In this document: in pieces, positions 1 through 64,000 of the stretch
How the letters are laid out: the number at the start of each line of letters is the position of its first letter
How positions within the stretch are numbered: position 1 is the first letter of the stretch
IMG/VR virus record: IMGVR_UViG_3300047548_001236
Span: 124,001-188,000 of that record
Strand: one strand, 5' to 3'
Length of the DNA: 64,000 nt
Translations under genes and position numbers: made by a program
The notes under the pieces: generated by a model
Told to the model about the DNA's origin: nothing
Databases searched by the model: none
The model's input: only the letters and a program-made list of their open reading frames with translations

Positions 1-2
1 CT

Positions 3-1859
3 CTGACATACAGAGCTTACAACTTCTCGATTCAATCCACAGACCTAACGATATCAACGAGAACGCAAGAATACTCTATAGCAACCACTAGCACTGAAAG
101 AACAGTAACAGACCGTGTAGTGATTCCTCCACGCAACGACGGTAACGATGGTGGTGGTGGCAATGACCCACTTGCTCAGACGTTCTTCATCAAGAGCAAT
201 ATGGCACCAAAGTCAAACTGCATCTATGTATCGAAGATAGACCTATACTTTAAACGTAAGAGCACTGTCAACGGTGTTACAGTTATGATCCGTGAGGTCG
301 TTAACGGATATCCAGCACCACAAGTGCTGCCTTTCTCTAAGGTTCATTTGAAGCCTTCTCAAGTGAATGTTTCGGAAAATGGAAGTGTTCCAACAACAGT
401 CGTGTTCAAGAGCCCTGTACGTCTTGATGCAGAAAAGGAATACTCATTCGTTATTCAACCAGACGCATTGGATCCAGACTATCTCGTATTCACGTCTAAA
501 GTTGGCGGAAACGATCTCGTCTCAAACATAGCTGTAACTCAAGACGCGTTCGACGGTGTTCTGTTCACGTCGACGAACGATAGAGCGTGGACATCGTACC
601 AGGATGAAGATGTTAAGTTTACCCTGTACCGCTATGCGTTCAACACAGGACAAGGGACGATCACTCTACAAACAGATGCTCCTGAATTCCTGACGTTGAA
701 TGACTGGTCAGGAAATTTCAGAAAAGGTGAACTGATTTACGCACTGAAATCTAACACGATCAGTGTAACTATTACCCGAGGTTCCAATATCGTGTCTGCA
801 ACTGACATCGGAACTGTGTTCCAAGTGGGTGACTACATCTACGTCCAAAATAATGCAGGTGTGAAAGACCTGCTAAGAGTAGCTTCGGTTGCTGGTAACA
901 ACGATTCTCTGACCACAGAAGACGTTGCTAAGTTTAGTGGAACGTTTAATGCAAGATCTGCTGTTGCTGGTAAGGTCGTATACTACAACAGATCTCGCCC
1001 TCAAACCATCTACCTCGAAAACTCGTCCGCACGTTCTGGAAGAGTATTTGCTGCGAATGATAATATATTTGGCCTGCGTTCTAACGCAACTGGTACGATT
1101 GGAACAATTGATAATGTTGAGTTGAGTTTCATACGTCCATCGATTGAACGAATCACTGGCAGAGGCAATGACATTAAAATGGCTGTCAAGGCTGTCAATC
1201 CTGACGCTCCAGAGGATACGCCATACACTAGAAATATACCGTTCAACGATAAAACAGTGTTCAACCAGAAGGGCAGCATTGTTTACAGTAAGTCGAATGA
1301 TGTCGGTGAAGCTAAGGGTCTTCAACTGGTGCTAACGCTCAATAACGATGCTGATACCGCTACACCAGTTGTTGACGTTGAAAACGCTCTTGTTCATATC
1401 AATAGATACCGTATCAACAATACGAGTGGTGATAACGCATCAGCTGTTTATATATCAAAGGTTGTTACTCTTGCAGAAGGATTTGATGCCGAGGATTTCA
1501 GACTATATGTGACTGGCTACCGTCCAAATGATACGAACATTAAAACATACATCCGTATTCAGAACTCGTCTGACCCTCAATCCATTGAAGATAACCCCTG
1601 GATTCCAATGTCGATGGTTGAAGGCAATGGTGTATTTTGCTCGACGACCAACATCAACGATTTCCGTGAATATGTGTATGAAATCACGAAGACGAACGGT
1701 TCGAACTACGGAAGAACCGCCGATGGTGTTGTGTACTACACGAACGCAACAGGTAAATATGTCGGATACAAAACCTTCCAAATCAAGATTGAAATGACAT
1801 CGTCTAACATAGGAGTCGTTCCAAGACTTCTTGATTATAGAGGAGTTGCTCTTGAATGA
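3..1859 (+). CDS. Large virion structural/baseplate protein, C-terminal part (VrlC/DUF4815-like), 5'-truncated by the window
   Basis: Frame is open from position 3 (LTYRAYNFS...). The PLAQTFFI...KIDLYFK...IREVVNGYP block resembles VrlC-like structural proteins of T4-like phages. Confidence 0.65.
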   Translation: MTYRAYNFSIQSTDLTISTRTQEYSIATTSTERTVTDRVVIPPRNDGNDGGGGNDPLAQTFFIKSNMAPKSNCIYVSKIDLYFKRKSTVNGVTVMIREVVNGYPAPQVLPFSKVHLKPSQVNVSENGSVPTTVVFKSPVRLDAEKEYSFVIQPDALDPDYLVFTSKVGGNDLVSNIAVTQDAFDGVLFTSTNDRAWTSYQDEDVKFTLYRYAFNTGQGTITLQTDAPEFLTLNDWSGNFRKGELIYALKSNTISVTITRGSNIVSATDIGTVFQVGDYIYVQNNAGVKDLLRVASVAGNNDSLTTEDVAKFSGTFNARSAVAGKVVYYNRSRPQTIYLENSSARSGRVFAANDNIFGLRSNATGTIGTIDNVELSFIRPSIERITGRGNDIKMAVKAVNPDAPEDTPYTRNIPFNDKTVFNQKGSIVYSKSNDVGEAKGLQLVLTLNNDADTATPVVDVENALVHINRYRINNTSGDNASAVYISKVVTLAEGFDAEDFRLYVTGYRPNDTNIKTYIRIQNSSDPQSIEDNPWIPMSMVEGNGVFCSTTNINDFREYVYEITKTNGSNYGRTADGVVYYTNATGKYVGYKTFQIKIEMTSSNIGVVPRLLDYRGVALE

Positions 1860-2035
1860 TAAGAGATACGAATTCAAAAGCTGTCCTATCCACGGATAGG
1901 GCAGCCCTTGATAAATACCGCATGGAGAAGCAGCGTGTTCGTCAGATCGAACAACTGCGGAAAGATGTGGCAGATCTGCAGCAAACAGTCCTGAACATCT
2001 GCAAAATCATTGACAAAATCACGGAAGAGAAGTAA
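1856..2035 (+). CDS. Small coiled-coil protein (59 aa, MIRDTNSKAVLSTDRAALDKYR...), missed by the ORF track
   Basis: ATG overlaps the upstream TGA (ATGA). It fills the gap exactly. The RDxxSxAVLxTD motif resembles the small gene that follows VrlC-like genes in T4-like phages. Confidence 0.75.
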   Translation: MIRDTNSKAVLSTDRAALDKYRMEKQRVRQIEQLRKDVADLQQTVLNICKIIDKITEEK

Positions 2036-2038
2036 CAT

Positions 2039-3520
2039 ATGTCCAGGAACCTTAACCAGATCAACACGACAGATACCTTCCAGGTGTGGCTGCAAAGAAC
2101 CAATGAGTTGGTATCCGAACTAGGAACGACTGTTGTGACTGCATCGGCGCTAGGCGATACGACAGCCGGTAATGCAACTCTGATTGGATCGTTCACGGCA
2201 AACACAGTAACAGCTATAACTCAAGTGAGAACTAACCTGATCGATACGAAGGTTGGCAACACCAACCCTATCGAATTTCGAGGTATGGTGGACTTCACGT
2301 CGGTAGCAAGCCAGCTTCCGGTTACCATTAGAAACTCGCTGGGTCCTCGCATAAGAATTCAAAACAACAACATTGCTTGGCAAATGGGTCTGAGAGGTTC
2401 GTCTGGTACTGGGACGAACGCCCAGTTCGTCATAGGTGTCGAAGGTTCTGACTTTGCTCTGCGCATTGGCTCCGATGGTATTGTTAGAGCGAACACAATA
2501 TATGTTGACAGCGATTCCTCCAACGCATCTAGCGTTTTGAGAGCTGGTCGAACAATTACTACCAACAATGGCATCACTGGTGGTGGAGCTCTAACCAACG
2601 ATCTGACAATCGGGTTAACGGGTAACGCACTTGCTCTGCATCAACTGACCGATAACGGATTCGTGGCTCGAGTAGGTACAGGTTCAGTTGAAGCAAGAAC
2701 ACTTCAACCTGGTACTGGTATTTCCATATCAAACGGTAGCGGTGTTTCTGGAAATCCGTCTATTGCGGTTGATAGTACTGTTGTCAGAACAACGGGTAAC
2801 CAGGAGATCGGAGGAATAAAAACTTTCTCGTCTGATATCCTCGTAGGTAATACAGCCGGCTCGCAAGTCCTATATGGTGAAATTGAGATAGCATGTTCTC
2901 CTTATCACGAATCAAACGAGAGCATGAGAATCAATTACACGAGTCCTAGCAACCAGTATTTCAGATCGCTTAATATATTCAACGGAAAAACAGAGCTGAT
3001 TGCTGAATTCGATGGTCCAACGTCTTCTATTCTTGTTGGTCCAGGCGTACTTAAAACACAGATCAAGTCCAACCAAATAAACGCATCTCCAAGTGATGGT
3101 AGCGTCAGAGCTCTTGCCCTCAACTTCACTACATCTACAAACGCATTTAGAAACGTTGACATCTATGATGGTAAGGAATTCCTGTTTGCTAGATTTGTCG
3201 GCTCGTCACGAACTCTCGAAGTGATTGGTGATATTACTGCATTTAGTACTGCTATCGCATCAGATATACGCTTGAAAAGCAACGTGCGTACGATTGACAA
3301 CGCTCTTAATAAAGTGTTGAATCTAAGAGGCGTCCACTTTGAGATGGAAGGCAAATCGCAAATAGGTGTAATTGCACAAGAAGTCGAAACTGTAATTCCA
3401 GAAGTCGTAAGCAATAGCGGCGACTACAAGACCGTAGCGTATGCCAACCTAGTCGGTCTGCTTATTGAAGCTGTCAAGGAGCTTAGCAAGCAAGTTGAAG
3501 AACTCAAAGCTAAAAGCTGA
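2039..3520 (+). CDS. Tail fibre/whisker protein with C-terminal intramolecular chaperone (peptidase S74-like)
   Basis: N-terminal TDTFQVWLQRTNEL anchor, G/T-rich shaft, and C-terminal SDIRLKSNV...GVIAQEVE...VAYANLVGLLIEAVKEL. Confidence 0.8.
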   Translation: MSRNLNQINTTDTFQVWLQRTNELVSELGTTVVTASALGDTTAGNATLIGSFTANTVTAITQVRTNLIDTKVGNTNPIEFRGMVDFTSVASQLPVTIRNSLGPRIRIQNNNIAWQMGLRGSSGTGTNAQFVIGVEGSDFALRIGSDGIVRANTIYVDSDSSNASSVLRAGRTITTNNGITGGGALTNDLTIGLTGNALALHQLTDNGFVARVGTGSVEARTLQPGTGISISNGSGVSGNPSIAVDSTVVRTTGNQEIGGIKTFSSDILVGNTAGSQVLYGEIEIACSPYHESNESMRINYTSPSNQYFRSLNIFNGKTELIAEFDGPTSSILVGPGVLKTQIKSNQINASPSDGSVRALALNFTTSTNAFRNVDIYDGKEFLFARFVGSSRTLEVIGDITAFSTAIASDIRLKSNVRTIDNALNKVLNLRGVHFEMEGKSQIGVIAQEVETVIPEVVSNSGDYKTVAYANLVGLLIEAVKELSKQVEELKAKS

Positions 3521-3551
3521 CATAAATACAACAAAACAGAAGGCACGTTAA

Positions 3552-6395
3552 ATGACCATTTGGACACTGATAACCTCCAATACAAACGCTGCATCGGGTG
3601 ACGATCTTCTTGTCAACGCTTCAAATCAGGCGATATACATTACGTTACCTACATCTCCCGTTGCTGGAGATCAAGTTCAGCTTGCTGATGGTTCAGCGAA
3701 TACAAGCTACCTTGTAAGTGTTTCAGCAGGAAGCTCGACAATTGAAGGGAGTGGAAATACACTCGCTCTCACACAAAACGGATATCAAATTAGCCTGATA
3801 TACAACGGCTCGTTGTGGAAGCGGTATAATCTCGCTTTACCACAGGTTAAGGTTTCTGAGCTCAGTGAGATTCTGTCACCATCAGTGTCAAACAACGATC
3901 TTATGTTGTTTGTCGATGCGGAGACACAAGAATCAAATAAAATCAAGCTATCGACACTAAAAGGCAACTTCAACGCTGGTCTTTATAGCAATACAAACGT
4001 CACGGCATTAATAAACGATCTTAATGCATATACGACTGCAAATACTCTTCCACGTTTGAATACTCGATCATTCGACGGTAGATTGTCGTCGTTCTACTTG
4101 AATTATACGAACCTTACGAACAAACCGACAATACCAACAAAAACAAGCCAGCTTACCAACGACGGTAACGTTGCTAATGGCGCTCCATATATAACAGGTT
4201 TGAGCACTTTCACTACCGATCAGTTGGCTGAGGGTATCAACAATTTCTACTTCACAGACACTAGATTTGATGCGAGGCTGGATGCTAGGTTCCCCGAGCT
4301 TTACAGACTGTATTCCAATGAATTTGAAGAAGCGCAGGTTATCGACTCGGAAGTAGCAATAAGTGCTGAGCCGACGACTGTGTTCACAGCAACAAACGCT
4401 ATTCAAGTAAGTTTGTCGGATATCACCAAGTTTGCTGTCGGACAACAGTATAGAATTTTTGGCGCAAACGTTGAAAATACGCCAATCACAGCAACACCCA
4501 CAATCGTCGGAACAACAAAGAGTGGTTTAACTGGTTCGTCTGGTAACACTGTTGCTTACAAACTGGCTCAGTTTGATACAACAACAGGAAAGATATCTCC
4601 CGCATCAGCCACATCTACAACAATTCTTATCGGCACTAACACACTCGACAGCTTTAACAACACTAACAACATTGAGTTGACGTTCAACAAATCGTCGGGC
4701 AACTACGGTATTCTTGTCTATAGAAGCTACAACGGCGGTGCTTACAGCTTGATTGATGTACTTGGACCTAAAGATCTTGGCCCATCGACAACGACAAATA
4801 TCAAATACAAAGACTTCGGTAATTTCAACAACAACCCGTGGACCCGCAAAAACGCCAACGGTGAATACGTCGCTGGTACAGGAATTATCCACATGCCTTT
4901 GACAGCACCTAACTCCGCCTCGAAGGGATGGGTTGACGCTGTCGTATCATCAGTACAGGATACAGTTGATCCGCCAAAGGTGATTTTCACAAGCTCCTAC
5001 AATATGAGCTCACAGGTCACATTGTGTCAAAACGATACCGCTGCTATTCAAGCTGCAATTAACGAAAGAATATCGGCTGGCGTGAACTCGCTGGTTCTTA
5101 ACGACAGACGTTACGTGGTATCTGCTGTGGAGCTGCCAAGCACAGGCAAATTTACATTGTCTGGTAAGGGCAGACAGACAACACTATACAAACTTCCATG
5201 GTCTACAGAAAGCCACAACAGAATGATTTACGCTCCTGGTGTGACCGCCGAGAACGTTTCAATTACAAACATGAACATTGACGGCAACATGCAGAATCAA
5301 TGGCTAAAGTATGACAGCGGCAACGACTCAGATGCGAATTACACAGTATCATTAATGGGAACGGGAATCAACCTGGATAAACTGTTTGTCAACAATATTA
5401 TTGGTGGTGGACTGTTCTCGTTCCAGCCATCGACACTAACAATCAACCTGTGTCGTTTTGAAAATTCTGGAATGTCGGACTATCATGCATTCTCGCCACT
5501 GTATGCTCCAGAAGGCGATGATTTGATTATCACCAACAACGTGTTCCGTAATTTCAGCGATTCGATAGACCTCAACACGACTGATAATGGAGTGTTTGCC
5601 GGTAACTTCGTTGAAAATACTGGCTCTGGTGTGCTGGTATTCGGTTCGAGGTTCTTTATATCGTCTCCAAACATCTTGAAAGGTCCTGCTGGCGAATTCA
5701 TTCCAACACCGGATGTGTTCAATTCTGAATATGACAGCGTCAATATCACGCTCGAAGCCAACACCACATTTACAAGCCCGATGTTCACATACCAAGAAAA
5801 TGGACAGACATTCGACCTGCTCGCAAATAGCGGTTCGTTAACTTACAAGATCGACAAACTCGGTAAGTTTGACAACCAAGAGGTTCTGTATGGAACTCTT
5901 CCAAATAATCTGATTGCAGATCAGGTTGGCCCCGACAAATCTCAGGGACAATTCAGATTCAACATTACCAAGGCAAATGTCGAGACGTTGATGACTACAT
6001 ACTCGTATCCAACATTGAAGGCTGCTAATACGGCACACGTTGGTCTCGTGTATCGTGCAATTCAAACAGAAATTGTGCCATCAGCGACAGTTATTGGAGC
6101 TGGTGAGGCAAACACTGGTGGAATTGGTAGCGATAAATACAGAGTAACAGTAGAAAACTACAGCAACCTGTCTGTTGGAAGAACCGTTTTGTTTGAAAAT
6201 CACGGCGGTGATATTGGAGCAGGTACGCTAAATAATACCGAGGGTGTGATTTTCAGTGTATCTGAAAACACAGGATCGAATCCTCCTCAAGCGTTTGTCA
6301 CCATCGACTATTCGGCTGCTGTAACGTCACCGGGAAGTGGTGGAACACTGCGAGTCAAAAACGAATTTATTCTTGTTAAGGGAAGAATACAGTAA
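3552..6395 (+). CDS. Tailspike-like structural protein with a right-handed beta-helix (pectin-lyase-like) region
   Basis: NDTAAIQAAIN motif followed by N/G-rich beta-helix-like repeats (ITNMNIDGN, ITNNVFRN). Also a TDQLAEGINNFYFTD fibre motif. Confidence 0.55.
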   Translation: MTIWTLITSNTNAASGDDLLVNASNQAIYITLPTSPVAGDQVQLADGSANTSYLVSVSAGSSTIEGSGNTLALTQNGYQISLIYNGSLWKRYNLALPQVKVSELSEILSPSVSNNDLMLFVDAETQESNKIKLSTLKGNFNAGLYSNTNVTALINDLNAYTTANTLPRLNTRSFDGRLSSFYLNYTNLTNKPTIPTKTSQLTNDGNVANGAPYITGLSTFTTDQLAEGINNFYFTDTRFDARLDARFPELYRLYSNEFEEAQVIDSEVAISAEPTTVFTATNAIQVSLSDITKFAVGQQYRIFGANVENTPITATPTIVGTTKSGLTGSSGNTVAYKLAQFDTTTGKISPASATSTTILIGTNTLDSFNNTNNIELTFNKSSGNYGILVYRSYNGGAYSLIDVLGPKDLGPSTTTNIKYKDFGNFNNNPWTRKNANGEYVAGTGIIHMPLTAPNSASKGWVDAVVSSVQDTVDPPKVIFTSSYNMSSQVTLCQNDTAAIQAAINERISAGVNSLVLNDRRYVVSAVELPSTGKFTLSGKGRQTTLYKLPWSTESHNRMIYAPGVTAENVSITNMNIDGNMQNQWLKYDSGNDSDANYTVSLMGTGINLDKLFVNNIIGGGLFSFQPSTLTINLCRFENSGMSDYHAFSPLYAPEGDDLIITNNVFRNFSDSIDLNTTDNGVFAGNFVENTGSGVLVFGSRFFISSPNILKGPAGEFIPTPDVFNSEYDSVNITLEANTTFTSPMFTYQENGQTFDLLANSGSLTYKIDKLGKFDNQEVLYGTLPNNLIADQVGPDKSQGQFRFNITKANVETLMTTYSYPTLKAANTAHVGLVYRAIQTEIVPSATVIGAGEANTGGIGSDKYRVTVENYSNLSVGRTVLFENHGGDIGAGTLNNTEGVIFSVSENTGSNPPQAFVTIDYSAAVTSPGSGGTLRVKNEFILVKGRIQ

Positions 6396-9300
6396 TGTCA
6401 AGTTTAACGAACATAAACAACAATGCATCTGTGGTGAACGTTGGTAGAACAACGCCAGTTACCCCAGGTGTCAAACCAGCTTCGCAATCTATCCCTGTCG
6501 TGATCGCAACTGACCAACCTGCAATACCTGTTATCGAACAACAGAAAATTCAGTCAGAAGTCGCTCTTTCGCTGCTTGGCATTCCTCGCGGTGAAGTTGC
6601 ACTTGGTATCTTTTCTGATGTTAACACGTACGATGTCAACCCTACAGAATGGTCTTCTTCGCCAGCAGAATACACTATCGGTCATGGCATTCAGCATAGA
6701 CCATCAGAGGCTGGCGCGCTTGTCCAAGCTGGTAAAGATAAAATGGCTGTGTTGTCGTCGAAGAGATTCTTCCGCTATCAGCCAGGTCGTGTTTCTGCTG
6801 CTACGTTTGGTGTCAAGAGTTCTGTTAGCCCTACACCTGTCGATCCCGAAGACACGGTAATTGAAGGTGAAAAGTTCGATAGAAACCCTGCAATTCGCAA
6901 GTATGGTATCTTTGATAACTTTGACGGATATTATTGGGAATCTAGAGGGGATGGTAAGGGTGATAACTTTGCAACCATCAGAAGAACACAGTCGCTTAAC
7001 CGTTACAACCCTCTTCCGTTTACAAGTGATATCGGCGGACAGATCAAAGACTATCGTATTGTCGGAAAGCAAGCTGACGACCCTTCGGACGAGCCGAACG
7101 CGGAACCAAACGCAATTCAGGTAATCCAAGACAGCCGCTTTGCTATCATCGATAGTGCATACAATGCTGCTGTCGCAGTATATAGCGCAAACACAAGTAG
7201 CACTGAATATATTCACCTAACAACCAACGCAGACAAGTGTAAACGAGATGCGTCGTTTGCTATCGACGCGTATGTTCTCGATATTCAATATGGTGGAACG
7301 GGTCACACAGTGACTAACGCAACCACGTACAGAACGGCTTTGTTGGGTTCAGGAGACGCGTTGAAGCAGGCTGCTGAACAGCAACTACATACTCAGTTGA
7401 GAGCAACTCTCAAGACATATTTGTCTGGCTTCTCCACCTTGAACACCGTAGCAAGAAATACCCGTATTGACACTCTAACGCAATACATCATCAACGCTGT
7501 AGGTGGAACTCAACCGACTAGCGAATTGACAAGCACAAGCACATCGATATGGGCTCGTAACAAAATCCTGACCATATTTGCTATCTACAAAAGATACCTT
7601 GGCTACCTGGTTTCTGAGAGCTTTGTGCAAACGAACTACACGACACCTATAAAATACAAGTGCTACAGAGACATCGGTTACATTGTCGATGGGTATGCTC
7701 GTGACCTTGCTTACGGTGGTAACTCTGCCACTGTCTACAACATGAAGAACTTCTACTTCAACGATGTTCGTCAAGTTACCACAAACTTTGGTACGGGCAA
7801 CGGCGTTGTTGCGTTCCACCAAAGAGCACACACGCTTCTCAAGCAACTGATCTCAAAATCGACTAACGTGACGACGGCTGACGATCCAGATGCTGGTAGC
7901 TCGCCATGGGACCTGACGAGAGCAATCTTGAAAGGAGCTTCTGCTTCTGGCTTCACCTCTGTGTTCACTCTGTTTGGTCTTGCCAACGTCACAGCTGTCA
8001 AGTCAACGAAGACGATTAAAGACAAATTTGATCAAGATCTGTTTACACCTCTCTATGATAACTTCACAACAGAATATAATGGATTGATGGAGTTTGGTTC
8101 GGGTCCTCAGTTTGGGGATCTGATCACACTACGTGATGGCTTGATTCACATTCATGCTGGTGTGTACGACCCGTCTCTTTTGAAAAAGGTCGCGCCAATT
8201 CGTGTCAATGTCGATCCCACTGCAAACACGATCGAAGCATCTACAGGTGAATTCGTCGTCAACCAGTTCATCACATTTAAAGGCGATGCTGGTGGTCTAG
8301 TAGACGGAAAGATATATGGTGTTGCGTCTGTTTCTGGTCCACGTAATAACGTGATTACACTATACGATCCAGCTGTCAACAACGAAATGTATCAAACAAA
8401 AACCGTTATTGATATTACCTCTGTCGGATCGGCTAACAACTATATTGAGATCGGCACTCCGTTTGTATTCCCCCGTCACTACTTTGTAGGACCACAGCCC
8501 GGAACCAACAACAACTACACACGCTATGACGGTATGTTCCCATACATGTATGCAAAACCAGAAGGAAATGCTGTTGATGGTTCTCTAGGTGATCTTCCTG
8601 CTGCAAACCCAGATCCAAACACGGGTTCGGAATACACGACAAACTTCATTAACAGAGTTGGTTACATCAACACTAGCTACGATCTTTCTGGCGGTACAGA
8701 CAATCTAAAGCGAGAAATCGACTATATCAACTATCTGTATAACAACTGGATCAAGCAGAACGTCGATCCTAAGTACTACGCCGTTTATGAGTATCGTGTA
8801 CCAAGATCTCGTTTCAGTGCTGACAAACTCGATGCTATTCCTGACCGCAATGTCGTGTATAGTGACGTAGCATTTGGAGAGTTGGAAGATGGAAACATCG
8901 CAACAGTGCGTCCTGGTCTGAACGTATACTCCGATGGTAACCAGACACTATCGACAAGCGTTTGGAGCCTCGATCCAGAAAACGTAGCCATGTTGAAGAT
9001 AGAATTCTCGTGGTACGGTGCTGTGGGTGCGCTATTCCTTGCATACGTTCCAGTTGGAAATGGTGAAGCCCGTTGGGTTCGTGTTCACCACATGAGAGCA
9101 TCTAACCAGTTGAAGGTTGCATCTCTTGGTAACGCAACGCTACCAATCACTTACCTGACATATGGCGGTGGTTCAGAAAACAAGCTGGGTATCATCGACA
9201 CGATCTCAAAAGGATACGATTCGACATCCGATCACATCGTGAAGTACGGTGCTTCGTACTACATCGATGGTGGCGACCGAGGAACAGTCAGACTGTACAG

Positions 9301-10330
9301 CCATACAAATAACACCAATACAAAGACGTATGGTAAGATATACGATGTGGGCACAGTTACAACAACAGTCAACACGTCGTTTGAAACAGCGTTTATAACG
9401 ATTCCATCAAACGTTGGACCGGCTGATAAAACGTTCTTTATGAAGTCTCAGGTAGTCACAGGTTCTGTACAGGATCAAAACGTCAGAGTTGAATGGGTTG
9501 ATGGTAACAAGTTGTACATCAACAAAAACGCGCTTGTTTCGACAAACAACGTGAAGATAATTTCCGAGCGTCCTTCTGTCGCGTTCGGTCTGAAAGCCAA
9601 GCAAAACATTTTGAACTCGGTTGGATTTGGTGTTCGCAACAGAGTTCAGGTGTATCCAACAAAACTTTCGACTGCAAACTTCGGATCTATTCCTGTCAAG
9701 ATGGATGTCGTGAAGACTCCTCTGTTCCAACCCAACGTTACGACAAACGGTTCATTCGTTCTGACTGCACAGTACTCAATAACTAGCGATAACCTACCTC
9801 TTCCAACATCATCAACAAGCTACATGTCGAAAGATGAAGACTTTGTGTATGGTTGGTTCAGAGCTCGCATTGGAACAGTGCAGGGAACAGTGTTCGGAAG
9901 ACTATACAGAGACAACGGCGGGTTGTACTACTTCGAAATGAAGGATGTATTCTCTGCCCCTGTAACACTATTCTCTGGCGCTGATTATCCGTTCCTAAAA
10001 GACGGAAGATTTGATTTCCAAGGAAATACCATACCAAATGGCACGCTAACCGATTCGTCTGTCGAAAAGGAAAGACTGAGCTCTGTGTTCATAAATAACA
10101 CTATTCAGTCGCCAGTTCCTCAGACAGGAATTGTGAATGCTTCGTTCTTCTTGAAACCAGGATCAGACCAATTTGATCTGTTGTCGTATTTCGACTACAA
10201 TAAAGATTATCTGTCGTATCCTTTGACTGATGAGGTGTCGAGCATCTATTTGATGTCTTCAAGTATAAGTGAAGCAAATTCAACACCAGCTGCTGAAATA
10301 AACGTGGGTATGACTTGGGAAGAACAGTAA
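6395..10330 (+). CDS. Large virion structural protein, paralogue A
   Basis: 1311 aa, coupled to neighbours. Shares FRYQPG, KIEFSWYGA and YGASYYIDG motifs with the next ORF. Confidence 0.6.
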   Translation: MSSLTNINNNASVVNVGRTTPVTPGVKPASQSIPVVIATDQPAIPVIEQQKIQSEVALSLLGIPRGEVALGIFSDVNTYDVNPTEWSSSPAEYTIGHGIQHRPSEAGALVQAGKDKMAVLSSKRFFRYQPGRVSAATFGVKSSVSPTPVDPEDTVIEGEKFDRNPAIRKYGIFDNFDGYYWESRGDGKGDNFATIRRTQSLNRYNPLPFTSDIGGQIKDYRIVGKQADDPSDEPNAEPNAIQVIQDSRFAIIDSAYNAAVAVYSANTSSTEYIHLTTNADKCKRDASFAIDAYVLDIQYGGTGHTVTNATTYRTALLGSGDALKQAAEQQLHTQLRATLKTYLSGFSTLNTVARNTRIDTLTQYIINAVGGTQPTSELTSTSTSIWARNKILTIFAIYKRYLGYLVSESFVQTNYTTPIKYKCYRDIGYIVDGYARDLAYGGNSATVYNMKNFYFNDVRQVTTNFGTGNGVVAFHQRAHTLLKQLISKSTNVTTADDPDAGSSPWDLTRAILKGASASGFTSVFTLFGLANVTAVKSTKTIKDKFDQDLFTPLYDNFTTEYNGLMEFGSGPQFGDLITLRDGLIHIHAGVYDPSLLKKVAPIRVNVDPTANTIEASTGEFVVNQFITFKGDAGGLVDGKIYGVASVSGPRNNVITLYDPAVNNEMYQTKTVIDITSVGSANNYIEIGTPFVFPRHYFVGPQPGTNNNYTRYDGMFPYMYAKPEGNAVDGSLGDLPAANPDPNTGSEYTTNFINRVGYINTSYDLSGGTDNLKREIDYINYLYNNWIKQNVDPKYYAVYEYRVPRSRFSADKLDAIPDRNVVYSDVAFGELEDGNIATVRPGLNVYSDGNQTLSTSVWSLDPENVAMLKIEFSWYGAVGALFLAYVPVGNGEARWVRVHHMRASNQLKVASLGNATLPITYLTYGGGSENKLGIIDTISKGYDSTSDHIVKYGASYYIDGGDRGTVRLYSHTNNTNTKTYGKIYDVGTVTTTVNTSFETAFITIPSNVGPADKTFFMKSQVVTGSVQDQNVRVEWVDGNKLYINKNALVSTNNVKIISERPSVAFGLKAKQNILNSVGFGVRNRVQVYPTKLSTANFGSIPVKMDVVKTPLFQPNVTTNGSFVLTAQYSITSDNLPLPTSSTSYMSKDEDFVYGWFRARIGTVQGTVFGRLYRDNGGLYYFEMKDVFSAPVTLFSGADYPFLKDGRFDFQGNTIPNGTLTDSSVEKERLSSVFINNTIQSPVPQTGIVNASFFLKPGSDQFDLLSYFDYNKDYLSYPLTDEVSSIYLMSSSISEANSTPAAEINVGMTWEEQ

Positions 10331-10333
10331 ACT

Positions 10334-13300
10334 ATGCCAAAACAGATAAAGTTAGGATTCGACAAGGGAGCGACCAGATCCATTGAAACAGATCAGGTTC
10401 TCGTGGATATTCGCGGGAACCTGCTAAGAGACGATGCTGGTAATTTCCTGTACACGAAGACCAATGTTCAGCTTCCTGGATTCTTGTATGCTAGGAAAGC
10501 CACGTCGATCGTTGTCAACAACAAGGGTGGCGTGACAGTTTCTCCTGGCGGTTCAATCTCTGTTGAAGAACAGTTCCCAGAGATTTCGCAGGTGTCCACA
10601 TCGCTACTTGGTATTCCTCGTAAAAACGTGCAGCAGTCTCTTCTTGCTGATGTTTCTGTATACGGCATCGACACTAATACATGGGAATTCTATCGCAATC
10701 CCGTTCCATACAATCCACCGGAATGGACAACCAGATTCAATAGTGTATATGGAAACAGGTATTACCCTAGGATAGCCGAAAAACCCGATCAACAAGCTCT
10801 TGCAATTGAAGCTTTTCCGGTTCCTTGGACCTTCCCCTTTGGACCTTTGTTTGGTGATCAAGGAAACAGATATAACCCAACTATCTTCCCCTTCTACGTT
10901 AACTTTATCCAGATGGGTAACGACCTTTACCAATATTACATGGGGTTGGGTCTCACTGACTTCGCGCAGCGGTATTTCCTTCCACGAGCGATTGACGGCG
11001 GTGCAAACGTCCTTGTAGGTCCACCCGACGATGTCGAATATAACGAATCTTTCGAAGTCTCAATGGCAAATATCGAAAGATGGACGCTAACGTGGATGGA
11101 TATCAGAGATGGGAAGCTTCGGGATCCTCGCAACATCGACGAAGGTCTACGTGTTCTTACATTCTCGCGTATACAGGCTAACCTAGGTGTCAACTATGAT
11201 CAGTCGAATACAAGACCAGGAATCCAGTCCTCAGTCTACACATACGCACAACTACAAAGTAGAGAGGCGTTTAGATATCAACCTGGTGCGATAAGTGGAT
11301 TTACGTTTGGTGTCAAGATCCAGTTTGATGAAACAAGTTTGAACAACAAGATTGAATGGGGCTGTGCTAACGACACAGACCAATATATGTTCCAGGTTGC
11401 TGGTTCACAGTTTAACATTGTCAGAAGAAGTACTGTACCGTTTACTGCAGAGGCCCAGGTTGAAAACAACATACCCGTTTCTCCTCAGACGCCAACACTG
11501 TCGCCTAATCCTTTTGAACGTCCTGGATCGGAACAACTTGGTGGACCATCTAATCCTGTAAACCAACTACCTCGTTATGAAACAGTGATTCGACAAGATC
11601 AGTTCAACGGCGATAGTCTCGACGGATCAGGTCCATCGGGATACACTATATCGTTTGAAGAAGTGACAATGTACAAGATTGAGTACTCCTGGTATGGGGC
11701 CATTGGTGCTAAATTCTATGCATACATTCCTGTTGGACACGGTGAATGCCGTTGGGTGCTATTGCATACGTTGATCATTGAAAACACGCTGCCTTATCCA
11801 TCGCTTAGAAATCCGTATATGCATTTCCGTTACACGATGGTAATACAAGACACAAGTGGTCTTCGAGCTCCGATATACATCTACAAATATGGTGCATCGT
11901 ATTACATCGACGGTGCAGATGAGGGTTCATATGTGTACAACACATTCGGCGTTGAATCCAAACCTGTTTCATCTACCCAAAGCGTTCCTATCATTGGCTT
12001 CCAAACAAAAGACGCAATTTTGAACAGCGAGGGTGTTGCAACTCCAAACCAGAAAAACGTATACGTAGAAAAAATCACAGCATCATCTAACAGAAACGTT
12101 AGAGTGGACTTCGTCGAGTGTGAGGGATGTCAAGGTGGTTTTGGACATTTTTACAGTACGAGCCTGGTGAACGGTAGTTCAGCTCAACCTGCTGAATTCC
12201 GTCTGAGGGATGGTTCGACGATTGAATATGCCAACAACGAGATTATGTTCACAGAAGCAGATGTCGGGAAGAAGGTAATAGCACCGGGTATTTTTAGCAC
12301 CTATATATTCCCTAACGATCCTGAGGATATGTCTAAAGCTGCTATTAAGAGACGTGTAGGCGTTTCAACTGACAATAACGAACCGATTACACAAAATTAT
12401 GCAGTAACAGCAACAGCAATTGTTAACGGTCAGACAATTGGTCTATACAACACTTCCGAAGACGGTTTAGTGTTCACAGGTAAGTTGTATGGGTTCGATG
12501 ACGTCGCAGCTTGCGTAACTCCTTTCACAAAAGCAAACATCGATTTCCGATTCCTGAATCCCGTATCAAGAGAAACGACTTCGCACTTCCGTGAATTTCG
12601 TATTGGCGTGACTTCTAAACAGCCTTCGCTTGATGTAGAAGGTAACCTCGTCTTCGATGATGCGCCTCTTGATCAATCGTCTGAATTGTTCCTCGAATTT
12701 TCACAACTCCAAGCGTCGAAAAACCCTGCTGGAGCGGAAATTGGAGAGCACGAAACACGTGTTGGTTATGTTATGGAAGATGATTACCGTCTTCCACGAC
12801 CAAAAGGAGCAAACTCAGGCGAGTGCTCAACTGTATCAATTACTGTATCAAACAATGAAGTTCCTGCTTCATACAGTGCTATCAATCCTTCAAACGGAGC
12901 GCCTGGTAATTTCATCATATTTACACAAGGCGACCCAGGTATATCTGTTCTGGGAGGAGAGATTGGTGTGCTTGATGTAAATGGCAACATTTACTCTGCA
13001 GCAAAGTACAACAACGTGAATGTAGTGTTTACCTCCAACCCTATAACATACTCAGACCCCGAGGGCGTTGTCACTGTATATGCAGAAATTTCCGATCCAA
13101 TCACAAGCATACCACAGTCGAAGATATCGTTTAAAATTGTCAGTATGAAAGCACGACACGTTCAAAAGAGCGTCGTGCGTGAGTTTGACGTGTTCCCATT
13201 GTACGTATTCGTATCAATGCACGATAATGCTCGTATCAACAACATTGTGATAAAAGAGTATGACGTCAACAGTTCCTTATCATACTCACCCACGTGGTTG

Positions 13301-13714
13301 ATTGGTGCTGAGTCCAACATCACCATGCAAGAGATTGGAAATGCAAATCCACCGTCAAGTATCACAGATGTAGTTGGCACAAACGAATACCTTGGTACCG
13401 ATGGTCTGTTTTATATGGGTGGTCAGAGCACAGCTGGAAATCCTCCTGCAAACTTTGCTGAAAAATTCTACCTAAACGCTGCAGTCGCTGACCCTCAACT
13501 ATCTCAACCGCTGAGACCAGGATCCATCAAATACACTTTCTTTGTTGGTGCAAACGAAACTGTTGATGTCAATACTAACCACGTGTTTGGAATCGATAGA
13601 TATAAGATCACCAAAGGTGCGCTTAATAATCGTAGTGTGTACATAAATAGTAGAGTACTGGATGCGCAACAGACAGGAACATTAAGTGTGAATGTTCTCA
13701 CTAAGGAGCAGTAA
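10334..13714 (+). CDS. Large virion structural protein, paralogue B
   Basis: 1126 aa. Shares SLLGIPR, FRYQPG, KIEYSWYGAIGA and YGASYYIDG motifs with the preceding ORF. Confidence 0.6.
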   Translation: MPKQIKLGFDKGATRSIETDQVLVDIRGNLLRDDAGNFLYTKTNVQLPGFLYARKATSIVVNNKGGVTVSPGGSISVEEQFPEISQVSTSLLGIPRKNVQQSLLADVSVYGIDTNTWEFYRNPVPYNPPEWTTRFNSVYGNRYYPRIAEKPDQQALAIEAFPVPWTFPFGPLFGDQGNRYNPTIFPFYVNFIQMGNDLYQYYMGLGLTDFAQRYFLPRAIDGGANVLVGPPDDVEYNESFEVSMANIERWTLTWMDIRDGKLRDPRNIDEGLRVLTFSRIQANLGVNYDQSNTRPGIQSSVYTYAQLQSREAFRYQPGAISGFTFGVKIQFDETSLNNKIEWGCANDTDQYMFQVAGSQFNIVRRSTVPFTAEAQVENNIPVSPQTPTLSPNPFERPGSEQLGGPSNPVNQLPRYETVIRQDQFNGDSLDGSGPSGYTISFEEVTMYKIEYSWYGAIGAKFYAYIPVGHGECRWVLLHTLIIENTLPYPSLRNPYMHFRYTMVIQDTSGLRAPIYIYKYGASYYIDGADEGSYVYNTFGVESKPVSSTQSVPIIGFQTKDAILNSEGVATPNQKNVYVEKITASSNRNVRVDFVECEGCQGGFGHFYSTSLVNGSSAQPAEFRLRDGSTIEYANNEIMFTEADVGKKVIAPGIFSTYIFPNDPEDMSKAAIKRRVGVSTDNNEPITQNYAVTATAIVNGQTIGLYNTSEDGLVFTGKLYGFDDVAACVTPFTKANIDFRFLNPVSRETTSHFREFRIGVTSKQPSLDVEGNLVFDDAPLDQSSELFLEFSQLQASKNPAGAEIGEHETRVGYVMEDDYRLPRPKGANSGECSTVSITVSNNEVPASYSAINPSNGAPGNFIIFTQGDPGISVLGGEIGVLDVNGNIYSAAKYNNVNVVFTSNPITYSDPEGVVTVYAEISDPITSIPQSKISFKIVSMKARHVQKSVVREFDVFPLYVFVSMHDNARINNIVIKEYDVNSSLSYSPTWLIGAESNITMQEIGNANPPSSITDVVGTNEYLGTDGLFYMGGQSTAGNPPANFAEKFYLNAAVADPQLSQPLRPGSIKYTFFVGANETVDVNTNHVFGIDRYKITKGALNNRSVYINSRVLDAQQTGTLSVNVLTKEQ

Positions 13715-16059
13715 TGGTTACCCCTATACAAGGCCTCAGGGTCACCCTAAGAGCTGCAGATATAGCCGATTCTGTCGAAGCTCTCAAGAACCTCAACATC
13801 AATATTCTCGACCTGGATAGGATCCGTGGAATTGCGGAGGCAGGTGTTCTACCCGAAGATATACGTACGATCAGTGGTCTGACAAGCGACCTTGAAAAAG
13901 AACTGATAGGTATATACGATGAAATTCGGAATTATCCGAACTTTCTCTCTGCCGTCAACGACGGCCGTGTTGCTATTAATGGTAACATGACCGCTAACGC
14001 TTCTGTGATCGCTTCGTCGTTCAAGTTTAACGCTCTTGCTGCTAATAACACTGTTGTCAGCTCAGAACTTTCAACGTCGAGAGTTTCAGCTTGGTCAACG
14101 ATTGGTGATTCTCTCTACTATGGGTCAAAAGTTACTGTTGGAGGTAGCGTCGAGCTTTCCAAGTTGACTATCGACCGTCCTATTAGACAGAGACGCTTTG
14201 AATCAGAAATACCAACACACAAAATCCGTATGCGTATTGACGGTTCAGATTATGACGTATACGCGATGAAGAACATACCTGCATCCTTTACGGGTTATTT
14301 TTCAACAGCTCGCAACTTGTTCATGACGGTGACGAATGCAGGGACGACGACGTGGATACGTCCATCGTGGGTCGTTACAGACCTCGATACAGGCGGTTCC
14401 ATCACATTCCAAAATAGAATTTCGGGAGCGGCAACTAACCCAACGAGAAGTTCCTTTGTTACGATCCTTGGGTCAAGAGCTAAGGAGAGAAGGATTGATT
14501 TCTACTATCCGGTTGCGAATATAACGGCAATGTCTTTGCCTAACATCAAACTGTACGATATACCTGAGGTTGTATTTCCATCGCTAACGACAGCAACGCT
14601 GTTCAATTCCGATTTCAAGGAAATGCCAAACTTCAGAAAATACATGCCAAATCTGACGACGCTTGATGTCTCGTCAACTAACTTGATGAGGTCGGACAAT
14701 CCTGATTTGAGACTGTTTAACGACTCAGTTGTTGCAAGACTCCCTACTACTCTAACAAGACTGACGATGACTAACTGCTTTGCAGGTGTTTCGTCAGCAA
14801 ACCTTGCTGTGTTGGATGATCTTACATACTTTGTTGCATCAGGAAGCACGGTAACAAATCGTAGGATGACAGGCGTATCTCCTGCTGTTAACCCCGCAAA
14901 AATTGACACGTATATAATTAACGCCAATCTGTTTGACAGTATTCATCCATCTGTAAGAGAATCTGACACACTTCGAATATTGAACATATCATACAATAGT
15001 CTTCCTGCAACAGCAAATACGGAACTGTCACCAACTAACCAAGTAATAGAAGAGATCTATAACAACGCTAACAGGAGTCCGTTTATAAACGTAAACGGAA
15101 AGACCTCTTTGAAAGTCTACCACAGAGTAGATTCACCAGCTACTGGAATCATCACAACGCTGTTTACTGGTTGTACTAACCTTACCGACATTCGTGTAAA
15201 TGCTACAAGCATTACAGGAGCCTTACCGTCTTTTGATACGAACAGATCACTTGCAATATTTAACGCTGCATCAACCAGAATACAGCCCGCAGATAGCACA
15301 TATGCTATCAACAATGCAACCTTTGGCGCAATCAACGGTGGTTGCAGAAGCACTCTTCGCGAGTTTACTCTATCGTCTCCTTTACTTACAGGTCAGATTG
15401 AGACAAATGCAATGGATGGGTTGACTGCTTTGGTCACTGTTGTGATAAACTCAACATCGAATGGCATTTCAGGTCCCATTCCTGAGTTTAGACAATCTCC
15501 TGCATTGAGGTCTGTTAATTTGAGGTTGAACAACTTCACGGGATCGCTTCATCAATTCAACGCCAATCCAAACCTCTTGACAATGAACATCAGCGCTAAC
15601 AAGTTGTCAGGAGCGGTTCCTGGACTAAGACTTCCGTCATTGGTTTCGTTGATATTAAACAACAATCAGTTTACCTCTGTTGGTGTTCTCCAATGCCAGT
15701 CTCTGCGTGATTTGGATCTATCCGTCAACTCGATAACGACTATTCCCGATTTCAGTGGTTGTCAGGCTCTTCAAGCTATTATTATGAACTCTAACCCAAT
15801 GACGGGTACAACTCCGTATACTGCGGGCACTTTTGTTAATCTTACAGCGTTAAGAAACCTAAACCTATCAAATTGTGGTTTAAATAGAGCAGCTGTTGAT
15901 CAGATTCTCATCGACCTCGGAAAAAACTACGATTTAAGCCCAAGATCGAGGGTAGAAATAAATCTCGTAGGTAACGCGTCACCTTCACCAGGCGATGAAA
16001 TCCAAACCTTTGTTATTGCACGACTGCGTAGTGCAGGATGGACCATAAGGGTATCGTAA
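13714..16059 (+). CDS. Leucine-rich-repeat protein in the structural gene block
   Basis: Many LxxLxLxxNxL repeats, e.g. LTTLDVSSTNL, LRSVNLRLNNFTGSL, LLTMNISANKLSGAVP, LRDLDLSVNSITTIP, LRNLNLSNCGL. Confidence 0.85.
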   Translation: MVTPIQGLRVTLRAADIADSVEALKNLNINILDLDRIRGIAEAGVLPEDIRTISGLTSDLEKELIGIYDEIRNYPNFLSAVNDGRVAINGNMTANASVIASSFKFNALAANNTVVSSELSTSRVSAWSTIGDSLYYGSKVTVGGSVELSKLTIDRPIRQRRFESEIPTHKIRMRIDGSDYDVYAMKNIPASFTGYFSTARNLFMTVTNAGTTTWIRPSWVVTDLDTGGSITFQNRISGAATNPTRSSFVTILGSRAKERRIDFYYPVANITAMSLPNIKLYDIPEVVFPSLTTATLFNSDFKEMPNFRKYMPNLTTLDVSSTNLMRSDNPDLRLFNDSVVARLPTTLTRLTMTNCFAGVSSANLAVLDDLTYFVASGSTVTNRRMTGVSPAVNPAKIDTYIINANLFDSIHPSVRESDTLRILNISYNSLPATANTELSPTNQVIEEIYNNANRSPFINVNGKTSLKVYHRVDSPATGIITTLFTGCTNLTDIRVNATSITGALPSFDTNRSLAIFNAASTRIQPADSTYAINNATFGAINGGCRSTLREFTLSSPLLTGQIETNAMDGLTALVTVVINSTSNGISGPIPEFRQSPALRSVNLRLNNFTGSLHQFNANPNLLTMNISANKLSGAVPGLRLPSLVSLILNNNQFTSVGVLQCQSLRDLDLSVNSITTIPDFSGCQALQAIIMNSNPMTGTTPYTAGTFVNLTALRNLNLSNCGLNRAAVDQILIDLGKNYDLSPRSRVEINLVGNASPSPGDEIQTFVIARLRSAGWTIRVS

Positions 16060-16060
16060 A

Positions 16061-17059
16061 ATGGCTTCACAGTTTCAAGGATTCAATATTGTTCTCAACC
16101 TATCTGAATCAGATCAACCTGATTCAGATAGGAATATCATCAACAACCTTGGTGGTGGAACTATCGCAGATGATTTACTGACGCTTTACAACAACCTTCG
16201 CAACTTCTCGGTAATAACCGTAGAGTCGACAGACATTTCTGGCAGTCAGATAACAAAAGAAGATGCGCAGTTTGTATACACAAATGGCACGAAGGTGACA
16301 GTTGGTAGCACTGTTTACTACGTAAAAGACTCAGACGGCAAAACACATTTTAAACTGTCGACGTTACCCAACCTTTCAACAACGGTCGCAAGTCCTCCAA
16401 CAGGTGATTACATTCGTTCTGATGCAATTGCACTAGAAAACTTCGACAATCTCGTTGTTCAACGACCACGAACGATCGAAGACTTCTCAAGATCGAGGTT
16501 GTATGATAACTACTCAAGTCTGTCTAACGACGAATTGTATCAGCTTTCCACATCACTAGTAGCCATGGTTGCTGCTGCTGACGTCGGCGATTTTCCTTCC
16601 AGAACCTCAGGATATCTTACAAGCGTCAATACGCTAGTCGACAATTACGAACTCGTATCAGATAAAGCAATTGTTAGAAATGAAGATTTCTTCATTTCGA
16701 CTCCTATCACGTTGAATGGTTCGCTGGAAGTTGTCGATACTGCAAATACAAACGCGACGATCCTACCCCCATCAAGCAATCCAGGTTTGTTCATCCTCAA
16801 TCCTAAAACGGGCGCGTTCGCCAGAGCGTTTTCTTCGAGTGAGAATGTATGGGAACAGGTAGGATCTGATCTCGTCGTCGATTCGCCAAATATTATTATG
16901 GGCGATCTATCGTTCACGGGTCCAAATGGTATAAACCTAATCTCGAAAGACTCGGCAATTCTTGTAGAGCCTGTAGTCCCCTCAGCAAACCTAGCCTTCA
17001 CACACACCGTTGATGTGTCCATCAACGGTGAGACATATTCATTGTGTCTATTTACGTGA
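16061..17059 (+). CDS. Hypothetical structural protein
   Basis: 332 aa, coupled to the LRR gene. N-terminal NLSE...INNL anchor-like motif. Confidence 0.6.
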   Translation: MASQFQGFNIVLNLSESDQPDSDRNIINNLGGGTIADDLLTLYNNLRNFSVITVESTDISGSQITKEDAQFVYTNGTKVTVGSTVYYVKDSDGKTHFKLSTLPNLSTTVASPPTGDYIRSDAIALENFDNLVVQRPRTIEDFSRSRLYDNYSSLSNDELYQLSTSLVAMVAAADVGDFPSRTSGYLTSVNTLVDNYELVSDKAIVRNEDFFISTPITLNGSLEVVDTANTNATILPPSSNPGLFILNPKTGAFARAFSSSENVWEQVGSDLVVDSPNIIMGDLSFTGPNGINLISKDSAILVEPVVPSANLAFTHTVDVSINGETYSLCLFT

Positions 17060-19241
17060 TCGCTCTTGCTTTGATCTTGTAGGTGCCATTAATAATCACG
17101 TATGAGTTAAACACGTCTGATGTGTTGGCTGTGGTAACAACGGTTGTATTCGAGCTCAAAGTCAGTACACTCACGTCGAGGTTTGCACTCGGCACACCTT
17201 TTATAGAACGACCTCCTGTGTCAAGACCATAATCCTTTCCGATAAAAGGCGGAGATAGGTCTAGAGGAATGACACACTGTTGCTTATCACCAGTAGATGA
17301 ACCAGGAGCAAAGGTGATCGTAGCACCTGGCTCAATAGTCGTTGATAGTTGGACGTTTATGGTGACCTGATTTCCGGATATGTTCGTGATTTCAGCTTCT
17401 GACACGGGTTCGATGCTTCCACTATATTGGACGCGCATTCCATTGGTCAAACCCACTGTCGAGTTCAATGTCAATGTTGTCGATCCTGCAGCAGCTTGTG
17501 CTGTGAGCAATCTTCCTACAACACCTTGACAGAATAGCAATTTGCTCGAATCGACTAATCCTGAATCGGAATATACAAACAGATAGTTGTTGGACGAAAG
17601 ACCAACAGATCCATCAACGAAGAAGGTTGTAGTGTTTGCAACGCCTGTTATTCTTCTGTATGTCGGTCCTGTGAAGTTTGTGATACACACCATTCCCGTC
17701 TTCAACTTCGATGTGTTATTTACAACAATCATTGTGTTTGATGTTGAGGTGACAAAATAATCAACCAGCCCGTTATGATCGACTACTTTGATAGAAACGT
17801 TAGCGGAGCTGTTGAGAGGAGCTGTCAACACGCGAGTGTTTGAAAACACATTGTCGCTAGGTATTCGTTTGATTCTCGTGTTTTTTGGAATCACATTAAA
17901 CGACGGAGTCGAGTGAATAATAATGTTACCTATAGAGGTCTGAGCCATCAACGTTGGTGATGTGGCAGTTATGAAAGATCTTCCTTGAAGGATTGAAACC
18001 GTTGTGGCTGTGTTGCTACCAAATTTGTTAATTGCTGAGAACGTTGATGGAGGAGTGTATGTACTTCTCAATACACCATTCGTTTGAAAAGTTCTGTACG
18101 ACCCTCGGTCTCCATACACTGGCTGATAGCTGGTGACAGCTTTATCAAGCAGCGCTGTAATCTCATATGGGCCTGTTGTATAGCTTTCCGTCGTTGAGAA
18201 TTGAGAGAACAACACATATTGATCTGCTCTAGTCAGCAACATATATCTATCCTCAGGATCTCCGACACTGTCGGGATACCACCAGGCTATTCTCATCTTG
18301 AGACGTTCGCCAATGTCAAAAGTCGATTCGAGGTCGAATGTATCGGTTATCGTATCACTTCCAACGTTAAACTCAAAGGTTAAGGGTTGATCTTTAACAG
18401 CTGTGATCGGGGCAGATAGGGTTAATGCTTCACGAGTCACACTTATGATTGTGATCTCGTTGTTCGTTGTCAACTTGTCGCCGATTGCTACATACTTGTA
18501 TTCGTTTCCAGCAATTTCTACAGTTGCACTTGTGTTATTGTTAGCGGCAACGATTATAGTTCTTTCTGGTGTATATATCGATTTGTACGATTCCCAGCTT
18601 CCTGTATTGAATCTATCAACCTCAACGTGGAACATCCCTGTCGTTACAAACCTCATCTGGTTTGATGAGGTCGAGTAGTCTGGAATGTAGAACCCTTCCC
18701 ACACTATACCACCCTTCCCATCGACGAACGTCGGATGAAAGTTGTTGTTGAGGTAGAATTCACCTATCGCCCAAAAATCTGTTCGCTCTTGAAATGCTGC
18801 TTTATTGGTGGAAAAATTAGGAATGAGACTGTCTATCAAATCGCCTTTAGATGGGGTTGCATCAAAAGATGCAACCGGAATAGCCCAGGCATTTGGACCA
18901 TAACCAGAACCCTGCTTACCTGCATTACCCGTAATGGCACGATACGTGTTGACTCGGTCTTGTAGCCTTACAAACGGTCTGACGAAATCCTCCTGTGGAC
19001 CCAAAGTGTTAGCAAACGAGAAAGTAGGAGCTGCAGAAGCAAACTCCACGAGAGTTGAAGGGAATACTTCCGTATTACGAATCCCTCTAATAGCGTCCAA
19101 GTCTGCAGATATGAACGACTCGCTCGGTCTGATTTGCAGATCGTTCAAAAGGTTTGTCAACGCCTGATCAGGGTCAGCAACGTCCGAAAAGTTGTTCAGT
19201 CTTCGGATACCGTAGCTTCTATATTTTCTGGAAATGGTCAT
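17052..19241 (-). CDS. Structural-type protein on the opposite strand (true start MTISRKYRSY, 729 aa)
   Basis: GAGAG RBS precedes the ATG at 19241, and a minus-strand TATAAATA lies at 19276-19283. The N-terminus resembles that of the LRR protein. The ORF-track extension to 19559 overlaps the next plus-strand gene. Confidence 0.75.
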   Translation of the reverse strand: MTISRKYRSYGIRRLNNFSDVADPDQALTNLLNDLQIRPSESFISADLDAIRGIRNTEVFPSTLVEFASAAPTFSFANTLGPQEDFVRPFVRLQDRVNTYRAITGNAGKQGSGYGPNAWAIPVASFDATPSKGDLIDSLIPNFSTNKAAFQERTDFWAIGEFYLNNNFHPTFVDGKGGIVWEGFYIPDYSTSSNQMRFVTTGMFHVEVDRFNTGSWESYKSIYTPERTIIVAANNNTSATVEIAGNEYKYVAIGDKLTTNNEITIISVTREALTLSAPITAVKDQPLTFEFNVGSDTITDTFDLESTFDIGERLKMRIAWWYPDSVGDPEDRYMLLTRADQYVLFSQFSTTESYTTGPYEITALLDKAVTSYQPVYGDRGSYRTFQTNGVLRSTYTPPSTFSAINKFGSNTATTVSILQGRSFITATSPTLMAQTSIGNIIIHSTPSFNVIPKNTRIKRIPSDNVFSNTRVLTAPLNSSANVSIKVVDHNGLVDYFVTSTSNTMIVVNNTSKLKTGMVCITNFTGPTYRRITGVANTTTFFVDGSVGLSSNNYLFVYSDSGLVDSSKLLFCQGVVGRLLTAQAAAGSTTLTLNSTVGLTNGMRVQYSGSIEPVSEAEITNISGNQVTINVQLSTTIEPGATITFAPGSSTGDKQQCVIPLDLSPPFIGKDYGLDTGGRSIKGVPSANLDVSVLTLSSNTTVVTTANTSDVFNSYVIINGTYKIKARAIT

Positions 19242-19273
19242 ATGTCTCTCATCCAATGGAATGTAATGCTGAC

Positions 19274-19289
19274 GGTATTTATAAATACC
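19274..19289. promoter_or_regulatory. Palindromic back-to-back T4-type late promoters (GGTATTTATAAATACC)
   Basis: Perfect 16-bp palindrome between divergent genes. It contains TATAAATA on + (19280-19287) and on - (19283-19276). Confidence 0.75.
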
Positions 19290-19402
19290 ACAGAAGAATT
19301 CTATCATATTTTGTGAGAGGTATCTCATCATACATCCAGTTATGGTGACGGACAACGGAAATCTCAACGCATGATAAATAACAATAAACAAGAAGAGTGG
19401 AC

Positions 19403-19747
19403 ATGACAGCAAGAGCCAACCTCTACATAGATCAAGGAACAGACTTTTCCGTCGACTTGGATATCTTCTCAGACGACGGTGAAGACTTGCCAATCTCGAA
19501 TTACACGTTTCAGGGAGATGTGAAGAAGGTATTCTCCACATCTGGACCTGTATTTTCATTCGATGTTGTATACGTTCCTAACTCGGTAAACAAAGTCGAA
19601 ATCTCACTAGGGGCTAATACATCCGCCGACATCGATCCTGGTAAGTACCAGTATGACATTGTCATGACGTCTCCATCCAACGTCAGGACAAAGATACTAG
19701 AGGGGCTTGTGTTTATCGTAGCCACGATGACAGATACAGGTGCGTAA
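19403..19747 (+). CDS. Small structural protein (BppU N-terminal-like, MTARANLYIDQGTDF)
   Basis: ANLxIDQGxDF...GKYQYDIV...ILEG pattern common in T4-like fibre clusters. GATAAATA at 19373-19380 and an RBS lie upstream. Confidence 0.6.
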   Translation: MTARANLYIDQGTDFSVDLDIFSDDGEDLPISNYTFQGDVKKVFSTSGPVFSFDVVYVPNSVNKVEISLGANTSADIDPGKYQYDIVMTSPSNVRTKILEGLVFIVATMTDTGA

Positions 19748-19975
19748 ATGAAAGTTGTCGTTAATCCCAAGAACAACTTGACGGCTACTGTACAGGGTAA
19801 GAATTCTGTACTCGTCAACCAGTCGGGTCAGGTGATCCGTAGGTTGAGCGATTTGGCTGACGTTGATTTGACGGGTCTAGAAGATGGTTCTCTGTTGATA
19901 TATAGCACAACATCAGAAAAATTTGAAGCATCAAGATTACTAGAAAAACAAAACATTAACGGAGGACATTTCTGA
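19748..19975 (+). CDS. Small structural protein
   Basis: RLSDLADVD...DGSLLIY...INGGHF, a fibre-associated motif. Tightly coupled to neighbours. Confidence 0.6.
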   Translation: MKVVVNPKNNLTATVQGKNSVLVNQSGQVIRRLSDLADVDLTGLEDGSLLIYSTTSEKFEASRLLEKQNINGGHF

Positions 19976-22854
19976 TGGCATCAACAATCAGAATTAAAAG
20001 GTCGGGAAGTACAGTTTCGCCAACGACTCTCGCGTCGGGCGAACTTGCATACTCCTGGGCAGCAGGAGCCGGGGGTAAACTATACCTAGGTACTGGAAGT
20101 GAAATCATTGCAGGTCAGGCACCTAACATCGATGTCATCGGTGGTAAGTTCTTCACTGACATGCTGGACCATACGGCTGGTACGCTAACAGCAAGCTCGG
20201 CAATTATTGTCGATGCAAATAGCAAAATTAATCAGCTGTTCGTCGATAACATCTCTGTCGACGGTAACACAATCACGACAACAGACCTGAACGGTAACTT
20301 GGTATTCAATACCAACGGAACGGGTGTATTTGACTTCTCGGGAAAGAGACTGACAAATCTCGCCGCTCCAGTTAATAGTGGTGACGCCGTCACACTAGGA
20401 TATCTGACGACTTCCTTTTCTAGCGCTCTCAACATAACGGGCGATACTGGCTCTGATTCAATATCGCTATTGTCTGAAACGCTAGACTTTAACGGTGGTA
20501 CAGGAATCTCTACTGCTGTCACGGCAAACACGGTAACGTTCAATCTGACCAATACCGGTGTAGCGGCTGGATCGTATGGATCTGCGACAGCAATTCCAAC
20601 ATTCACCGTCAACGCTCAAGGCCGTCTGACTGCAGCCGCTAACGTCAGCATTGCTATTCCTTCGACGCAGATCACTGATTTCACTGAGGCAGTGCAAGAC
20701 GTTGCTGGCGGAATGGTTAGCGGATCTACCCAAAATGGTATTTCTGTCACCTACGACGACAACACCGGTAAACTGAACTTTGACGTTAATGATCCAGTAA
20801 TTACGCTGTCGGGTGACGTTGCTGGTTCTGCGACAATGACCAATCTTGGTAACGTTACTATCACGACAACAATCCAAGCCAACTCCGTTGCTCTGGGTGT
20901 CGATACAACTGGTAACTATGTTGCCAGCCTGACGCAAGGGACAGGAGTATTCATCACAGGTGGTACTGGCGAAGGTTCTACTCCAACGATTGCAATTGGG
21001 CAAGACGTATCACCAACCGCAAACGTCGTGTTTGCTGGTGTTAACGTAACTGGTTCAATGTTGATTGACGGAAACCTGACTGTTTCAGGTAACACGTTCG
21101 TTGTCTCAACACAAACACTCGCTGTCCAAGACAACTTGATTTATTTGAACGAGGCGTCCACTGAAACTATCATCAACGCTGTAGGTGATGGGGATGATGT
21201 CGTTTATACCGTTTCAGGTGTCAATACGTTCAAAACTGGACAAAGTGTCACTGTCACGGGCGTTTCACCTTCGCAATATAACGTCAACAATGCTATCATC
21301 GCATTTTCTAACACCACAGCTTTCTCGGTTGCAAGTACAGCGACGGGAACATACGTGTCTGGTGGTACTGCATTCGCAAGAACAGCAGCAAACCCTGATC
21401 TTGGTTTTGTAGGTGGTTACGATGATGGAACCTACGCACATGCCGGTTTCTTTAGAGATGCGACCGACAACCGTTTCAAGGTGTTCACTGGTTATACTCT
21501 CGAACCAGAAGTTTTCATTGATACAGCAGATCCGTCGTTCAAACTTGCAGATATGCAAGCAAACACGTTCTACGGCGCTCTGTCTGGTAATGCATCTAGC
21601 GCATCGAAGCTGGAAACAGCTAGAACCATTTCACTCGGAGGAGATCTCAGCGGATCGACCTCGTTTGACGGTTCGACCAACGTTACGATCACAGCGTCCA
21701 TAAACGCCAACACGATCACCAACGCTGACATTGCTTCCAACGCTGCGATTGCGATCACGAAGCTGGCCGCTTCAACGATTTCGGGAATCTCCCTTGGCAA
21801 CAACCTGAACTCTGTAACGTTTAACAACAGCGGAACGGGAGCTGCTTCCGGTTCTACGTATAACGGTAGCACAGCCGTAACAATTTCACACAACACCATT
21901 GGCGCATCGCCTTTGGCAGGTTCGTCTTCGATAACAACAGTCGGTACGATCACTTCTGGTACATGGAACGGTTCGATTATCAGTCCGACGTATGGTGGCA
22001 CTGGTGTAAACAACGGTTCCAACACTCTTACCATCAACACTGCAAACGTCGCATTTACTGCTGCGGCTGGTGGCTCCTCATTAACACTGCCTGCAACTGG
22101 CACACTTGCTACGCTTGAAGGTAACGAAACGTTTACCGGGCAGAAGGCATTCAGCAGCGCCATAACCATGTCGACCACGACAGGAACCTTGTCGCTTGGT
22201 ACAAGCCAAACGACCGGCGTGTTCACCATGGGTGGCGTTTCTCAGACAGGTACGATCACGCTTGGACGTTCCACGGTTACTCAGACTGTTGACATCGCAG
22301 TTGGTGCAACGTCTACGGGCAACACCAAGACTGTCAACATCGGTACAAATGGAACTGCTGGATCCACGACCAACATCAACATCGGTTCGACCGCTGGCGG
22401 TACGACCGCAATCAGCAGCCCAACACTGACTGCAAACAACATTACTGCATCTGGAACCATAACAGGGACTCTTAGTGGCAACGCTACAACAGCATCTCGT
22501 CTGCAAACTGCACGTACGATTGCTCTGGCCGGAGATGTTGCAGGTTCTGTGTCGTTTGATGGATCGGCCAACGTTTCGATCACAACAACGATTCAGCCAA
22601 ACTCAGTTGCTCTGGGCACAGATACCACAGGCGACTATGTAGCGTTTGTTGCCAACACAGCTGGTTCGGGTGTTCTGGTTACAGGAACGGCTGGTGAAGG
22701 TGCAACCTTCACTGTATCTGGTATCAACGCAACGTTGACTGTCAAGGGTGTGGCATCGTTTGGCGGTTATGCTGACGACGCAAATACAGTGCGACAGTTC
22801 GCTGTGACAGGCGGAGACGTTTCGATAATTAACCTTGACGGCGGTTCGTTCTAA
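19975..22854 (+). CDS. Long tail fibre-like protein
   Basis: N-terminal IRIKRS...LASGELAYS. T/G/S/N-rich, with internal repeats (ITLSGDVAGS, ISLGGDLSGS, IALAGDVAGS). Ends DGGSF. Confidence 0.75.
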   Translation: MASTIRIKRSGSTVSPTTLASGELAYSWAAGAGGKLYLGTGSEIIAGQAPNIDVIGGKFFTDMLDHTAGTLTASSAIIVDANSKINQLFVDNISVDGNTITTTDLNGNLVFNTNGTGVFDFSGKRLTNLAAPVNSGDAVTLGYLTTSFSSALNITGDTGSDSISLLSETLDFNGGTGISTAVTANTVTFNLTNTGVAAGSYGSATAIPTFTVNAQGRLTAAANVSIAIPSTQITDFTEAVQDVAGGMVSGSTQNGISVTYDDNTGKLNFDVNDPVITLSGDVAGSATMTNLGNVTITTTIQANSVALGVDTTGNYVASLTQGTGVFITGGTGEGSTPTIAIGQDVSPTANVVFAGVNVTGSMLIDGNLTVSGNTFVVSTQTLAVQDNLIYLNEASTETIINAVGDGDDVVYTVSGVNTFKTGQSVTVTGVSPSQYNVNNAIIAFSNTTAFSVASTATGTYVSGGTAFARTAANPDLGFVGGYDDGTYAHAGFFRDATDNRFKVFTGYTLEPEVFIDTADPSFKLADMQANTFYGALSGNASSASKLETARTISLGGDLSGSTSFDGSTNVTITASINANTITNADIASNAAIAITKLAASTISGISLGNNLNSVTFNNSGTGAASGSTYNGSTAVTISHNTIGASPLAGSSSITTVGTITSGTWNGSIISPTYGGTGVNNGSNTLTINTANVAFTAAAGGSSLTLPATGTLATLEGNETFTGQKAFSSAITMSTTTGTLSLGTSQTTGVFTMGGVSQTGTITLGRSTVTQTVDIAVGATSTGNTKTVNIGTNGTAGSTTNINIGSTAGGTTAISSPTLTANNITASGTITGTLSGNATTASRLQTARTIALAGDVAGSVSFDGSANVSITTTIQPNSVALGTDTTGDYVAFVANTAGSGVLVTGTAGEGATFTVSGINATLTVKGVASFGGYADDANTVRQFAVTGGDVSIINLDGGSF

Positions 22855-22865
22855 GGAGCAAGCAA

Positions 22866-23177
22866 ATGGCGATAGTATACACCTGGAAGATACTTCAAAT
22901 GGATAGAAACGTAGCTGACGACGGTGTTGTCGTTGCCCATTGGAGCTGCTTAGGTAAAGACGAAGTAACGGAAAATACAGACAGGGTGTACGGTTCTGTA
23001 TCGTTCACCCCAAATCCTGAAAGTCCCGATTTCATCCCATACGAAAACCTCACAGAAGAAATTGTTCTAGGATGGTTGTGGAACGGTAAAATCGACAAGC
23101 AGGAATATGAAAATGTTGTTGCTGCAACAATCCAAACGCTGAACAACCCTCCAACCGTATCAGGGCTCCCCTGGTAA
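22866..23177 (+). CDS. Putative tail fibre assembly/accessory protein
   Basis: 103 aa, YTWKI...FIPYENLTEEIVLGWL...GLPW. AAGGAG RBS. Lies directly after a fibre gene. Confidence 0.55.
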   Translation: MAIVYTWKILQMDRNVADDGVVVAHWSCLGKDEVTENTDRVYGSVSFTPNPESPDFIPYENLTEEIVLGWLWNGKIDKQEYENVVAATIQTLNNPPTVSGLPW

Positions 23178-23239
23178 GTCCTACATAATCACAAAAGCGT
23201 ATATACGCTTTTCAAGTTATATAACAAACGTGAGGTCAC

Positions 23240-24511
23240 ATGACGGATACACTTATCAAACTGCGTAGAAGCGCAGTTCCTGGAAAAATACCATCAGATG
23301 CACAACTGCAGCTGGGTGAGGTCGCCATCAACACATATGATGGTAAGATGTTCTTCAAGCAATCGTCGACGTCGAACACAATCCTCCAAGTCGCAACAAC
23401 GTCTCTAAATTTAAGCGATTTTGCAAGCACCACCTCTGCACAGCTTGCTAGTATCATCAGCGATGAGATCGGTACTGGATCTCTCGTTTTTTCAAATGCA
23501 CCCACGCTAGTAACACCTGTCATTAACGGTAACACAACATTCGACAGTGGAACGCTGTTTATTGATTCGGTCAATAATAGAGTCGGTGTTGGAACTATAT
23601 CTCCCACACAACAATTTGAAGCGACTACCGGTAAATTTTCCAACGTCATCCTTGGTACAGACAGCGCTGATGCAAGCAAACGGTTGTCGATATTTTATGA
23701 TCCTGGTGTTCCCGGTGCAGTAATAGACGCTCCCAGCAACAGATTATTGATTCGTACGTTCGGTTCTGAAAGAATGAGAGTCGAGCAGACCGGATTCGTT
23801 GGAATAGGTAACACGGCACCGTCTGAAAGACTTCATGTTGACGGTAATATCAGACTTTCGGGAGCTGTTGTTGATTATGTCGGTTCTAAAGGAACGCTAG
23901 GACAGGTCCTCACATCTGACGGTTCAAAATCATACTGGGCTGACCCAACTGGCGGTGGTAGCGGTGGTATTGCTACAGCTTCACAATCAATTGTTCGCGA
24001 TATATTTACTGGCAACTCTGCTGCTTCGAGCTACACTCTTTCTACTACACCAATAGCAGAACGTTTTGTTATAGTTACCATAAACGGTATTGTTCAGCAA
24101 GATGCTGCATATAGTGTTGCAGGGACTTCGCTTGTTTTCGATGAGCCGCTTGCAAACACAGACGTGGTCGAGGCAAGAACGTTTGTTCCATACAACCCAT
24201 TTATGACGGATGCGTCTGCGACATTTGCCAACACATCGCCTAGTCAAGTTTTAGATACCTTTGACTCAACTTTGTATAGAACAGCTAAGTACCTGGTACA
24301 AATCGCCAACACGTCTTCCTATCAAGCGGCTGAGGTGTTGTTGATTCACGATGGTTCACAGGTATTCATTACTGAATATGCTCAACTGGCAACAGGAACG
24401 TCTCTTGGTGTAATCGACGCCGACATATCAGGTGGAAATGTCAGACTGCTTGTCAACCCATCATTTCCAAACGTCACGGCAAAATCAATCCGTTATAGCA
24501 TAGGTGTATGA
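23240..24511 (+). CDS. Tail fibre-like protein
   Basis: IKLRRSAVPGKIP...GEVAINTYDGK N-terminus, VGIGNTAPSERLHV repeats, and a YRTAKYLVQ...EVLLIHDG C-terminal domain. Confidence 0.75.
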   Translation: MTDTLIKLRRSAVPGKIPSDAQLQLGEVAINTYDGKMFFKQSSTSNTILQVATTSLNLSDFASTTSAQLASIISDEIGTGSLVFSNAPTLVTPVINGNTTFDSGTLFIDSVNNRVGVGTISPTQQFEATTGKFSNVILGTDSADASKRLSIFYDPGVPGAVIDAPSNRLLIRTFGSERMRVEQTGFVGIGNTAPSERLHVDGNIRLSGAVVDYVGSKGTLGQVLTSDGSKSYWADPTGGGSGGIATASQSIVRDIFTGNSAASSYTLSTTPIAERFVIVTINGIVQQDAAYSVAGTSLVFDEPLANTDVVEARTFVPYNPFMTDASATFANTSPSQVLDTFDSTLYRTAKYLVQIANTSSYQAAEVLLIHDGSQVFITEYAQLATGTSLGVIDADISGGNVRLLVNPSFPNVTAKSIRYSIGV

Positions 24512-24512
24512 C

Positions 24513-25484
24513 ATGACTACAAAAGTTAAACTAAGCAACTTGTCTCAAGAAGTGCTCGCAGGAGTTGGAGGTGGATCTGGCGGAAACGGAACATCTTCTG
24601 TAGACTTCCATAATATCGGCGGTGGCGTTGAAGTTACACACCGCTACATCGGAGCATATGACGCTTGTTTTTGGGATGCTACAGACGGGCTTTATAAAAG
24701 CGGGTTAAACTTAGATAATGCTACTAGTTTATTCAATACTGCTGAAGATCGACTAGCAAGCGTAAGTGGTATTTACCCTATTGTTGGCTTAACAAGAAAC
24801 GAAGCAAGGTTGATGGCAGCAAATAACGGGACAGGATGGAGACAGTTAGATTTTACACTAGCATCTGCCATTCAGCTACTTTATCTCGTAGAGTATCAAA
24901 CATTCTTTAGTCAAAATGTGTTAGGAGCAGGTAACACTAATGGAAGTTATATAGCAAGCAGTAGCAACCAAACAGACAGTCCACACACTATAGCAGGCGC
25001 TGGAAATGTGTTGGGTAACAGCAGTACCAATATTACAACAGGCGCAGGTGTAAATGCTAAACCTGGTACAAGTTTTATGAAGTATCGTGGAATCGAGAAC
25101 TTTTACGGTAATTGTTGGAATTGGGTTGACGGTCTAAACATTAATATAGGGACAGCCGGTACAGCATTCTATACCAACAATAGAGCAGATTTTATTGATG
25201 ACGTTTCAACAAATATGATTCTGTTAGCAAACAATATTGCAACCTCTTCTGGATTTATTCGCAATATTAATACAGGCAATCTGGGATTCTTACCGACTGA
25301 CACTGTGGGTGCGTCAAGTACAACTTATATAACTGATCAAGCATTTTTGACAACTTCATTAAACCGTGTCGCCCATCTCGGTGGTCTTGCGAATTCTGGT
25401 GTGGATGCTGGGGTTTTCTGCTGGGATCTGTCTAATGATTCGTCGCTTCGGCTTCGGTGTTTCGGTGCACGCGCCTGCTTCTAA
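24513..25484 (+). CDS. DGR target protein 1 (C-type lectin/FGE-like adhesin domain, Mtd-like)
   Basis: GIENFYGNCWNWVDG motif and a C-terminal VR (LGG...AGVF.W.L....R.R.FGARACF). Start at 24513 preferred because of the AGGTG RBS. Confidence 0.9.
   Translation: MTTKVKLSNLSQEVLAGVGGGSGGNGTSSVDFHNIGGGVEVTHRYIGAYDACFWDATDGLYKSGLNLDNATSLFNTAEDRLASVSGIYPIVGLTRNEARLMAANNGTGWRQLDFTLASAIQLLYLVEYQTFFSQNVLGAGNTNGSYIASSSNQTDSPHTIAGAGNVLGNSSTNITTGAGVNAKPGTSFMKYRGIENFYGNCWNWVDGLNINIGTAGTAFYTNNRADFIDDVSTNMILLANNIATSSGFIRNINTGNLGFLPTDTVGASSTTYITDQAFLTTSLNRVAHLGGLANSGVDAGVFCWDLSNDSSLRLRCFGARACF
25369..25475 (+). repeat. Variable repeat VR1
   Basis: Aligns ungapped to 27111-27217 over 107 bp with 19 mismatches, 18 of them at TR adenines (the exception is GTC to GTT). 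Confidence 0.95.
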
Positions 25485-25533
25485 ACAGATGCAGACAACG
25501 ATCTGAAAGATCGTTGTCCGTGTATAGAAGCAG
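25475..25533 (+). other. IMH region plus nested hairpin after VR1
   Basis: Inner stem GACAACGATCT-GAA-AGATCGTTGTC (25494-25518). Outer stem CTGCTTCTA (25475-25483) pairs with TAGAAGCAG (25525-25533). Confidence 0.85.
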
Positions 25534-25552
25534 ATAAATAAAAGGAAAACAA

Positions 25553-25804
25553 ATGAAAAGCTACAGTCTACATCAACAACCAACATACAGCCCAAGTGGC
25601 AAGGAACTTAGGATTAATTTCAACCATCAATTAGTTGAAACAAGTAATGAATGGGAAGAAACATCGAGTATGCGGGTTTGTGATCAGATTCTGTTGTCTG
25701 TTACTGCTACTAGAGAACAGATTATAGACGCAATCAACCTAATCGATCCATCACAAGCCGAAACATTAGCAGACGGTTGGTTTAGACAAGAGGAAAAATT
25801 ATGA
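25553..25804 (+). CDS. Small protein between the DGR targets, homologous to 28374-28610
   Basis: GATAAATA (25533-25540) and AAGGA RBS upstream. LRINFNHQLVE resembles IRVHWNHEQVE. Confidence 0.75.
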   Translation: MKSYSLHQQPTYSPSGKELRINFNHQLVETSNEWEETSSMRVCDQILLSVTATREQIIDAINLIDPSQAETLADGWFRQEEKL

Positions 25805-26991
25805 ATGTAAGAATAGGCCCAGAAAATCGAACCCTTCTTAATCTAGGTTGGAATCAAGTAAACGATACCTATACACCAACAACAACTAGAAATACAGTGA
25901 GTGCAGTTCATCTCAGAATGCGCCGTTGTTTGCTCAATTTGAATGGTACAGTCAACTACTATCTTGATCCAAATGATAGTACCAAGAAAGCTGACGGGAC
26001 ACCTTCTGTTCTCACGGGTGCTGATGGATATGTGATGGTGGAAATACCCAAGTTTTCATTCAAATACACATACGCCGCAGGGCAGTATTTCTGGGAAGTA
26101 GTGATCGGTAAACGAGATGGCTACACACTTCACCCGGCATTCATAAAGGATGGGGTTGAAGTAGAGAACCGTTATATCGGTGCCTATGATGCCTGCGTAT
26201 GGGATGCGACTACCGATACATATATCAGCGGTCTAAACTTAGATAACTCAGATACATTGATTGACATTGCTGTTGATAGATTGGCAAGTGTATCCGGTGT
26301 TTATCCAATGGTTGGTCAGACTCGAGCAAGATTTAGATCACTTGCTGATAACAATGGTACGGGTTGGAGGCAGTTAGATTTTTGGCTAGCGAGCGCTGTT
26401 CAGCTCCTCTATCTGATTGAGTATGATACTTTTAAAAGCCAGCAAGTGTTAGGATTGGGTAATGTCAGTTCATCATATTTGACGTCTAGCAGCAATCAGT
26501 CGGATAGCCCTCACACTATCGCTGGTGCATCAAATGCGTTAGGTAATCGATCTACCAACGGAACGCAACCAAGCGCTGGTGCAAGACCTGGGATTGCTTA
26601 TATGAGTTATCGTGGAATCGAGAACTTTTACGGTAATTGTTGGAATTGGGTTGACGGGTTTAACCTGATTAATTTTGTAGCTTGGGTCACTAACAATAGA
26701 ACAAACTTTGTCGATGATGTAACAACAAATATGACTAATATCGGTACACTCGCAAGCACATCTGGATTTGCAACAGATATTGTCAATTATGGTGGTACAT
26801 TTTTACCGAGTACCGTGGGTGGGTCATCTACTACACGATTGACAGACCAACTATTTGTATCTTCTGGTAACCGTGTCGCCCGTCTCGGTGGTAGTGCGAA
26901 TCTTGGTGTGGATGCTGGGGTCTTCTGCTGGGCTCTGAATGATGATTCGTCGTATCGGAATCGGCCGATCGGTGCGCGCGCCTGCTTCTAA
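25801..26991 (+). CDS. DGR target protein 2 (C-type lectin/FGE-like adhesin domain)
   Basis: VMVEIPKF, LHPAF, YIGAYDA and GIENFYGNCWNWVDG motifs, with a C-terminal VR. Confidence 0.9.
   Translation: MNVRIGPENRTLLNLGWNQVNDTYTPTTTRNTVSAVHLRMRRCLLNLNGTVNYYLDPNDSTKKADGTPSVLTGADGYVMVEIPKFSFKYTYAAGQYFWEVVIGKRDGYTLHPAFIKDGVEVENRYIGAYDACVWDATTDTYISGLNLDNSDTLIDIAVDRLASVSGVYPMVGQTRARFRSLADNNGTGWRQLDFWLASAVQLLYLIEYDTFKSQQVLGLGNVSSSYLTSSSNQSDSPHTIAGASNALGNRSTNGTQPSAGARPGIAYMSYRGIENFYGNCWNWVDGFNLINFVAWVTNNRTNFVDDVTTNMTNIGTLASTSGFATDIVNYGGTFLPSTVGGSSTTRLTDQLFVSSGNRVARLGGSANLGVDAGVFCWALNDDSSYRNRPIGARACF
26876..26982 (+). repeat. Variable repeat VR2
   Basis: Aligns ungapped to the TR over 107 bp with 16 mismatches, 15 at TR adenines (the exception is the T of AAT to CCG). 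Confidence 0.95.
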
Positions 26992-27040
26992 ACAGATGCA
27001 GTCAACGATCTGAAAGATCGTTGTCCGTGTATAGAAGCAG
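26982..27040 (+). other. IMH region plus nested hairpin after VR2
   Basis: Same element as after VR1 with a single substitution. Inner stem CAACGATCT-GAA-AGATCGTTG (27003-27023). Confidence 0.85.
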
Positions 27041-27048
27041 TATAAATA
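27041..27048 (+). promoter_or_regulatory. T4-type late promoter upstream of TR/RT
   Basis: Exact TATAAATA in the intergenic gap. Confidence 0.8.
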
Positions 27049-27073
27049 AAACATGTGAAAGGAGAATACACTA

Positions 27074-27331
27074 ATGATTAGAATAGGGGTGCAGTATCAA
27101 TGCCCAGTATTCACCCATCTCGGTGGTAATGCGAATAATGGTGTGAATGCTGGGGTCTTCTACTGGAATCTGAATAATGATTCGTCGAATCGGAATCGGA
27201 ATATCGGTGCACACGCCAATCCCCAAAGCAATGCTGTAAAGATACTGACTCCTCACCTCTTGGTGAAATCTGTCGCCACAAAAAGTTTGGTAGGGAAACC
27301 GAAGAACTTGGCTGGGGGATGCAGGAAATGA
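27074..27331 (+). CDS. TR-containing ORF (85 aa), possibly translated and coupled to the RT
   Basis: AAGGAG RBS about 9 nt upstream. The TR is in frame. Its TGA (27329-27331) overlaps the RT ATG (27328-27330). Confidence 0.5.
   Translation: MIRIGVQYQCPVFTHLGGNANNGVNAGVFYWNLNNDSSNRNRNIGAHANPQSNAVKILTPHLLVKSVATKSLVGKPKNLAGGCRK
27111..27217 (+). repeat. DGR template repeat (TR)
   Basis: Contains 27 adenines, including 10 in-frame AAT codons. It is the adenine-retaining copy of VR1 and VR2, and diverges after ...CACGCC (IMH*). Confidence 0.95.
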
Positions 27332-28377
27332 AACGATACGGGAATCTATTTGAAAAAATCTGCGACTTAGATAATCTTCTACTTGCACATCAGAACGCTA
27401 GATTAGGAAAATCTAGCTATAAAGAAGTTCAAATGGTAGACAAAAATCCACGTTATTATGCTGAAAAACTAAGACATCTTTTACAATCTAAGACGTTTAC
27501 AACAAGTAAGTATCAAATATTCTGGAAAGATTGTGGAACTAAACAGAGATACATCTACAAGTTACCTTACTGGCCAGATAGAATAGTTCAACATGCTCTG
27601 ATGCAAATTGTAGAACCGATATTCACAAGGACTTTAATCCGTGATACTTTCCAGTCGATAAAAGAGAGAGGTACACACGATTGTAGAAAACGGCTTCAAA
27701 AAGCAATAGAAAATATCAAAGAAGACTCATATGTTTTAAACTTTGACATTAAGCAGTTTTACCCATCTGTCGACAATCAACTACTAAAAGTGTTAGTGAG
27801 ACGTAAAATCAAATGTAAAGATACACTTTGGTTGCTTGATGATATTATTGACTCAACAAAAGGTCTCCCTGTAGGAAACTACAGTAGCCAGATTTTAGGT
27901 AATTTATACTTATCTGCTATGGATCACTATGCAAAAGAAACTCTAGGAATCAAACACTATTTTAGATATTGCGATGATATAGTTATTCTCGCTGACACAA
28001 AAGAGCAATGTAATTTATATAAGAAAAAACTATTTAATATAGTCGATCGGTTAAAGTTAACTGTGAAAAGCAACTGGCAGGTTTTCCCGTTTTCAACAAG
28101 AGCGGTAGATTTTATTGGTTGGGTATTTTCGAAAAGCCGGGTGCGGCTTAGAAAGAGAACTGCGCGTAGATTCACAAATAAAGTTATGATGATAAAGAAG
28201 AATCACAGGCGAATATCACCGGCTCATGCTGTATGCTCTATTATGTCCTACTGGGGTCAGTTTAAACACATTAATTCAAAAAGACTCTGGAAACAGCACA
28301 TAGATAAAGAATTTATGAATAAGACAGATAAATTTTTCGATAAACAAAATCTATTTAGAGAGGTGATCTGCAAATGA
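27328..28377 (+). CDS. DGR reverse transcriptase
   Basis: MKRYGNLFEKI start, DRIVQHAL, FDIKQFYPSVD, the DGR-type GLPVGNYSSQ motif, catalytic RYCDD and DFIGW. No maturase or endonuclease domain. Confidence 0.95.
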   Translation: MKRYGNLFEKICDLDNLLLAHQNARLGKSSYKEVQMVDKNPRYYAEKLRHLLQSKTFTTSKYQIFWKDCGTKQRYIYKLPYWPDRIVQHALMQIVEPIFTRTLIRDTFQSIKERGTHDCRKRLQKAIENIKEDSYVLNFDIKQFYPSVDNQLLKVLVRRKIKCKDTLWLLDDIIDSTKGLPVGNYSSQILGNLYLSAMDHYAKETLGIKHYFRYCDDIVILADTKEQCNLYKKKLFNIVDRLKLTVKSNWQVFPFSTRAVDFIGWVFSKSRVRLRKRTARRFTNKVMMIKKNHRRISPAHAVCSIMSYWGQFKHINSKRLWKQHIDKEFMNKTDKFFDKQNLFREVICK

Positions 28378-28610
28378 TTAAAGTTCATTCAGACAACAAG
28401 CTAGAAACATTTCAAATACTAGGACCAATCATCCGAGTTCATTGGAACCACGAACAAGTTGAACAAGAAGAAATGGATAATGGTAAAAGAGTGACTTGGA
28501 TTGCCGATGAGATAGTTGTACCGTCAGATATCTCTACAGAAGAGTTGATAAAAACACTCGAGCAATACAATGCTCCTGTGAATGAAATAATGCAAGAGTG
28601 GAATAAATAA
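28374..28610 (+). CDS. Small protein coupled to the RT, homologous to 25553-25804
   Basis: ATGA overlap with the RT stop. IRVHWNHEQVE...ADEIVV...STEELIKTL...W pattern. Confidence 0.75.
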   Translation: MIKVHSDNKLETFQILGPIIRVHWNHEQVEQEEMDNGKRVTWIADEIVVPSDISTEELIKTLEQYNAPVNEIMQEWNK

Positions 28611-28639
28611 ACAAAAGGCGCCATTAGGGAGAGTGATCT

Positions 28640-31600
28640 ATGGCAAACGATAAAAGATTTGTAGCCAAGAATGGTCTAACTACTCAAAATATTTTGTTTG
28701 TAGATAATATCCAGTCTGCAAATAACACCGTTTTGATAGAAATGAAACCAACGAACGAGTTAGTCGTCGCTACAGATGAGCAAGCACTGGTTGTGTCAAA
28801 TACACCAGGTTCTATCCTCACAGTCAACGATTCTACTGGCATACCTACTATTCAGGTAACCGATTACGGTAATATTCTTGTTGGTGATCTTGTAGATAAC
28901 GGTGTAGATAAAATCCAAGCTAGTGGGAGTTTGTTTTCTGAAACCATAAAAACTTCCAAACTATCATTCAAGACTCAGCAAGGTTCAGATGTAATATCAT
29001 CTGAACTAACTAGTAACACTGAAGTTACGTTTATTGGTGATAGCAACGATATACTGTCAATGGGATTAGACCCTAATAGTTCACTTTTTACAGTCAACGA
29101 TATTTCTGGTGTGCCTTCGATTGAAGTTGTTGACGATGGTACTGTAAGATTAGCAGAAATTATCGGGAATGTCGGCGTTGGATTAGCGTCGCCGTCAGAA
29201 AAATTGCATGTGCAAGGAAATGTAAGAGCAACGTCGTTGATGGCTGCTAACGGTTCTGCTGCTTCCCCAGCCTTTGATTTTGCTGCTGACCCTAACACTG
29301 GTATGTTTTCTGCTGGAGCTGATACGATTGGGTTCTCTACGAACGGCACGATAGCGGCAGCTATTACATCGACAGGTAACCTGCGTCTGTTCAACACTGC
29401 CGGAACCTTCTACACGGAAATCTCCAACCAACCGACAGCTAATAACACTCTGACACTACCGGCCACAGGCAACGTGACCCTTGTGTCGGGAACGATGGTT
29501 CCAACTACTGGTACTGGCGCGACTGGAACGTGGGGTATCTCAGTAACTGGTAATGCGGCAACTGCAACCACATTACAAACCTCAAGAAATATCAATGGTA
29601 CACTTTTCAACGGTTCTGCTGATATTACGATACCGCGTGTAAGAGCAGCTGACGATCGTACTGTCGCACCGTCGGATTTCTTAACAGCGTATACTACTTT
29701 TGGATTTGGTTCATGGAATAACAATAATACCTCCCCCTATAGCGATTATTTAGTACTTCGCAACTATACAGACTCTACTGGCGGAAATGATAATATGCTA
29801 TCGTTCCGTAAAGATACGTTAGGCATAAGACTGTGGCAAGCACCATATGGCAATAACTCACCTTTCTCAACTTTTAAAGATGTAGCTTGGACAGACGGTA
29901 CTAATGCAACAGGCACTTGGAACATTAGCGTTTCTACGGCAAACAATGCTACCAATCTCAACGGGCAATCAGCTTCATATTATCTTGATTGGACCAATGT
30001 AACCAATAAGCCAGATCCTGTAATAACCCTGGCGGGCGATCTTACTGGTTCTGTTACTTTGACTGATTTAGGATCAGGCACACTCACTGCAACAATTGCC
30101 GCTAATTCAGTTGCTCTTGGCGCAGATACTACAGGTAATTATGTTGCTTCCCTTATACAGGGAACTGGTGTAACTATTACAAATAATACGGGTGAATCAG
30201 CTACACCGACGATTGCTATTGGACAAGACGTAAGTATATCTGCAAATGTCCAATTTGCAAATATGATTGTTTCTGGTGATCTAACAGTTAACGGTACGAC
30301 TACAACAATCAACACCACAAATCTTACCACAAAAGATACACTGATTGAACTTAACAGTGGAGCAAATACTAGTATCAATGATTCTGGTATTCTAATCAAT
30401 CGAGGATCCACTGGGGCTAATGCTTTTATTGGTTGGAATGAAACAACAGATAAATTTGTTGTAGGTACGACAACCGCAACTGGGAATACAACAGGTAACC
30501 TAGCTGTAACAGCTGGAACCTTAGTAGCTGCGTCATTTGAAGGTTCTTTGAGTGGTAATGCAACCACCTCAACTACCGCCAATAATATCGCTGGTGGAGT
30601 CGCTGGAGGGGTCCCTTATCAAAGTGGAGTTGGAACAACCGCTATAACAGCCGCAGGTACTGCCGGCCAGGTTTTTGTTTCTGCGGGTTCAAGTGCCCCA
30701 TCATGGCAGACGTTGACTCTTGAGAATATTCCTGATGCGTGGGTTAAACGTAGTGTCAAAGCAGCCACGACTGCAAATATTACTTTATCGGGTGCACAAA
30801 CTATCGACGGTGTTTCGGTAGTCGCAGGGGATAGAGTTCTTGTAAAGAACCAAACTGCTGCCGCTGAAAATGGTATCTATGTCGTAGCAGCGGGTGCTTG
30901 GACAAGAGCAGCTGATGCTAATATTTCATCAGAATTAGCAGCAGCAACTGTAGGTATTGACCAAGGTACTACAAACGGCGGTAAAACTTATGATACCGAT
31001 TTTAAGGGCACTGATACTCTTGGTACAACTGCAATGTCTTGGTACAGAGTATTAGATGCTGCTTCTATAGGTTCCGAAGTTCAAGCATATGATGCCGGTC
31101 TGCAATCCATTGCAGGTCTAACCACCGCGGCAGATCGTATGATATATACAACTGCAGCAGATACATATGCTGTTACTACATTAACAGCTGCTGGTAGAGC
31201 AATTCTAGACGATGCTGATGCTGCAGCCCAGCGCACTACACTTGGACTTGGAACGGCCAATAACGTCACCTTTGCAACTGTAACAGCTACAACATCTTTG
31301 ACTTCTCCATTACTGACTAATGCTGGTACTCTATCACTTTCAGCTACTGGTTCAAACGTCATTGCTGCATCAACAAATGGTTCAGAACGTTTACGTATTA
31401 CAGACACCGGTAGAGTAGGTATTGGCACTACAATTCCTACAACATCACTTCATGTAACTGCGACTCCCCCAGCAAGCATCCCTACTGCTGGGGCTGCTTC
31501 TTCACACGTAGCCATCGGAACAAATTCTTATGGGACGTCGATTGGTACCCTATCAAGCGGCAGAGGTTATATCCAGCAACAAAGATTTGATGGTAATACG

Positions 31601-31999
31601 GCTGTTTATGATCTTTTGCTCAATCCGAACGGCGGTAACGTAGGTATTGGCACAACAAATCCTTCGACAATTCTTCACGCAAATGGCGAAATAACTGCTA
31701 CGGACTTTAATACAACATCAGACCTAAATGTCAAAGAAAATATTGAAATTATACCAGATGCTGTTGTAAAAGTTTCTCAAATAAATGGTGTGACATTTAA
31801 TTTTAAAGCCGATAATACCAAGCAGAGACACGCAGGTGTTATTGCACAGGATGTAGAAAAGGTACTTCCTGAAGCCGTTAAAGAAATGTCGGATGGAATT
31901 AAACACGTTGCTTACGGAAACTTGATAGGTCTGCTTGTAGAAGCCATAAAAGATCAACAAAAACAAATAGATGAGCTAAAAGCTCTTATCAATAAATAA
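28640..31999 (+). CDS. Long tail fibre with C-terminal S74-like chaperone
   Basis: MANDKRFVAKNGL N-terminus, a TITLSGAQTIDGV...GDRVLVKNQ module, and C-terminal SDLNVKENI...GVIAQDVE...VAYGNL. Confidence 0.85.
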   Translation: MANDKRFVAKNGLTTQNILFVDNIQSANNTVLIEMKPTNELVVATDEQALVVSNTPGSILTVNDSTGIPTIQVTDYGNILVGDLVDNGVDKIQASGSLFSETIKTSKLSFKTQQGSDVISSELTSNTEVTFIGDSNDILSMGLDPNSSLFTVNDISGVPSIEVVDDGTVRLAEIIGNVGVGLASPSEKLHVQGNVRATSLMAANGSAASPAFDFAADPNTGMFSAGADTIGFSTNGTIAAAITSTGNLRLFNTAGTFYTEISNQPTANNTLTLPATGNVTLVSGTMVPTTGTGATGTWGISVTGNAATATTLQTSRNINGTLFNGSADITIPRVRAADDRTVAPSDFLTAYTTFGFGSWNNNNTSPYSDYLVLRNYTDSTGGNDNMLSFRKDTLGIRLWQAPYGNNSPFSTFKDVAWTDGTNATGTWNISVSTANNATNLNGQSASYYLDWTNVTNKPDPVITLAGDLTGSVTLTDLGSGTLTATIAANSVALGADTTGNYVASLIQGTGVTITNNTGESATPTIAIGQDVSISANVQFANMIVSGDLTVNGTTTTINTTNLTTKDTLIELNSGANTSINDSGILINRGSTGANAFIGWNETTDKFVVGTTTATGNTTGNLAVTAGTLVAASFEGSLSGNATTSTTANNIAGGVAGGVPYQSGVGTTAITAAGTAGQVFVSAGSSAPSWQTLTLENIPDAWVKRSVKAATTANITLSGAQTIDGVSVVAGDRVLVKNQTAAAENGIYVVAAGAWTRAADANISSELAAATVGIDQGTTNGGKTYDTDFKGTDTLGTTAMSWYRVLDAASIGSEVQAYDAGLQSIAGLTTAADRMIYTTAADTYAVTTLTAAGRAILDDADAAAQRTTLGLGTANNVTFATVTATTSLTSPLLTNAGTLSLSATGSNVIAASTNGSERLRITDTGRVGIGTTIPTTSLHVTATPPASIPTAGAASSHVAIGTNSYGTSIGTLSSGRGYIQQQRFDGNTAVYDLLLNPNGGNVGIGTTNPSTILHANGEITATDFNTTSDLNVKENIEIIPDAVVKVSQINGVTFNFKADNTKQRHAGVIAQDVEKVLPEAVKEMSDGIKHVAYGNLIGLLVEAIKDQQKQIDELKALINK

Positions 32000-32033
32000 T
32001 AGAAAAGCCGAGTACTCAAAGGAGAGCGCGAAG

Positions 32034-35000
32034 ATGGCAATTAAGATTCAAGGCACAACAATACTTGACGATAACAGGAATTTGTTGTCGGGAAACACAA
32101 TCACAGCAACCTCGTTTGTGGGGCCGCTGGCCGGTAATGCTAACACTGTCACCAATGGCGTGTACACCATTGGTGACCAATCAATTGGCGGCGTAAAGAC
32201 ATTCACGGGTATTCCAGCTTTTAATGGTGGTGTTAGTGGTACAAGTGCCCCATTCACAGTTGATAGTACAACAGTTGTCACAAACCTGAATGCGGATTTA
32301 CTTGATGGACAAAATCTTGTGAGCACAGCTTCAACAGTAAATACTGTAGCTGGGCGCGATGGCGCAGGTGATATATATGCAAGGTTGATCAGAACAACGT
32401 ATACGGAAGATGGTGGCATTACATCGACGGCAGGCGTGCATATGCGAGTCAACGCGAATACTGACAACTATTCGCGCATAGTTACAGGCACGGGATTTGT
32501 AAACTGGCTTGAAAATTATGATGGCGCAGGATCAGGGCTTGACGCAGACTTACTTGATGGTGTACAGGGTGCAAGCTACCTCAGAAGCGATGCAGATGAC
32601 ACAGCATCGGGTCTAATAGCATTTGATAGAGGTGCTGCAAACTATACAGACGCTTTTGTAATACGAAGCGGAGCAGTAGCATCTGGGAATCCCGGACTAT
32701 TCTTCAAAAAGGCAGACTCAAATACGGTCCACATCACAATGTGGAACGGTTCTACAACGCAAGGGTCTTTGAGAGTAACTTCTACGACGACTGAAATAGA
32801 CTCATCAACTGCCATTTTCGGCGATGATGGTACTAACGGATACCTACAGCTAAACAGAGGAAATACAACAAATCCCGGTTACATTTCATTCCATACACCA
32901 AATAATGTAAGACGTTCATACATTGGATGGAACACTTCCAATAGAACCTCATTTGTTGCGGAAAATGGATGGGCCTGGAGCTTTACCGGTAATGTTAGTT
33001 TTGATAGCACTACTTTACATGTAGACTCCACTAACAACAGAGTTGGTATAGGGACACTAACACCAGCAGTATCATTAGATGTGTCTGGTAATATACGAGG
33101 CAGATCAACATTTGAGCTTGTCCCTGTTGGATCTGAAGATGCAGCAGTAGCAATTGGACAAGGTCGTAGTGCTAACGGATATGCGTATATCGATATGATA
33201 GGAGACACAACGTACACAGACTACGGGGTCCGTATAATACGAGGCAACACTGGTGCAAATGCATCTACTCAACTGATCCACAGAGGTACAGGGGGTTTCA
33301 GCTTCGAGGCTCTGGATGCGGGTCACCTGACATTCAAAACAACTAATATAGAGCGTGTGCGCATTAATAGCGCGGGCAATGTAGGTGTAGGTATTGATTC
33401 ACCGTCCGAAAGACTTCACGTTGAAGGTACTGCTCGTGCACTATCATTCGCATCAGCAAACGGCTCTGCCTCTACTCCTTCTTTCGATTTTGTCGCTGAT
33501 CCTAATACCGGTATGTATCTCGCTGCTGCTGACACAATTGGATTCGCTACAAATGGCACAACAGCTGCCCAATTTACGTCCACAGGCAATTTGAGACTTT
33601 TCAATTCCGCAGGCACTTTCTACACAGAACTAAGCAACTCTCCAACATCAAACACAACAGTGACGATCCCCGATATCAACGGGACAATGTCTATCATTAG
33701 ATCGGCAGCAACTGCTGGATATTTTGATACAAGCACGACAACGCCGACCGGCACGACACGTCTTAACTATGGTGGATATTTCTACCCAACGTTTATTAAC
33801 TTAGCCGGATCTGGTGATACTACTACTGCTGCCACACACTACTTTGTTGAAACCGGTACCGATGGATTCGTCAGACCAAAGACGCTTGCAAACGTTAGAA
33901 CTGAAATTGTGACAGGTGCTGCAATCAATGCCGGGCTTGGGACTGCATCGCCAGCAGCTATACTACACCCAACTCTCATCGACGCGGGTTCGAGCACAGC
34001 ACCAGCTGTACTTAGAATTGATCACCAAACAACTGGTACACCAACATCTGGTATTGGTGTTAGCATGCAATTCGGGGTAGAAACTGCAAGTACTCCAAAT
34101 CTGGAAGTGATAGGCGAAATCGCTGCAAGAACAACATCGGTATCTCCTGGCTTAGAAGACTCAGAATTGATATTCTACGGTATGCAAGGAGGTGTTCAAG
34201 ATGAGCGCTTTAGATCTAGATCAACTGGATTTACCATTGGTGGTATAGCACAGCCGCAAGCAACTTTGCATGTCCGTAATGCCATTGGTGGTGAATTTCA
34301 AGCTCCGACGCCACAACTCCGTCTTGAACAGAAATACATATCAGGCCGTGAGATTGGCGAAGGCCCCGCAATTGAATTTGCTGTGGAAGTGTCGGCGGGC
34401 AACATAAAACCAAGTGGACAAATTGCATCAGTAGCAAACGACCTTACACCTGGATCCGAAGTTTTCGATATGACATTCAGTACTCCGGGTACTGGTGCTC
34501 TACCATCCGAGAGTATGAGGATTACTGGAGGTGGTCGTGTACTCATAAATTCGACAGAAGCATATGGCAACATAGGTAGAGTACCTCGGCTTCAAGTTCA
34601 CACCGCAGGATTCATACGTGATTCACGTATTGGATCATTCAACTGGATTGACAACAACACAGGCGCAGGCATTGAATTTTATAAATCAAGATCAGGTACT
34701 AGAGGTACATTCGGAGTACTAACTTCTGGTGATATAATTGGCGAGTTACAATTTTATGGTGTTGATAGTGGGAATACATCCTTTTCAGAGGCGACGCGTA
34801 TTGTAACTCATGTCGATGCTGCACCAACGACAACAGGGGTACCAAGCCGTCTTTCATTCTTCACATCAGATACCACAGGTACACTTGCAGAGCGTATGAG
34901 AATTACATCTGGTGCAGAAGTCTGGATTGCTGGTACTACTGACCGCGGAGCATACAACCTTCAATGTAACGGCACCGGTGTTTGGGGTGCTGGTGCTTAT

Positions 35001-35321
35001 GTCAATGGTTCTGATGCTCGTATAAAAGACAACATTGAACCCATAGGATCATGTAAGGATGTTGTCAATGCGCTAAACCCAATAACCTTCCGTTATAAAC
35101 CAGACTTTTCTAACGATCAATCATTACAACCAGGTTTCATCGCGCAAGAATTGCAGGAAGCATTGAGCGATCAACCGTATCTCGAAGGGGTCGTTCAGGG
35201 TGGTCCAGAATATCTCAATGTGGCATATCAGACACTAATTCCAATTCTAACAAAAGCACTTCAAGAAGCAATGCAAGAAATTGCTGATCTCAAAGCACGA
35301 CTTGATGCTGCTAATCTTTGA
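32034..35321 (+). CDS. Long tail fibre with C-terminal S74-like chaperone
   Basis: LNADLLDG and GSGLDADLLDG motifs, VGIGT repeats, and C-terminal SDARIKDNI...GFIAQEL. Confidence 0.85.
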   Translation: MAIKIQGTTILDDNRNLLSGNTITATSFVGPLAGNANTVTNGVYTIGDQSIGGVKTFTGIPAFNGGVSGTSAPFTVDSTTVVTNLNADLLDGQNLVSTASTVNTVAGRDGAGDIYARLIRTTYTEDGGITSTAGVHMRVNANTDNYSRIVTGTGFVNWLENYDGAGSGLDADLLDGVQGASYLRSDADDTASGLIAFDRGAANYTDAFVIRSGAVASGNPGLFFKKADSNTVHITMWNGSTTQGSLRVTSTTTEIDSSTAIFGDDGTNGYLQLNRGNTTNPGYISFHTPNNVRRSYIGWNTSNRTSFVAENGWAWSFTGNVSFDSTTLHVDSTNNRVGIGTLTPAVSLDVSGNIRGRSTFELVPVGSEDAAVAIGQGRSANGYAYIDMIGDTTYTDYGVRIIRGNTGANASTQLIHRGTGGFSFEALDAGHLTFKTTNIERVRINSAGNVGVGIDSPSERLHVEGTARALSFASANGSASTPSFDFVADPNTGMYLAAADTIGFATNGTTAAQFTSTGNLRLFNSAGTFYTELSNSPTSNTTVTIPDINGTMSIIRSAATAGYFDTSTTTPTGTTRLNYGGYFYPTFINLAGSGDTTTAATHYFVETGTDGFVRPKTLANVRTEIVTGAAINAGLGTASPAAILHPTLIDAGSSTAPAVLRIDHQTTGTPTSGIGVSMQFGVETASTPNLEVIGEIAARTTSVSPGLEDSELIFYGMQGGVQDERFRSRSTGFTIGGIAQPQATLHVRNAIGGEFQAPTPQLRLEQKYISGREIGEGPAIEFAVEVSAGNIKPSGQIASVANDLTPGSEVFDMTFSTPGTGALPSESMRITGGGRVLINSTEAYGNIGRVPRLQVHTAGFIRDSRIGSFNWIDNNTGAGIEFYKSRSGTRGTFGVLTSGDIIGELQFYGVDSGNTSFSEATRIVTHVDAAPTTTGVPSRLSFFTSDTTGTLAERMRITSGAEVWIAGTTDRGAYNLQCNGTGVWGAGAYVNGSDARIKDNIEPIGSCKDVVNALNPITFRYKPDFSNDQSLQPGFIAQELQEALSDQPYLEGVVQGGPEYLNVAYQTLIPILTKALQEAMQEIADLKARLDAANL

Positions 35322-35337
35322 AATAAGGAACGAACAC

Positions 35338-35754
35338 ATGCAAATAGATGAAGCACTTCAAACCCTCAATGCTAAATTCAAATACAAGAATGATACTTTT
35401 CGTTGGCTAGATTACTGGCGAATAATGGCAAATGACGGAGATAAGTGGGAAGGTGATTGTGAAGATTATTCTTTGACCTTAGCATGGCTAGTATCAGATA
35501 AGGATATTCTCAAATTTTTATGGAATTTGATTTCTTTCAGATTTTTGATTTGGTACGTAAAGTCTCCGAATGGCGAAGGTCATGCTATTATAAAAATAGA
35601 TGGTCTTTATTATGATAATATCCAGAAAAAAGGTGTTGAAAAAAGCATACTAAAAGAGAAGGGATACAAATTTGTATATCCCTTTGTATTACCTCTCTTT
35701 TTGATAAAGATGATCTTAGCCTCTATATTCGGAGTTTTTATTAAGAGGCAGTAA
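35338..35754 (+). CDS. Transglutaminase-like cysteine protease (BTLCP/C93-like)
   Basis: GDCEDY, GEGHAI and YYDN give a Cys-His-Asp triad. AAGGA RBS precedes the ATG at 35338. Confidence 0.7.
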   Translation: MQIDEALQTLNAKFKYKNDTFRWLDYWRIMANDGDKWEGDCEDYSLTLAWLVSDKDILKFLWNLISFRFLIWYVKSPNGEGHAIIKIDGLYYDNIQKKGVEKSILKEKGYKFVYPFVLPLFLIKMILASIFGVFIKRQ

Positions 35755-35775
35755 CATTTTTATGAATGTAATTCA

Positions 35776-35803
35776 ATTATACCATACGAGCCACGATTGT
35801 CAA
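35776..35803 (-). promoter_or_regulatory. Consensus sigma70-type promoter pointing antisense into the fibre block
   Basis: The minus strand reads TTGACA-N16-TATAAT, with an extended -10 TG. Confidence 0.6.
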
Positions 35804-35822
35804 CTCAAAAGTTCGTGTGGTA

Positions 35823-35830
35823 TATAAATA
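35823..35830 (+). promoter_or_regulatory. T4-type late promoter for the neck operon
   Basis: TATAAATA 27 nt before the gp13 ATG. Confidence 0.85.
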
Positions 35831-35857
35831 AAACAGATTTAATCAACAGGTGGCAGA

Positions 35858-36601
35858 ATGGCAAAACCTACAAATAGACAAGAATTTAAAGAATACTGCC
35901 TTCGTAAACTAGGGCATCCTGTTATCCAGATTAACGTATCTGATGAACAGATTGAAGATCGTATAGACGAAGCGTTTAGCTTTTTCAGTGATTATCACTA
36001 TAACGGCTCGGAGCATGTTTATTTAAAGCATGTCATAACACAGCAAGATATTGATCGTGGTTATATCGAGGCTCCGCCAAGATTACTAGGTGTTACTCGT
36101 ATCTTTGATCTCAGTTCGTCCATTTCTTCGGGCACTGGCATGTTCAACGTCACCTATCAATTCGTACTGAACAACCTCCAAGACCTGACCGGATATTCTA
36201 TCCAGAACTATTATATGACAATGCAGAGCCTGAGGTTCATTCAGGAGTGGCTTGTTGGCTGGCCCATGATTCGATATAACCGCCTAGTCAACAAGGTATA
36301 TTTGGATATGAACGTATCCAAACTGACGCCAGGCAACTACATTATTATCGAAGCATATGACATCATCGATCCCCAGCTTTACACAGATCTGTGGGCTGAT
36401 AGGTTCTTTCAGAACTACGCAACAGCTCTGATTCAGGAACAATGGGGACGCAACCTGACCAAGTTCGTCGGCATGCAATTGGTAGGTGGTGTTCAGTTTA
36501 ATGGTGAGCAGATCCTTTCAGATGCTATGAATACAAGACAATCAATGGAACAAGAAGCAAAGAGTTCGTTGCAGCCACTTATATACAACTTTACAGGATA
36601 A
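35858..36601 (+). CDS. 13: Neck protein gp13
   Basis: KPTNRQEFKEYCLRKLGHPVIQINV and QWGRNLTKF. Synteny with 14 and 15. Confidence 0.9.
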   Translation: MAKPTNRQEFKEYCLRKLGHPVIQINVSDEQIEDRIDEAFSFFSDYHYNGSEHVYLKHVITQQDIDRGYIEAPPRLLGVTRIFDLSSSISSGTGMFNVTYQFVLNNLQDLTGYSIQNYYMTMQSLRFIQEWLVGWPMIRYNRLVNKVYLDMNVSKLTPGNYIIIEAYDIIDPQLYTDLWADRFFQNYATALIQEQWGRNLTKFVGMQLVGGVQFNGEQILSDAMNTRQSMEQEAKSSLQPLIYNFTG

Positions 36602-36603
36602 TC

Positions 36604-37344
36604 ATGGCTACCAACGTATTCTTTCGTAACTACGATTTCTTCAACGAACAACAGTTGATCGACGATCTGGTGATCGAATCGATCCAGATTTACGGTGTCG
36701 ATACGTACTACATCACCAAGAACTCATCTCCAATAGATGAGCTACAGAACGAAGTTCCGTTGGCAATATTTGATGCTGCCTACCACATCGACATGTATGT
36801 GAAGTCTGTAGATGGATTCCAGGGCGAGGGAGATTTCCTGTCGAAATTTGGTTTGCAGATTCGAGACCAGGTGACGTTCACTGTTGCAAATAGAACGTTC
36901 GAAAGATTCGTTACTCGCAACAAGCCTGCATGGGTTCGTCCAAAAGAAGGCGATCTAATTTACATGCCGATGAACCAGAAGTTCTTCAAAGTGACGTTCG
37001 TCGAACACGAATCCGTGTTCTATCAAACAGGAGCACTGCAAGTTTTTGATCTGAAATGCGAGTTGTACGAATACTCCAATGAGCGCTTTGAGACTGGCGT
37101 GGCTTTGGTCGATACAGCGTTCAATGCATACAAGACCACAAATGTCAGCAACCTAACCGAACTTCAAAATGTCGATCCAATCGCCAAGAACATCGTCTAC
37201 GAAACGGAAGGGGATGTGTTCATTGACTTTAGCGAGATTGACCCGTTCAGCGAAAACATCACGCGTCCTACCAATTATTCTGTCACATCGGATCAGACGG
37301 TATACACCGCAGATTCGACCGATTACACAGCGGATACCATATAA
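36604..37344 (+). CDS. 14: Neck protein gp14
   Basis: IESIQIYGVD, GDFLSKFGL, RPKEGDLIY and FYQTG motifs. Confidence 0.9.
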   Translation: MATNVFFRNYDFFNEQQLIDDLVIESIQIYGVDTYYITKNSSPIDELQNEVPLAIFDAAYHIDMYVKSVDGFQGEGDFLSKFGLQIRDQVTFTVANRTFERFVTRNKPAWVRPKEGDLIYMPMNQKFFKVTFVEHESVFYQTGALQVFDLKCELYEYSNERFETGVALVDTAFNAYKTTNVSNLTELQNVDPIAKNIVYETEGDVFIDFSEIDPFSENITRPTNYSVTSDQTVYTADSTDYTADTI

Positions 37345-37356
37345 GGGCTAACAGAC

Positions 37357-38253
37357 ATGACCAGACAAGCAATCAACGTAGGTGCAGCAGCAAACGACAG
37401 AACAGGCGACGCTCTGCGGACAGCCTTTCAGAAGACCAACTCAAACTTTGTTGAATTGTATGATCGTGTTGGCACACTCGAGACTTCTGGAGGAAACGGA
37501 GACAGGTCGTGGGAAGATGTATCCACAAACCAAACGTATAACGTCGTTGAGTGGAACAGCGGTAAGACTGTCACAGTAACAAGCACACCAACTGAAACCT
37601 ATACCCTAACAACATACGATGCAAGATCAAATTCGCCATATATTTACTTTGTGTGGGACCAACAATTCATCACTAACGTTTGGGAAGGCTACAACCACCC
37701 GTTCGGAGGCGGTGAAGCATATGAGCTTTCGCTTGACGGCGGTCAGACGTGGTTTGCTGTTGAACAAAGTGGATACAATGGTGGCACGTTCCTTTATTTT
37801 TCTGTCGCTTACGCATACGAGGGACAATACACATTCACGTATCTTCAAGGTGTAAACGTTCAGCTTAGATTCAATCGAGGTAGTCTACCTACGCCTTGGT
37901 TTGATTTGGCAGATGCTCCAGTAAACGCCAACTCAATCATAACCGTCAGCATGGATGTTGTTGCCAACCCAAGAATGGTCGGAGCTGGTAACACTGTTTT
38001 CCAAGCAACGTCGTTCAAGTCAAACCTTGTATTCTCTAATGTGTTGTATAACGACAACACAAGCGAAGGATCGGTATCAACAGGGTCAACGACCTACTCT
38101 GGAAACAATTCCATAAACAGCGATATGAATATGGAAATTCGTTTGAGCAGCAACACGGCTGTTGACGCTGGAAGACTTTACTGCGACTTTGACAATGGAA
38201 GAGTCGGAACAATTTCTTTCTACTGGAACGCTAAGTTGTTCACGAGGTCTTAA
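37357..38253 (+). CDS. Structural protein with a gp9/gp10-like N-terminal segment and unknown C-terminus
   Basis: QAINVGAAANDRTGDALRTAFQKTNSNFVELY matches the T4 gp9/gp10 N-terminal motif. Confidence 0.6.
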   Translation: MTRQAINVGAAANDRTGDALRTAFQKTNSNFVELYDRVGTLETSGGNGDRSWEDVSTNQTYNVVEWNSGKTVTVTSTPTETYTLTTYDARSNSPYIYFVWDQQFITNVWEGYNHPFGGGEAYELSLDGGQTWFAVEQSGYNGGTFLYFSVAYAYEGQYTFTYLQGVNVQLRFNRGSLPTPWFDLADAPVNANSIITVSMDVVANPRMVGAGNTVFQATSFKSNLVFSNVLYNDNTSEGSVSTGSTTYSGNNSINSDMNMEIRLSSNTAVDAGRLYCDFDNGRVGTISFYWNAKLFTRS

Positions 38254-39059
38254 TGTCAATAGCAAACTACTTCTACAATCAGACAACGCGAAAGTATATA
38301 GCTTTATTTGGAACTCTTTTCAACAAGATTTCCATTGCAAGATATGACCACACTACCAATACGGAAGTGCAGCGTATGATTGTTCCTATATCATACGGTC
38401 CTTATCAGAAGTATTTGGCGCGTATCCTACAAGATCCCAACATCGATCGCAAGACTGCAATTACACTGCCGAGAATGGCGTTTGAGATTGACAACTTGCA
38501 ATACGATGGAAGCCGTAAAATCAACTCAATTAAAAAGCTGAGAAACGACAACGGTGAAACGGACTTCCTATATGCCCCAGCGCCGTACAATATAAATTTC
38601 ACGCTATACATAATGGTCAAATATGCAGAAGACGGTGTGCAGATCTTCGAGCAAATAGCGCCGTTTTTTAAGCCGGAATGGACAACGACGGTTTCGCTTA
38701 TAGATGGCATCGAGCCTTTGGATATTCCATTGGTTTTGAACAATGTGACAACAGAAGATATATATGAGGGAGACTTCACCACAAGACGTAGCATCTTGTG
38801 GACGTTAAACTTCACGATGAAGGCTTGGTATTTCGGTCCTGTGAGACAGAAGGGCATTATCAAGTTCGTTGACGTGAGAATGTTTGACAACACGACAGCA
38901 AACACAGTGTTTATGAGCCAGGTAAATGTTCACCCTGGATTGACAGCAAACGGACAACCAACATCATATGCCAACAACTCTATCCCATGGGAGCAAATTG
39001 AGATTGATGATGATTGGGGTGTCGTGACTATTATTAGAGATGAGTTAATAGAGCCATGA
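38253..39059 (+). CDS. 15: Tail sheath stabiliser/terminator gp15
   Basis: YIALFGTLFN, VPISYGP, TLPRMAFE and EQIAPFF motifs. Confidence 0.9.
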   Translation: MSIANYFYNQTTRKYIALFGTLFNKISIARYDHTTNTEVQRMIVPISYGPYQKYLARILQDPNIDRKTAITLPRMAFEIDNLQYDGSRKINSIKKLRNDNGETDFLYAPAPYNINFTLYIMVKYAEDGVQIFEQIAPFFKPEWTTTVSLIDGIEPLDIPLVLNNVTTEDIYEGDFTTRRSILWTLNFTMKAWYFGPVRQKGIIKFVDVRMFDNTTANTVFMSQVNVHPGLTANGQPTSYANNSIPWEQIEIDDDWGVVTIIRDELIEP

Positions 39060-39493
39060 ATGAAAAGAAAATAGCAGAGGTATTGGGACTGAGACCTCTT
39101 GATGAAGTGCCTCAAGAAGAAGCCAGTGTTCCCACTGTGGTTGAAATAATTGACGCCCCGCCCACTCCACTGGCCACGGCCCAGGAAGAGGTGATTGATG
39201 ATATTGAACTGGCGAAGCAGAACATATCAGAGCTGATGACTAAAGGGGTTGAATCGCTGGATGAACTCATGGCTGTTGCCAAGCAATCCCAGAATCCTCG
39301 TGCGTATGAAGTTGTATCAACTTTGATGAAAACTCTAATTGATGCCAATAAAGAATTTGTGGGCATGTCTGAGAAGAAGAAATATGCGAAAGAGGACCAT
39401 CCGGCAGGTCAGGCCACAACTAATGTGACAAATAACAACTTGATTCTGTCCACGACAGACATGTTGAAAATGATAAAGGGAGATATGGAGTGA
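39056..39493 (+). CDS. 16: Terminase small subunit gp16
   Basis: AKQSQNPRAYEVVSTLMK and TNNNLILSTTDML motifs. Position. Confidence 0.85.
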   Translation: MNEKKIAEVLGLRPLDEVPQEEASVPTVVEIIDAPPTPLATAQEEVIDDIELAKQNISELMTKGVESLDELMAVAKQSQNPRAYEVVSTLMKTLIDANKEFVGMSEKKKYAKEDHPAGQATTNVTNNNLILSTTDMLKMIKGDME

Positions 39494-40098
39494 ATTACAG
39501 TATAGAGCAGATAGCTGAAGTGATGAAGTGCAGTGAAGACGTCGAATACTTTGCCGACAACTACATCAAATTCTCAAACCCCAACGGCGTTGTCCTGGCC
39601 AAATTGAATGATTTTCAACGCAGTGTGATCAGTAATTATAGAGACAACAAGGTCTTTTTCATGCCTGCAGGGCGGCAAGAAGGCAAGTCGACTGTTGCTG
39701 CTATTATACTACTACACCAAGCTCTTTTCACAGAGCAGAGAGTCAGTCTAGTCTTTGCACGCACCAAGTCTCAGAGCAGTTCAATTATTGAGATCGTCAC
39801 CGAAATGTATGAACGTCTGCCCGAGTTTTTCTCAATGTGTTCCAAAATGACCGCCCGCAGCAAGTCAAAGGTGGAATTTGGCAACGGGTGCTCCATCATC
39901 AGTGCAGGGTCAGACATTAATTACGGTAGAGGTAGAGCCATCTCGACCATCTATATTGACGAGTCAGAATGGTTTGATAAACTCGAGGATGTGTTGACCT
40001 CGTTATATCCTTGTATGGCCGCAATACCCTATTCTAAACTGTTTGCCCTATCGTCAACGTTTACAGGTGATTCATTTAGAAGACTGAGGGTGACCTAA
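39490..40098 (+). CDS. Stand-alone paralogue of the terminase ATPase domain
   Basis: GRQEGKST (Walker A), TIYIDE (Walker B) and LSST. Colinear with the N-half of gp17 and has no nuclease domain. Confidence 0.7.
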   Translation: MNYSIEQIAEVMKCSEDVEYFADNYIKFSNPNGVVLAKLNDFQRSVISNYRDNKVFFMPAGRQEGKSTVAAIILLHQALFTEQRVSLVFARTKSQSSSIIEIVTEMYERLPEFFSMCSKMTARSKSKVEFGNGCSIISAGSDINYGRGRAISTIYIDESEWFDKLEDVLTSLYPCMAAIPYSKLFALSSTFTGDSFRRLRVT

Positions 40099-40979
40099 TG
40101 ACTGAAGGCTATCTTGGTAACCAGCACCTCAAGAAGACCGGTGTCCCAATTGAGTGGACGCCAGAACTCATTCGAGAGTATGCAAAATGCGCTGCGGATC
40201 CTGTTTATTTTGCTAAGAAGTATATCAAGATTGTCCATGTGGATAGAGGACTTGTACCCTTTGAGATGTACCCCTATCAGGAAAAGATTGCACGTGAGAT
40301 AACAGACAACAGACGTGTTGCTGTTCTTACTGCTCGTCAGAGCGGAAAGACCACAACTGCAATGGCAATCATCCTGCATTATATCCTTTTCAATGAATTT
40401 AAGACGGTGGCCATACTTGCCAACAAGGGTGACTCAGCTCGAGAAGTTCTATCCAGAGTCCAATTGGCCTATGAATCACTCCCCAAGTGGTTGCAGCAGG
40501 GTATCCTGGAATGGAACAAGGGTTCAATTGAGCTTGAGAATGGATGCAAGATATACGCAGGAACTACTTCATCGTCTGCAATTCGTGGTAAATCTATTTC
40601 ATTCCTCTATTTGGATGAGGTGGCCTTTATTGAAGGTTATGATGATTTCTTTGCGTCGGTCTACCCCACAATTTCATCGGGTGAAAGCACTAAACTGTTG
40701 ATGACATCAACACCAAATGGACTGAATCACTTTTACAAGACGTGTGTTGGCGCGGAAGAGGGAACAAATGGATATAGATTCGTCAAAGTCATGTGGTACG
40801 ATGTCCCTGGTCGTGATGAGCGGTGGAGACAAGAAACCCTTGCAGCTCTTGATCATGACCTTGAGAAGTTCAAACAAGAATACGAATGTGTCGCGGGAGA
40901 AACAACCGTTACTATACGTGATAAAGTCACCGGACAAATAATGACTATGGCAATTTCCGAGCTATATGATATAGTGTGA
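40098..40979 (+). CDS. 17: Terminase large subunit gp17, N-terminal part fused to a 30-aa N-intein
   Basis: RQSGKTT, LYLDE and TSTPNG motifs. Ends KQEYE|CVAGETTV...ELYDIV*. Confidence 0.92.
   Translation: MTEGYLGNQHLKKTGVPIEWTPELIREYAKCAADPVYFAKKYIKIVHVDRGLVPFEMYPYQEKIAREITDNRRVAVLTARQSGKTTTAMAIILHYILFNEFKTVAILANKGDSAREVLSRVQLAYESLPKWLQQGILEWNKGSIELENGCKIYAGTTSSSAIRGKSISFLYLDEVAFIEGYDDFFASVYPTISSGESTKLLMTSTPNGLNHFYKTCVGAEEGTNGYRFVKVMWYDVPGRDERWRQETLAALDHDLEKFKQEYECVAGETTVTIRDKVTGQIMTMAISELYDIV
40887..40976 (+). other. Split intein N-fragment (30 aa)
   Basis: CVAGETTVTIRD matches intein block A, and ISELY is typical of short N-inteins. Confidence 0.85.
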
Positions 40980-40991
40980 ATTCCTTGGATT

Positions 40992-41029
40992 TATAAATAC
41001 CTCCGCTAGTATATACCGAGGAGGGGTAT
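40992..41029 (+). promoter_or_regulatory. Late promoter and RBS-sequestering hairpin of the endonuclease gene
   Basis: TATAAATA at 40992-40999. ATACCTC (40997-41003) can pair with the GAGGGGTAT RBS region (41021-41029). Confidence 0.6.
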
Positions 41030-41030
41030 C

Positions 41031-41750
41031 ATGACGACTTATGTTTACTTGTTAACTCGTAAAGATGGGTTAAAGTATGTGGGAATCACCGTAAATTTGA
41101 AGAGAAGAGTTAAAGAACACACAAAGACAAAACGATTTGAGCAAGGAATAACAAGTGTCGAAGTGTTGGCTGAATGCAACACATATGCTGAGGCAGAAGC
41201 ACTCGAAGAGATTTTCATACGACGTTATGATACGTTTACCTCGGGTTTGAATGTAACGCGCACAGGCAAAGGTAAAAACGATACAGATAAGTTCAACACC
41301 TATGGTTACATATATTCGGACACGTCTAAGCAGAAAATGCGAGACAGTCATTGGTCAAAACGGGGTGGAAAACCGTGGAACCGAGGAAGACAAAACGTGT
41401 ATAGCGAGCAAACAAAACTTCAGTGGTCGGGGAAGAGGTCAGGGAAATGTTGGGGAAAAAGAATAATCGATCCTGACACAGCAAAAGATATCCTCAATGC
41501 CTACAACCAGAACACAATTGTTTTTAACTGTGAATTTTTGAAGACTCTCGTAAAGAAAACACAGGTTCCTATTATACATGAACTCACTCTCGATGATCTA
41601 ATAGGATCGAATGGAAAACCGCTCAGTAAAATCGTATTGTATAGCCATTATTTTTCGAAAAAATATGGTGTAACTCCTACGACTATAAGAAATATCATAA
41701 CGGGTAAAACCAAGCTAGCGATGGGACACGATGAACAAATTTCAAACTAA
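41031..41750 (+). CDS. Free-standing GIY-YIG homing endonuclease (Seg-like) between the terminase halves
   Basis: YVYLL...KYVGIT...RRVKEH...E...GLN motifs. Confidence 0.85.
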   Translation: MTTYVYLLTRKDGLKYVGITVNLKRRVKEHTKTKRFEQGITSVEVLAECNTYAEAEALEEIFIRRYDTFTSGLNVTRTGKGKNDTDKFNTYGYIYSDTSKQKMRDSHWSKRGGKPWNRGRQNVYSEQTKLQWSGKRSGKCWGKRIIDPDTAKDILNAYNQNTIVFNCEFLKTLVKKTQVPIIHELTLDDLIGSNGKPLSKIVLYSHYFSKKYGVTPTTIRNIITGKTKLAMGHDEQISN

Positions 41751-42057
41751 ATACGAGGTTCTTACCCCTAGCGGGTGGGTGGATTTTGATGGAATCAAAA
41801 AAACGACCTCGTCGAACATTATACGGTTGGTTACTGATAGTGGAAAAGAACTATCGTGCACTGATGGGCATCGAATATCTTGTGACGCTGGTTTTGTGTT
41901 TGCTCGAGATATGAAGACAGGCGATTTTATCCACACAGAGGACGGTCTCGAACGAGTCGTGCACATAGAAAACGCATATGAAAAAACGGACGTGTACGAC
42001 CTTCTTGATGTTAAGAATGGAAATGTGTATTTCACCAACGGTGTTGTGAGCCACAAT
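41731..42057 (+). other. Split intein C-fragment (109 aa)
   Basis: Ends in His-Asn followed by Cys+1 at 42058. Confidence 0.9.
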
Positions 42058-42879
42058 TGCGAATTCCTCGGATCGTCGGGCACACTTATCTCTGGTGAAA
42101 GACTAAAGACTCTCAAGGATCTCAAGCCTACTGTTCAATCAGGATCTGTCAAACAATACGTTCCTCCTATTGAAGGTCACGTGTACGCATTGATTGCAGA
42201 CGTATCAAGAGGAAAAGGGCTCGACTACTCAACGTTTTCGATAATTGATGTGACAGAAATGCCCTACAAACAAGTGTGTGTATATCGAGACAATGCGATC
42301 GGACCCGGTGATTATGCGAGCATAATATATCGTTTAGGTAAGATGTATAATGAAGCTCACACACTAATCGAAATAAACGATAGTGGCGGTCAGGTTGCTG
42401 ACACTCTTTTCTTCGAGTTTGGATATGAGAACATGCTGTTTACAGAGCATGGCGGAAGATCTGGAAAGAGGATTTCCGGTGGATTTGGCAAAGGAGTCGA
42501 CAGAGGCATACGTACTTCAAAGAGTGTCAAATCAATCGGTTGCTCTATCCTCAAACTGCTCATTGAACAACAGCAGCTAATCGTCAATGATTTTGATACA
42601 ATCGAAGAGCTCAAGCACTTTTCCCGTAAAGGTGCTTCATATGAAGCTGAATCGGGATGGCATGATGATATGGTTATGACGTTGGTGCTATTTGCATGGC
42701 TAACTGATCAGAACTACTTTAAGGACGTGACCGATATAAATACGCTGATGACGTTGAGACAACTATCCGACGATCAGATTGAGGAGGATTTGCTTCCTTT
42801 TGGTTTCATTATGAGTGGCAATGAAGAAAAACCCGTGAAGTTTGTGGATGCCCAAGGGGATGTGTGGATGGAAGTGTGA
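41731..42879 (+). CDS. 17: C-intein (109 aa) fused to the terminase large subunit C-terminal nuclease part
   Basis: CTDGH (block B), VYDL...VVSHN|CEFLGS. Then ADVSRGKGLDYS and HDDMVM, the gp17 nuclease motifs. Confidence 0.92.
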   Translation: MNKFQTKYEVLTPSGWVDFDGIKKTTSSNIIRLVTDSGKELSCTDGHRISCDAGFVFARDMKTGDFIHTEDGLERVVHIENAYEKTDVYDLLDVKNGNVYFTNGVVSHNCEFLGSSGTLISGERLKTLKDLKPTVQSGSVKQYVPPIEGHVYALIADVSRGKGLDYSTFSIIDVTEMPYKQVCVYRDNAIGPGDYASIIYRLGKMYNEAHTLIEINDSGGQVADTLFFEFGYENMLFTEHGGRSGKRISGGFGKGVDRGIRTSKSVKSIGCSILKLLIEQQQLIVNDFDTIEELKHFSRKGASYEAESGWHDDMVMTLVLFAWLTDQNYFKDVTDINTLMTLRQLSDDQIEEDLLPFGFIMSGNEEKPVKFVDAQGDVWMEV

Positions 42880-42891
42880 GAGTGGGTTTGA

Positions 42892-42899
42892 TATAAATA
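42892..42899 (+). promoter_or_regulatory. T4-type late promoter (sheath/tube)
   Basis: TATAAATA in the intergenic gap. Confidence 0.85.
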
Positions 42900-42955
42900 G
42901 AAAGAACATATACTCCAACTCTTTCAATACGGCATAACACAAAGGAGAAAAAAAC

Positions 42956-44812
42956 ATGGTTTTTTCTGTAAGCCCATCAGTTACAGTTCGTGAGGTTGAC
43001 CTTACCTCGAACATTCCTGCAATTGCTTCCAACCAAGGCGCGATAGCGGGTGTTTTCAATTGGGGTCCCGTTGGTGAAGTAACGTTTATCACGTCAGAGA
43101 CAGAACTCGTCGAAGTTTTTGGTAAGCCAAACGACAACAACTACGAGACGTTTTTCACAGCAGCCGATTTCCTTGCATACTCAAACCAGCTGTTTGTTGT
43201 ACGTGCAGATAACGGTGCCGTTAAGTCGGAAGCTACGCTTGTAGCATCTAACGTTGCCTCGTATGACTTTGAAGCCAAGTACCCTGGTTCGATCGGCGAC
43301 TCGATTCGTGTAGCATACGTAACCGGTTCTACTGAGTATTCACAAGACTTGTTCGCTGTGGGTCAGCTTGATGACGCATCCAACAACGACATCTTCAACG
43401 AAAGCACAATCACCTTCATCGCAGACGTCAACTATGACGACGTGATTAACGAAGGTGACATCATTGTCCTTGGAAACGACTCTGTAGGCTACCAAAATCT
43501 TGTTCTCGCTTCTAAGAATATTCAACCTTCTTCCAACGCAACGTATGAGTATACGCTGACATTCAACAGCAAGTACACGCTGGCCGAATCGTCCATCGCC
43601 AATCTCAAGCTGTCTCGTCGCTGGGCATATAGCTACATCGTCGAAAAAGCTCCAACGGCTGGTGCAATGCACCTGGTCGTCGTTGACGGCGACGGTGCAA
43701 TATCTGGAGTCGCTGGTACGATTCTGGAAAGATACACCGACATTTCGCTTTCACCAACCGGCACGACAATTGACGGTGTTCCCAACTACTACAGAACTAT
43801 CATCAACGATAGCTCTAACTGGATTGCAATTCCTGATACTTCGGCCGATATTGTTGCAAACCAAATTGGTTACCTATCGTTCTCTGGTGGTAGCGACGGA
43901 TCATCCGAGTCGACTGTCAACTTTGGTAGCATGGCTCTTGCATATGACTTGTTCAAGGATACAGAACAGTTTGACATTGCGTTCATCATGCAGGGTAAGG
44001 CAATCAACGATACCAACCTTGCAAACTACATCATCAGCAACGTGATCGAAGCTCGTAAAGACTCTGTCTTGTTCATCTCGCCAGACAAGAGCTTGATTCT
44101 GTCCGGTAACAATATTCGCGCAAGCAGAAATGAAATCGTCACGGACATCATTAATTTTAGAGGCAGGCTGCAGTCTTCGTCCTACTGGTTCATGGACACG
44201 GGCTATAAGTACCGCTTCGATAAGTACAACAACACGTTCCGTTGGGTCCCTCTCAACGGCGATATGGCAGGTCTTGCTGCTAGAATCGATCCGTGGGAGT
44301 CGCCAGCTGGATACAAGCGTGGCATTATCAAAAATGTTACCAAACTGGCTTTCAATCCTAACAAGGCTGAAAGAGATCGTCTGTACGGTCGTGACATCAA
44401 CTCTGTGATAAGCCAGGCTGGACAGGGAACGCTGCTGTTTGGAGACAAGACAGGTCTGGGTCGTTCTAGTGCATTTGATAGAATCAACGTACGTCGTCTG
44501 TTCATCGTGATTGAAAAGGCCATCGCGACTGTTTCAGCTTCGCTGCTGTTCGACTTTAACGATGAGTTCACGCAGACCGAATTCAACAACCTTGTTGATC
44601 CTCTCCTGAGGGATATCAAGGGCAGAAGAGGTATCACTGATTTCCGCGTGATTAGTGATGGAAGAGTCAACACTCCTGACATCATCGACCGCAATATTTT
44701 CAGAGCTAACATCTTCATCAAGCCTGCAAGAACCATCAACTACATTGAGCTGACCTTCATCGCTACCAGAACCGGTATCTCGTTCGAAGAGCTCATTGGA
44801 CAACAGTTCTAA
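42956..44812 (+). CDS. 18: Tail sheath protein gp18
   Basis: SPSVTVREVD, FNWGP, WESPAG and RINVRRLF motifs. Confidence 0.95.
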   Translation: MVFSVSPSVTVREVDLTSNIPAIASNQGAIAGVFNWGPVGEVTFITSETELVEVFGKPNDNNYETFFTAADFLAYSNQLFVVRADNGAVKSEATLVASNVASYDFEAKYPGSIGDSIRVAYVTGSTEYSQDLFAVGQLDDASNNDIFNESTITFIADVNYDDVINEGDIIVLGNDSVGYQNLVLASKNIQPSSNATYEYTLTFNSKYTLAESSIANLKLSRRWAYSYIVEKAPTAGAMHLVVVDGDGAISGVAGTILERYTDISLSPTGTTIDGVPNYYRTIINDSSNWIAIPDTSADIVANQIGYLSFSGGSDGSSESTVNFGSMALAYDLFKDTEQFDIAFIMQGKAINDTNLANYIISNVIEARKDSVLFISPDKSLILSGNNIRASRNEIVTDIINFRGRLQSSSYWFMDTGYKYRFDKYNNTFRWVPLNGDMAGLAARIDPWESPAGYKRGIIKNVTKLAFNPNKAERDRLYGRDINSVISQAGQGTLLFGDKTGLGRSSAFDRINVRRLFIVIEKAIATVSASLLFDFNDEFTQTEFNNLVDPLLRDIKGRRGITDFRVISDGRVNTPDIIDRNIFRANIFIKPARTINYIELTFIATRTGISFEELIGQQF

Positions 44813-44832
44813 TCTTACGGGAGTAACAGAAA

Positions 44833-45414
44833 ATGGCATTTAGCATAGATCAATTCAAATCAGCTCTGGCGCTTGGTGGCGCCAGACCATCCCTCTTTGA
44901 GGTACAATTCACATTCAACCCAGGAAACGACATAATTACAGAGGGTCTTGCAAAAGCTCCATTCATGGTTCGCTCAGCAAACATCCCTGCTTCGAACCTC
45001 GGTTCGTTCCCTGTACCATACTTTGGACGTCAAATCAAGCTGGCAGGCGATAGAACATTCGATGACTGGCAGGTCGTTGTGATCAACGATGAAGACTTTG
45101 CCGTAAGAGCTGCTTTCGAAGAGTGGTCCAAACTGATCAACTCGCACGAACCAAACCTGGCTTCGCTGAGACCAGGACGTGGCGTTGTTGGTGGTCCAAC
45201 TGGGTACAAAGCGAACGCTGTTGTAAGACAGTATTCTAAGCTCGGTGGCGCTCCAATCAGAACATATCAATTCATTGGTATGTATCCAACTGTCATCTCC
45301 GATATTCCACTGGGATGGGGTGAAGTTGACCAGATTGAAGAGTTTGCTGTTCAGTTTGCATATGACTATTGGGAATTGGTTGATTCGACAGCACCCATCG
45401 CAATAACAGAATAA
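44833..45414 (+). CDS. 19: Tail tube protein gp19
   Basis: GARPSLF, KLAGDRTFDDW and IEEFAVQFAYDYW motifs. Confidence 0.95.
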   Translation: MAFSIDQFKSALALGGARPSLFEVQFTFNPGNDIITEGLAKAPFMVRSANIPASNLGSFPVPYFGRQIKLAGDRTFDDWQVVVINDEDFAVRAAFEEWSKLINSHEPNLASLRPGRGVVGGPTGYKANAVVRQYSKLGGAPIRTYQFIGMYPTVISDIPLGWGEVDQIEEFAVQFAYDYWELVDSTAPIAITE

Positions 45415-45432
45415 TATTTAAAGGATTTGCAA

Positions 45433-47106
45433 GTGAGATTATTTGGTTTTGAAATCAAGAGGCTCGAGGACGGCGTTACTAACCAGTTGCCGTCGTTCGC
45501 CGAGCCTCAAAATGACGATGGAGCTCTTAACTTAGGATCTGTTGTAGGCGGATCCTATGGTATGCTGTGGGATATTGAAGGAACAGCAAAATCAGAAGCC
45601 GAGCTTGTTACAAGATATCGCGGCATGATGCTGAACCCTGAAATCCAACAAGCAGTCGATGAAATAGTCAACGAGGCAATCAACGTCGATTCACATGATG
45701 AAGTAATTAAAATCGTGCTCGATGATACTGGATTGCCTGACAGAGTCAAGGACCGTGTAACAGAAGAGTTTCAAAACGTACTTGAGCTTCTCGATTTTTC
45801 AAACCAAGCATATGATATATTCTCTAAATTCTACGTTGATGGGCGACTCAACTATCATGTGATTATCGATGAGAAGGATCTTCGTCGAGGTATTCTCGAA
45901 CTGAGATACCTCGACCCTCGTAAGATTCGTCTTGTCCGTGAAATGGATGATAAGCCTATTCCTGGACAAGGTAGTCAAGCTGCGACTCTAAAACAGATTC
46001 GCAAAGAGTATTACATCTACTCAGAAAGTGGCTTTGGCACGTCTTCTGTGACCAACTACACAACATCGATAAGCGGTCTCAAGATTGCAAGAGATTCTAT
46101 TGTCAGAGTGACATCAGGCATCGTCAACGAATCAAACACGGTCGTTCTCTCACACCTTCACAGAGCTATCAAGTCGCTCAACCAATTGAGGATGCTAGAG
46201 GACGCAACTGTGATTTATACGATCACAAGAGCTCCTGAACGTCGCATCTTTTACGTTGACGTAGGCAACTTGCCTAAAGCGAAGGCTGAGCAGTATCTTC
46301 ATGATATGATGGCACGGCACAAGAACCGCGTTACATACGACCCTGCTACAGGTGAAATTCGTGACGACCGTAAGATGATGACAATGACCGAAGACTATTG
46401 GTTCCCACGCCGTGAAGGAAACCGCTCGACGGAAGTGGAACAGCTTCAAGCTGGTGGCGGTCTTGGAGAAGATCGCAACCTACCGTACTTCCAAAACAAA
46501 CTGTATAAATCGTTGAACGTTCCAGTCGCTCGTTTGCAACCTGAAACAATGTATTCTTTTGGTAGAGGATCGGAAATCACTCGCGAAGAACTGAAGTTCA
46601 GTAAGTTCATCAAGAGACTACGTGCGAGATTCTCCATTCTATTCGATAGATGCCTTGAGCGCCAACTCGTGTTGAAAGGTGTTATGTCACCAGAGGACTG
46701 GGCTTCCATACAGAACAAAATTCGATACGATTTCGTCAAAGACAACTTCTTTGAAGAGCTCAAGGAAACAGAAATTCTTCGTGAAAAGCTCAACACACTG
46801 AATGAAGTAGAGCCGCTAGTGGGCAAATACTTCTCGAGAGAGTGGGTCGTTAAACGCGTTCTGTTTATGTCTGATGATGAAATGCGTCAGATGCAAAAAG
46901 AAATGGACGCTGAGCGAATGGCTGGATACTACGGCGACTTTGTTCCTCAGGGACAAGGTGATTACGAGCAGATTCCTGCCGATCAAGTCCCACAACAGAT
47001 GCCTCCTGAGCAGCAGCTTCGACAGTCTGTATCCGATCCAGTAGACGGTTTGACAATTATAAATACAAATAGGTTCAAATCTCAGCAAAGGACAACAAGA
47101 AGATGA
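45433..47106 (+). CDS. 20: Portal protein gp20
   Basis: LFGFEI, RAPERRIFYVDVGNLPK and EDYWFPRREG motifs. GTG at 45433 has better RBS spacing than TTG at 45427. Confidence 0.95.
   Translation: MRLFGFEIKRLEDGVTNQLPSFAEPQNDDGALNLGSVVGGSYGMLWDIEGTAKSEAELVTRYRGMMLNPEIQQAVDEIVNEAINVDSHDEVIKIVLDDTGLPDRVKDRVTEEFQNVLELLDFSNQAYDIFSKFYVDGRLNYHVIIDEKDLRRGILELRYLDPRKIRLVREMDDKPIPGQGSQAATLKQIRKEYYIYSESGFGTSSVTNYTTSISGLKIARDSIVRVTSGIVNESNTVVLSHLHRAIKSLNQLRMLEDATVIYTITRAPERRIFYVDVGNLPKAKAEQYLHDMMARHKNRVTYDPATGEIRDDRKMMTMTEDYWFPRREGNRSTEVEQLQAGGGLGEDRNLPYFQNKLYKSLNVPVARLQPETMYSFGRGSEITREELKFSKFIKRLRARFSILFDRCLERQLVLKGVMSPEDWASIQNKIRYDFVKDNFFEELKETEILREKLNTLNEVEPLVGKYFSREWVVKRVLFMSDDEMRQMQKEMDAERMAGYYGDFVPQGQGDYEQIPADQVPQQMPPEQQLRQSVSDPVDGLTIINTNRFKSQQRTTRR
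47058..47065 (+). promoter_or_regulatory. Late promoter inside the 3' end of gene 20
   Basis: TATAAATA 37 nt before the next ATG. Confidence 0.7.
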
Positions 47107-48611
47107 AAAAATTTCGCCAGATAATCTCCGAGGTTGCACAACCCACAGCAGGAGACGAGATTAACTTCAAAGAGAAGCACATTATCGATCATATTTTGGA
47201 CCCAAACTCCGAAGAAGACCAGTTTACTGCTGACAAGATCAAGAAATTCGCAAACCGCGCCGACTACAAGAAAGGCGAGGACATGGCCGTGTATGAAGGT
47301 GTGACACTGTCACGTAGAGATGTTCCAGGCCAGGAAGATGAAGACATTGATAACGACGGTCAAAGAACCAAAGCAGACGCCCAGCTGAGATACCGTAGAC
47401 ATGCTCAGATTAAGAGCAAGATCATTGACGAAGCTGCCGACAAACTGAAAGCAGCCAATCGCAGACTGGATAAGACAATCGTCAAAGATGAAAAGGGCGA
47501 CGCTGATTCGTTCCTGTTTGATGGCAGCCGCAAAGGCAACGTCAAAGGAAAGCAGCTTGCCAATATGGACGAAGCAAAGATGTCTGCCGCTGAGATGAAA
47601 AAGCGCGAAGAGATCGTCATGTCCATGAAGAAAAACGCTGCTGATTTGAAAAAGCGTTATGGTAAGGATTGGGAAAGCGTCATGTACGCCATTGCTACCA
47701 AGCAAGCGATGAATGAATCCAACCATGAGTGGGAAACAGATTCTGCGAAAGTCAAAAAGTCCAACGATCCAAAGTTCATCTCGAAGATGATAGAAAAGTG
47801 GGGATCGAGAGGCGGTGCGTGGTTGAATCATCCAGCGCTAACCGAAGCTCTAGACCCTGTTGGTAAAGAAGATGAAGACGTCGACAACGATGGAAAAATC
47901 ACCAAGTCGGACGCATATCTACGCGCCCGTCGTAAGGCTATTGCTAAAAAACTACAGCAGGAAGGTCTACTCCAGCAAGAAAGTCTAATGGACGTTTTGC
48001 AACCAGTTGGCGGTGAGTATGGCGACGAAGAAAAATCCCATGTTGCCTACAAGAAGAAGAATCAGACCAATCCCGAGCATCACGGTGAACCTGTCGAGGT
48101 CAAGGAAGAATCTGATCTACACGAAGTCTCCAAGAAGACTCTTGGAAGATACATCAAGTCTGCTGGACCAGACAGAGAGCGTTTGATGAAGCGTGCGCAA
48201 CAAACCTCCCAGTTGGGTCACGACTTCAAGTCTACGGGTGATACAAAGAAAGCACAAGAATTGTTCTACAAGGCAGGCGGTGATGTTCTTAAAGCAGCAA
48301 ACCGAAAGGCTGGCATTAACAAGGCTGTCGACAAGCTGACGAAAGAAGATGTGTCGCTTGCAAAACCTAAAACTGGAATGCGTGTATACTCAGGTAAGAC
48401 AAAACAGGCTCAAATTTCTGAAATGGTTGAGCACAAGGTAATCGATTTTGCTGACGGCTCGTCTATGAGACTGACCGCTGAACAGGCTGAGACAATCGAC
48501 AGCCTCTTATTTGCTCTTGATGAAAGCAATGCTCACAGAATGGCTGTGATCATGACTTCGGGTAAAGAAGGTTTTAATGAGATTATGAAGTTTGCCAAGG
48601 AGGTATTGTAA
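47103..48611 (+). CDS. Putative prohead core protein (gp67/gp68 position)
   Basis: Charged K/E/D-rich 502-aa protein between genes 20 and 21, with E-ending segments resembling gp21 cleavage sites and an EVSKKTLGRYIK motif. Confidence 0.6.
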   Translation: MKKFRQIISEVAQPTAGDEINFKEKHIIDHILDPNSEEDQFTADKIKKFANRADYKKGEDMAVYEGVTLSRRDVPGQEDEDIDNDGQRTKADAQLRYRRHAQIKSKIIDEAADKLKAANRRLDKTIVKDEKGDADSFLFDGSRKGNVKGKQLANMDEAKMSAAEMKKREEIVMSMKKNAADLKKRYGKDWESVMYAIATKQAMNESNHEWETDSAKVKKSNDPKFISKMIEKWGSRGGAWLNHPALTEALDPVGKEDEDVDNDGKITKSDAYLRARRKAIAKKLQQEGLLQQESLMDVLQPVGGEYGDEEKSHVAYKKKNQTNPEHHGEPVEVKEESDLHEVSKKTLGRYIKSAGPDRERLMKRAQQTSQLGHDFKSTGDTKKAQELFYKAGGDVLKAANRKAGINKAVDKLTKEDVSLAKPKTGMRVYSGKTKQAQISEMVEHKVIDFADGSSMRLTAEQAETIDSLLFALDESNAHRMAVIMTSGKEGFNEIMKFAKEVL

Positions 48612-48868
48612 TGGTTGATATAGTCATTAAGTTGACAAAGCCAGAGATATCTGTCACCACAGCCAACACTGTATACGACAGCGCTCTGTTCAGAGTCTAC
48701 ACACCCTCTGGAGGATCTGATGCTTTAATCACTGTTAGAAGCGCTAACGGTGCCGTGATCGGATCGATGACTCAACCTGCTGGTTTCGTGGAGGTTATGA
48801 ACAAAAATCCGTCGGACACTGTTGAATCGAATACTGCTGTGTTGTGTTCCCCGGTCGCATGGAAGTGA
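48611..48868 (+). CDS. Hypothetical protein in the head operon
   Basis: 85 aa, coupled to the upstream gene. Confidence 0.65.
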   Translation: MVDIVIKLTKPEISVTTANTVYDSALFRVYTPSGGSDALITVRSANGAVIGSMTQPAGFVEVMNKNPSDTVESNTAVLCSPVAWK

Positions 48869-48882
48869 CAGATTGTCATTTG

Positions 48883-48890
48883 TATAAATA
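48883..48890 (+). promoter_or_regulatory. Late promoter for gene 21
   Basis: TATAAATA. Confidence 0.85.
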
Positions 48891-48908
48891 GAAAGAAAGG
48901 GACAAAAC

Positions 48909-49583
48909 ATGAAACTAATCACAGAAGTAACAGAAGAGTGCTCAGTCGTAACCGAGTCGACAGAGAGCGGCAAGAAAGGATACTTCATCGAAGGTATCTT
49001 CATGCAGGGTGATGTTAAGAATCGCAATGGACGAATATACCCTTCTCCAATCTTGGAGAAGGAGATGCAGCGGTATAACAAAGATTTCATCAAGACAAAA
49101 AGAGCTCTTGGTGAACTCGGACATCCTAACGGCCCTCAGATCAACGGCGATCGCGTTTCGCACCTAATTACTGAGATGACAAGGGACGATTCTAACTTCG
49201 TTGGTAAGGCAAAGATCCTTTCTACTCCAATGGGTGAAATCGTCAAGACGTTTATTGACGAAGGCGTAAAGATTGGCGTTTCTACTCGCGGTCTTGGTTC
49301 TGTGAAGCCCACGAACGAAGGGATCATGGAAGTGCAGGACGATTTCCATCTTGCTACCGTTGACATTGTTACTGATCCTTCGGGGCCAAACTGCTTTGTG
49401 AAGGGCATCATGGAAAACACAGAATACTACTATGATATCGCTTCGGGCAACTGGAGAGTGATGGAAAAACTTGAAGAAACAGTCAAAGAGTTGAAGAAAG
49501 AGTACAAGCCTGCAACAATCCGTAAGATCGATGAAGCCAAAGCCCTGAGAATTTTCGAGAATTTCATATCATCTCTCAAGTGA
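48909..49583 (+). CDS. 21: Prohead protease gp21
   Basis: MKLITE, KNRNGRIYP, ALGELGHP and GVSTRGLGS motifs. Confidence 0.95.
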   Translation: MKLITEVTEECSVVTESTESGKKGYFIEGIFMQGDVKNRNGRIYPSPILEKEMQRYNKDFIKTKRALGELGHPNGPQINGDRVSHLITEMTRDDSNFVGKAKILSTPMGEIVKTFIDEGVKIGVSTRGLGSVKPTNEGIMEVQDDFHLATVDIVTDPSGPNCFVKGIMENTEYYYDIASGNWRVMEKLEETVKELKKEYKPATIRKIDEAKALRIFENFISSLK

Positions 49584-49598
49584 CAAAATCTCGGTTTA

Positions 49599-49606
49599 TA
49601 TAAATA
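49599..49606 (+). promoter_or_regulatory. Late promoter for gene 22
   Basis: TATAAATA. Confidence 0.85.
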
Positions 49607-49645
49607 AAATGATGACAAACGAATCCCATTAAAAAGGAGAGTAAA

Positions 49646-50626
49646 ATGGTAAAGAGAAATCTACAGGAGTTCAAGGCTGACCACGAGGGCGGTGACGTCG
49701 TTCAGGGTGGAGAAGTCATGGAACCAACAGATGCAGTAGGTGGCCCTATCCAGAAGCGCCTTGCAGACATTATGGCTCCAGTCGATCCCGAAGCTGACGA
49801 AGTCGAAGTTGTAGCTCCAGGTAACGCTGCCGTCAAGGTAGTGAAAGAAGACCAGGATGCTGACGCTGCTTTCACATCGCTGTTTGAAGGTATGGACGTT
49901 TCTGCTGACTTCAAAGGCAAGGTAAAGCTTGTTTTTGAGGCTGCTGTTAACGAAGCTGCTGAGACTAAGATCGCAGAAGCTGTCGAAGAAATGGAAGCCA
50001 AGACGGCTGCCCTAACCGAGGAGCTTGAAGTCAAGTTCCAAGGCCAGCTCGACGAAGCTGTTAATGAAGCTGTCAACGGTATTGTCGAAAACCTCGACGC
50101 ATATCTTGACTATGTCGTTGCAGAATGGATGGAAGAGAACAAGGTCGCTATCGAAGCTGGCATTAAGGTTGAAATGGCCGAATCGCTTCTGAACAGCCTC
50201 AAGACCGTGTTCTACGAGCACAACGTTCAGATCGACGAAGAAACAATCGACGTCGTTGCAGACCTCGAAGAGCAAATTGCTGAGCTGGAAGCCAAGGCTA
50301 ACCAGGCTATCAATGAGAGCATCGAGCTTGCAGAAGAAGTCAAGGCTCTTCGCGCTGAAACTATCTTCAACGAAGTAGCAGAAGGTTTGACTACAACTCA
50401 GGCTGAGCGTCTTCGCGTTCTGTCTGAAAAGCTGAACTTCGATGACTCCGACAACTACAAGCAAGACCTGATGACTTTGAAAGAGTCGTTCTTCAAGGCT
50501 AAGGCTGTAGTCAAAGAAGAAGTCGAAGAGATGCTGACCGAAGAGACAGCTCCTAAGAAGACTGTTTCCCAATATGATTCTGTAAATGCACTCGCCGCAG
50601 CTATCAGCTCGATTAAGATTAAGTGA
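49646..50626 (+). CDS. 22: Prohead scaffold protein gp22
   Basis: Acidic coiled coil with FEAAV, YLDYVVAEWMEEN and ESLLNSLK motifs. Confidence 0.9.
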   Translation: MVKRNLQEFKADHEGGDVVQGGEVMEPTDAVGGPIQKRLADIMAPVDPEADEVEVVAPGNAAVKVVKEDQDADAAFTSLFEGMDVSADFKGKVKLVFEAAVNEAAETKIAEAVEEMEAKTAALTEELEVKFQGQLDEAVNEAVNGIVENLDAYLDYVVAEWMEENKVAIEAGIKVEMAESLLNSLKTVFYEHNVQIDEETIDVVADLEEQIAELEAKANQAINESIELAEEVKALRAETIFNEVAEGLTTTQAERLRVLSEKLNFDDSDNYKQDLMTLKESFFKAKAVVKEEVEEMLTEETAPKKTVSQYDSVNALAAAISSIKIK

Positions 50627-50683
50627 AATTCAGAAATTGATAAATAATCTCATAGAACAACAACCAAACAAGGAGAGATACAA

Positions 50684-52006
50684 ATGAGTCAATCTACTCG
50701 TGATCTAGTAGCAAAGTGGGGCCCAATTCTGGAGCATGCCAATTTTGCTCCCATCAAGGACGAACAGAAGAGAGCCATCACTGCTCAGATCCTGGAGAAC
50801 ACAGAGCGTAACCTGAGAGAAGACAGCACCGCTGTTTCGCTTTCCTCGCTTCTGATGGAAACCCCAACAAACGCAGCCGGTACTCTTGGCTTCACTTCAT
50901 CTGCATCCGCAGCTGGTCCTGTCGCTGGTTACGACCCTGTTCTGATCAGCCTGGTTCGTCGTGCAATGCCTAACCTGATCGCATACGACATCGCTGGCGT
51001 TCAGCCAATGACTGGCCCAACCGGCCTGATCTTCGCTATGCGTTCGAAGTACAACGCAATGTCGGGCAACACCTCGGTTGAAGCCTTCTACGGCGAAGCC
51101 GACACCGACTTCTCCGGTACCGGTACTCACGCTGGTGGCCTGAATGGTGACACCGCTGGTGTAACCTACGGTACAGGTCTGCAGACCGCTGCTGCCGAAG
51201 CTCTCGGCTCGACTGGCAACGCTTTTGCTGAAATGGCCTTCTCAATCGAGAAAGTTGCTGTGGAAGCTAAGAGCCGCGCTCTGAAAGCTGAATACACCAC
51301 TGAACTCGCACAGGACCTGAAAGCTGTTCACGGTCTTGATGCTGAGACGGAACTCGCCAACATCCTCCAATCGGAGATCCTGGCCGAGATCAACCGTGAA
51401 GTGGTTCGTACAATCTATCTGACTGCAACCGCTGGTGCTAACAACACTTCGGTTCAGGGAACCTTCGACCTCGACGTCGATGCAAACGGCCGTTGGTCGG
51501 TTGAAAAGTTCAAGGGTCTGATGTTCCAGATCGAACGCGAAGCTAACCAGATCGCAAAAGACACCCGTAGAGGCAAGGGTAACATCGTTATCTGCTCTTC
51601 GGACGTTGCTTCCGCTCTGCAGATGGCTGGTGTTCTGGACTACACCCCTGCTCTTAACTCCAACGCTCTGAACGTTGACGACACCGGCAACACCTTCGCT
51701 GGTGTTCTGAATGGTCGCTTCCGCGTGTACATCGACCCATATGCTACCGGCAACTACCTGGTTGTAGGCTATAAGGGTGCTTCGTCCTTCGACGCTGGCC
51801 TCTTCTACTGCCCATACGTTCCGCTGCAAATGGTCCGTGCTATCGGTCAAGACAGCTTCCAACCGAAGATCGGCTTCAAAACCCGTTACGGTATGGTTGC
51901 TAACCCATTCGCCAAGGGTGCAACTGCATTCGCTGGTTCGGGTTCGGGTCTTGATGCAAACAGCAACAAGTACTACCGCAGAATCAAGGTTACGAACCTC
52001 CTGTAA
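50684..52006 (+). CDS. 23: Major capsid protein gp23
   Basis: GVQPMTGPTGLIFAMR, KSRALKAEYT and FQPKIGFKTRYG motifs. GATAAATA at 50639-50646. Confidence 0.97.
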   Translation: MSQSTRDLVAKWGPILEHANFAPIKDEQKRAITAQILENTERNLREDSTAVSLSSLLMETPTNAAGTLGFTSSASAAGPVAGYDPVLISLVRRAMPNLIAYDIAGVQPMTGPTGLIFAMRSKYNAMSGNTSVEAFYGEADTDFSGTGTHAGGLNGDTAGVTYGTGLQTAAAEALGSTGNAFAEMAFSIEKVAVEAKSRALKAEYTTELAQDLKAVHGLDAETELANILQSEILAEINREVVRTIYLTATAGANNTSVQGTFDLDVDANGRWSVEKFKGLMFQIEREANQIAKDTRRGKGNIVICSSDVASALQMAGVLDYTPALNSNALNVDDTGNTFAGVLNGRFRVYIDPYATGNYLVVGYKGASSFDAGLFYCPYVPLQMVRAIGQDSFQPKIGFKTRYGMVANPFAKGATAFAGSGSGLDANSNKYYRRIKVTNLL

Positions 52007-52042
52007 TCTATATAAAAGAGCCTGGAACCAACCAGGCCAACT

Positions 52043-52069
52043 AGGAGGACCGAAAGGTCCTCCTTTTTT
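52043..52069 (+). terminator. Rho-independent terminator after gene 23
   Basis: AGGAGGACC-GAAA-GGTCCTCCT followed by a T-tract. Confidence 0.9.
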
Positions 52070-52123
52070 GTTGTCTGTTTGTTCGTTAGTCTATATACTA
52101 CATCCATTTGGTGAGAGCGACAC

Positions 52124-53509
52124 ATGTCAAACAAAATTCCCATACCACCCAGAGAAGAATTAGTAGAGTTGTATCAGCAGCCAGCGATTTCAATTTCTGA
52201 AATTGCTCGGAGATATAATACAAGCCAACCGACTGTACGCAAGTGGCTTATCGACTATCAAATTTCTAGGAAAACACAACGAGATGCTTCTCGTGAAGTC
52301 AATGCAGCTAAGCGGCCCAACCTACCTGATTTTGAGACGTTTGAAACAGATTTCTATACACTATCCATCGACGAATTAGAAAAGAAGTATGTCACGGGAC
52401 AATCAACACTATATCAATGGTGCGATGTTTTTGGGATGGAACCAAAAAACCACAGTCAAAGCTGTATTTTAGGTAAAGCGAAACAGTTTCAGCACATAAG
52501 GTATTCCACAGAAGTAGTAGAGACGACTTACAACGAATCGGGCAATCTATCTATTGCTGCTGAAAAGTTGGGCGTCTCATACGGATATATGAGGTTTCTT
52601 TGTAAACAGCATGGGATTGAAGTATTAAACCCTAAACGGTCCAAGCGAGAAAACGACCTTTATGAAAAGTGCGTCAGCATCGCTCCAAAAGACCAGTGGA
52701 AAATCGGCGATCGATCTGCAATAGCCCCTTTCGAGCTCGATATATATAATATCGATAAAGGACTCGCCGTTGAATATTGTGGGAGTTACTGGCACTCCGA
52801 AACGTATGGAAAGAAAGACCGCAACTACCACGCACGTAAACTACAAATGTGTAGAGAAAAAGGGGTCAAACTCATCACCGTGTTCGAGTTCGATGATATG
52901 GAGAAAATAACCGACCTCCTCCGTACCTTGCTTGGTGTCTCTTTGCCGCTTAATGCACGAGAAGCTAGAGTTGTCGACGTTGAACCGTCAGCCGCTGCAG
53001 CTTTCTATCAACGCCACCATCTATCGGGTTCCGTCGGAGCTTCCACACATTTAGGATTGGTTTACGACAAAACAAACGAGATTGTAATGATGGCGTCGTT
53101 TGGCAAAGCCAGAAACGGAAAACACACGTACGAGTGTATGAGAATGGCATCGGACGGTCGTTATAGGGTGAGGGGCGGAGCTTCCAAATTGTTCCACCAC
53201 TTTGATCGACGTATGAACGTTGGCGATACGTTGATCACATACGCAGACCTTCGCTTTGGAGAGGGTAATACATATCTGCACTGCGGATTTGAACGAGCTG
53301 CAGATACGAAGCCAAACTACTGGTATTTCCACAAGAATGCACCGCACATCAAACACTCGCGTGTGGCGTTTCAGAAGCATAAATTACCAAACGTGCTTAG
53401 TCGGTATGACGACAACCTTAGCGAGTACGATAATATGCTACTGAACGGGTATGATCGCATATGGGACTGTGGCAATGCAGTCTACATAAAACAAAAGGGG
53501 AGCATTTAG
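52124..53509 (+). CDS. Hef-like putative homing endonuclease (HTH repeats, DUF559/Vsr-like nuclease, GNAT/Mom-like C-terminus)
   Basis: ELDIY...AVEYCGSYWHS...KLQMCREKGVKLITVFE, then HHLSG, GGASKL, TYADLRF, PNYWY and IWDCG motifs. Confidence 0.7.
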   Translation: MSNKIPIPPREELVELYQQPAISISEIARRYNTSQPTVRKWLIDYQISRKTQRDASREVNAAKRPNLPDFETFETDFYTLSIDELEKKYVTGQSTLYQWCDVFGMEPKNHSQSCILGKAKQFQHIRYSTEVVETTYNESGNLSIAAEKLGVSYGYMRFLCKQHGIEVLNPKRSKRENDLYEKCVSIAPKDQWKIGDRSAIAPFELDIYNIDKGLAVEYCGSYWHSETYGKKDRNYHARKLQMCREKGVKLITVFEFDDMEKITDLLRTLLGVSLPLNAREARVVDVEPSAAAAFYQRHHLSGSVGASTHLGLVYDKTNEIVMMASFGKARNGKHTYECMRMASDGRYRVRGGASKLFHHFDRRMNVGDTLITYADLRFGEGNTYLHCGFERAADTKPNYWYFHKNAPHIKHSRVAFQKHKLPNVLSRYDDNLSEYDNMLLNGYDRIWDCGNAVYIKQKGSI

Positions 53510-53520
53510 CTCCCCTTTTT
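53493..53520. terminator. Bidirectional terminator between the late and early blocks
   Basis: AAAAGGGGAGC-ATTTA-GCTCCCCTTTT. Confidence 0.85.
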
Positions 53521-53737
53521 ATTTGATGATACAACCACGCTTCATTGCATCGTTCTTAGCTTCTTCACCGTACCGAATTTCAATAAAATCCAGTACGGTA
53601 GTCAATGTGCTCTCAAGCACGCCCACCATATACGATTGTTGCAACATACGTGAATACGCACTCGTGTCATCGTATTCCATACTGATTTGTTGTTGTTTTC
53701 GGGCGATAAATGTTTGGACTGCAGTTGCGGTATTCAT
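53519..53737 (-). CDS. Hypothetical protein
   Basis: AGGAG RBS. Lies in the minus-strand operon. Confidence 0.65.
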   Translation of the reverse strand: MNTATAVQTFIARKQQQISMEYDDTSAYSRMLQQSYMVGVLESTLTTVLDFIEIRYGEEAKNDAMKRGCIIK

Positions 53738-53748
53738 TGTTGTTCTCC

Positions 53749-54360
53749 TTACACCAGCTTCGGACGTTCGATGATCGTCTGCTTGACGCCTTCACGATCA
53801 CCATGCGATTTAATCTTGGCAGAGACGTTGATCTGCTCGCCCTTGTTGGCCAGACGCTTCGTGCCTTTATACACGATCACGTTGCCGACCAGATCTTTGA
53901 TCACGTGAATCCATGTGGTACCATAGAGCCCATCAAACCCCTTAACCATCTCGACCACACCTGCGAACGTGATCTTATCACCGACGTTACCAATGTGCTG
54001 CGACTTGACAGCATCGTGTGCACGAGTCTGAGCAATCAGCTCAGCGAAGACTGCAGCCCGCTGAGCACGAGTGCATTCCCAGGTGTGGACATTGCCTTCC
54101 AGATCGACGGCCGAAGGATTCATCGGCGAGCTACCCATCACACGGTAGTTGTCCTCGGGTTCGGTCATCGGCAGGAATTCACCAGCCTTGAACGTACGGC
54201 CAGTCAGTTCGCACTCATATCCATCGTACGGAGCATGAGCACGGCCGTTGGCATCGATCGTCGCTTCCGGATACACTTCCAGAACAACATCCTTCCACGG
54301 ACGCGGAGCTTTCGAGTTGTACACTTGGTTGACAGCGGCCAGGTTGGTGACGATCAGCAT
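53749..54360 (-). CDS. Hypothetical protein with an OB-fold-like C-terminus
   Basis: SQHIGNVGDKITF...YGTTWIH...KQTIIERP. Has its own promoter and RBS. Confidence 0.7.
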   Translation of the reverse strand: MLIVTNLAAVNQVYNSKAPRPWKDVVLEVYPEATIDANGRAHAPYDGYECELTGRTFKAGEFLPMTEPEDNYRVMGSSPMNPSAVDLEGNVHTWECTRAQRAAVFAELIAQTRAHDAVKSQHIGNVGDKITFAGVVEMVKGFDGLYGTTWIHVIKDLVGNVIVYKGTKRLANKGEQINVSAKIKSHGDREGVKQTIIERPKLV

Positions 54361-54394
54361 CTCAAGAGCTCCTATCAGCGTTCCGATAACAGAT

Positions 54395-54422
54395 ATATAG
54401 GGAAAGCTGAGGAGTATGTCAA
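54395..54422 (-). promoter_or_regulatory. Early promoter TTGAC-N17-CTATAT
   Basis: The same spaced motif occurs at 59257-59284, 61712-61739 and 62286-62313. Confidence 0.75.
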
Positions 54423-54426
54423 CTCC

Positions 54427-54660
54427 TCAGCCCTGCGTATCATCCGTTTTTCCTAATAATTTTGCCTGCATCTGTTCCCGAACATCCAACACACGTTCCT
54501 GCTCAATGATCTGAATGCACAGGTTAGTAACCTCAATGTCCTTCTTGAGAAAAAACATCTTCTGTTGAAGCTTTTCAAGCTCGCGCTGGTAGAACTCCAG
54601 CTCCTTCTCTTTTCTCAGCTTGGTTTCGATGATGTTAGTAAGAAGAATTACTTTCGTCAT
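54427..54660 (-). CDS. Coiled-coil hypothetical protein
   Basis: GAGG RBS and operon packing. Confidence 0.7.
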   Translation of the reverse strand: MTKVILLTNIIETKLRKEKELEFYQRELEKLQQKMFFLKKDIEVTNLCIQIIEQERVLDVREQMQAKLLGKTDDTQG

Positions 54661-54669
54661 TGTACAACC

Positions 54670-54993
54670 TCACATGTGGTTGACTGCTTTGATAAACGCT
54701 TCTGCATAAGCAAATGCCTGCTGCACCGTCATCTTGCCGTGCAGGTTGAGCGTGCAAATTACGTTGCCTTCACGATCGACTAGTGTGCCACCAGCACCGT
54801 GAGAAAGATCGCTAATCACAGGCTTTACCTGCTCGGAAGCTGGTGTCATTTGAAGGATCTTTCTCGCGATCTCACTTGCTGTTTTAATGCGAATTTCATC
54901 ATCGCCCATAGCAGGGTGACCGTGCGGTTCTAAGCCGCTGATCATGTCGTCAATCATCCCAAGGATTGCTTTACGTGACACATTGTCGCTCAT
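54670..54993 (-). CDS. Hypothetical protein
   Basis: GGAG RBS before MSDNVSRK. Confidence 0.6.
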   Translation of the reverse strand: MSDNVSRKAILGMIDDMISGLEPHGHPAMGDDEIRIKTASEIARKILQMTPASEQVKPVISDLSHGAGGTLVDREGNVICTLNLHGKMTVQQAFAYAEAFIKAVNHM

Positions 54994-54995
54994 CG

Positions 54996-55508
54996 TTATC
55001 TCCATGCGTTAGATGTGGTGATATACTGCCCTAGCAGATTCAGATCGTTGGGGCGTTTAAGATTGAATACTGGAATGTTCAAAGATTCTGCAATACGAAT
55101 AGCTTGGCCCGTTCCACCCGATGCTTTTCCATCCTTCGTCCAACACACGACAAAATCTACAGGCGATTTCAAGTCTGGACCCAGCACCTGATATGAGTTA
55201 CGACTCATCAGTTTCAAAGCACCTGGTTTAAGACGATCTCCTGCTGGATGGTAGAGCTTGACAAGATCCTCACGATATGGAGGAACGACGTACTGATCGC
55301 CATCAGCCTTCCTATTATTGAAGCCATCCCAAGGTAGGAAGATCCTCTTATTGGGGGATCCTATTTCAAACGCGTTGTCAGCGCCATCAGCTCCACCTGA
55401 GTAAAGAGTGTAGCTGAGGTTGCTTAGTTTTCTAGCAACCTCGGTCATGGTAGAGCATATCTCCGGAGGCGTCTCTCTCGAACCGATCCCAGCGTATGTG
55501 AAACGCAT
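54996..55508 (-). CDS. SLOG-superfamily (DprA/Smf/YspA-like) nucleotide-binding protein
   Basis: YAGIGSRETP, SGGADGAD and GGTGQA motifs. Confidence 0.75.
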   Translation of the reverse strand: MRFTYAGIGSRETPPEICSTMTEVARKLSNLSYTLYSGGADGADNAFEIGSPNKRIFLPWDGFNNRKADGDQYVVPPYREDLVKLYHPAGDRLKPGALKLMSRNSYQVLGPDLKSPVDFVVCWTKDGKASGGTGQAIRIAESLNIPVFNLKRPNDLNLLGQYITTSNAWR

Positions 55509-55526
55509 GTTATATCACAACCTTTC

Positions 55527-55955
55527 TCAGACCCCGTAGAGCTCTGTGGCGATTGCACCAACTTGTTTCATGTCTGCCAGCGCACCCCAATGAGACTTCG
55601 CCCACTTCATGATCTCACCCTTGTTTTGCACTTGCTTGCCATTAAAGGCAAATACAAGAGCCGAACGGATGTCATCCTCGGAAGCCATCTGAGGCAGAAC
55701 CGATTGCAGGATCTGCTTTTCGAAGTTGAAAGCAACCTTGCGACCGTCGTCTGTCGCAACTTTCAGGTTTTCGTCGATCGTCGCAATCAGCTTTTGAACG
55801 ACCTTGATCGCTTCATCGTCAGTGGTTGCACGGTTGCCGTTGTTCTTACCGATCTTCTCAATCTCGCTAAGAGCAAACGTGATCGAAGCTGCAACAGGAT
55901 TTCGCTCTTTACGTAGCCGGAGCGACTCGGCTTTTAGTTTCTCAATCACACTCAT
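55527..55955 (-). CDS. GatB/YqeY-domain protein
   Basis: EIEKIGK...TDDEAIKVVQK...E...L...LPQM...GEIM...ADMKQV pattern. Confidence 0.75.
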   Translation of the reverse strand: MSVIEKLKAESLRLRKERNPVAASITFALSEIEKIGKNNGNRATTDDEAIKVVQKLIATIDENLKVATDDGRKVAFNFEKQILQSVLPQMASEDDIRSALVFAFNGKQVQNKGEIMKWAKSHWGALADMKQVGAIATELYGV

Positions 55956-55967
55956 GTTGTATTTCCT

Positions 55968-56354
55968 TTATTTGATTTGAATCCGGTCAAACAATCGTCG
56001 AAAGACGTCGTGACATGTATGCCTATACTCATGCAGACTCATAGGTTTAGCAGGACCTAGATTTAGCCTGGTTTTATTGTAGCGTTCCCACGCTTCGCTC
56101 GTTTCATAAACGTAGTCTGCGTGCTGGAAGCGATTCAGGTTTTCTTGAGCTACGACATCCCAATCCACATCTTCTATTGGTATGTTGTTGTACTGACCAT
56201 CTGCGTATTGTTTGGGTTTAGTGCGCAACTGCTCAAAATTTGAGACGCCTCGAAGCCTCTCAATCATTCTTATTGCAGCCTCAGCTTCGGCTTCTGATGC
56301 ACCGTTTTGGACGGTCTTCAATGATAAAGCCCGGATTTTCTGCTCTATGCTCAT
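55968..56354 (-). CDS. Hypothetical protein with a DUF2786-like N-terminus
   Basis: KIRAL...GASEAEAEAA motif. Confidence 0.5.
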   Translation of the reverse strand: MSIEQKIRALSLKTVQNGASEAEAEAAIRMIERLRGVSNFEQLRTKPKQYADGQYNNIPIEDVDWDVVAQENLNRFQHADYVYETSEAWERYNKTRLNLGPAKPMSLHEYRHTCHDVFRRLFDRIQIK

Positions 56355-56360
56355 AATACC

Positions 56361-56582
56361 TCACATTGTGTGAGCAGCACCGCGTTGTGCTAACTCGCGC
56401 CAAACCTCATGACCGACGACCATCATAGCCAACGCATTGTCATCCATATACTTAGATGCGATTAGTCGAAGTTGGTCGACTGGACCCACAGTACCTGTTT
56501 TCTCGAACAGCTCCATTTCATCAAAAATGTCCCAGAGCTCTTTGTTGGATAGGTTTCCGATGTGTTTTCTCACTTTGCTCAT
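56361..56582 (-). CDS. Hypothetical protein
   Basis: Coupled to neighbours. Confidence 0.6.
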   Translation of the reverse strand: MSKVRKHIGNLSNKELWDIFDEMELFEKTGTVGPVDQLRLIASKYMDDNALAMMVVGHEVWRELAQRGAAHTM

Positions 56583-56773
56583 ACTTCTTCTCCCATATCA
56601 CAACCAGGCTTTCCTTCAATCACAGTGGGAATGCCTCCAAACTTCACGCAGATCTCAGGATCACGTTTGTCGTAGAGTGCGGTATATAGAATGAGAACCA
56701 CGATCCCCATAACCATTACCGCACTCATGGCAGTCCCTAGAATTCGAGTCAGTCTCTCTGCATTGTACATCAT
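56579..56773 (-). CDS. Small membrane protein
   Basis: Hydrophobic helix. GGAG RBS at 56781-56784. Confidence 0.6.
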   Translation of the reverse strand: MMYNAERLTRILGTAMSAVMVMGIVVLILYTALYDKRDPEICVKFGGIPTVIEGKPGCDMGEEV

Positions 56774-56774
56774 A

Positions 56775-56867
56775 TTACAACTCCACATCTACAAAATCAA
56801 GCTCTCCGATGCATTGAAAGATGGTCCGACCATACTTGTACTACATCGTATGATGCCAATGCCCAAA
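56775..56867 (-). pseudogene. Decayed duplicate of the metallophosphoesterase 3' end
   Basis: Translates FGHWHHTM*YKYGRTIFQCIGELDFVDVEL*, compared with FGHWHHSMAYQFGRTVFVCLGELDYIDVDL in 57763-58449. Confidence 0.85.
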
Positions 56868-56868
56868 G

Positions 56869-56876
56869 TATAAATA
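56869..56876 (+). promoter_or_regulatory. Late promoter of the inserted endonuclease gene
   Basis: TATAAATA at the insertion junction, with AGGAGG RBS at 56895-56900. Confidence 0.8.
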
Positions 56877-56907
56877 CATTATACTAAACGCTCAAGGAGG
56901 GCAACTG

Positions 56908-57762
56908 TTGTTTTATCTATATGTAAAAACTCACAACATCACTGGTCTTAAATATTTGGGGCAAACATCGTCGACCAATCCTCACGCCTATAAGGGTTCG
57001 GGTGTGTTTTGGAGAAGGCATCTCCAAAAGTATGGGTCAGACTTTTCAACTCAAATTTTATTAGCAACAGATGACAAAGACGAATTAAAAGCAACAGGAG
57101 AGTTTTTCAGTAGACTGTGGGGAGTGGTTCGAAATAGACAGTGGGCTAACCTTAAAGAGGAATCAGGCGACGGTGGTTGGGATCACATTAACAACTTCCC
57201 AGATCTTTACAGAGAACAGCGCAAGAAAAATATGTCTGCTGTCGGTTCGCAAAACAAAGACACAGTTGCTATTGTTGATCAGTGTGGGTCGAAAAGACGT
57301 GTACCAGTAGATGTGTTCAGAGCAAATGTAGGGGACTTGAAAGGCCACACGACAGGTATGTTTGCAGCATATGATGAAAACGGCAATATGCATTACGTGT
57401 CGTCGTCCGATCCACTATTTTCCTCAGGTGTCTTAAAAAGTAACAATAAGGGAAAGATTTATATAACAGACGGGAATACCTACAAACTTGTCCATCCAAA
57501 CGATGGCATACCAGAGGGTTGGCACCTCGGTGAAAACAGAACACGTCCCAACAATAACAAGGTATGGGTAACTAACGCTCTAGGCGAATCAAAGATGGTG
57601 TTCCGGGATAAGATTGAAGACGGTTGGGTATTAGGCAGAAAGTATACACAAAAACACCCTCGTGCGAAAACAAAGTGGGTTAACGACGGAATACGCAATT
57701 ATCGGATACCCGCAGACCAAAAATTATATAACGGATGGTCTGCGGGTAAAATAAAGGGTTGA
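56908..57762 (+). CDS. Free-standing GIY-YIG (Seg-like) homing endonuclease, opposite to the surrounding operon
   Basis: FYLYVKTH...KYLGQT...YKGSG...W motifs, and three C-terminal (W/Y)xxDG...GW repeats. Confidence 0.85.
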   Translation: MFYLYVKTHNITGLKYLGQTSSTNPHAYKGSGVFWRRHLQKYGSDFSTQILLATDDKDELKATGEFFSRLWGVVRNRQWANLKEESGDGGWDHINNFPDLYREQRKKNMSAVGSQNKDTVAIVDQCGSKRRVPVDVFRANVGDLKGHTTGMFAAYDENGNMHYVSSSDPLFSSGVLKSNNKGKIYITDGNTYKLVHPNDGIPEGWHLGENRTRPNNNKVWVTNALGESKMVFRDKIEDGWVLGRKYTQKHPRAKTKWVNDGIRNYRIPADQKLYNGWSAGKIKG

Positions 57763-58449
57763 TCAACCAAACTTACGTGTAATCGCGTCGTGGATCTGTT
57801 CAGAATCGCTTAAATCCACATCGATGTAGTCAAGTTCTCCGAGACACACAAACACAGTACGACCGAACTGATAAGCCATGCTGTGATGCCAATGACCAAA
57901 AAAATGAAAGTCGGGCTGGTGTGCATCAAACATAGCCTGAAACGCTTGACCAGTCCGCGTATTGATCTTCTTGGCGTTTGGACCACCGATTGCCAAACCT
58001 GTCTGCACGAACATTTCATACGTTACGTCTGTGGGACCGTCGTGTGTAATCATGACACGAGGTTGAACGGTAACATAGACGTCGTAAAGACGATTAAGCT
58101 GCTCAATAGACAGCTCTTCATCTCGCCACCAGTCGAACCCCTCACGGCGATAAGCCCAATCGATAGACCACGCACCACCAATGAACATTACGTCGTTTTC
58201 GATCGTACCGTCGTTGATAAACCCAGGCATCTGTTTGCATCGAGCTGGATTGTCGTGATTACCACGGATAAACCGATGCTGTGGATTTACCGTTTGCCAA
58301 TCTGTGACACTCTCGTGCCAGTAGTCGCCAGCAAAGCCAATTCCAAAGTCCCCTACCTGAATCGTGGGACCTTTGAAATCAGCAATACTGTAGGCCTGAT
58401 AATCATAAATCTTGCCGTGAATGTCGCCGATTAGTCTTGTCAGTTTCAT
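57763..58449 (-). CDS. Calcineurin-like metallophosphoesterase
   Basis: GDIHG, VGDFG, GNHD, TH and GHWH motifs. Confidence 0.9.
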   Translation of the reverse strand: MKLTRLIGDIHGKIYDYQAYSIADFKGPTIQVGDFGIGFAGDYWHESVTDWQTVNPQHRFIRGNHDNPARCKQMPGFINDGTIENDVMFIGGAWSIDWAYRREGFDWWRDEELSIEQLNRLYDVYVTVQPRVMITHDGPTDVTYEMFVQTGLAIGGPNAKKINTRTGQAFQAMFDAHQPDFHFFGHWHHSMAYQFGRTVFVCLGELDYIDVDLSDSEQIHDAITRKFG

Positions 58450-58664
58450 TTGTTTTTACTCAAACTCACGTTGACGACAAGACAGAATTCTGCCTTGTCA
58501 GATAGATTGTAGTAGTACTGGACATGATTGACCCAGCCACCTGCTTTATCTGAGTCGATGAATTCACCGACTCGTGGGATGTGTAGAGGGTCGTCGACAC
58601 AGAATTTGTTATTGGTCATCCCATATTGATCATTCTCGAAAATCCACATGCGTGTACGGGGCAT
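58446..58664 (-). CDS. Hypothetical protein
   Basis: Coupled on both sides. Confidence 0.6.
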   Translation of the reverse strand: MPRTRMWIFENDQYGMTNNKFCVDDPLHIPRVGEFIDSDKAGGWVNHVQYYYNLSDKAEFCLVVNVSLSKNK

Positions 58665-59030
58665 TCAATTCCCCGTATGCTTGAGATAGTTGATCAGCAA
58701 GCCCTCAATGTTGCGCTTGCCAATCGGGTTCTTGCTGTGAACGGTGAACTGGAAATTCTCGGGAATCTTCCACTTTCCGTCCATATCACCTTCGACGATC
58801 TTCTGAACGATTTCGTAACCATTCAGAGTGACTTCCTCGGGGCCCAGATCATGATCGAAGCTGATGAACTCAGGCATACCGTAGGTTTCGATCAGGTTCA
58901 TGACCTCGGGCCAGTCACGAGCGACGAACCAATCGTCGCGGACGCCATACCAATCAGCCCACGTGGCATCCGACGGCCAGCGCTCATCATCGATAAACAG
59001 ATTGTACGACATTTCAGTTGTCTCCCTCAC
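58665..59030 (-). CDS. Cyclic-phosphate-processing receiver-like domain protein
   Basis: LFIDDER, ISFDHDLG, GYE and VHSKNPIG motifs. Confidence 0.7.
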   Translation of the reverse strand: MRETTEMSYNLFIDDERWPSDATWADWYGVRDDWFVARDWPEVMNLIETYGMPEFISFDHDLGPEEVTLNGYEIVQKIVEGDMDGKWKIPENFQFTVHSKNPIGKRNIEGLLINYLKHTGN

Positions 59031-59233
59031 TTGCGCTTCTTGAGATCTTCGAACGTGAAGATCTTACCGTTGATCGTATGCTCACCACGGATCAACGTGG
59101 CGAACGCCATCGGCCACTGACCGATCGATTTGCAAGCACGCTCAGCAAAGTCTGCTGCGTGCTCAGCATTGTTGCCTTCAGCAACCTTGTACGAACCTTC
59201 TTTGAACATGGCGTAGACGTCGTAGGTCATCAT
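59027..59233 (-). CDS. Hypothetical protein
   Basis: AGGAG RBS. First gene after an early promoter. Confidence 0.6.
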   Translation of the reverse strand: MMTYDVYAMFKEGSYKVAEGNNAEHAADFAERACKSIGQWPMAFATLIRGEHTINGKIFTFEDLKKRK

Positions 59234-59256
59234 GATCTCCTGTTTCCGTGAACAAG

Positions 59257-59284
59257 ATATAGTGCCTACGACGTCTACTGTCAA
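59257..59284 (-). promoter_or_regulatory. Early promoter TTGAC-N17-CTATAT
   Basis: Exact match to the repeated motif. Confidence 0.75.
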
Positions 59285-59299
59285 CCAGCTTTGTTGGGA

Positions 59300-59554
59300 T
59301 TATTCCATCCCAAGAGCAGCCATGTACATGGTAAGGACCGCCTCTTCTTCTTGACGTGCTTCGCGGCTCTTCTTACGCAGAGCGACAATCTTACGCATCA
59401 CCTTGGTATCGTATCCACGACCTTTGGCTTCGGCCATCAGATCTTTTTGCTGCTCAGCAATGTCTGCTTTTTCCATGGCAAGCTGTTCATAGCGTTCGAT
59501 AAACTGAGCCAGCTCTTCGGCAGTCACATTATAGGCATCGGTAGAATCACTCAT
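59300..59554 (-). CDS. gapR: GapR/DUF2312 nucleoid-associated protein homologue
   Basis: VTAEELAQFIERYEQL...AEAKGRGYDTKVMRKIVALRK...EEEAVL..Y..ALGM matches the DUF2312 pattern throughout. Confidence 0.9.
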   Translation of the reverse strand: MSDSTDAYNVTAEELAQFIERYEQLAMEKADIAEQQKDLMAEAKGRGYDTKVMRKIVALRKKSREARQEEEAVLTMYMAALGME

Positions 59555-59876
59555 TCTCATCTCCTTTAGTTATGTCATTGAGTTCGATCGTAGCAGAAAC
59601 AGCCGCATCTAGCTGTTCCCTAGTTTCAGAAAGCGCTACACAGCTCCACAGTTGTTCAAACGTCAAACCGCTAAAAAACGCATTGCCAATTGAACTGCCA
59701 ATGTAGTTGTAGTCTGTGATTTCATGTTCCATTGTGGTAGTTTTTTCCTTTGAGAAACACATTCCAATGATGCCTTGCTAGCGCATCACACTCCCTTGCA
59801 TCTGATTGATTCTCACAATATCCAGACGCGTGTAACCACACAAACGCCCGAAATAGATGAGGAATACGGAATAACA

Positions 59877-60320
59877 TCATTTGTGAAGCGAGAACTTGCG
59901 TAGAAGAGCGTTGGCGTAGACGTCTTGTTCTTTGTTTGGCACAAAGATGTATGCACACGTGTCGAGAGGAATGTGATGAACGACTTCACCATCAACGATC
60001 GGATATGTCGGATCGTGAACAACAGAAGCAATATATCCCATTGCTTTGAAGATGTCGACGACAGGATAGAATTCCGTCATCCGACCTTCCAGCGTGAGAA
60101 CGGTTCCGAACCCTTGTGAGGTTTCACGTTCCCATTCGTTGAATGCGTTGATGGTCGTTACAGACTCTCCCATGTTGACAGGATTGCCGTTAACCTCCTG
60201 GCAAAACACGTTGTAGTGTTTGACGAATGCATTTGATGCATGAGATCCCTGTGCGATAGCTTTTCCAGCATTCATAGAAGCTAGATCGTTACGCATCAGG
60301 ATGTAAAGTACGTGAGTCAT
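59877..60320 (-). CDS. Peptidyl-tRNA hydrolase type II-like protein
   Basis: ILMRNDL..MNAGKAIAQGSHA, the PTH2 signature. Confidence 0.7.
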   Translation of the reverse strand: MTHVLYILMRNDLASMNAGKAIAQGSHASNAFVKHYNVFCQEVNGNPVNMGESVTTINAFNEWERETSQGFGTVLTLEGRMTEFYPVVDIFKAMGYIASVVHDPTYPIVDGEVVHHIPLDTCAYIFVPNKEQDVYANALLRKFSLHK

Positions 60321-60691
60321 GGTTGTTCCTTTTTGTTAGCAAGAGCTGTCATGATATTCGACCAAATGCTGACCATCAACATGAATGAGAAGAATCCAGC
60401 AAGAAAAACATATCCGTCCATGTAGATCTTGAACAAGAAAACGCCTGTAATAGCGTTAACAAGCGCTTGAAGCATGTGGTTGCGGTATGCTTCGGTATCC
60501 CTTTTGGTGCCATGGAACTTGTCTGGATTCAGTAAGACTCCTGCGGCCGCGATCATCATCAAAGCATTGAACCACAGGTAGGCGAAAGAAATGTAGACTA
60601 ACCACCAAAACCAAGCACTGCTAGCCGGGGCAAAGCCAATGGCCAAAGCAACGGCTGCAATCACATAACGCAAGTCTCTATTATCCAACAA
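60317..60691 (-). CDS. Membrane protein
   Basis: Several hydrophobic segments. AGGAG RBS. Confidence 0.65.
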   Translation of the reverse strand: MLDNRDLRYVIAAVALAIGFAPASSAWFWWLVYISFAYLWFNALMMIAAAGVLLNPDKFHGTKRDTEAYRNHMLQALVNAITGVFLFKIYMDGYVFLAGFFSFMLMVSIWSNIMTALANKKEQP

Positions 60692-60717
60692 CTATCTCCT
60701 TAGGTATGGGAGGCTGC

Positions 60718-61674
60718 TTACGCAGCCTCCGCCATTTCCACTGCCAGATTCAGAGCGTCCAGCTTCTTCTTTGCGCCTTGACCAAACCACGCGCTGGTCA
60801 TACGCGAGTCGTTCGAGCGACCCAGTTCGTGATCGACCGCATACGTGACAGCGTTGAACGCTTGCCACCAGCTGCCCTTCTGGAAGTCTGCACCAGGCTG
60901 AGTCTCAATCAGCTCCAGCATTTTCTCGCCCGTACGAGTCAGCTTCTTGTCTTCCTTCTTCGACTCACCAAACAGGTTGCCGTAGTAGGTTTCCAGATCA
61001 GGCTTGGTGAACTGCTTCGAGCCGAGGAATTCAGCAGCTTCCTTGAACGACTCCAGCTTGTTGTGCGACAGACCGAGCACCTTCTTGACCTGATTGGCGT
61101 CAAACTTGGTGCGGTGGTTAATCTTGACCGAAGGCTGACCCTTTTCGTTCAGCGCCACAGCGATCGTGTTGTTGCAGACCACACGAGTCAGTACGAACTT
61201 GACGTCGATCGAACGACCGTACTGGTGCGGGTTGGAGAACAGCAGATAGCCTTTCACTTCATCGCCGTTGAACAGGCTGAACCCATCCCGAACGTCTGCC
61301 AGCGCCCAAACGATCTGACCGTCTTTCAGCGATCCGGCGGTGTCCATGATCATGTCACCAGCCTTGACGAAATCGGTGAAGAAGTCGAACGCTTCGCTGT
61401 TCTGCACCGGATTCCAGCCAGGACCGACTTCGGTCAGAACCTTGCCGTCGGTTTCGCGAACCAGAGCCTGACGACCGGTTTCGACCATCTTACCGTTCCA
61501 TTCCAGGAACGTGTCGACTTTGACGACGTCCCAGTCAAGCCCAGCAGCTTTCATCATCTGTTCGGGAGTCATGTCGTCGCCGACCGGAGTGCCGAGACCG
61601 TGCCACGGCTTGCCCTTCGAAACGCGATAAGCCATCTGAGCTTGACCGTTGATGATTTCCAGTTCGTGTGCCAT
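60718..61674 (-). CDS. DUF932-family phage/plasmid protein
   Basis: MAHEL...PWHGLG, PVQNSEAFDFF, TAGSL, RVVCNNT and WWQAFNAVT motifs. Confidence 0.85.
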   Translation of the reverse strand: MAHELEIINGQAQMAYRVSKGKPWHGLGTPVGDDMTPEQMMKAAGLDWDVVKVDTFLEWNGKMVETGRQALVRETDGKVLTEVGPGWNPVQNSEAFDFFTDFVKAGDMIMDTAGSLKDGQIVWALADVRDGFSLFNGDEVKGYLLFSNPHQYGRSIDVKFVLTRVVCNNTIAVALNEKGQPSVKINHRTKFDANQVKKVLGLSHNKLESFKEAAEFLGSKQFTKPDLETYYGNLFGESKKEDKKLTRTGEKMLELIETQPGADFQKGSWWQAFNAVTYAVDHELGRSNDSRMTSAWFGQGAKKKLDALNLAVEMAEAA

Positions 61675-61711
61675 TTGTGTGTTCCTCTGTGTTTGATTTC
61701 TGATATGACTG

Positions 61712-61739
61712 ATATAGCTGCTCACAAGCAGCAGGTCAA
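61712..61739 (-). promoter_or_regulatory. Early promoter TTGAC-N17-CTATAT
   Basis: Exact match to the repeated motif. Confidence 0.75.
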
Positions 61740-62260
61740 CTCCTATTCACAACATTTTTTGCAGCTTCGCGGAAGCTCATACCGTTTTTGTACAGAGCTT
61801 CGACTTGTGCAATCATCTTCTTCGCAACTGCAAGCGCAGGCGAAGGTTTGCCACACACTTTCAGAGCTTCGACGAGAGCTTCACGAGCGTTGTCGACGCG
61901 GTTCTTCGTATAGCCGTTTTCACCTGTGATGTCGTCCCAGTCGAGACCTTCGGCAGGATACTGCCACACGGGCATGTCCAGGTTCGCGACGAAGTCTTTG
62001 GCGACGTCGTCAAACGTCTTATCGATCACCATCTGATACACCTGATCGATAGTGAATGCTTTTGCGAACTCTTGCCCAACGAAAGCTGCATCACGTGCAT
62101 CATCGAAGCGAGCGATTGTCACCATCGAATAGATCCCCTTGCCACGAGTCGCCTGAGCATAGGCCGAGTAAGCCCGGATCTTCGGGTTGACAGCAGTGAA
62201 TTTATATGCATTCAGCGAGTCTTGGATCGGGGAAAGTTCGAGGCCATTACGGTCATACAT
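61736..62260 (-). CDS. Hypothetical protein
   Basis: AGGAG RBS and its own promoter. Confidence 0.7.
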   Translation of the reverse strand: MYDRNGLELSPIQDSLNAYKFTAVNPKIRAYSAYAQATRGKGIYSMVTIARFDDARDAAFVGQEFAKAFTIDQVYQMVIDKTFDDVAKDFVANLDMPVWQYPAEGLDWDDITGENGYTKNRVDNAREALVEALKVCGKPSPALAVAKKMIAQVEALYKNGMSFREAAKNVVNRS

Positions 62261-62285
62261 GTTAGATCTCCTTCTTGTGAGGAAG

Positions 62286-62313
62286 ATATAGTACAGAGAG
62301 CACGTTTTGACAA
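62286..62313 (-). promoter_or_regulatory. Early promoter TTGTC-N17-CTATAT
   Basis: One mismatch to the repeated motif. Confidence 0.7.
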
Positions 62314-62490
62314 CTAGTCTTTTGATAAAATCAGACCAGATTCTGTTAGTTGAACACGAATGGTATCACCTTCTTGTAGACCGAGATACTGGACGATCTC
62401 GTCGGGAATAACCATGTTAACGTTATCGGGATCTCCAGGGATCTCCTGGAAGATCTCTTCGACCTTCCAGGATTTATTTTTCACGCTCAT
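62314..62490 (-). CDS. Small AbrB/MazE-like DNA-binding protein
   Basis: MVIPDEIVQYLGLQEGDTIRV, a swapped-hairpin pattern. Starts MSVKNK and follows the upstream stop. Confidence 0.55.
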   Translation of the reverse strand: MSVKNKSWKVEEIFQEIPGDPDNVNMVIPDEIVQYLGLQEGDTIRVQLTESGLILSKD

Positions 62491-62491
62491 A

Positions 62492-63049
62492 TCAGTTACC
62501 TGCCGGACGGAGTTGCATGGGTTGTTCGATGCCGGTTTCAAACGCTTCATCAGCGCGGGCAGTCGACACGATTTGGTATTCATCAAGATCGATTCGCGGA
62601 TACCCAGCAACGCTCATCCATGTACCTTGCCAGAACGAACCGAGGGAGGTTTCGTAGATACGCTTCTGGTCAACCAGCTTGGTTTGAGCAGCAGCAAACT
62701 CAATGCGACCAGCTTCAATCATACGTTGCAGTTGAACGTAAACAGTCGAATCAATCTGAGGGTTTTGCTCTTGGATGAATTGGAACACAGCTCGCGATCC
62801 ATCTTTCCCATAGCGACCTTCCAAAGCAGCGGTGACAACAGCGGTCAGGTCATCACGTTGCATTGCTGGAACCTGAGCAGCTTCTGCTACACGATTACCA
62901 TATTGAGCAAGAATGTTGCGGTTGTTTTCATCCGTGGCAACGATCGACCGTTCCATGCGGTTTGCGGTATTGTAGGCTGAGATGTAGCTGACCGCACCAG
63001 TACCCACGAAGGCTCCGAGAACGATAGCAGCAATAAGACCAGTCTTCAT
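62492..63049 (-). CDS. Exported, LemA-like membrane-anchored protein
   Basis: N-terminal hydrophobic helix followed by a helical domain. AGGAG RBS. Confidence 0.55.
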   Translation of the reverse strand: MKTGLIAAIVLGAFVGTGAVSYISAYNTANRMERSIVATDENNRNILAQYGNRVAEAAQVPAMQRDDLTAVVTAALEGRYGKDGSRAVFQFIQEQNPQIDSTVYVQLQRMIEAGRIEFAAAQTKLVDQKRIYETSLGSFWQGTWMSVAGYPRIDLDEYQIVSTARADEAFETGIEQPMQLRPAGN

Positions 63050-63067
63050 TTTGTTTCTCCTTGATGA

Positions 63068-64000
63068 TCAATAACGGTTGTATCGGTTAAACGGCATCTT
63101 GCCGTCTCTGATGTCATTTCTGGTCAGAAAGATAGTAGTGACAGGAGTGATGATCAACAGAATAATACCAGCAATCACATACAGCCACGTCGGAGGAGGA
63201 ATATCATCAGCCAGGTATTCGAAGTCACTCATGTCTTGCATGACGAAGTGTTGAGTAACTGCGCTCTTAATTACATCGTTGATGCGAACGGGATCGATTG
63301 TACCGATCGCGAGAATCTCGTCGCGAATAACAATGTCGACCATCTCGTTCTCGCTCCAGCTACGAACATCGACCCATTGAATACGATTTTGTTCAACACC
63401 GATGGAAACGACCACATCGTTGATGTTGTGAGCGTCCCACGCCTGGGCGAGACCTTCTGCCCAGTTCTGATCCCCACTAACAACGTTAATGATCACATTT
63501 GCGCGGGTGTTGCGGATCTCTGAGTTCAGCACGGACAGATCTTCATTCCATTGTTCCACCGTTTCCGAGTCGGCTTGTACACCGAAGTAGATCACACGGC
63601 GAGACTTATAGTAGTCGTACGTGCTAGGATATGCAATCGGTGGGACGTCTTCCAGCTTTTGGTTGAACAGGGTATCTGCTGCACCTTTAATGTAGTTGGA
63701 ATACGACACTTCCATCGTAACAGGATCACCGAGTTCAATCTCTGCAAAGCGAGGAGGAGTGATTGTGCCCTGAGCATCGACTCGGCGAATCTCATATGAC
63801 GAAGGAATATCAGACGAAACGAAGTAGCGAATCTCCCACGGATAGACTGAACGATATTGAGTCTTATACCGCGGCGTGCACGTCCTTTTCCCTTTTGAAT
63901 CTGTTGTACATGTTTGACCATCCCGTACTTGACGGGTTTGTTGATTTGTACAGAAACTATCAGGCCAGTCACGCCAAAACTGGTTGCACGATTCCCGTTG
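63068..64000 (-). CDS. Membrane protein with a Cys-rich periplasmic part, 5'-truncated by the window
   Basis: Frame is open to 64000 (QRESCNQF...). C-terminal TM helix WLYVIAGIILLII. Confidence 0.65.
   Translation of the reverse strand, partial: QRESCNQFWRDWPDSFCTNQQTRQVRDGQTCTTDSKGKRTCTPRYKTQYRSVYPWEIRYFVSSDIPSSYEIRRVDAQGTITPPRFAEIELGDPVTMEVSYSNYIKGAADTLFNQKLEDVPPIAYPSTYDYYKSRRVIYFGVQADSETVEQWNEDLSVLNSEIRNTRANVIINVVSGDQNWAEGLAQAWDAHNINDVVVSIGVEQNRIQWVDVRSWSENEMVDIVIRDEILAIGTIDPVRINDVIKSAVTQHFVMQDMSDFEYLADDIPPPTWLYVIAGIILLIITPVTTIFLTRNDIRDGKMPFNRYNRY

What the first reader, a model, noticed from the sequence alone, without database searches (positions are those of the whole stretch)
24513..28610. 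Complete diversity-generating retroelement in a T4-like myovirus tail-fibre block
Seen directly: a DGR-type RT (GLPVGNYSSQ, RYCDD), a 107-bp TR with 27 adenines, and two VRs whose mismatches are at TR adenines in 18/19 and 15/16 cases. Ten in-frame AAT codons can each give 15 amino acids, and no adenine substitution in this TR can create a stop. Established: this is the BPP-1 tropism-switching architecture, and described DGR phages are mostly temperate or persistent. T4-like phages are classically strictly lytic, so mutagenic retrohoming would have to fit within one lytic cycle. Lifestyle cannot be proven from this window.
Basis: partly seen in the sequence, partly recalled or inferred. Interest (0 to 1): 0.95.

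Follow-up and report, generated by a model that had tools for sequence, protein, structure and literature searches.

The report
Retroelement diversifying T4-like phage tail proteins
A T4-like (normally strictly lytic) giant phage carries a genuine diversity-generating retroelement that rewrites the tips of two tail proteins. It lacks the usual Avd helper gene, and related cassettes sit in at least four other T4-like phage contigs and one T5-like contig, so it is a real but not unique case of a known mechanism in an unexpected carrier.

Summary
The TR is 27111-27217 (107 bp, 27 A). VR1 is 25369-25475, with 18 of 19 mismatches at TR adenines. VR2 is 26876-26982, with 15 of 16. There are ten in-frame AAT codons and no possible stop.

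- **Reverse transcriptase:** its best solved relative is the BPP-1 DGR enzyme (E 2e-33, against 5e-13 for group II and 3e-10 for retron enzymes).
- **Targets:** both are paralogous proteins whose model matches the DGR variable protein TaqVP (Foldseek E 9e-12).
- **Host phage:** the contig is T4-like on both sides of the cassette (gp13 to gp23 synteny, capsid protein 66% identical to phiM12-group phages, enriched TATAAATA late-promoter motif).

- No Avd gene is present, so this is the known Avd-less TR-RT architecture, not the BPP-1 one.
- A conserved small acidic protein of unknown fold follows the RT, and a paralogue follows target 1.
- The case is not a singleton. Related DGRs lie in four other T4-like contigs at three genome positions.
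- A cassette 88-92% identical in DNA sits in a T5-like contig. Its TR differs at two non-adenine sites, and its VRs carry the same two changes, which is a footprint of retrohoming.

Ongoing hypervariation and lifestyle remain untested. This is a new member of a known kind, of moderate interest.

The parts
23240..24511 (+). Upstream fibre-like gene (423 aa, DUF4183; tail-fibre-type N-terminus). Its end overlaps the target-1 ORF by 8 nt.
   Evidence: Its C-terminus is 42-47% identical to the gene that precedes the target in L003/L004.
24513..25484 (+). DGR target gene 1 (ORF open from GTG 24504; likely start ATG 24513). It is a paralogue of target 2.
   Evidence: 63% identity over 290 aa to target 2; phrog_5302 'tail protein' E 5.5e-50; start context.
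25369..25475 (+). VR1, the last 107 bp but 9 of target 1.
   Evidence: 19 mismatches to TR, 18 at TR adenines.
25476..25532 (+). Stem-loop just after VR1 (inner 11-bp stem 25494-25518, outer 8-bp stem). It follows the GC-rich IMH-like VR end.
   Evidence: DNA fold -17.1 kcal/mol, z -7.0, 0 of 200 shuffles as good. No equivalent follows the TR.
25553..25804 (+). Small acidic protein (83 aa, pI 4.7), a paralogue of the 78-aa protein that follows the RT.
25801..26991 (+). DGR target gene 2 (396 aa), a C-type-lectin-fold variable protein of the TaqVP type.
   Evidence: Family profile hits PDB 5vf4 at E 0.009. AF2 model (pLDDT 76.7, pTM 0.82) matches 5vf4 in Foldseek at E 9e-12, with Mtd next. phrog_5302 E 3.9e-84.
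26876..26982 (+). VR2.
   Evidence: 16 mismatches to TR, 15 at TR adenines.
26983..27039 (+). Stem-loop just after VR2.
   Evidence: z -6.25, 0 of 200 shuffles as good. In L008 a stem of different sequence lies at the same place.
27041..27048 (+). TATAAATA, a match to the T4 late-promoter consensus, 62 nt upstream of the TR.
   Evidence: 11 copies in the window against 1.75 expected, 0 of 100 shuffles reach 11. Seven others lie 18-56 nt upstream of gene starts: gp13, gp18, the 502-aa gene, gp21, gp22 and two homing-endonuclease genes. Function is inferred.
27074..27331 (+). 85-codon ORF running through the TR in the VR reading frame. Probably not a gene.
   Evidence: Its only similarity is to target C-termini. 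It is not kept open in relatives, e.g. 25 codons in L090. Post-TR substitutions between window and L008 are non-conservative while the DNA is highly conserved.
27111..27217 (+). Template repeat (TR).
   Evidence: It differs at only 2 of 107 positions from the TR of L003-L007.
27253..27321 (+). Conserved structured RNA between TR and RT (the spacer part of the DGR RNA), distantly like Rfam RT-17.
   Evidence: 18 pairs, 7 with compensatory changes, 97.5% of cells paired against 22-53% when slid. RT-17 scores 22.4 bits here, below threshold. At the same position in L120, L133 and L095 it scores 43-47 bits, above threshold.
27328..28377 (+). DGR reverse transcriptase (349 aa; an alternative ATG lies at 27319).
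   Evidence: PDB best hit is BPP-1 bRT 8ub7 at E 1.9e-33; phrog_1423 E 7e-99; below cut-off for group II, retron and Drt models.
28374..28610 (+). Small acidic protein (78 aa, pI 4.65). Its start overlaps the RT stop. It is a candidate accessory factor or target partner.
   Evidence: Homologues lie directly after the RT in about 25 further loci. AF2 pLDDT 94, four strands plus two helices. No Pfam, PDB or PHROG annotation. BFVD matches are all uncharacterised phage proteins.
25038..29149 (+). Segment shared at 88-92% DNA identity with contigs L003-L007 (T5-like context). It runs from the middle of target 1 to about codon 170 of the downstream fibre gene.
28640..31999 (+). Downstream tail-fibre gene (1119 aa) with a C-terminal Peptidase_S74 intramolecular chaperone.
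   Evidence: Its first 194 aa are 84.5% identical to a 218-aa protein of L003.

Best explanation
This is a genuine, probably functional diversity-generating retroelement resident in the tail-fibre region of a T4-like myovirus. The contig is IMGVR_UViG_3300047548_001236, 283 kb. Shown: a bRT-like reverse transcriptase, a 107-bp template repeat, and two variable repeats at the 3' ends of two paralogous C-type-lectin-fold (TaqVP/Mtd-like) tail proteins. Each VR is followed by a GC-rich boundary and a strong stem-loop. A conserved structured RNA lies between TR and RT. Inferred mechanism: the TR-spacer-RT unit is transcribed, plausibly late in infection from the TATAAATA element at 27041. The RT copies the TR RNA into cDNA and misincorporates opposite adenines. 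The cDNA then replaces VR1 or VR2, recoding up to 16 codons per target (about 2.4e15 possible peptides) in a presumed receptor-binding surface, so that the progeny of a lytic burst can include altered host specificities. It works without Avd, as in the known Avd-less TR-RT architecture. A conserved small acidic protein after the RT, with a paralogue after target 1, may be an accessory factor or a partner or chaperone of the targets. The cassette is mobile between virulent phage lineages.
For: TR/VR statistics. RT affinity to BPP-1 bRT, with the motif-4 GxxxSQ and YxDD signatures. The RT falls below the curated cut-offs of group II, retron and Drt models. Target fold. Hairpins after both VRs but not after the TR. 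A hairpin of different sequence lies at the same place in L008. Spacer RNA covariation. Retrohoming footprint: the TR of L003-L007 differs from the window TR at two non-adenine positions, and the VRs of those loci carry the same two changes. All their remaining TR/VR differences are at adenines (20 of 20, 20 of 20, 17 of 17). T4-like identity on both sides of the cassette: gp13-14-15-16-17-18-19-20-21-22-23 order; capsid protein 66% identical to the phiM12 group, Melnitz, HTVC008M and cyanomyoviruses; upstream VrlC-like gene with its best hits in the same phages; TATAAATA enrichment. Independent T4-like contigs with related DGRs and adenine-specific TR/VR pairs: L008/L009 and L255 (next to gp21-gp23), L257 (upstream of gp13-gp17), L173 (between gp7 and gp8).
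Against: No read-level or population evidence of current hypervariation. The VRs of L003, L004 and L005, from different samples, are identical. Two target-2 variants in one 90% cluster differ outside the VR, not inside it. No Avd is present, and BPP-1 requires it. Four TR adenines (27113, 27146, 27162, 27213) are G in all four distinct VR sequences seen (window VR1 and VR2, L004 VR1 and VR2). Many cDNA products would therefore be selected against, or those sites are not being rewritten. The RT segment has lower G+C (34-39%) than its flanks (42-48%), as expected for an import. That the targets bind receptors is inferred from position and fold, not shown. Only 64 kb of the 283-kb contig was examined for lysogeny genes.
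Confidence: 0.8

Rival explanations
1. Assembly chimera: the cassette belongs to another phage (for example the T5-like lineage of L003) and was stitched into a T4-like contig.
For: A cassette 88-92% identical in DNA exists in a non-T4-like context. The RT region has lower G+C than its flanks.
Against: The window cassette is a distinct allele (8-12% divergent), so an assembler would not merge the two. Homology ends inside two ORFs (at 25038 and 29149), and both stay in frame. The two flanks have their best matches in the same T4-like lineage. Four other T4-like contigs carry related DGRs between T4 core genes.
Confidence: 0.04
2. Relic DGR: the cassette was active in the past but no longer diversifies. 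The VRs are now ordinary, slowly evolving sequence.
For: VRs are identical in three contigs from different samples and in two cluster members. There is one non-adenine mismatch in each window VR. No Avd is present.
Against: The RT ORF is intact with its catalytic motifs. The TR is nearly invariant (2 of 107 differences) while the surrounding cassette DNA is 8-12% diverged. TR changes have been copied into the VRs since the two lineages split. The spacer RNA and the VR hairpins are conserved with compensatory changes.
Confidence: 0.15
3. The diversified proteins are not receptor-binding tail proteins. They could instead be surface decorations or factors binding some other variable ligand.
For: Neither window target matches any Pfam or NCBIfam model. 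In L008 and L255 the cassette lies beside capsid genes rather than fibre genes.
Against: The targets lie between fibre genes. They match phrog_5302 'tail protein'. Three of 36 family members carry the Mtd N-terminal domain. The homologue in Yersinia phage fEV-1 is annotated as a tail fibre. The fold is that of DGR variable proteins, including Mtd.
Confidence: 0.12

Closest known systems
Bordetella phage BPP-1 DGR (mtd-avd-TR-brt)
   Same: The RT is the closest solved relative (8ub7, E 1.9e-33). Shared features are adenine-specific TR-to-VR differences, a VR at the 3' end of a C-type-lectin-fold tail protein, a GC-rich boundary followed by a stem-loop after the VR, and a structured spacer RNA between TR and RT.
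   Different: There is no avd gene. There are two targets instead of one. The target fold is nearer TaqVP than Mtd. The carrier is a T4-like, presumably virulent, 283-kb phage rather than a 42-kb temperate podovirus.
Avd-less DGRs, 'Architecture A' (TR-RT core) of Wu et al. 2018 (PMC5758913)
   Same: The core is target-TR-RT with no avd, HRDC or MSL gene. That paper reports 29% of 372 DGRs with this layout and an RT lineage that lacks avd.
   Different: A conserved 78-110-aa acidic protein follows the RT in this clade. Whether it relates to that paper's acidic CH1 accessory (160-169 aa, pI 4.7) was not tested.
DGRs of crAss-like phages, Yersinia phage fEV-1 and Psychrobacillus phage Perkons
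   Same: These are the best GenBank phage matches for both the RT (38-44%) and the target (25-42%). Perkons also has no annotated gene between target and RT.
   Different: None is T4-like. Perkons is temperate. RT identity is below 45%.
TaqVP (PDB 5vf4), the Thermus aquaticus DGR variable protein
   Same: It is the best structural match of the target-2 model (Foldseek E 9e-12, probability 1.00). The family profile hits it weakly (E 0.009), with the GN.WEWV and C-terminal GAR..F stretches aligned.
   Different: Identity is 17-18%. TaqVP is a bacterial protein, not a phage tail component.
Rfam RT-17 RNA (RF03020)
   Same: Same position (just upstream of the RT start) and same two-helix layout. 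Relatives L120, L133 and L095 score above the gathering threshold.
   Different: The window scores only 22.4 bits against a threshold of 40.4. The T4-like relatives L255, L257 and L173 gave no hit at E <= 1.

Membership tests
Diversity-generating retroelement (DGR) | RT of the DGR lineage, with motif-4 [LIV]GxxxSQ and YxDD | tested here: met
   Best PDB hit is BPP-1 bRT at E 1.9e-33, against 5e-13 for group II and 3e-10 for retron. GLPVGNYSSQ and RYCDD are aligned. The RT is below the curated cut-offs of group II, retron and Drt models.
Diversity-generating retroelement (DGR) | TR/VR repeat pair whose differences fall at TR adenines | tested here: met
   18 of 19 and 15 of 16 mismatches; P 7e-13 and 3e-10.
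Diversity-generating retroelement (DGR) | VR at the C-terminus of a target protein with a variation-tolerant fold (C-type lectin or Ig) | tested here: met
   Both VRs end 9 nt before the stop codon. The model matches TaqVP, then Mtd.
Diversity-generating retroelement (DGR) | 3' boundary element (IMH in the VR, IMH* in the TR) and a downstream stem-loop | tested here: met
   The VR end GC(A/G)CGCGCC contrasts with the TR end GCACACGCC, and homology stops there. Stem-loops with z -7.0 and -6.25 follow the VRs only. This rests on sequence alone; function is untested.
Diversity-generating retroelement (DGR) | Mutagenic retrohoming actually occurs | not testable with these tools
   Indirect only. 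Two non-adenine TR substitutions in the L003 lineage are mirrored in its VRs. No read data were available.
BPP-1-type DGR (Architecture B: avd-TR-RT) | Avd accessory gene (about 110-130 aa, basic, four-helix bundle) | tested here: not met
   No Pfam, NCBIfam or PHROG Avd match for any cassette ORF. Only 120 bp separate the target-2 stop from the TR. The two small proteins are acidic (pI 4.65 and 4.69). The modelled 78-aa protein is beta-rich. The rest of the 283-kb contig was not searched.
T4-like myoviruses (T4 superfamily; far-T4/phiM12/cyanophage-like branch) | gp23-type major capsid protein and the T4 core structural genes in T4 order | tested here: met
   The capsid protein is 66% identical to phiM12/phiN3 and 63-66% to Melnitz, HTVC008M and cyanomyoviruses. 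The order gp13, 14, 15, 16, 17, 18, 19, 20, 21, 22, 23 is kept.
T4-like myoviruses (T4 superfamily; far-T4/phiM12/cyanophage-like branch) | T4-type late promoters (TATAAATA) upstream of late genes | tested here: met
   11 copies against 1.75 expected, placed 18-56 nt upstream of gp13, gp18, gp21, gp22 and others. This is motif evidence only.
T4-like myoviruses (T4 superfamily; far-T4/phiM12/cyanophage-like branch) | Strictly lytic lifestyle (no integrase or repressor) | tested here: inconclusive
   No integrase or repressor was found among the window ORFs scanned. However, 219 kb of the contig lie outside the window.

The most novel reading that the evidence does not exclude
The window is one representative of an undescribed lineage of Avd-less DGRs associated with T4-like phages. 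On this reading the lineage runs entirely within a lytic cycle and is transcribed from a T4-type late promoter. It uses the conserved small acidic alpha/beta protein in place of Avd, or as a dedicated partner of the variable protein. It also moves as a roughly 4-kb cassette between unrelated virulent phages (T4-like and T5-like) that share a host.
Probability: 0.3. Interest if true: 0.75.

Novelty: new member of a known kind. Interest (0 to 1): 0.55.

Why it matters
DGR biology has been worked out in a temperate phage and in bacterial chromosomes. Here the same machinery sits in T4-like phages, which are the best-understood virulent phages and are abundant in aquatic and soil viromes.

It recurs in at least five T4-like contigs, at three genome positions, from two RT lineages. 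That suggests targeted hypermutation of tail proteins is a regular host-range strategy of some environmental T4-like phages.

It also offers a tractable setting for three questions:
- How does retrohoming proceed within a single lytic cycle?
- Does it use the phage's own recombination-dependent replication?
- How does it work without Avd?

The near-identical cassette in a T5-like contig shows that DGRs can be exchanged between unrelated virulent phages. I found no paper linking DGRs to T4-like phages in the searchable library. Large DGR catalogues may nonetheless already contain such contigs without comment.

Tried and rejected
- **Avd:** searched by Pfam, PHROGs and NCBIfam on every cassette ORF, and by structure prediction of the 78-aa protein. 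None was found.
- **The 85-codon ORF over the TR as a basic mini-accessory protein (pI 10.5):** rejected. It is not kept open in relatives, and its post-TR substitutions are non-conservative although the DNA is highly conserved.
- **The small acidic protein:** no Pfam, PDB-sequence, PDB-fold or annotated PHROG match. BFVD gave only uncharacterised phage proteins.
- **Rfam RT-17:** sub-threshold in the window and absent at E <= 1 in three T4-like relatives. The RNA claim therefore rests on my own alignment.
- **IMG/VR:** no relative above 50% RT identity other than the window's own contig.
- **GTDB genomes:** best RT relative 53%, and no host clue.
- **Population variation from cluster members:** the VRs were identical, so there is no evidence either way on current activity.
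- **NCBIfam:** has no DGR-RT model, so it excludes other RT families only through their cut-offs.
- **L255:** my automatic TR/VR finder returned nothing for this locus, and I did not follow it up.
- **The rest of the 283-kb contig:** not fetched, so the integrase and repressor scan covers the window only.
Full report
**1. The observation**

A direct-repeat search finds three copies of one element, at about 25362, 26869 and 27104. In register, the template copy is 27111-27217 (107 bp: 27 A, 22 C, 29 G, 29 T).
- VR1 (25369-25475) differs from it at 19 positions, 18 of them TR adenines.
- VR2 (26876-26982) differs at 16 positions, 15 of them TR adenines.
- The hypergeometric P values are 7e-13 and 3e-10.

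Both VRs are in frame and end 9 nt before the stop codon of their ORFs. The TR frame holds ten AAT codons (15 amino acids each) and six further codons with one adenine at a coding position (4 amino acids each). No adenine substitution creates a stop, and the product is about 2.4e15 peptides. There is no third VR in the window.

**2. The enzyme**

ORF 27319/27328-28377 carries RVT_1.
- Against all PDB sequences its best match is the BPP-1 DGR reverse transcriptase (8ub7, E 1.9e-33). Group II intron RTs reach 5e-13, retron-type RTs 3e-10 and Drt2 2e-7.
- The alignment puts GLPVGNYSSQ on GIPIGSLTSQ and RYCDD on RYMDD.
- It falls far below the curated cut-offs of the NCBIfam group II, retron and Drt models.
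- All close relatives are 346-349 aa and start at the equivalent of ATG 27328.

**3. The targets**

The two target proteins are paralogues, 63% identical over 290 aa.
- They belong to a very large family: more than 2,400 hits, typically 55-60% identical over the full length.
- The window proteins match no Pfam model, but 3 of 36 sampled family members carry the Mtd N-terminal domain.
- A family profile hits PDB 5vf4 (E 0.009), with the GN.WEWV and C-terminal GAR..F motifs aligned. 5VF4 is TaqVP, a DGR variable protein.
- An AlphaFold model of target 2 (pLDDT 76.7, pTM 0.82) matches TaqVP in Foldseek at E 9e-12 and probability 1.00. The Mtd variants, FGE-type enzymes and TvpA follow weakly.
- PHROGs calls both targets 'tail protein'. 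The homologue in Yersinia phage fEV-1 is annotated as a tail fibre.

**4. Cis elements**

- *VR boundary.* Homology between VR and TR stops at a GC-rich end. The VRs read GC(A/G)CGCGCC followed by TGCTTC. The TR reads GCACACGCC followed by AATCCC.
- *Stem-loop.* Each VR is followed by a strong stem-loop (z -7.0 and -6.25, with none of 200 shuffles as good). The sequence after the TR is unremarkable (z -1.25). In L008 a stem of different sequence occupies the same place.
- *Spacer RNA.* The 110 nt between TR and RT are more conserved than the RT gene itself. They fold into four helices (window 27253-27321) with 18 pairs, 7 of which show compensatory changes. 97.5% of cells are paired, against 22-53% when the partners are slid.
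- *Rfam.* The element resembles Rfam RT-17. The window scores 22.4 bits, below the 40.4 threshold, while three relatives score 43-47 bits at the same position. Three other T4-like relatives gave no hit.
- *The ORF over the TR.* The 85-codon ORF through the TR is probably a by-product of the TR keeping the VR reading frame.

**5. What is missing, and what is extra**

There is no Avd. Only 120 bp separate the target-2 stop from the TR, and no cassette ORF matches Avd in any library. This corresponds to the known Avd-less TR-RT architecture. Wu et al. 2018 report it for 29% of 372 DGRs, with one RT lineage lacking avd entirely.

Instead, a 78-aa acidic protein (pI 4.65) overlaps the RT stop. An 83-aa paralogue (pI 4.69) follows target 1.
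- Homologues, typically 100-110 aa, lie directly after the RT in about 25 further loci whose RTs are only 43-68% identical.
- The model is confident (pLDDT 94): four strands and two helices, not a helical bundle.
- It has no PDB match. Its only structural relatives are uncharacterised phage proteins, including one from the DGR-bearing crAss-like phage cr50_1.
- One copy follows each target, with TR-RT inserted before the second copy. I therefore favour a partner or chaperone of the variable protein, or a new accessory factor. This is inference.

**6. The carrier**

The window is part of IMGVR_UViG_3300047548_001236, 282,855 bp.
- Downstream of the cassette lie gp13, gp14, gp15, gp16, gp17, gp18, gp19, gp20, gp21, gp22 and gp23 in T4 order.
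- The capsid protein is 66% identical to those of the Sinorhizobium phiM12 group, and 63-66% to Melnitz, HTVC008M and cyanomyoviruses.
- Upstream, the VrlC-like gene at 120-1859 has its best hits in the same phages.
- TATAAATA, the T4 late-promoter consensus (my knowledge), occurs 11 times against 1.75 expected. It lies 18-56 nt upstream of gp13, gp18, gp21, gp22 and others. One copy lies at 27041, 62 nt before the TR.
- No integrase or repressor was seen among the window ORFs scanned. The other 219 kb were not examined.

**7. Relatives, chimerism and activity**

*A near-identical cassette in a T5-like contig.* An RT 95% identical (P0001) lies on five contigs, L003-L007. Their DNA matches window 25038-29149 at 88-92%. 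The 39-kb contig L003 is not T4-like. It has a T5-type small terminase whose nearest relatives are T5-like Vibrio phages, a siphovirus tail terminator and an L-shaped-fibre assembly protein.

*Why this is not a chimera.*
- The window cassette is a distinct allele.
- Both homology borders fall inside ORFs that remain open.
- Both flanks belong to one T4-like lineage.

A chimera is therefore very unlikely. The pattern indicates recent exchange of a cassette between two virulent phage types by recombination within fibre genes.

*A footprint of retrohoming.* The TR of L003-L007 differs from the window TR at two non-adenine positions, and their VRs carry exactly those two changes. All other TR/VR differences there are at adenines (20 of 20, 20 of 20, 17 of 17). 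That is the expected trace of TR-to-VR transfer after the lineages split.

*A caution on current activity.* VRs are identical among contigs from different samples, so nothing shows rapid present-day turnover.

**8. Not a singleton**

Related DGRs with adenine-specific repeats sit between T4 core genes in other contigs.

| Locus | RT identity to window | Position of the DGR | Adenine mismatches |
|---|---|---|---|
| L008/L009 | 68% | next to gp21-gp23 | 20 of 20 |
| L255 | 57% | between the gp20 region and gp21 | not recovered by my finder |
| L257 | 51% | upstream of gp13-gp17 | 22 of 23 |
| L173 | 52% | between gp7 and gp8 | 20 of 22 |

- In an RT tree the window and L003 are sisters (100/100). 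They sit inside a 25-row clade (97/92) that also holds L008, L255 and L257. L173 lies in another clade, so there were at least two acquisitions.
- In GenBank phages, 172 records have an RT match. None of the 90 listed is T4-like or longer than 137 kb.
- In GTDB genomes the best RT relative is 53% identical.
- I found no paper linking DGRs to T4-like phages. DGRs on apparently lytic phages are, however, already reported.

**9. Verdict**

This is a real DGR of the Avd-less architecture in a T4-like phage. The mechanism is known, the carrier lineage is unexpected, and there is an uncharacterised conserved small protein. It is a new member of a known kind, of moderate interest.

Noticed in passing
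window 39490-42879: The large terminase (gp17) is in three ORFs. 39490-40098 and 40098-40979 both match the same N-terminal ATPase part of the TerL profile. 41731-42879 is the C-terminal part. A homing-endonuclease-like ORF (41031-41750) with its own TATAAATA lies in between.
   Followed up: no
window 52124-53509 and 56908-57762: There are further homing-endonuclease-like genes. An HNH type lies directly after gp23 and has a homologue at the same place in L008. Another phrog_314 type lies at 56908 with TATAAATA upstream.
   Followed up: no
window 27113, 27146, 27162, 27213 (TR adenines): These four TR adenines are G in all four distinct VR sequences seen (window VR1 and VR2, L004 VR1 and VR2). 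They give Ala, Asp, Cys and Arg instead of Thr, Asn, Tyr and His. This suggests strong selection on part of the 'variable' surface, or sites that are not rewritten.
   Followed up: partly
L003 9219-9725 compared with L004 602-2624: L003 and L005 have a single 232-aa target directly before the TR. L004 and the window have two targets with the small gene between them. The single-target form looks like a deletion by recombination between the two VR regions.
   Followed up: partly
window 22580-22643 and 30084-30147: A 64-bp stretch is 75% identical between the 959-aa and the 1119-aa fibre genes. This is a possible recombination substrate for fibre shuffling.
   Followed up: no
L171 (ENA BUCK21-1 scaffold_1, 292.5 kb), locus 8208-11373: Another very large contig carries a DGR (TR/VR 22 of 22 mismatches at adenines, RT 50% identical, a 107-aa small protein after the RT) among large structural genes. 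Its phage type was not determined.
   Followed up: partly
L039-L041 (IMG/VR), RT at about 350-1330: A DGR RT (49% identical) lies directly upstream of a portal, protease and capsid module only 25-37% identical to the window's. This is a more distant gp20/21/23-type phage that also carries a DGR next to its head genes.
   Followed up: no
window 55527-55955, 57763-58449, 59877-60320 (minus strand): YqeY-like, calcineurin-like phosphoesterase and peptidyl-tRNA hydrolase PTH2-like genes lie downstream of the head module.
   Followed up: no

What the first reader, a model, noticed from the sequence alone, without database searches (positions are those of the whole stretch)
24513..26991. One TR diversifies two tandem adhesins with different attachment architectures
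Both genes end in a VR and the same IMH/hairpin, and the VRs differ from each other at many adenine positions, consistent with independent retrohoming events. Target 1 has a short MTTKVKLSNL...GGGSGG anchor/linker fused straight to the lectin core. Target 2 has about 120 extra N-terminal residues (VMVEIPKF, LHPAF). The phage may display two independently randomised binding tips on different fibres.
Basis: partly seen in the sequence, partly recalled or inferred. Interest (0 to 1): 0.72.

Follow-up and report, generated by a model that had tools for sequence, protein, structure and literature searches.

The report
Two-target phage diversity-generating retroelement
A 283-kb T4-like phage carries one mutagenic reverse-transcriptase cassette that rewrites the tips of two neighbouring lectin-fold tail proteins; this is a clear but ordinary example of a known system, and one target is an unusual shortened copy.

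Summary
One template repeat (TR, 27111-27217) and the genome's only reverse transcriptase serve two variable repeats, VR1 (25369-25475) and VR2 (26876-26982). VR1 has 18 of 19 mismatches at TR adenines and VR2 has 15 of 16. Both VRs are followed by a 58-nt flank with a hairpin that differs at one base. A close relative's TR has two private non-adenine changes, and both of its VRs carry them, so both targets were rewritten after the lineages split.

The interpretation needs correcting. Both proteins have the TaqVP-like C-type-lectin fold. About 85 of T2's "extra" residues belong to the family's conserved body, not to an attachment module. T1 has had its first 92 or so ancestral codons replaced by 37 new ones that are predicted disordered; every T1 orthologue found is 376-382 aa. 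T1 and T2 come from deeply separated subfamilies and are not recent duplicates. The T1-small gene-T2 order recurs in relatives, and phage DGRs with two targets are already published. Virion display on different fibres and variation within populations were not testable.

Side findings are a small acidic protein family that always follows these targets, concerted evolution of the two flanks, and no Avd.

This is a new member of a known kind, of modest interest.

The parts
23240..24511 (+). Fibre-like gene (423 aa) immediately upstream of T1. Its stop lies 1 nt before the T1 start. It is a candidate carrier of T1.
   Evidence: PHROG tail-fibre hits at the N-terminus and DUF4183. A gene with a homologous C-terminal domain precedes the T1 orthologue in L018/L019, L021 and L026.
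24513..25484 (+). Target 1 (T1, 323 aa): a TaqVP-like C-type-lectin variable protein that lacks the family's N-terminal beta-subdomain. Residues 1-37 are a unique leader predicted to be disordered.
   Evidence: phrog_5302 E = 5e-50. AF2 pLDDT 76, with residues 1-41 below 50. TaqVP 5vf4 Foldseek E = 2e-8 and VIA Z = 21.4. Breakpoint at codon 38. dN/dS 0.05 outside the VR.
25369..25475 (+). VR1, the last 36 codons of T1.
   Evidence: 19 mismatches to the TR, 18 at TR adenines.
25476..25533 (+). Target-recognition flank of VR1. It diverges from the TR here (IMH versus IMH*). Inner hairpin 25496-25516 (8-bp stem, TGAAA loop); outer stem 25476-25483 with 25525-25532.
   Evidence: DNA fold -17.1 kcal/mol, z = -7.0. 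57 of 58 nt identical to the VR2 flank.
25553..25804 (+). s83: small acidic protein (83 aa, pI 4.7), paralogue of s78. Its stop overlaps the T2 start (ATGA).
   Evidence: Family alignment and HMM. dN/dS 0.08-0.15 against orthologues.
25801..26991 (+). Target 2 (T2, 396 aa): full-length TaqVP-like C-type-lectin variable protein.
   Evidence: phrog_5302 E = 4e-84. AF2 pLDDT 87.6, pTM 0.90. TaqVP Foldseek E = 6e-11 and VIA Z = 25.8 over residues 38-396. More than 2,400 homologues.
26876..26982 (+). VR2, the last 36 codons of T2.
   Evidence: 16 mismatches to the TR, 15 at TR adenines.
26983..27040 (+). Target-recognition flank of VR2. Inner hairpin 27003-27023.
   Evidence: DNA fold -14.3 kcal/mol, z = -6.3.
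27111..27217 (+). Template repeat (TR). It lies inside an 85-codon relic ORF (27074-27331) that resembles a target C-terminus.
   Evidence: It is 97% identical in the relative L018.
27218..27318 (+). IMH*-side spacer between the TR and the RT, presumably part of the TR transcript. It has no hairpin.
   Evidence: Fold z = -1.3. That it belongs to the transcript is inferred by analogy with BPP-1.
27319..28377 (+). DGR reverse transcriptase, the only RT in the genome. The real start is probably the ATG at 27328, as in relatives.
   Evidence: RVT_1 and phrog_1423. The VGNYSSQ and YCDD motifs are invariant in alignment A5. 95% identical in L018.
28374..28610 (+). s78: small acidic protein (78 aa, pI 4.7). 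Its start overlaps the RT stop (ATGA).
   Evidence: The family follows the RT or the target gene in 36 of 36 informative IMG/VR loci.
28640..31999 (+). Fibre gene (1119 aa). Its first ~170 codons belong to the mosaic block shared with L018/L023.
   Evidence: PHROG tail-fibre hits. The shared block ends near 29149.

Best explanation
This is a diversity-generating retroelement (DGR) in the tail-fibre module of a 283-kb T4-like myovirus (Gp23 capsid, Gp18 sheath).

Inferred by analogy with BPP-1: the single RT copies a TR-containing transcript into cDNA and misincorporates opposite template adenines. That cDNA replaces the last ~107 nt of any gene that ends in a TR-homologous VR followed by the IMH-side flank and hairpin.

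Shown here: two genes meet those cis requirements, T2 (full-length TaqVP-like lectin-fold protein) and T1 (a paralogue from a different, deeply separated subfamily). Each VR carries its own set of adenine-site substitutions. Each also tracks its own genome's TR at non-adenine sites. So both have been rewritten in trans from the one TR since this phage diverged from its nearest sampled relative.

Inferred: ten AAT codons in the TR give each target an independently randomisable C-terminal surface, most likely a receptor-binding surface.

Shown: the order T1-s-T2-TR-RT-s is inherited, not new. It occurs in relatives with T2 at 91% and 75% identity.

Inferred origin: two cassettes of the form T-(TR-RT)-s were joined and one TR-RT was lost. 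The two 58-nt recognition flanks are since kept identical within each genome by gene conversion.

Specific to this genome (shown): T1 has lost the family's conserved N-terminal beta-subdomain and begins with a 37-residue disordered leader directly after a fibre gene. Its core still evolves under purifying selection at the same rate as its full-length sister. It is therefore probably still a working protein, but how or whether it attaches to the virion is not known.
For: - TR/VR anatomy and adenine specificity.
- Only one TR, two VRs and one RT in the genome.
- Hairpin flanks, and a compensatory different stem at the same position in L022. They fall within the published range of a 7-10 bp stem, a GRNA-type loop and 4-34 bp from the VR (PMC3240598).
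- L018's TR has private changes, C>T at 27121 and G>T at 27193. Both L018 VRs carry them, and both window VRs carry the window state.
- VR dS is 0.10-0.36 with dN/dS 0.6-1.8, against dS of 0.95 or more with dN/dS 0.05 in the rest of T1 and T2.
- Fold: TaqVP is the top match for both proteins, followed by TvpA, FGE and Mtd.
- Orthology and arrangement in relatives.
- Tree: T1 and T2 sit in separate clades, each with 99/97 support.
- T1 orthologues are all 376-382 aa, and the breakpoint is at codon 38.
- W_T1's core is no more diverged from outgroups than its sister L026_T1 is.
- Flank concerted evolution, with 1 and 0 differences within genomes against 5 between them.
- T4-like context.
Against: - No read-level data. 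The public runs are held as assembled contigs, so ongoing diversification of either VR in a population was not seen.
- In the relative's lineage the same VR2' protein occurs in 5 contigs and VR1' in 13. A strain variant differs outside the VR but not inside it, so turnover is not fast there.
- No Avd or HRDC gene was found. Avd is considered essential in BPP-1.
- The hairpin loop is TGAAA (5 nt, or GAA if the T-A pair closes) rather than a strict 4-nt GRNA, and the stem is only 50% GC.
- T1 lacks a conserved subdomain and is a singleton form.
- The purifying-selection signal is measured against full-length orthologues and may pre-date the truncation.
- Retrohoming needs only cis elements, so a rewritten VR1 does not prove that T1 is functional.
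Confidence: 0.8

Rival explanations
1. T1 is a decaying relic. Its VR keeps being overwritten only because the IMH-side flank and hairpin persist, and it no longer makes a useful virion protein. The phage would then have effectively one diversified adhesin, T2.
For: T1 lacks about 85 conserved residues that all 12 nearest orthologues keep. The new N-terminus is predicted disordered and the model confidence is lower, 76 against 88. The missing segment is not encoded elsewhere in the genome. Retrohoming is independent of protein function (PMC3240598, abstract).
Against: The ORF is intact, has an AGGTG ribosome-binding site and starts 1 nt after the fibre gene's stop. dN/dS is 0.05 outside the VR. 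There is no rate acceleration relative to the full-length sister. TaqVP still aligns over 248 residues at Z = 21.4. An independently truncated T1' (232 aa) in L018 is intact and identical in 13 contigs.
Confidence: 0.2
2. Only one of the two VRs is still an active target. The other differs from the TR because of old events or ordinary mutation.
For: Each VR carries one non-adenine mismatch (25415 C>T and 26967 T>G). No population data are available. The relative's VRs look stable across samples.
Against: Both VRs co-vary with lineage-specific non-adenine changes in their own TR. Both keep near-identical flanks and hairpins. Both have far lower dS than the surrounding gene.
Confidence: 0.1
3. 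The tandem pair is an assembly artefact: two strain variants of one gene stitched in series.
For: The 172-nt VR-plus-flank repeat does disturb assemblies. Several contigs of relatives jump from T1' straight to TR-RT.
Against: T1 and T2 are only 63% identical outside the VR. They belong to different deep clades. Each has separate orthologues, and the same order T1'-s-T2' is assembled independently in L018, L019, L024 and L021.
Confidence: 0.03

Closest known systems
Bordetella phage BPP-1 DGR (mtd-avd-TR-brt)
   Same: RT plus TR. The VR sits at the 3' end of a C-type-lectin-fold tail protein. Substitutions are adenine-specific. There is an IMH/IMH* distinction and a hairpin downstream of the VR. 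Mtd aligns to T1 and T2 at Z = 11.
   Different: This locus has two targets instead of one. No Avd was found. The order is target-TR-RT-small acidic gene. T1 and T2 have no Mtd_N domain, although some family members do. The loop is TGAAA rather than GAAA.
Thermus aquaticus DGR variable protein TaqVP (PDB 5VF4)
   Same: It is the best structural match for both targets: Foldseek E = 6e-11 and 2e-8, VIA Z = 25.8 and 21.4, 22% identity, over almost the whole chain.
   Different: TaqVP is bacterial and not a phage fibre component. The sequence-profile match is only marginal (E = 0.07). T1 lacks the N-terminal part.
[quoted passage not shown]
   Same: One TR serves two VRs in two lectin-fold proteins of different overall build in a myovirus. 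The VRs differ from each other within a phage.
   Different: There the two targets are unrelated in sequence, and target 1 has its VR at the 5' end with Ig-like domains behind it. Here both targets are paralogues of one family with 3'-terminal VRs and no Ig domains. The genome here is a 283-kb T4-like freshwater phage.
Multi-target bacterial DGRs (about 13% of cassettes have two targets; up to eight in Treponema denticola and Stenotrophomonas, as cited in PMC10743442)
   Same: A single TR/RT acts in trans on several paralogous lectin-fold targets.
   Different: Those are cellular surface proteins. Here the targets sit in a phage tail-fibre module.

Membership tests
Diversity-generating retroelement | Reverse transcriptase gene next to a template repeat | tested here: met
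   RVT_1 E = 2.5e-15 and phrog_1423 E = 2e-99. The RT begins about 100 nt after the TR. It is the only RT in the genome.
Diversity-generating retroelement | DGR-type RT motif [LIV]GxxxSQ, plus the catalytic YxDD. The motif definition is from my own knowledge of the DGR literature. | tested here: met
   VGNYSSQ and YCDD are present in the translation. G186, N187, Y188, S190, Q191 and Y217-D220 are invariant across 9 RTs.
Diversity-generating retroelement | TR/VR pair whose differences are confined to TR adenines | tested here: met
   18 of 19 for VR1 and 15 of 16 for VR2, with p = 7e-13 and 3e-10.
Diversity-generating retroelement | VR at the 3' end of an ORF, with the IMH-side flank differing from the TR's IMH* | tested here: met
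   Homology to the TR ends at 25475 and 26982, 9 nt before each stop codon. The flanks then diverge from the TR.
Diversity-generating retroelement | Hairpin or cruciform shortly downstream of the VR (7-10 bp stem, 4-nt GRNA loop, 4-34 bp away; PMC3240598) | tested here: met
   An 8-11 bp stem 20 nt after each VR, z = -7.0 and -6.3. L022 has a different stem sequence at the same position. Deviations: the loop is TGAAA and the stem is about 50% GC.
Diversity-generating retroelement | Accessory protein Avd (PF05635-like) or HRDC | tested here: not met
   No PF05635 or PF00570 match in the 283-kb genome. A small acidic protein family occupies the position after the RT instead.
Diversity-generating retroelement | Ongoing VR diversification within a population | tested here: inconclusive
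   Only assembled contigs could be laid on the region. They break around the VRs, but holes prove nothing.
Multi-target DGR | Two or more VRs matching one TR, each shown to receive information from that TR | tested here: met
   There are two VRs and one TR. Lineage-private non-adenine TR changes are mirrored in both VRs of L018, and the window's state in both window VRs.
C-type-lectin-fold DGR variable proteins (TaqVP, TvpA, Mtd) | CLec/FGE-type fold with the VR in its C-terminal part | tested here: met
   TaqVP Z = 25.8 for T2 and 21.4 for T1, followed by TvpA, FGE and Mtd at Z = 10-12. The VR is the last 36 codons. Surface exposure of the VR residues was not examined because no model coordinates were available.
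Mtd-like fibre-tip protein | Mtd_N attachment domain and trimeric assembly on tail fibres | tested here: not met
   No Mtd_N in T1 or T2. It is present in homologues such as P0024. Oligomeric state and virion location were not tested.
Tentaclins (PMC10743442) | [quoted passage not shown] | tested here: not met
   Both VRs are 3'-terminal. No Ig-like domains appear in Pfam or in the models.

The most novel reading that the evidence does not exclude
The small acidic s-family (s83 and s78) may be an undescribed obligatory partner of TaqVP-like phage DGR targets. It could be a target-specific chaperone or adaptor, or the functional replacement for Avd in this Avd-less DGR clade. The truncated T1 may be a working lectin tip that docks through a disordered leader. 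If so, the variable C-terminal half could be grafted onto different fibre N-termini, as appears to have happened independently in L018.
Probability: 0.3. Interest if true: 0.55.

Novelty: new member of a known kind. Interest (0 to 1): 0.3.

Why it matters
This adds a clean, internally controlled example of one TR rewriting two targets in a very large T4-like environmental phage. The strongest new piece of evidence is comparative: private non-adenine TR changes are copied into both VRs. That offers a cheap test for whether a target is live when no reads are available.

The locus could also be used to ask three questions:
- Which protein replaces Avd in this DGR clade?
- How are two recognition flanks kept identical?
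- How much of the lectin scaffold is needed to display a VR?

None of this changes the current picture of DGRs.

Tried and rejected
- **Read-level test of VR variation.** All runs offered were Logan contigs. The source run X1 shows contig breaks at the shared repeats and no contig over the VRs or the RT. Only 82% of the run was read and holes prove nothing, so no conclusion was drawn.
- **The 25533->27070 "joint" in X2, and contigs L023/L025 that run T1'-TR-RT.** I first read these as single-target relatives. I rejected that because the same sample also holds the missing s84-T2' piece as a separate 1.5-kb scaffold (L020). Assembly collapse across the 172-nt repeat is therefore at least as likely as a real deletion.
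- **Complex prediction with T2 + RT + s78.** The result was no verdict. The score did not drop when T2 was swapped out. It is not used as evidence for or against any binding.
- **Searches that found nothing.** Megablast of the locus against GenBank phages gave no match. Pfam and NCBIfam found nothing for T1, T2, s83 or s78. The Atlas search for s78 gave only unnamed viral clusters and sub-0.6 TM structural neighbours.
- **A separately encoded copy of T1's missing N-terminal subdomain.** None was found in the genome.
- **A donor for T1's 37-residue leader.** Only weak low-complexity matches to fibre genes turned up.
- **Recent tandem duplication of T1 and T2.** Rejected by the tree.
- **Accelerated evolution of the truncated T1.** The long branch in the tree comes from its unrelated leader. 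Core identities to outgroups equal those of its sister.
Full report
**What is there.**
The window is bases 124001-188000 of a 282,855-bp IMG/VR virus record from a freshwater metagenome. It encodes a Gp23-type capsid protein, a Gp18-type sheath and several fibre genes with Peptidase_S74 chaperone ends. It is therefore a large T4-like myovirus.

Inside the fibre cluster the gene order on the + strand is as follows:
- fibre gene 23240-24511 (423 aa)
- T1, 24513-25484 (323 aa)
- a small gene, s83, 25553-25804
- T2, 25801-26991 (396 aa)
- the TR, 27111-27217
- the RT, 27319-28377
- a small gene, s78, 28374-28610
- fibre gene 28640-31999

**Check of the observation.**
A 172-nt repeat family links the ends of T1 and T2 to the stretch before the RT.
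- In ungapped register the TR is 107 nt with 27 adenines, 20 of them in ten AAT codons.
- VR1 differs from the TR at 19 positions, 18 of them TR adenines. VR2 differs at 16 positions, 15 of them adenines.
- The two VRs differ from each other at 19 positions, 17 at TR adenines. The hypergeometric probabilities are 7e-13, 3e-10 and 5e-11.
- Homology to the TR stops at 25475 and 26982. The next 58 nt of the two targets differ at one base and fold into a nested hairpin: an 8-11 bp inner stem around TGAAA and an outer 8-bp stem that includes the stop codon. The z-scores are -7.0 and -6.3, whereas the stretch after the TR does not fold.
- This agrees with the published requirements for DGR targets: an IMH plus a 7-10 bp hairpin with a GRNA-type loop, 4-34 bp from the VR (PMC3240598). 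The loop and GC content deviate slightly.
- In the T4-like relative L022 both targets carry a hairpin at the same position with a completely different stem sequence, which argues that the structure is selected.
- The genome has one TR, two VRs and one RT.

**Are both targets really served by this TR?**
No reads were available. The runs are held as contigs, and the gaps over the VRs are uninformative. A comparative test worked instead.

ENA contigs L018, L019 and L024 carry the same cassette, with T2 at 91%, the RT at 95% and s78 at 99% amino-acid identity. Their TR has two private non-adenine changes, at window positions 27121 and 27193. Both of their VRs carry those changes, while both window VRs carry the window's TR state. 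Information has therefore flowed from each genome's TR into both of its VRs since the lineages split.

Consistent with this, dS inside the VRs is 0.10-0.36 with dN/dS 0.6-1.8. Elsewhere in T1 and T2 dS is 0.95 or more with dN/dS about 0.05.

**What the proteins are.**
Neither target hits Pfam or NCBIfam. Both hit phrog_5302, annotated "tail protein", and T2 has more than 2,400 homologues.
- AF2 models are confident: T2 has pLDDT 87.6 and pTM 0.90, and T1 has pLDDT 76.1.
- The best structural match for both is the Thermus aquaticus DGR variable protein TaqVP. Foldseek E is 6e-11 and 2e-8, and VIA Z is 25.8 and 21.4.
- TvpA, formylglycine-generating enzymes and BPP-1 Mtd follow at Z 10-12.
- So "lectin core" is right.

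**The N-terminal difference.**
- T1 and T2 are 63% identical over T1 35-323 and T2 115-396.
- T2 residues 38-123 (VMVEIPKF, LHPAF) are present in nearly all homologues, contain many invariant columns, are modelled at pLDDT 95-98, and the alignment to TaqVP starts at residue 38. They are part of the family's conserved body rather than a variable adaptor. Only about the first 37 residues of T2 look like a leader.
- Some homologues carry Mtd_N in that position.
- All 12 nearest T1 orthologues are 376-382 aa and keep this segment. None shares T1's first 37 residues.
- Nucleotide homology to the closest orthologue (L026, 83% amino-acid identity) begins at 24624, which is T1 codon 38 and orthologue codon 93.
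- T1 residues 1-41 are predicted disordered, and the missing piece is not encoded elsewhere in the genome.
- T1 in this phage is therefore a 5'-replaced, shortened derivative.

T1 still looks like a live gene:
- It has a ribosome-binding site and starts 1 nt after the fibre gene's stop.
- dN/dS is 0.05.
- Its core is no more diverged from outgroups than its full-length sister.
- TaqVP still aligns over 248 residues.

A second, independent truncation exists in L018. Its 232-aa T1' joins a fibre-like 84-residue N-terminus to a C-terminal half that is 100% identical to the full-length L026 protein.

**History of the pair.**
- A maximum-likelihood tree without the VR places T1 and T2 in different deep clades, each with 99/97 support.
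- The T1 clade (100/100) is sister to targets of single-target cassettes. By contrast, the two L022 targets fall in one starred (100/94) subclade with only P0017 between them, which points to a recent duplication in that lineage.
- The order T1'-s-T2' is found in L021 (T1' full-length; T2' 75% identical) as well as in L018, L019 and L024.
- All 13 more distant IMG/VR loci have a single target in the order T-TR-RT-s.
- The likeliest scenario, which is inferred, is that two T-(TR-RT)-s units were joined and one TR-RT was lost.
- The two 58-nt flanks evolve in concert. There are 1 and 0 differences within the window and L018 respectively, but 5 between genomes. The 150 nt upstream of the VRs are only about 60% identical between the paralogues. 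Gene conversion between the repeats is the simplest cause.

**Mosaicism.**
Contig L023 is 39 kb, with T5-type dNMPase and small-terminase Pfams. It shares with this genome only window 25038-25543 and 26586-29149, at 81-89% nucleotide identity. The cassette, from mid-T1 to the first ~170 codons of the next fibre gene, is therefore a module exchanged between otherwise dissimilar phages.

**Accessory genes.**
No Avd-like (PF05635) or HRDC gene is present (family equivalence from PMC10053308). Instead each target is followed by a member of a small acidic protein family (pI about 4.5, 78-110 aa, no database family).

In IMG/VR, 36 of 36 loci with enough upstream sequence have this gene immediately after the DGR RT (24 loci; with the s start overlapping the RT stop where ORF coordinates were checked) or directly after a T2-like gene with no RT nearby (12 loci). 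All 23 loci with at least 2.4 kb upstream have a T2-like gene in reach. Its function is unknown. A three-chain complex prediction gave no verdict.

**Comparison with what is known.**
Multi-target DGRs are established. About 13% of cassettes have two targets. Phage examples with two lectin-fold targets of different topology, whose VRs differ within a phage, have been described (PMC10743442). This locus is a further example, with paralogous rather than unrelated targets, in a very large T4-like environmental phage.

**Verdict.**
This is a new member of a known kind, with interest about 0.3.

Noticed in passing
window 25553-25804 and 28374-28610; loci L005-L071: A family of small acidic proteins (78-110 aa, pI about 4.5, no Pfam, PHROG or NCBIfam model) always lies just downstream of TaqVP-like target genes, either directly or after an intervening TR-RT. 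This holds in 36 of 36 informative IMG/VR loci. It may be a target partner or an Avd substitute.
   Followed up: partly
window 25476-25533 vs 26983-27040; L018 1040-1097 vs 2556-2613: The two IMH/hairpin flanks are identical or differ by 1 nt within a genome but differ at 5 of 58 positions between genomes. The adjacent coding DNA of the paralogues is only about 60% identical. This is concerted evolution, probably by gene conversion.
   Followed up: partly
window 25038-25543 and 26586-29149; L023, L025: Only the DGR cassette, from mid-T1 to the N-terminus of the next fibre gene, is shared at 81-89% nucleotide identity with contigs whose other genes look T5-like. The cassette is a horizontally exchanged module with breakpoints inside genes.
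   Followed up: partly
L023 10001-12317, L025 308-2624, run X2 contig (joint 25533->27070): Several assemblies join T1' directly to TR-RT and leave out s84-T2'. In one sample the missing piece is a separate 1.5-kb scaffold (L020). This is either assembly collapse across the 172-nt repeat or a real recombinational deletion.
   Followed up: partly
L022 432-9983: A T4-like relative (capsid gene 72% nucleotide identity) has two closely related, evidently recently duplicated targets 6 kb apart. Each is followed by an s-family gene, and a TR follows the second target. No RT lies between the TR and the s gene or anywhere in the 14 kb read, and there are several non-adenine TR/VR mismatches. This may be a decaying DGR, or the RT may lie elsewhere.
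   Followed up: no
window 27074-27331: The TR lies inside an 85-codon ORF whose product resembles a target C-terminus. It is 91% conserved and called as a gene in L018. It is probably a relic of the TR's origin rather than a gene.
   Followed up: no
window 27319 vs 27328: The RT ORF's first ATG is 27319, but relatives start at the MKRYGNLF methionine, which corresponds to 27328. The shorter 349-aa product is more likely.
   Followed up: no
window 22866-23177: A DUF7936 small gene (E = 1e-22) sits between fibre genes. A 48% identical copy lies in the same relative position in L021.
   Followed up: no
window 13714-16059: A 781-aa protein in the tail/baseplate block carries leucine-rich repeats (LRR_8 E = 4e-14), which are unusual in phage structural modules.
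   Followed up: no
L026 end, L027 end: Contigs carrying T1 orthologues, including a 374-kb one, end right after the VR/hairpin. This suggests that a second copy of the repeat breaks those assemblies too, so two-target relatives may be under-counted.
   Followed up: no

What the first reader, a model, noticed from the sequence alone, without database searches (positions are those of the whole stretch)
25553..28610. No avd gene, but two homologous approximately 80-aa proteins flank the cassette
No ORF resembling the helical Avd accessory protein lies near TR or RT. Instead 25553-25804 and 28374-28610 align (LRINFNHQLVE/IRVHWNHEQVE, CDQILL/ADEIVV, TREQIIDAI/STEELIKTL, terminal W). One is coupled to target 2 and the other to the RT. 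They could be one chaperone or adaptor per adhesin, or a new class of DGR accessory factor.
Basis: partly seen in the sequence, partly recalled or inferred. Interest (0 to 1): 0.6.

Follow-up and report, generated by a model that had tools for sequence, protein, structure and literature searches.

The report
Small partner proteins of DGR tail adhesins
The two ~80-residue proteins are real paralogues, but each belongs to the tail adhesin gene upstream of it, with or without a reverse transcriptase nearby, so they are most likely fibre chaperones or caps rather than a new retroelement accessory factor.

Summary
ORFs 25553-25804 (P0001) and 28374-28610 (P0002) are homologous (profile-profile probability 98.9%, E 1.7e-17). 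No Avd (PF05635) match exists anywhere in the 283-kb phage genome. The cassette is a genuine two-target DGR with adenine-specific TR/VR differences.

The family has 79 clusters among 1.84 billion representatives. It is always encoded just downstream of one type of tail protein with a C-type-lectin fold like TaqVP and Mtd. In 39 non-redundant loci anchored on that tail protein, the small gene is present in 23 of 24 with an RT and 14 of 15 without (Fisher p = 1). RT-less carriers include a 93%-complete genome. On the family tree the RT-less state is scattered.

The proteins are acidic (pI about 4.6) and fold as four strands plus two helices, not an Avd-like helical bundle. Relatives carry C-terminal Phage_tail_APC or DUF4376 tail-fibre-chaperone domains. 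One of these, g30 of the cultured Yersinia phage fEV-1, was not detected in virions although its fibre was.

Verdict: one cognate chaperone or cap per adhesin, in an accessory-less DGR of a known architecture. The new-accessory-factor idea is not supported, and the chaperone function itself is inferred.

The parts
24504..25484 (+). DGR target 1 (P0005, 326 aa), a tail protein with a C-terminal C-type-lectin/FGE-like variable domain
   Evidence: phrog_5302 'tail protein', E 5.5e-50. It is 64% identical to target 2 over the last 287 aa and 72% identical to the L001 target. A model of the family's C-terminal domain matches TaqVP 5vf4 at E 7e-10.
25369..25475 (+). VR1
   Evidence: Against TR 27111-27217 there are 18 mismatches at template adenines and 1 other.
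25475..25533 (+). Target stop codon followed by a conserved hairpin, the likely DGR target-recognition element after VR1
   Evidence: The flank is 88% identical to the flank of VR2. Folding 25468-25538 as DNA gives -18.9 kcal/mol, z -6.4. This element accounts for the 68-nt gap before P0001.
25553..25804 (+). P0001, 83 aa, pI 4.7: small partner protein, cognate to target 1
   Evidence: establish the ORF and its homology. The AF2 model has pLDDT 90.6 with four strands and two helices. Its nearest relative, P0010, sits after the RT in L001, whose target is the closest relative of target 1.
25801..26991 (+). DGR target 2 (P0003, 396 aa)
   Evidence: phrog_5302, E 3.9e-84. The model of residues 110-396 has pLDDT 78 and matches TaqVP, Mtd and FGE folds.
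26876..26982 (+). VR2
   Evidence: Against TR there are 15 mismatches at template adenines and 1 other.
26982..27040 (+). Target stop codon followed by a conserved hairpin after VR2
   Evidence: Folding 26975-27045 as DNA gives -16 kcal/mol, z -5.3.
27111..27217 (+). Template repeat (TR), 107 nt with 27 adenines
27218..27318 (+). TR-to-RT spacer carrying a conserved element. The ORF 27074-27331 that runs across TR and this spacer is probably not a gene.
   Evidence: Across related loci the conserved tail upstream of the RT start sits in different frames relative to TR.
27319..28377 (+). DGR reverse transcriptase (P0004, 352 aa)
   Evidence: RVT_1, E 2.5e-15; phrog_1423, E 2e-99. It is the only RT in the genome. 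It contains V-G-N-Y-S-S-Q, which fits the DGR-type [LIV]GxxxSQ motif (read; the motif itself is from my own knowledge).
28374..28610 (+). P0002, 78 aa, pI 4.6: small partner protein, cognate to target 2, separated from it by the inserted TR-RT
   Evidence: Its relatives P0012 and P0013 occupy the same post-RT position.

Best explanation
P0001 and P0002 are paralogous members of an unnamed family of small acidic phage proteins with four beta-strands followed by two helices. The invariant genomic partner of this family is the gene immediately upstream: a tail receptor-binding protein whose C-terminal domain has the C-type-lectin/FGE fold of DGR variable proteins.

The conserved unit is [lectin-fold adhesin]-[small protein]. 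Where the adhesin is a DGR target, the TR-RT pair sits between the two genes, so the small gene ends up overlapping the RT stop codon. Where there is no DGR, the small gene follows the adhesin directly. In this window P0001 therefore serves target 1 and P0002 serves target 2.

The most likely function is that of a stand-alone version of the fibre-binding N-terminal module of modular tail-fibre assembly proteins. Such a protein would bind its cognate adhesin during folding and oligomerisation, or transiently cap its tip, and would not be retained in the virion. The DGR itself is of the known accessory-less target-TR-RT architecture and does not need these proteins for retrohoming.

Shown: homology, fold class, acidity, synteny, independence from the RT, and domain fusions in relatives. 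Inferred: physical binding to the adhesin and chaperone activity.
For: Homology and a real family:
- Alignment of ten members.
- hhalign probability 98.9%, E 1.7e-17.
- 79 representative clusters at E<=1e-3.

Synteny:
- Of 54 copies examined, 36 follow an RT, 26 of them with a 4-nt overlap; 13 follow the adhesin directly, 8 of them 10-17 nt downstream; 5 have no recognisable gene upstream.
- In the adhesin-anchored sample, loci with at least 2 kb downstream were RT+S+ 32, RT-S+ 17, RT-S- 1, RT+S- 1.
- After de-duplication the counts are 23, 14, 1 and 1, Fisher p = 1.0. The single RT+S- locus has a weak divergent member.

Independence from the RT:
- No RVT_1 match in the whole records of 5 RT-less carriers, one of them 93% complete. 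The positive control in the window's own genome was found.
- On the family tree the RT-less state needs 8 changes, at least 4 of them forced by well-supported branches. Most RT-less copies do not have longer branches; L034 and the inter-target copy of L022 do.

One copy per adhesin:
- The window and L022 both have target1(VR1)-small-target2(VR2)-TR-RT-small.
- P0001 groups with the L001 copy (support 100/99), whose adhesin is the closest relative of target 1 at 72% identity. P0002 groups with the L003 and L004 copies, and the L004 adhesin is closest to target 2 at 68%.

Unlike Avd:
- The model has pLDDT 90.6 with four strands and two helices.
- pI is 4.1-5.5 for 52 of the 54 copies, against a basic Avd with pI 9.5 (PMC5758913).

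Link to fibre chaperones:
- P0022 is the family domain plus PF16778 Phage_tail_APC (E 2.9e-18) and matches PHROG 'tail fiber assembly' families. It lies after the RT in a prophage DGR whose target is P0003-like.
- P0091 is the family domain plus DUF4376.
- Yersinia phage fEV-1 g30 has the family domain (E 5e-29) plus DUF4376 (E 6e-7), in the order g27 fibre, TR, g29 RT, g30.
- DUF4376 is the domain of the experimentally proven fibre chaperones V22 gp27 and A5 gp9 (PMC7289586, PMC10579305).
- A variable N-terminal fibre-binding domain plus a conserved C-terminal helical domain is the described Tfa architecture (PMC9608196).
- An ESM Atlas structural neighbour (TM 0.75) is a cluster in which 45% of members carry DUF4376.

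Virion proteome: in fEV-1, g27 is particle-associated while g29 and g30 are not listed (PMC8309999 Table S2).

Setting: the adhesin fold matches TaqVP 5vf4 at E 7e-10, and the window region is a tail-fibre module.
Against: - P0001 and P0002 themselves match no chaperone family in Pfam or PHROGs.
- They lack the conserved C-terminal Tfa or DUF4376 domain that their longer relatives carry.
- No solved structure resembles the model. The best Foldseek E is 0.11 and the best VIA Z is 4.5-4.9, and TfaMu is not among the matches.
- Only a few family members (3 seen) carry a recognised chaperone domain. Most long forms have C-terminal domains of unknown function (phrog_6034, 14311, 10241).
- Absence of fEV-1 g30 from the virion proteome is negative evidence for a distant long-form relative.
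- The tight overlap with the RT stop codon in most DGR loci is compatible with co-expression with the RT.
- No binding has been demonstrated.
Confidence: 0.62

Rival explanations
1. The small protein is a new DGR accessory factor that replaces Avd. It would bind the RT and/or the TR RNA and be required for mutagenic retrohoming. The second copy would be a relic of another cassette.
For: - No Avd (PF05635) match in this genome or in 5 related RT-bearing records, two of them at least 90% complete.
- The small gene overlaps the RT stop by 4 nt in 26 of the 36 post-RT copies, which suggests translational coupling.
- The closest relatives of P0001 are post-RT genes.
- One ESM Atlas structural neighbour is an RVT_1 cluster of 451 aa (TM 0.69).
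Against: - The gene is kept next to the adhesin in 14 of 15 non-redundant RT-less loci and in records with no RT at all.
- The RT-less state is scattered over the tree, mostly without acceleration.
- There is one copy per target, not per RT.
- The proteins are acidic and rich in beta-structure, unlike the basic helical Avd.
- No RT fusion appears among 79 sequence relatives, whose maximum length is 247 aa.
- Accessory-less DGRs are common, at 29% of the curated set (PMC5758913).
- The Atlas RVT_1 match may simply reflect a palm-like beta/alpha arrangement.
Confidence: 0.08
2. The small protein is a structural virion component. It would be a distal adaptor or tip subunit that stays bound to the lectin-fold adhesin in the mature particle and may take part in receptor binding, as T2 gp38 and TfaMu do, rather than a transient chaperone.
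For: It shows the same strict adjacency to the adhesin. Some fibre chaperones remain attached and contribute to binding (PMC10579305, PMC9608196).
Against: The fEV-1 homologue g30 was not detected among 33 particle-associated proteins, while the adhesin g27 was. The family is highly conserved at its N-terminus, which is not expected for a receptor-contacting tip.
Confidence: 0.2
3. The function is unrelated to either the adhesin or the DGR, for example a regulator, a lysis-timing factor or an anti-defence protein that merely hitch-hikes at the end of the tail-fibre operon.
For: There is no direct functional evidence. The fold has no solved relative. In fEV-1 the next gene downstream is a holin.
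Against: Adjacency to one specific adhesin family is conserved across very different phages: a 283-kb jumbo phage, 20-40-kb phages, a dwarf myovirus and a prophage. Duplication goes together with the adhesin. Relatives are fused to chaperone domains.
Confidence: 0.1

Closest known systems
Modular tail-fibre assembly proteins (Tfa of Mu, P2 and lambda; Pam3 gp25; Pfam Caudo_TAP and Phage_tail_APC)
   Same: - Encoded directly downstream of the receptor-binding protein, with one per fibre.
- Small and acidic.
- Four strands plus two helices recalls the published description of the TfaMu N-terminal domain, a four-stranded sheet packed against a pair of helices (PMC9608196).
- The relative P0022 has exactly the modular layout: the family domain followed by the conserved Tfa C-terminal domain.
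   Different: - P0001 and P0002 lack the conserved C-terminal helical domain that mediates trimerisation.
- They have no sequence match to any Tfa family.
- They have no significant structural match to solved chaperones.
DUF4376-type tail-fibre chaperones (Alteromonas phages V22 gp27 and A5 gp9)
   Same: - These are downstream-encoded intermolecular chaperones or transient caps for the fibre tip (PMC7289586, PMC10579305).
- The family members P0091 and fEV-1 g30 carry DUF4376 C-terminally.
- An Atlas structural neighbour cluster is 45% DUF4376.
   Different: The window's proteins are the N-terminal module only, without DUF4376. Their partner is a lectin-fold DGR-type adhesin, not the V22/A5 fibre.
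Avd, the DGR accessory variability determinant
   Same: Small size and location inside a DGR cassette, with gene overlap to the RT in most loci.
   Different: - Avd is a basic pentameric four-helix-bundle protein encoded upstream of TR that binds the RT (PMC5758913).
- These proteins are acidic and have a beta-sheet plus two helices.
- They lie downstream of the RT or of a target, and they persist without any RT.
Accessory-less DGRs (architecture A1, target-TR-RT, of Wu et al. 2018)
   Same: The window's cassette has a target followed by TR and RT with no avd, HRDC or MutS-like gene, as do 29% of curated DGRs.
   Different: It has two targets, each followed by a small partner gene. Whether that survey scored such a gene as a nested unrelated ORF or as a 'potential accessory gene' cannot be checked, because its supplements are not held.

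Membership tests
Avd (DGR accessory protein, PF05635-type) | Sequence match to the Avd / four-helix-bundle family | tested here: not met
   P0001 and P0002 have no Pfam hit at E<=1 except RRM_7 at 0.054. There is no PF05635 match in the whole genome.
Avd (DGR accessory protein, PF05635-type) | All-helical four-helix-bundle fold | tested here: not met
   The AF2 model (pLDDT 90.6) has strands at 2-5, 12-15, 18-31 and 37-49 and helices at 54-62 and 66-82.
Avd (DGR accessory protein, PF05635-type) | Strongly basic protein (mean pI 9.5) | tested here: not met
   pI is 4.7 and 4.6 for the window's proteins. The family range is 4.1-5.5 for 52 of 54 copies; the exceptions are L034 at 6.1 and the chimeric L030 at 9.5. 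The Avd value is from PMC5758913.
Avd (DGR accessory protein, PF05635-type) | Occurs only together with a DGR RT | tested here: not met
   14 of 15 non-redundant RT-less adhesin loci carry the small gene. Five whole records have no RVT_1 match.
Avd (DGR accessory protein, PF05635-type) | Binds the RT and is required for cDNA synthesis | not testable with these tools
   This needs biochemistry or a retrohoming assay.
Tail-fibre assembly / chaperone proteins (Tfa, Phage_tail_APC, DUF4376) | Gene immediately downstream of the receptor-binding protein gene | tested here: met
   The gap is 10-17 nt where no DGR intervenes. Otherwise the two genes are separated only by the VR hairpin or by TR-RT.
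Tail-fibre assembly / chaperone proteins (Tfa, Phage_tail_APC, DUF4376) | Conserved C-terminal chaperone domain (PF16778, PF02413 or PF14301) | tested here: not met
   The domain is absent from P0001 and P0002. It is present in the relatives P0022, P0091 and fEV-1 g30. The window's proteins are therefore not filed as members of these Pfam families.
Tail-fibre assembly / chaperone proteins (Tfa, Phage_tail_APC, DUF4376) | Variable N-terminal beta/alpha domain that binds the fibre | tested here: inconclusive
   The secondary-structure layout fits the published description. No significant structural match to solved chaperones was found, with best Z 4.9.
Tail-fibre assembly / chaperone proteins (Tfa, Phage_tail_APC, DUF4376) | Needed for folding or oligomerisation of the fibre, and often absent from virions | not testable with these tools
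   There is only indirect evidence: fEV-1 g30 is not among the particle-associated proteins while g27 is (PMC8309999 Table S2).
Diversity-generating retroelement (the cassette as a whole) | TR/VR pair differing almost only at template adenines, an RT, and a lectin-fold target with the VR at its 3' end followed by a hairpin | tested here: met
   Adenine versus other mismatches are 18 to 1 for VR1 and 15 to 1 for VR2. The RT is identified. Hairpins have z -6.4 and -5.3. The target fold matches TaqVP at E 7e-10.
Other reported DGR accessories (HRDC, MutS-like MSL, CH1) | HRDC or MutS_I domain, or similarity to the acidic 160-169-aa CH1 proteins | tested here: inconclusive
   No HRDC or MutS domain was found in Pfam. 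A relation between CH1 and the acidic long forms of this family could therefore not be tested.

The most novel reading that the evidence does not exclude
The family is a dedicated partner of hypervariable lectin-fold adhesins and also has a DGR-linked role. One possibility is that it holds or caps the invariant scaffold of the adhesin so that any of the very many DGR-generated tip variants still fold. Another is that it additionally assists the Avd-less RT with which it is translationally coupled. Either would make it a previously unrecognised functional component of a large clade of phage DGR cassettes.
Probability: 0.1. Interest if true: 0.7.

Novelty: new variant of a known kind. Interest (0 to 1): 0.35.

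Why it matters
For annotation: in this DGR clade the gene that overlaps the RT stop codon should not be called a DGR accessory. It belongs to the adhesin.

For biology: the work defines an uncharacterised, structurally confident small-protein family that accompanies TaqVP/Mtd-like phage adhesins in very different phages. These include a jumbo phage, small podo- or myovirus-sized genomes, a prophage and the cultured Yersinia phage fEV-1.

If the family is a chaperone or cap, it must cope with a binding tip that the DGR keeps rewriting. That is a concrete, testable question. It is also practically relevant for anyone who wants to express or engineer DGR-diversified receptor-binding proteins.

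Tried and rejected
- Complex prediction with target-2 residues 110-396 (alignment A6) and P0002 (alignment A5) gave no answer, with score 0.00 against a mark of 0.32. This is no evidence either way. The RT-P0002 pair could not be tried because only one job is allowed.
- Foldseek against PDB, VIA-align wide and the VIA second look gave no significant solved-structure relative. A PDB profile search also found nothing.
- Pfam and PHROGs returned nothing for P0001 or P0002 themselves.
- The search for related loci failed with the wide alignments A2 and A3, which have no conserved stretch. With A1 it found no relatives. Alignments A4, A5 and A6 worked.
- megablast of the cassette against GenBank phages found nothing. 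tblastn of P0002 and P0049 against the same collection also found nothing. The fEV-1 homologue was reached only through the adhesin.
- The protein-atlas search by features returned only unnamed clusters with scores below 0.9.
- The CH1 accessory proteins of Wu et al. could not be compared because no supplements are held.
- I considered and rejected the idea that ORF 27074-27331, which runs across TR, is the missing accessory. Its conserved tail sits in different frames relative to TR in related loci, which points to an RNA or DNA element rather than a protein.
- The tentaclin paper (PMC10743442) describes targets with an N-terminal lectin domain and is not this family.


Full report
**Setting.** The window is bases 124001-188000 of a 282,855-bp IMG/VR virus record that CheckV rates 100% complete. 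The region around the finding is a tail-fibre module. It holds large tail-fibre proteins at 19975-22854, 28640-31999 and 32034-35321, an L-shaped-tail-fibre-assembly-like gene at 19397-19747, and a fibre protein at 23240-24511.

**The retroelement.** Inside this module lies a complete diversity-generating retroelement.
- Target 1 is at 24504-25484 and target 2 at 25801-26991.
- The template repeat is at 27111-27217 and the reverse transcriptase at 27319-28377.
- TR differs from VR1 (25369-25475) at 18 template adenines and 1 other base. It differs from VR2 (26876-26982) at 15 adenines and 1 other base.
- Each VR is followed by a conserved strong hairpin, with z -6.4 and -5.3.
- A model of the target C-terminal domain (pLDDT 78) matches the Thermus DGR variable protein TaqVP at Foldseek E 7e-10, followed by Mtd and formylglycine-generating enzymes.
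- This is the only RT in the genome.

**The observation.** The two ORFs exist as described, and the quoted motifs are there.
- Pairwise BLASTP is weak, at 21% identity and E 2e-4.
- The close relatives of each protein align with each other end to end.
- Profile-profile comparison of the two subfamilies gives 98.9% probability and E 1.7e-17 over 76 columns. They are true paralogues.
- An AlphaFold model built from the alignment is confident, with pLDDT 90.6. It shows four beta-strands followed by two helices.
- The 4-nt overlaps of P0001 with the target-2 start and of P0002 with the RT stop are real.
- No PF05635 (Avd) match exists anywhere in the genome. None exists in five related RT-bearing phage records either, two of which are at least 90% complete.

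**What the family is.** A profile search of 1.84 billion representative proteins found 79 clusters at E<=1e-3, with lengths of 64-247 aa.
- The common core is the ~80-100-aa domain seen in the window.
- The shortest forms, like P0001 and P0002, consist of that domain alone.
- Longer forms add C-terminal domains.
- Neither the window's proteins nor the family profile match any solved structure or any Pfam or annotated PHROG family.

**Genomic context, the decisive evidence.** I collected loci in two ways: through the small protein and, independently, through the adhesin.
- In every informative locus the small gene lies on the same strand just downstream of a homologue of the window's targets.
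- It lies either directly after the adhesin, with a gap of 10-17 nt in 8 of the 13 such copies, or after an intervening TR-RT. In 26 of the 36 post-RT copies its start overlaps the RT stop by 4 nt.
- In the adhesin-anchored sample, loci with at least 2 kb of downstream sequence were RT+small+ 32, RT-small+ 17, RT-small- 1 and RT+small- 1.
- After clustering the adhesins at 90% identity the counts are 23, 14, 1 and 1, and Fisher's exact p is 1.0.
- The single RT+small- locus in fact has a weak divergent member two genes after the RT.
- Whole records of five RT-less carriers contain no RVT_1 match, and one of them is 93% complete. The same search finds the RT in the window's own genome.
- On a maximum-likelihood tree of the small proteins the 'directly after the adhesin' state is scattered. 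It needs 8 changes by parsimony, at least 4 of them forced by well-supported branches. Most RT-less copies are not on longer branches, although L034 and the inter-target copy of L022 are.

The family's constant partner is therefore the adhesin, and its presence does not depend on the retroelement.

**One copy per adhesin.** The only other two-target locus found, L022, has the same layout as the window: target1(VR1)-small-target2(VR2)-TR-RT-small.
- P0001's nearest relative is the post-RT protein of L001 (support 100/99). The L001 adhesin is the closest relative of target 1, at 72% identity against 57% to target 2.
- P0002 groups with the post-RT proteins of L003 and L004. The L004 adhesin is closest to target 2, at 68%.
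- Each small protein therefore travels with the adhesin upstream of it. P0001 belongs to target 1, not to target 2, whose start it happens to overlap.
- The 68-nt gap between target 1 and P0001 is filled by the VR1 hairpin.

**Why a chaperone or cap is the best functional guess.**
1. The position immediately downstream of the receptor-binding protein is the canonical place for intermolecular tail-fibre chaperones (PMC7289586).
2. Three relatives carry recognised chaperone domains C-terminal to the family domain.
   - P0022 has PF16778 Phage_tail_APC at E 2.9e-18 and matches several PHROG 'tail fiber assembly' families. It lies after the RT of a prophage DGR whose target is P0003-like.
   - P0091 has DUF4376.
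   - g30 of the cultured dwarf myovirus Yersinia phage fEV-1 has the family domain at E 5e-29 and DUF4376 at E 6e-7. The gene order there is g27 tail fibre, TR, g29 RT, g30.
   - DUF4376 is the domain of the experimentally proven chaperones or transient caps V22 gp27 and A5 gp9.
3. Tfa-type chaperones are described as modular, with a variable N-terminal domain that binds the fibre and a conserved C-terminal helical domain that trimerises (PMC9608196). The window's proteins look like the N-terminal module on its own.
4. In the published fEV-1 virion proteome the adhesin g27 is particle-associated, while g29 and g30 are not listed (PMC8309999 Table S2).
5. The proteins are acidic, with pI 4.1-5.5 for 52 of the 54 copies examined. 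Avd is basic and helical.

**What remains inferred.**
- No binding has been shown, and the one complex prediction allowed gave no answer.
- The short forms lack the conserved chaperone domain.
- Most long forms carry C-terminal domains of unknown function.
- The fold has no solved relative.
- A structural role in the virion cannot be excluded (confidence 0.2), nor can a DGR-linked second role (about 0.1).
- The tight coupling to the RT, and one ESM Atlas structural neighbour annotated as RVT_1, are the only hints in favour of the accessory-factor reading.

**Comparison with what is known.** The cassette is an ordinary accessory-less DGR. This is architecture A1 (TR-RT) of Wu et al., which accounts for 29% of curated DGRs, and a whole RT lineage lacks avd.
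- The small proteins fail every testable Avd criterion.
- They meet the positional criterion of tail-fibre chaperones but not the domain criterion. I therefore describe them as working like, but not being members of, the Tfa and DUF4376 families.
- They represent a new stand-alone variant of a known kind.
- A possible relation to the acidic CH1 'accessory' proteins of Wu et al. could not be tested.

**Verdict.** The 'chaperone or adaptor per adhesin' reading is supported, and the 'new class of DGR accessory factor' reading is not. Interest is moderate to low at 0.35. This is a tidy, testable new family tied to hypervariable adhesins, not a new retroelement component.

Noticed in passing
window 27074-27331: An 85-aa ORF runs through TR into the RT start, and gene callers predict it in related loci too. 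Across about 60 loci the conserved 'tail' just upstream of the RT start sits in different frames relative to TR. The conservation is therefore probably an RNA or DNA element, like the spacer of the BPP-1 DGR RNA, and not a protein.
   Followed up: partly
window 25468-25538 and 26975-27045: Nearly identical strong hairpins lie directly after both VRs, with -18.9 and -16 kcal/mol and z -6.4 and -5.3. This fits the hairpin or cruciform target-recognition element known from the Bordetella phage DGR.
   Followed up: partly
window 19397-19747 and 22866-23177: A 116-aa protein matches phrog_3304 'L-shaped tail fiber protein assembly' at E 1e-13. A 103-aa DUF7936 protein lies between fibre genes. The module therefore holds other small fibre-associated genes as well.
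   Followed up: no
L124 (Synechococcus phage S-EIVl, KJ410740.1) 2191-4702: A homologue of the target is followed by a 29-aa annotated ORF whose sequence resembles the N-terminus of the DGR RT. No intact RT and no small-family gene is present, so this looks like a decayed DGR.
   Followed up: no
L030 6818-7228: A 136-aa chimeric member keeps only the C-terminal two-thirds of the family domain (E 2e-28), fused to an unrelated basic N-terminus. No lectin-fold adhesin lies upstream. It is the one clear case of the domain outside its usual context.
   Followed up: partly
model of P0001 against the ESM Atlas: Structural neighbours with TM 0.67-0.76 include a 451-aa cluster that is 100% RVT_1 (mostly Bacteroidota) and a cluster in which 19% of members carry CBM_5_12. 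The RVT_1 hit could be an RT fusion or a chance palm-like match.
   Followed up: no
window 24504-28610 compared with L006-L123: The same adhesin-TR-RT-small module occurs in a 283-kb jumbo phage, in 20-40-kb phage genomes, in a prophage of a bacterial genome (GCA_040838435.1) and in the dwarf myovirus fEV-1. This implies horizontal exchange of the whole host-recognition cassette.
   Followed up: no
window 22580-22643 and 30084-30147: A 64-nt stretch is 75% identical between two different tail-fibre genes, which may be a shared fibre motif or a recombination seam.
   Followed up: no
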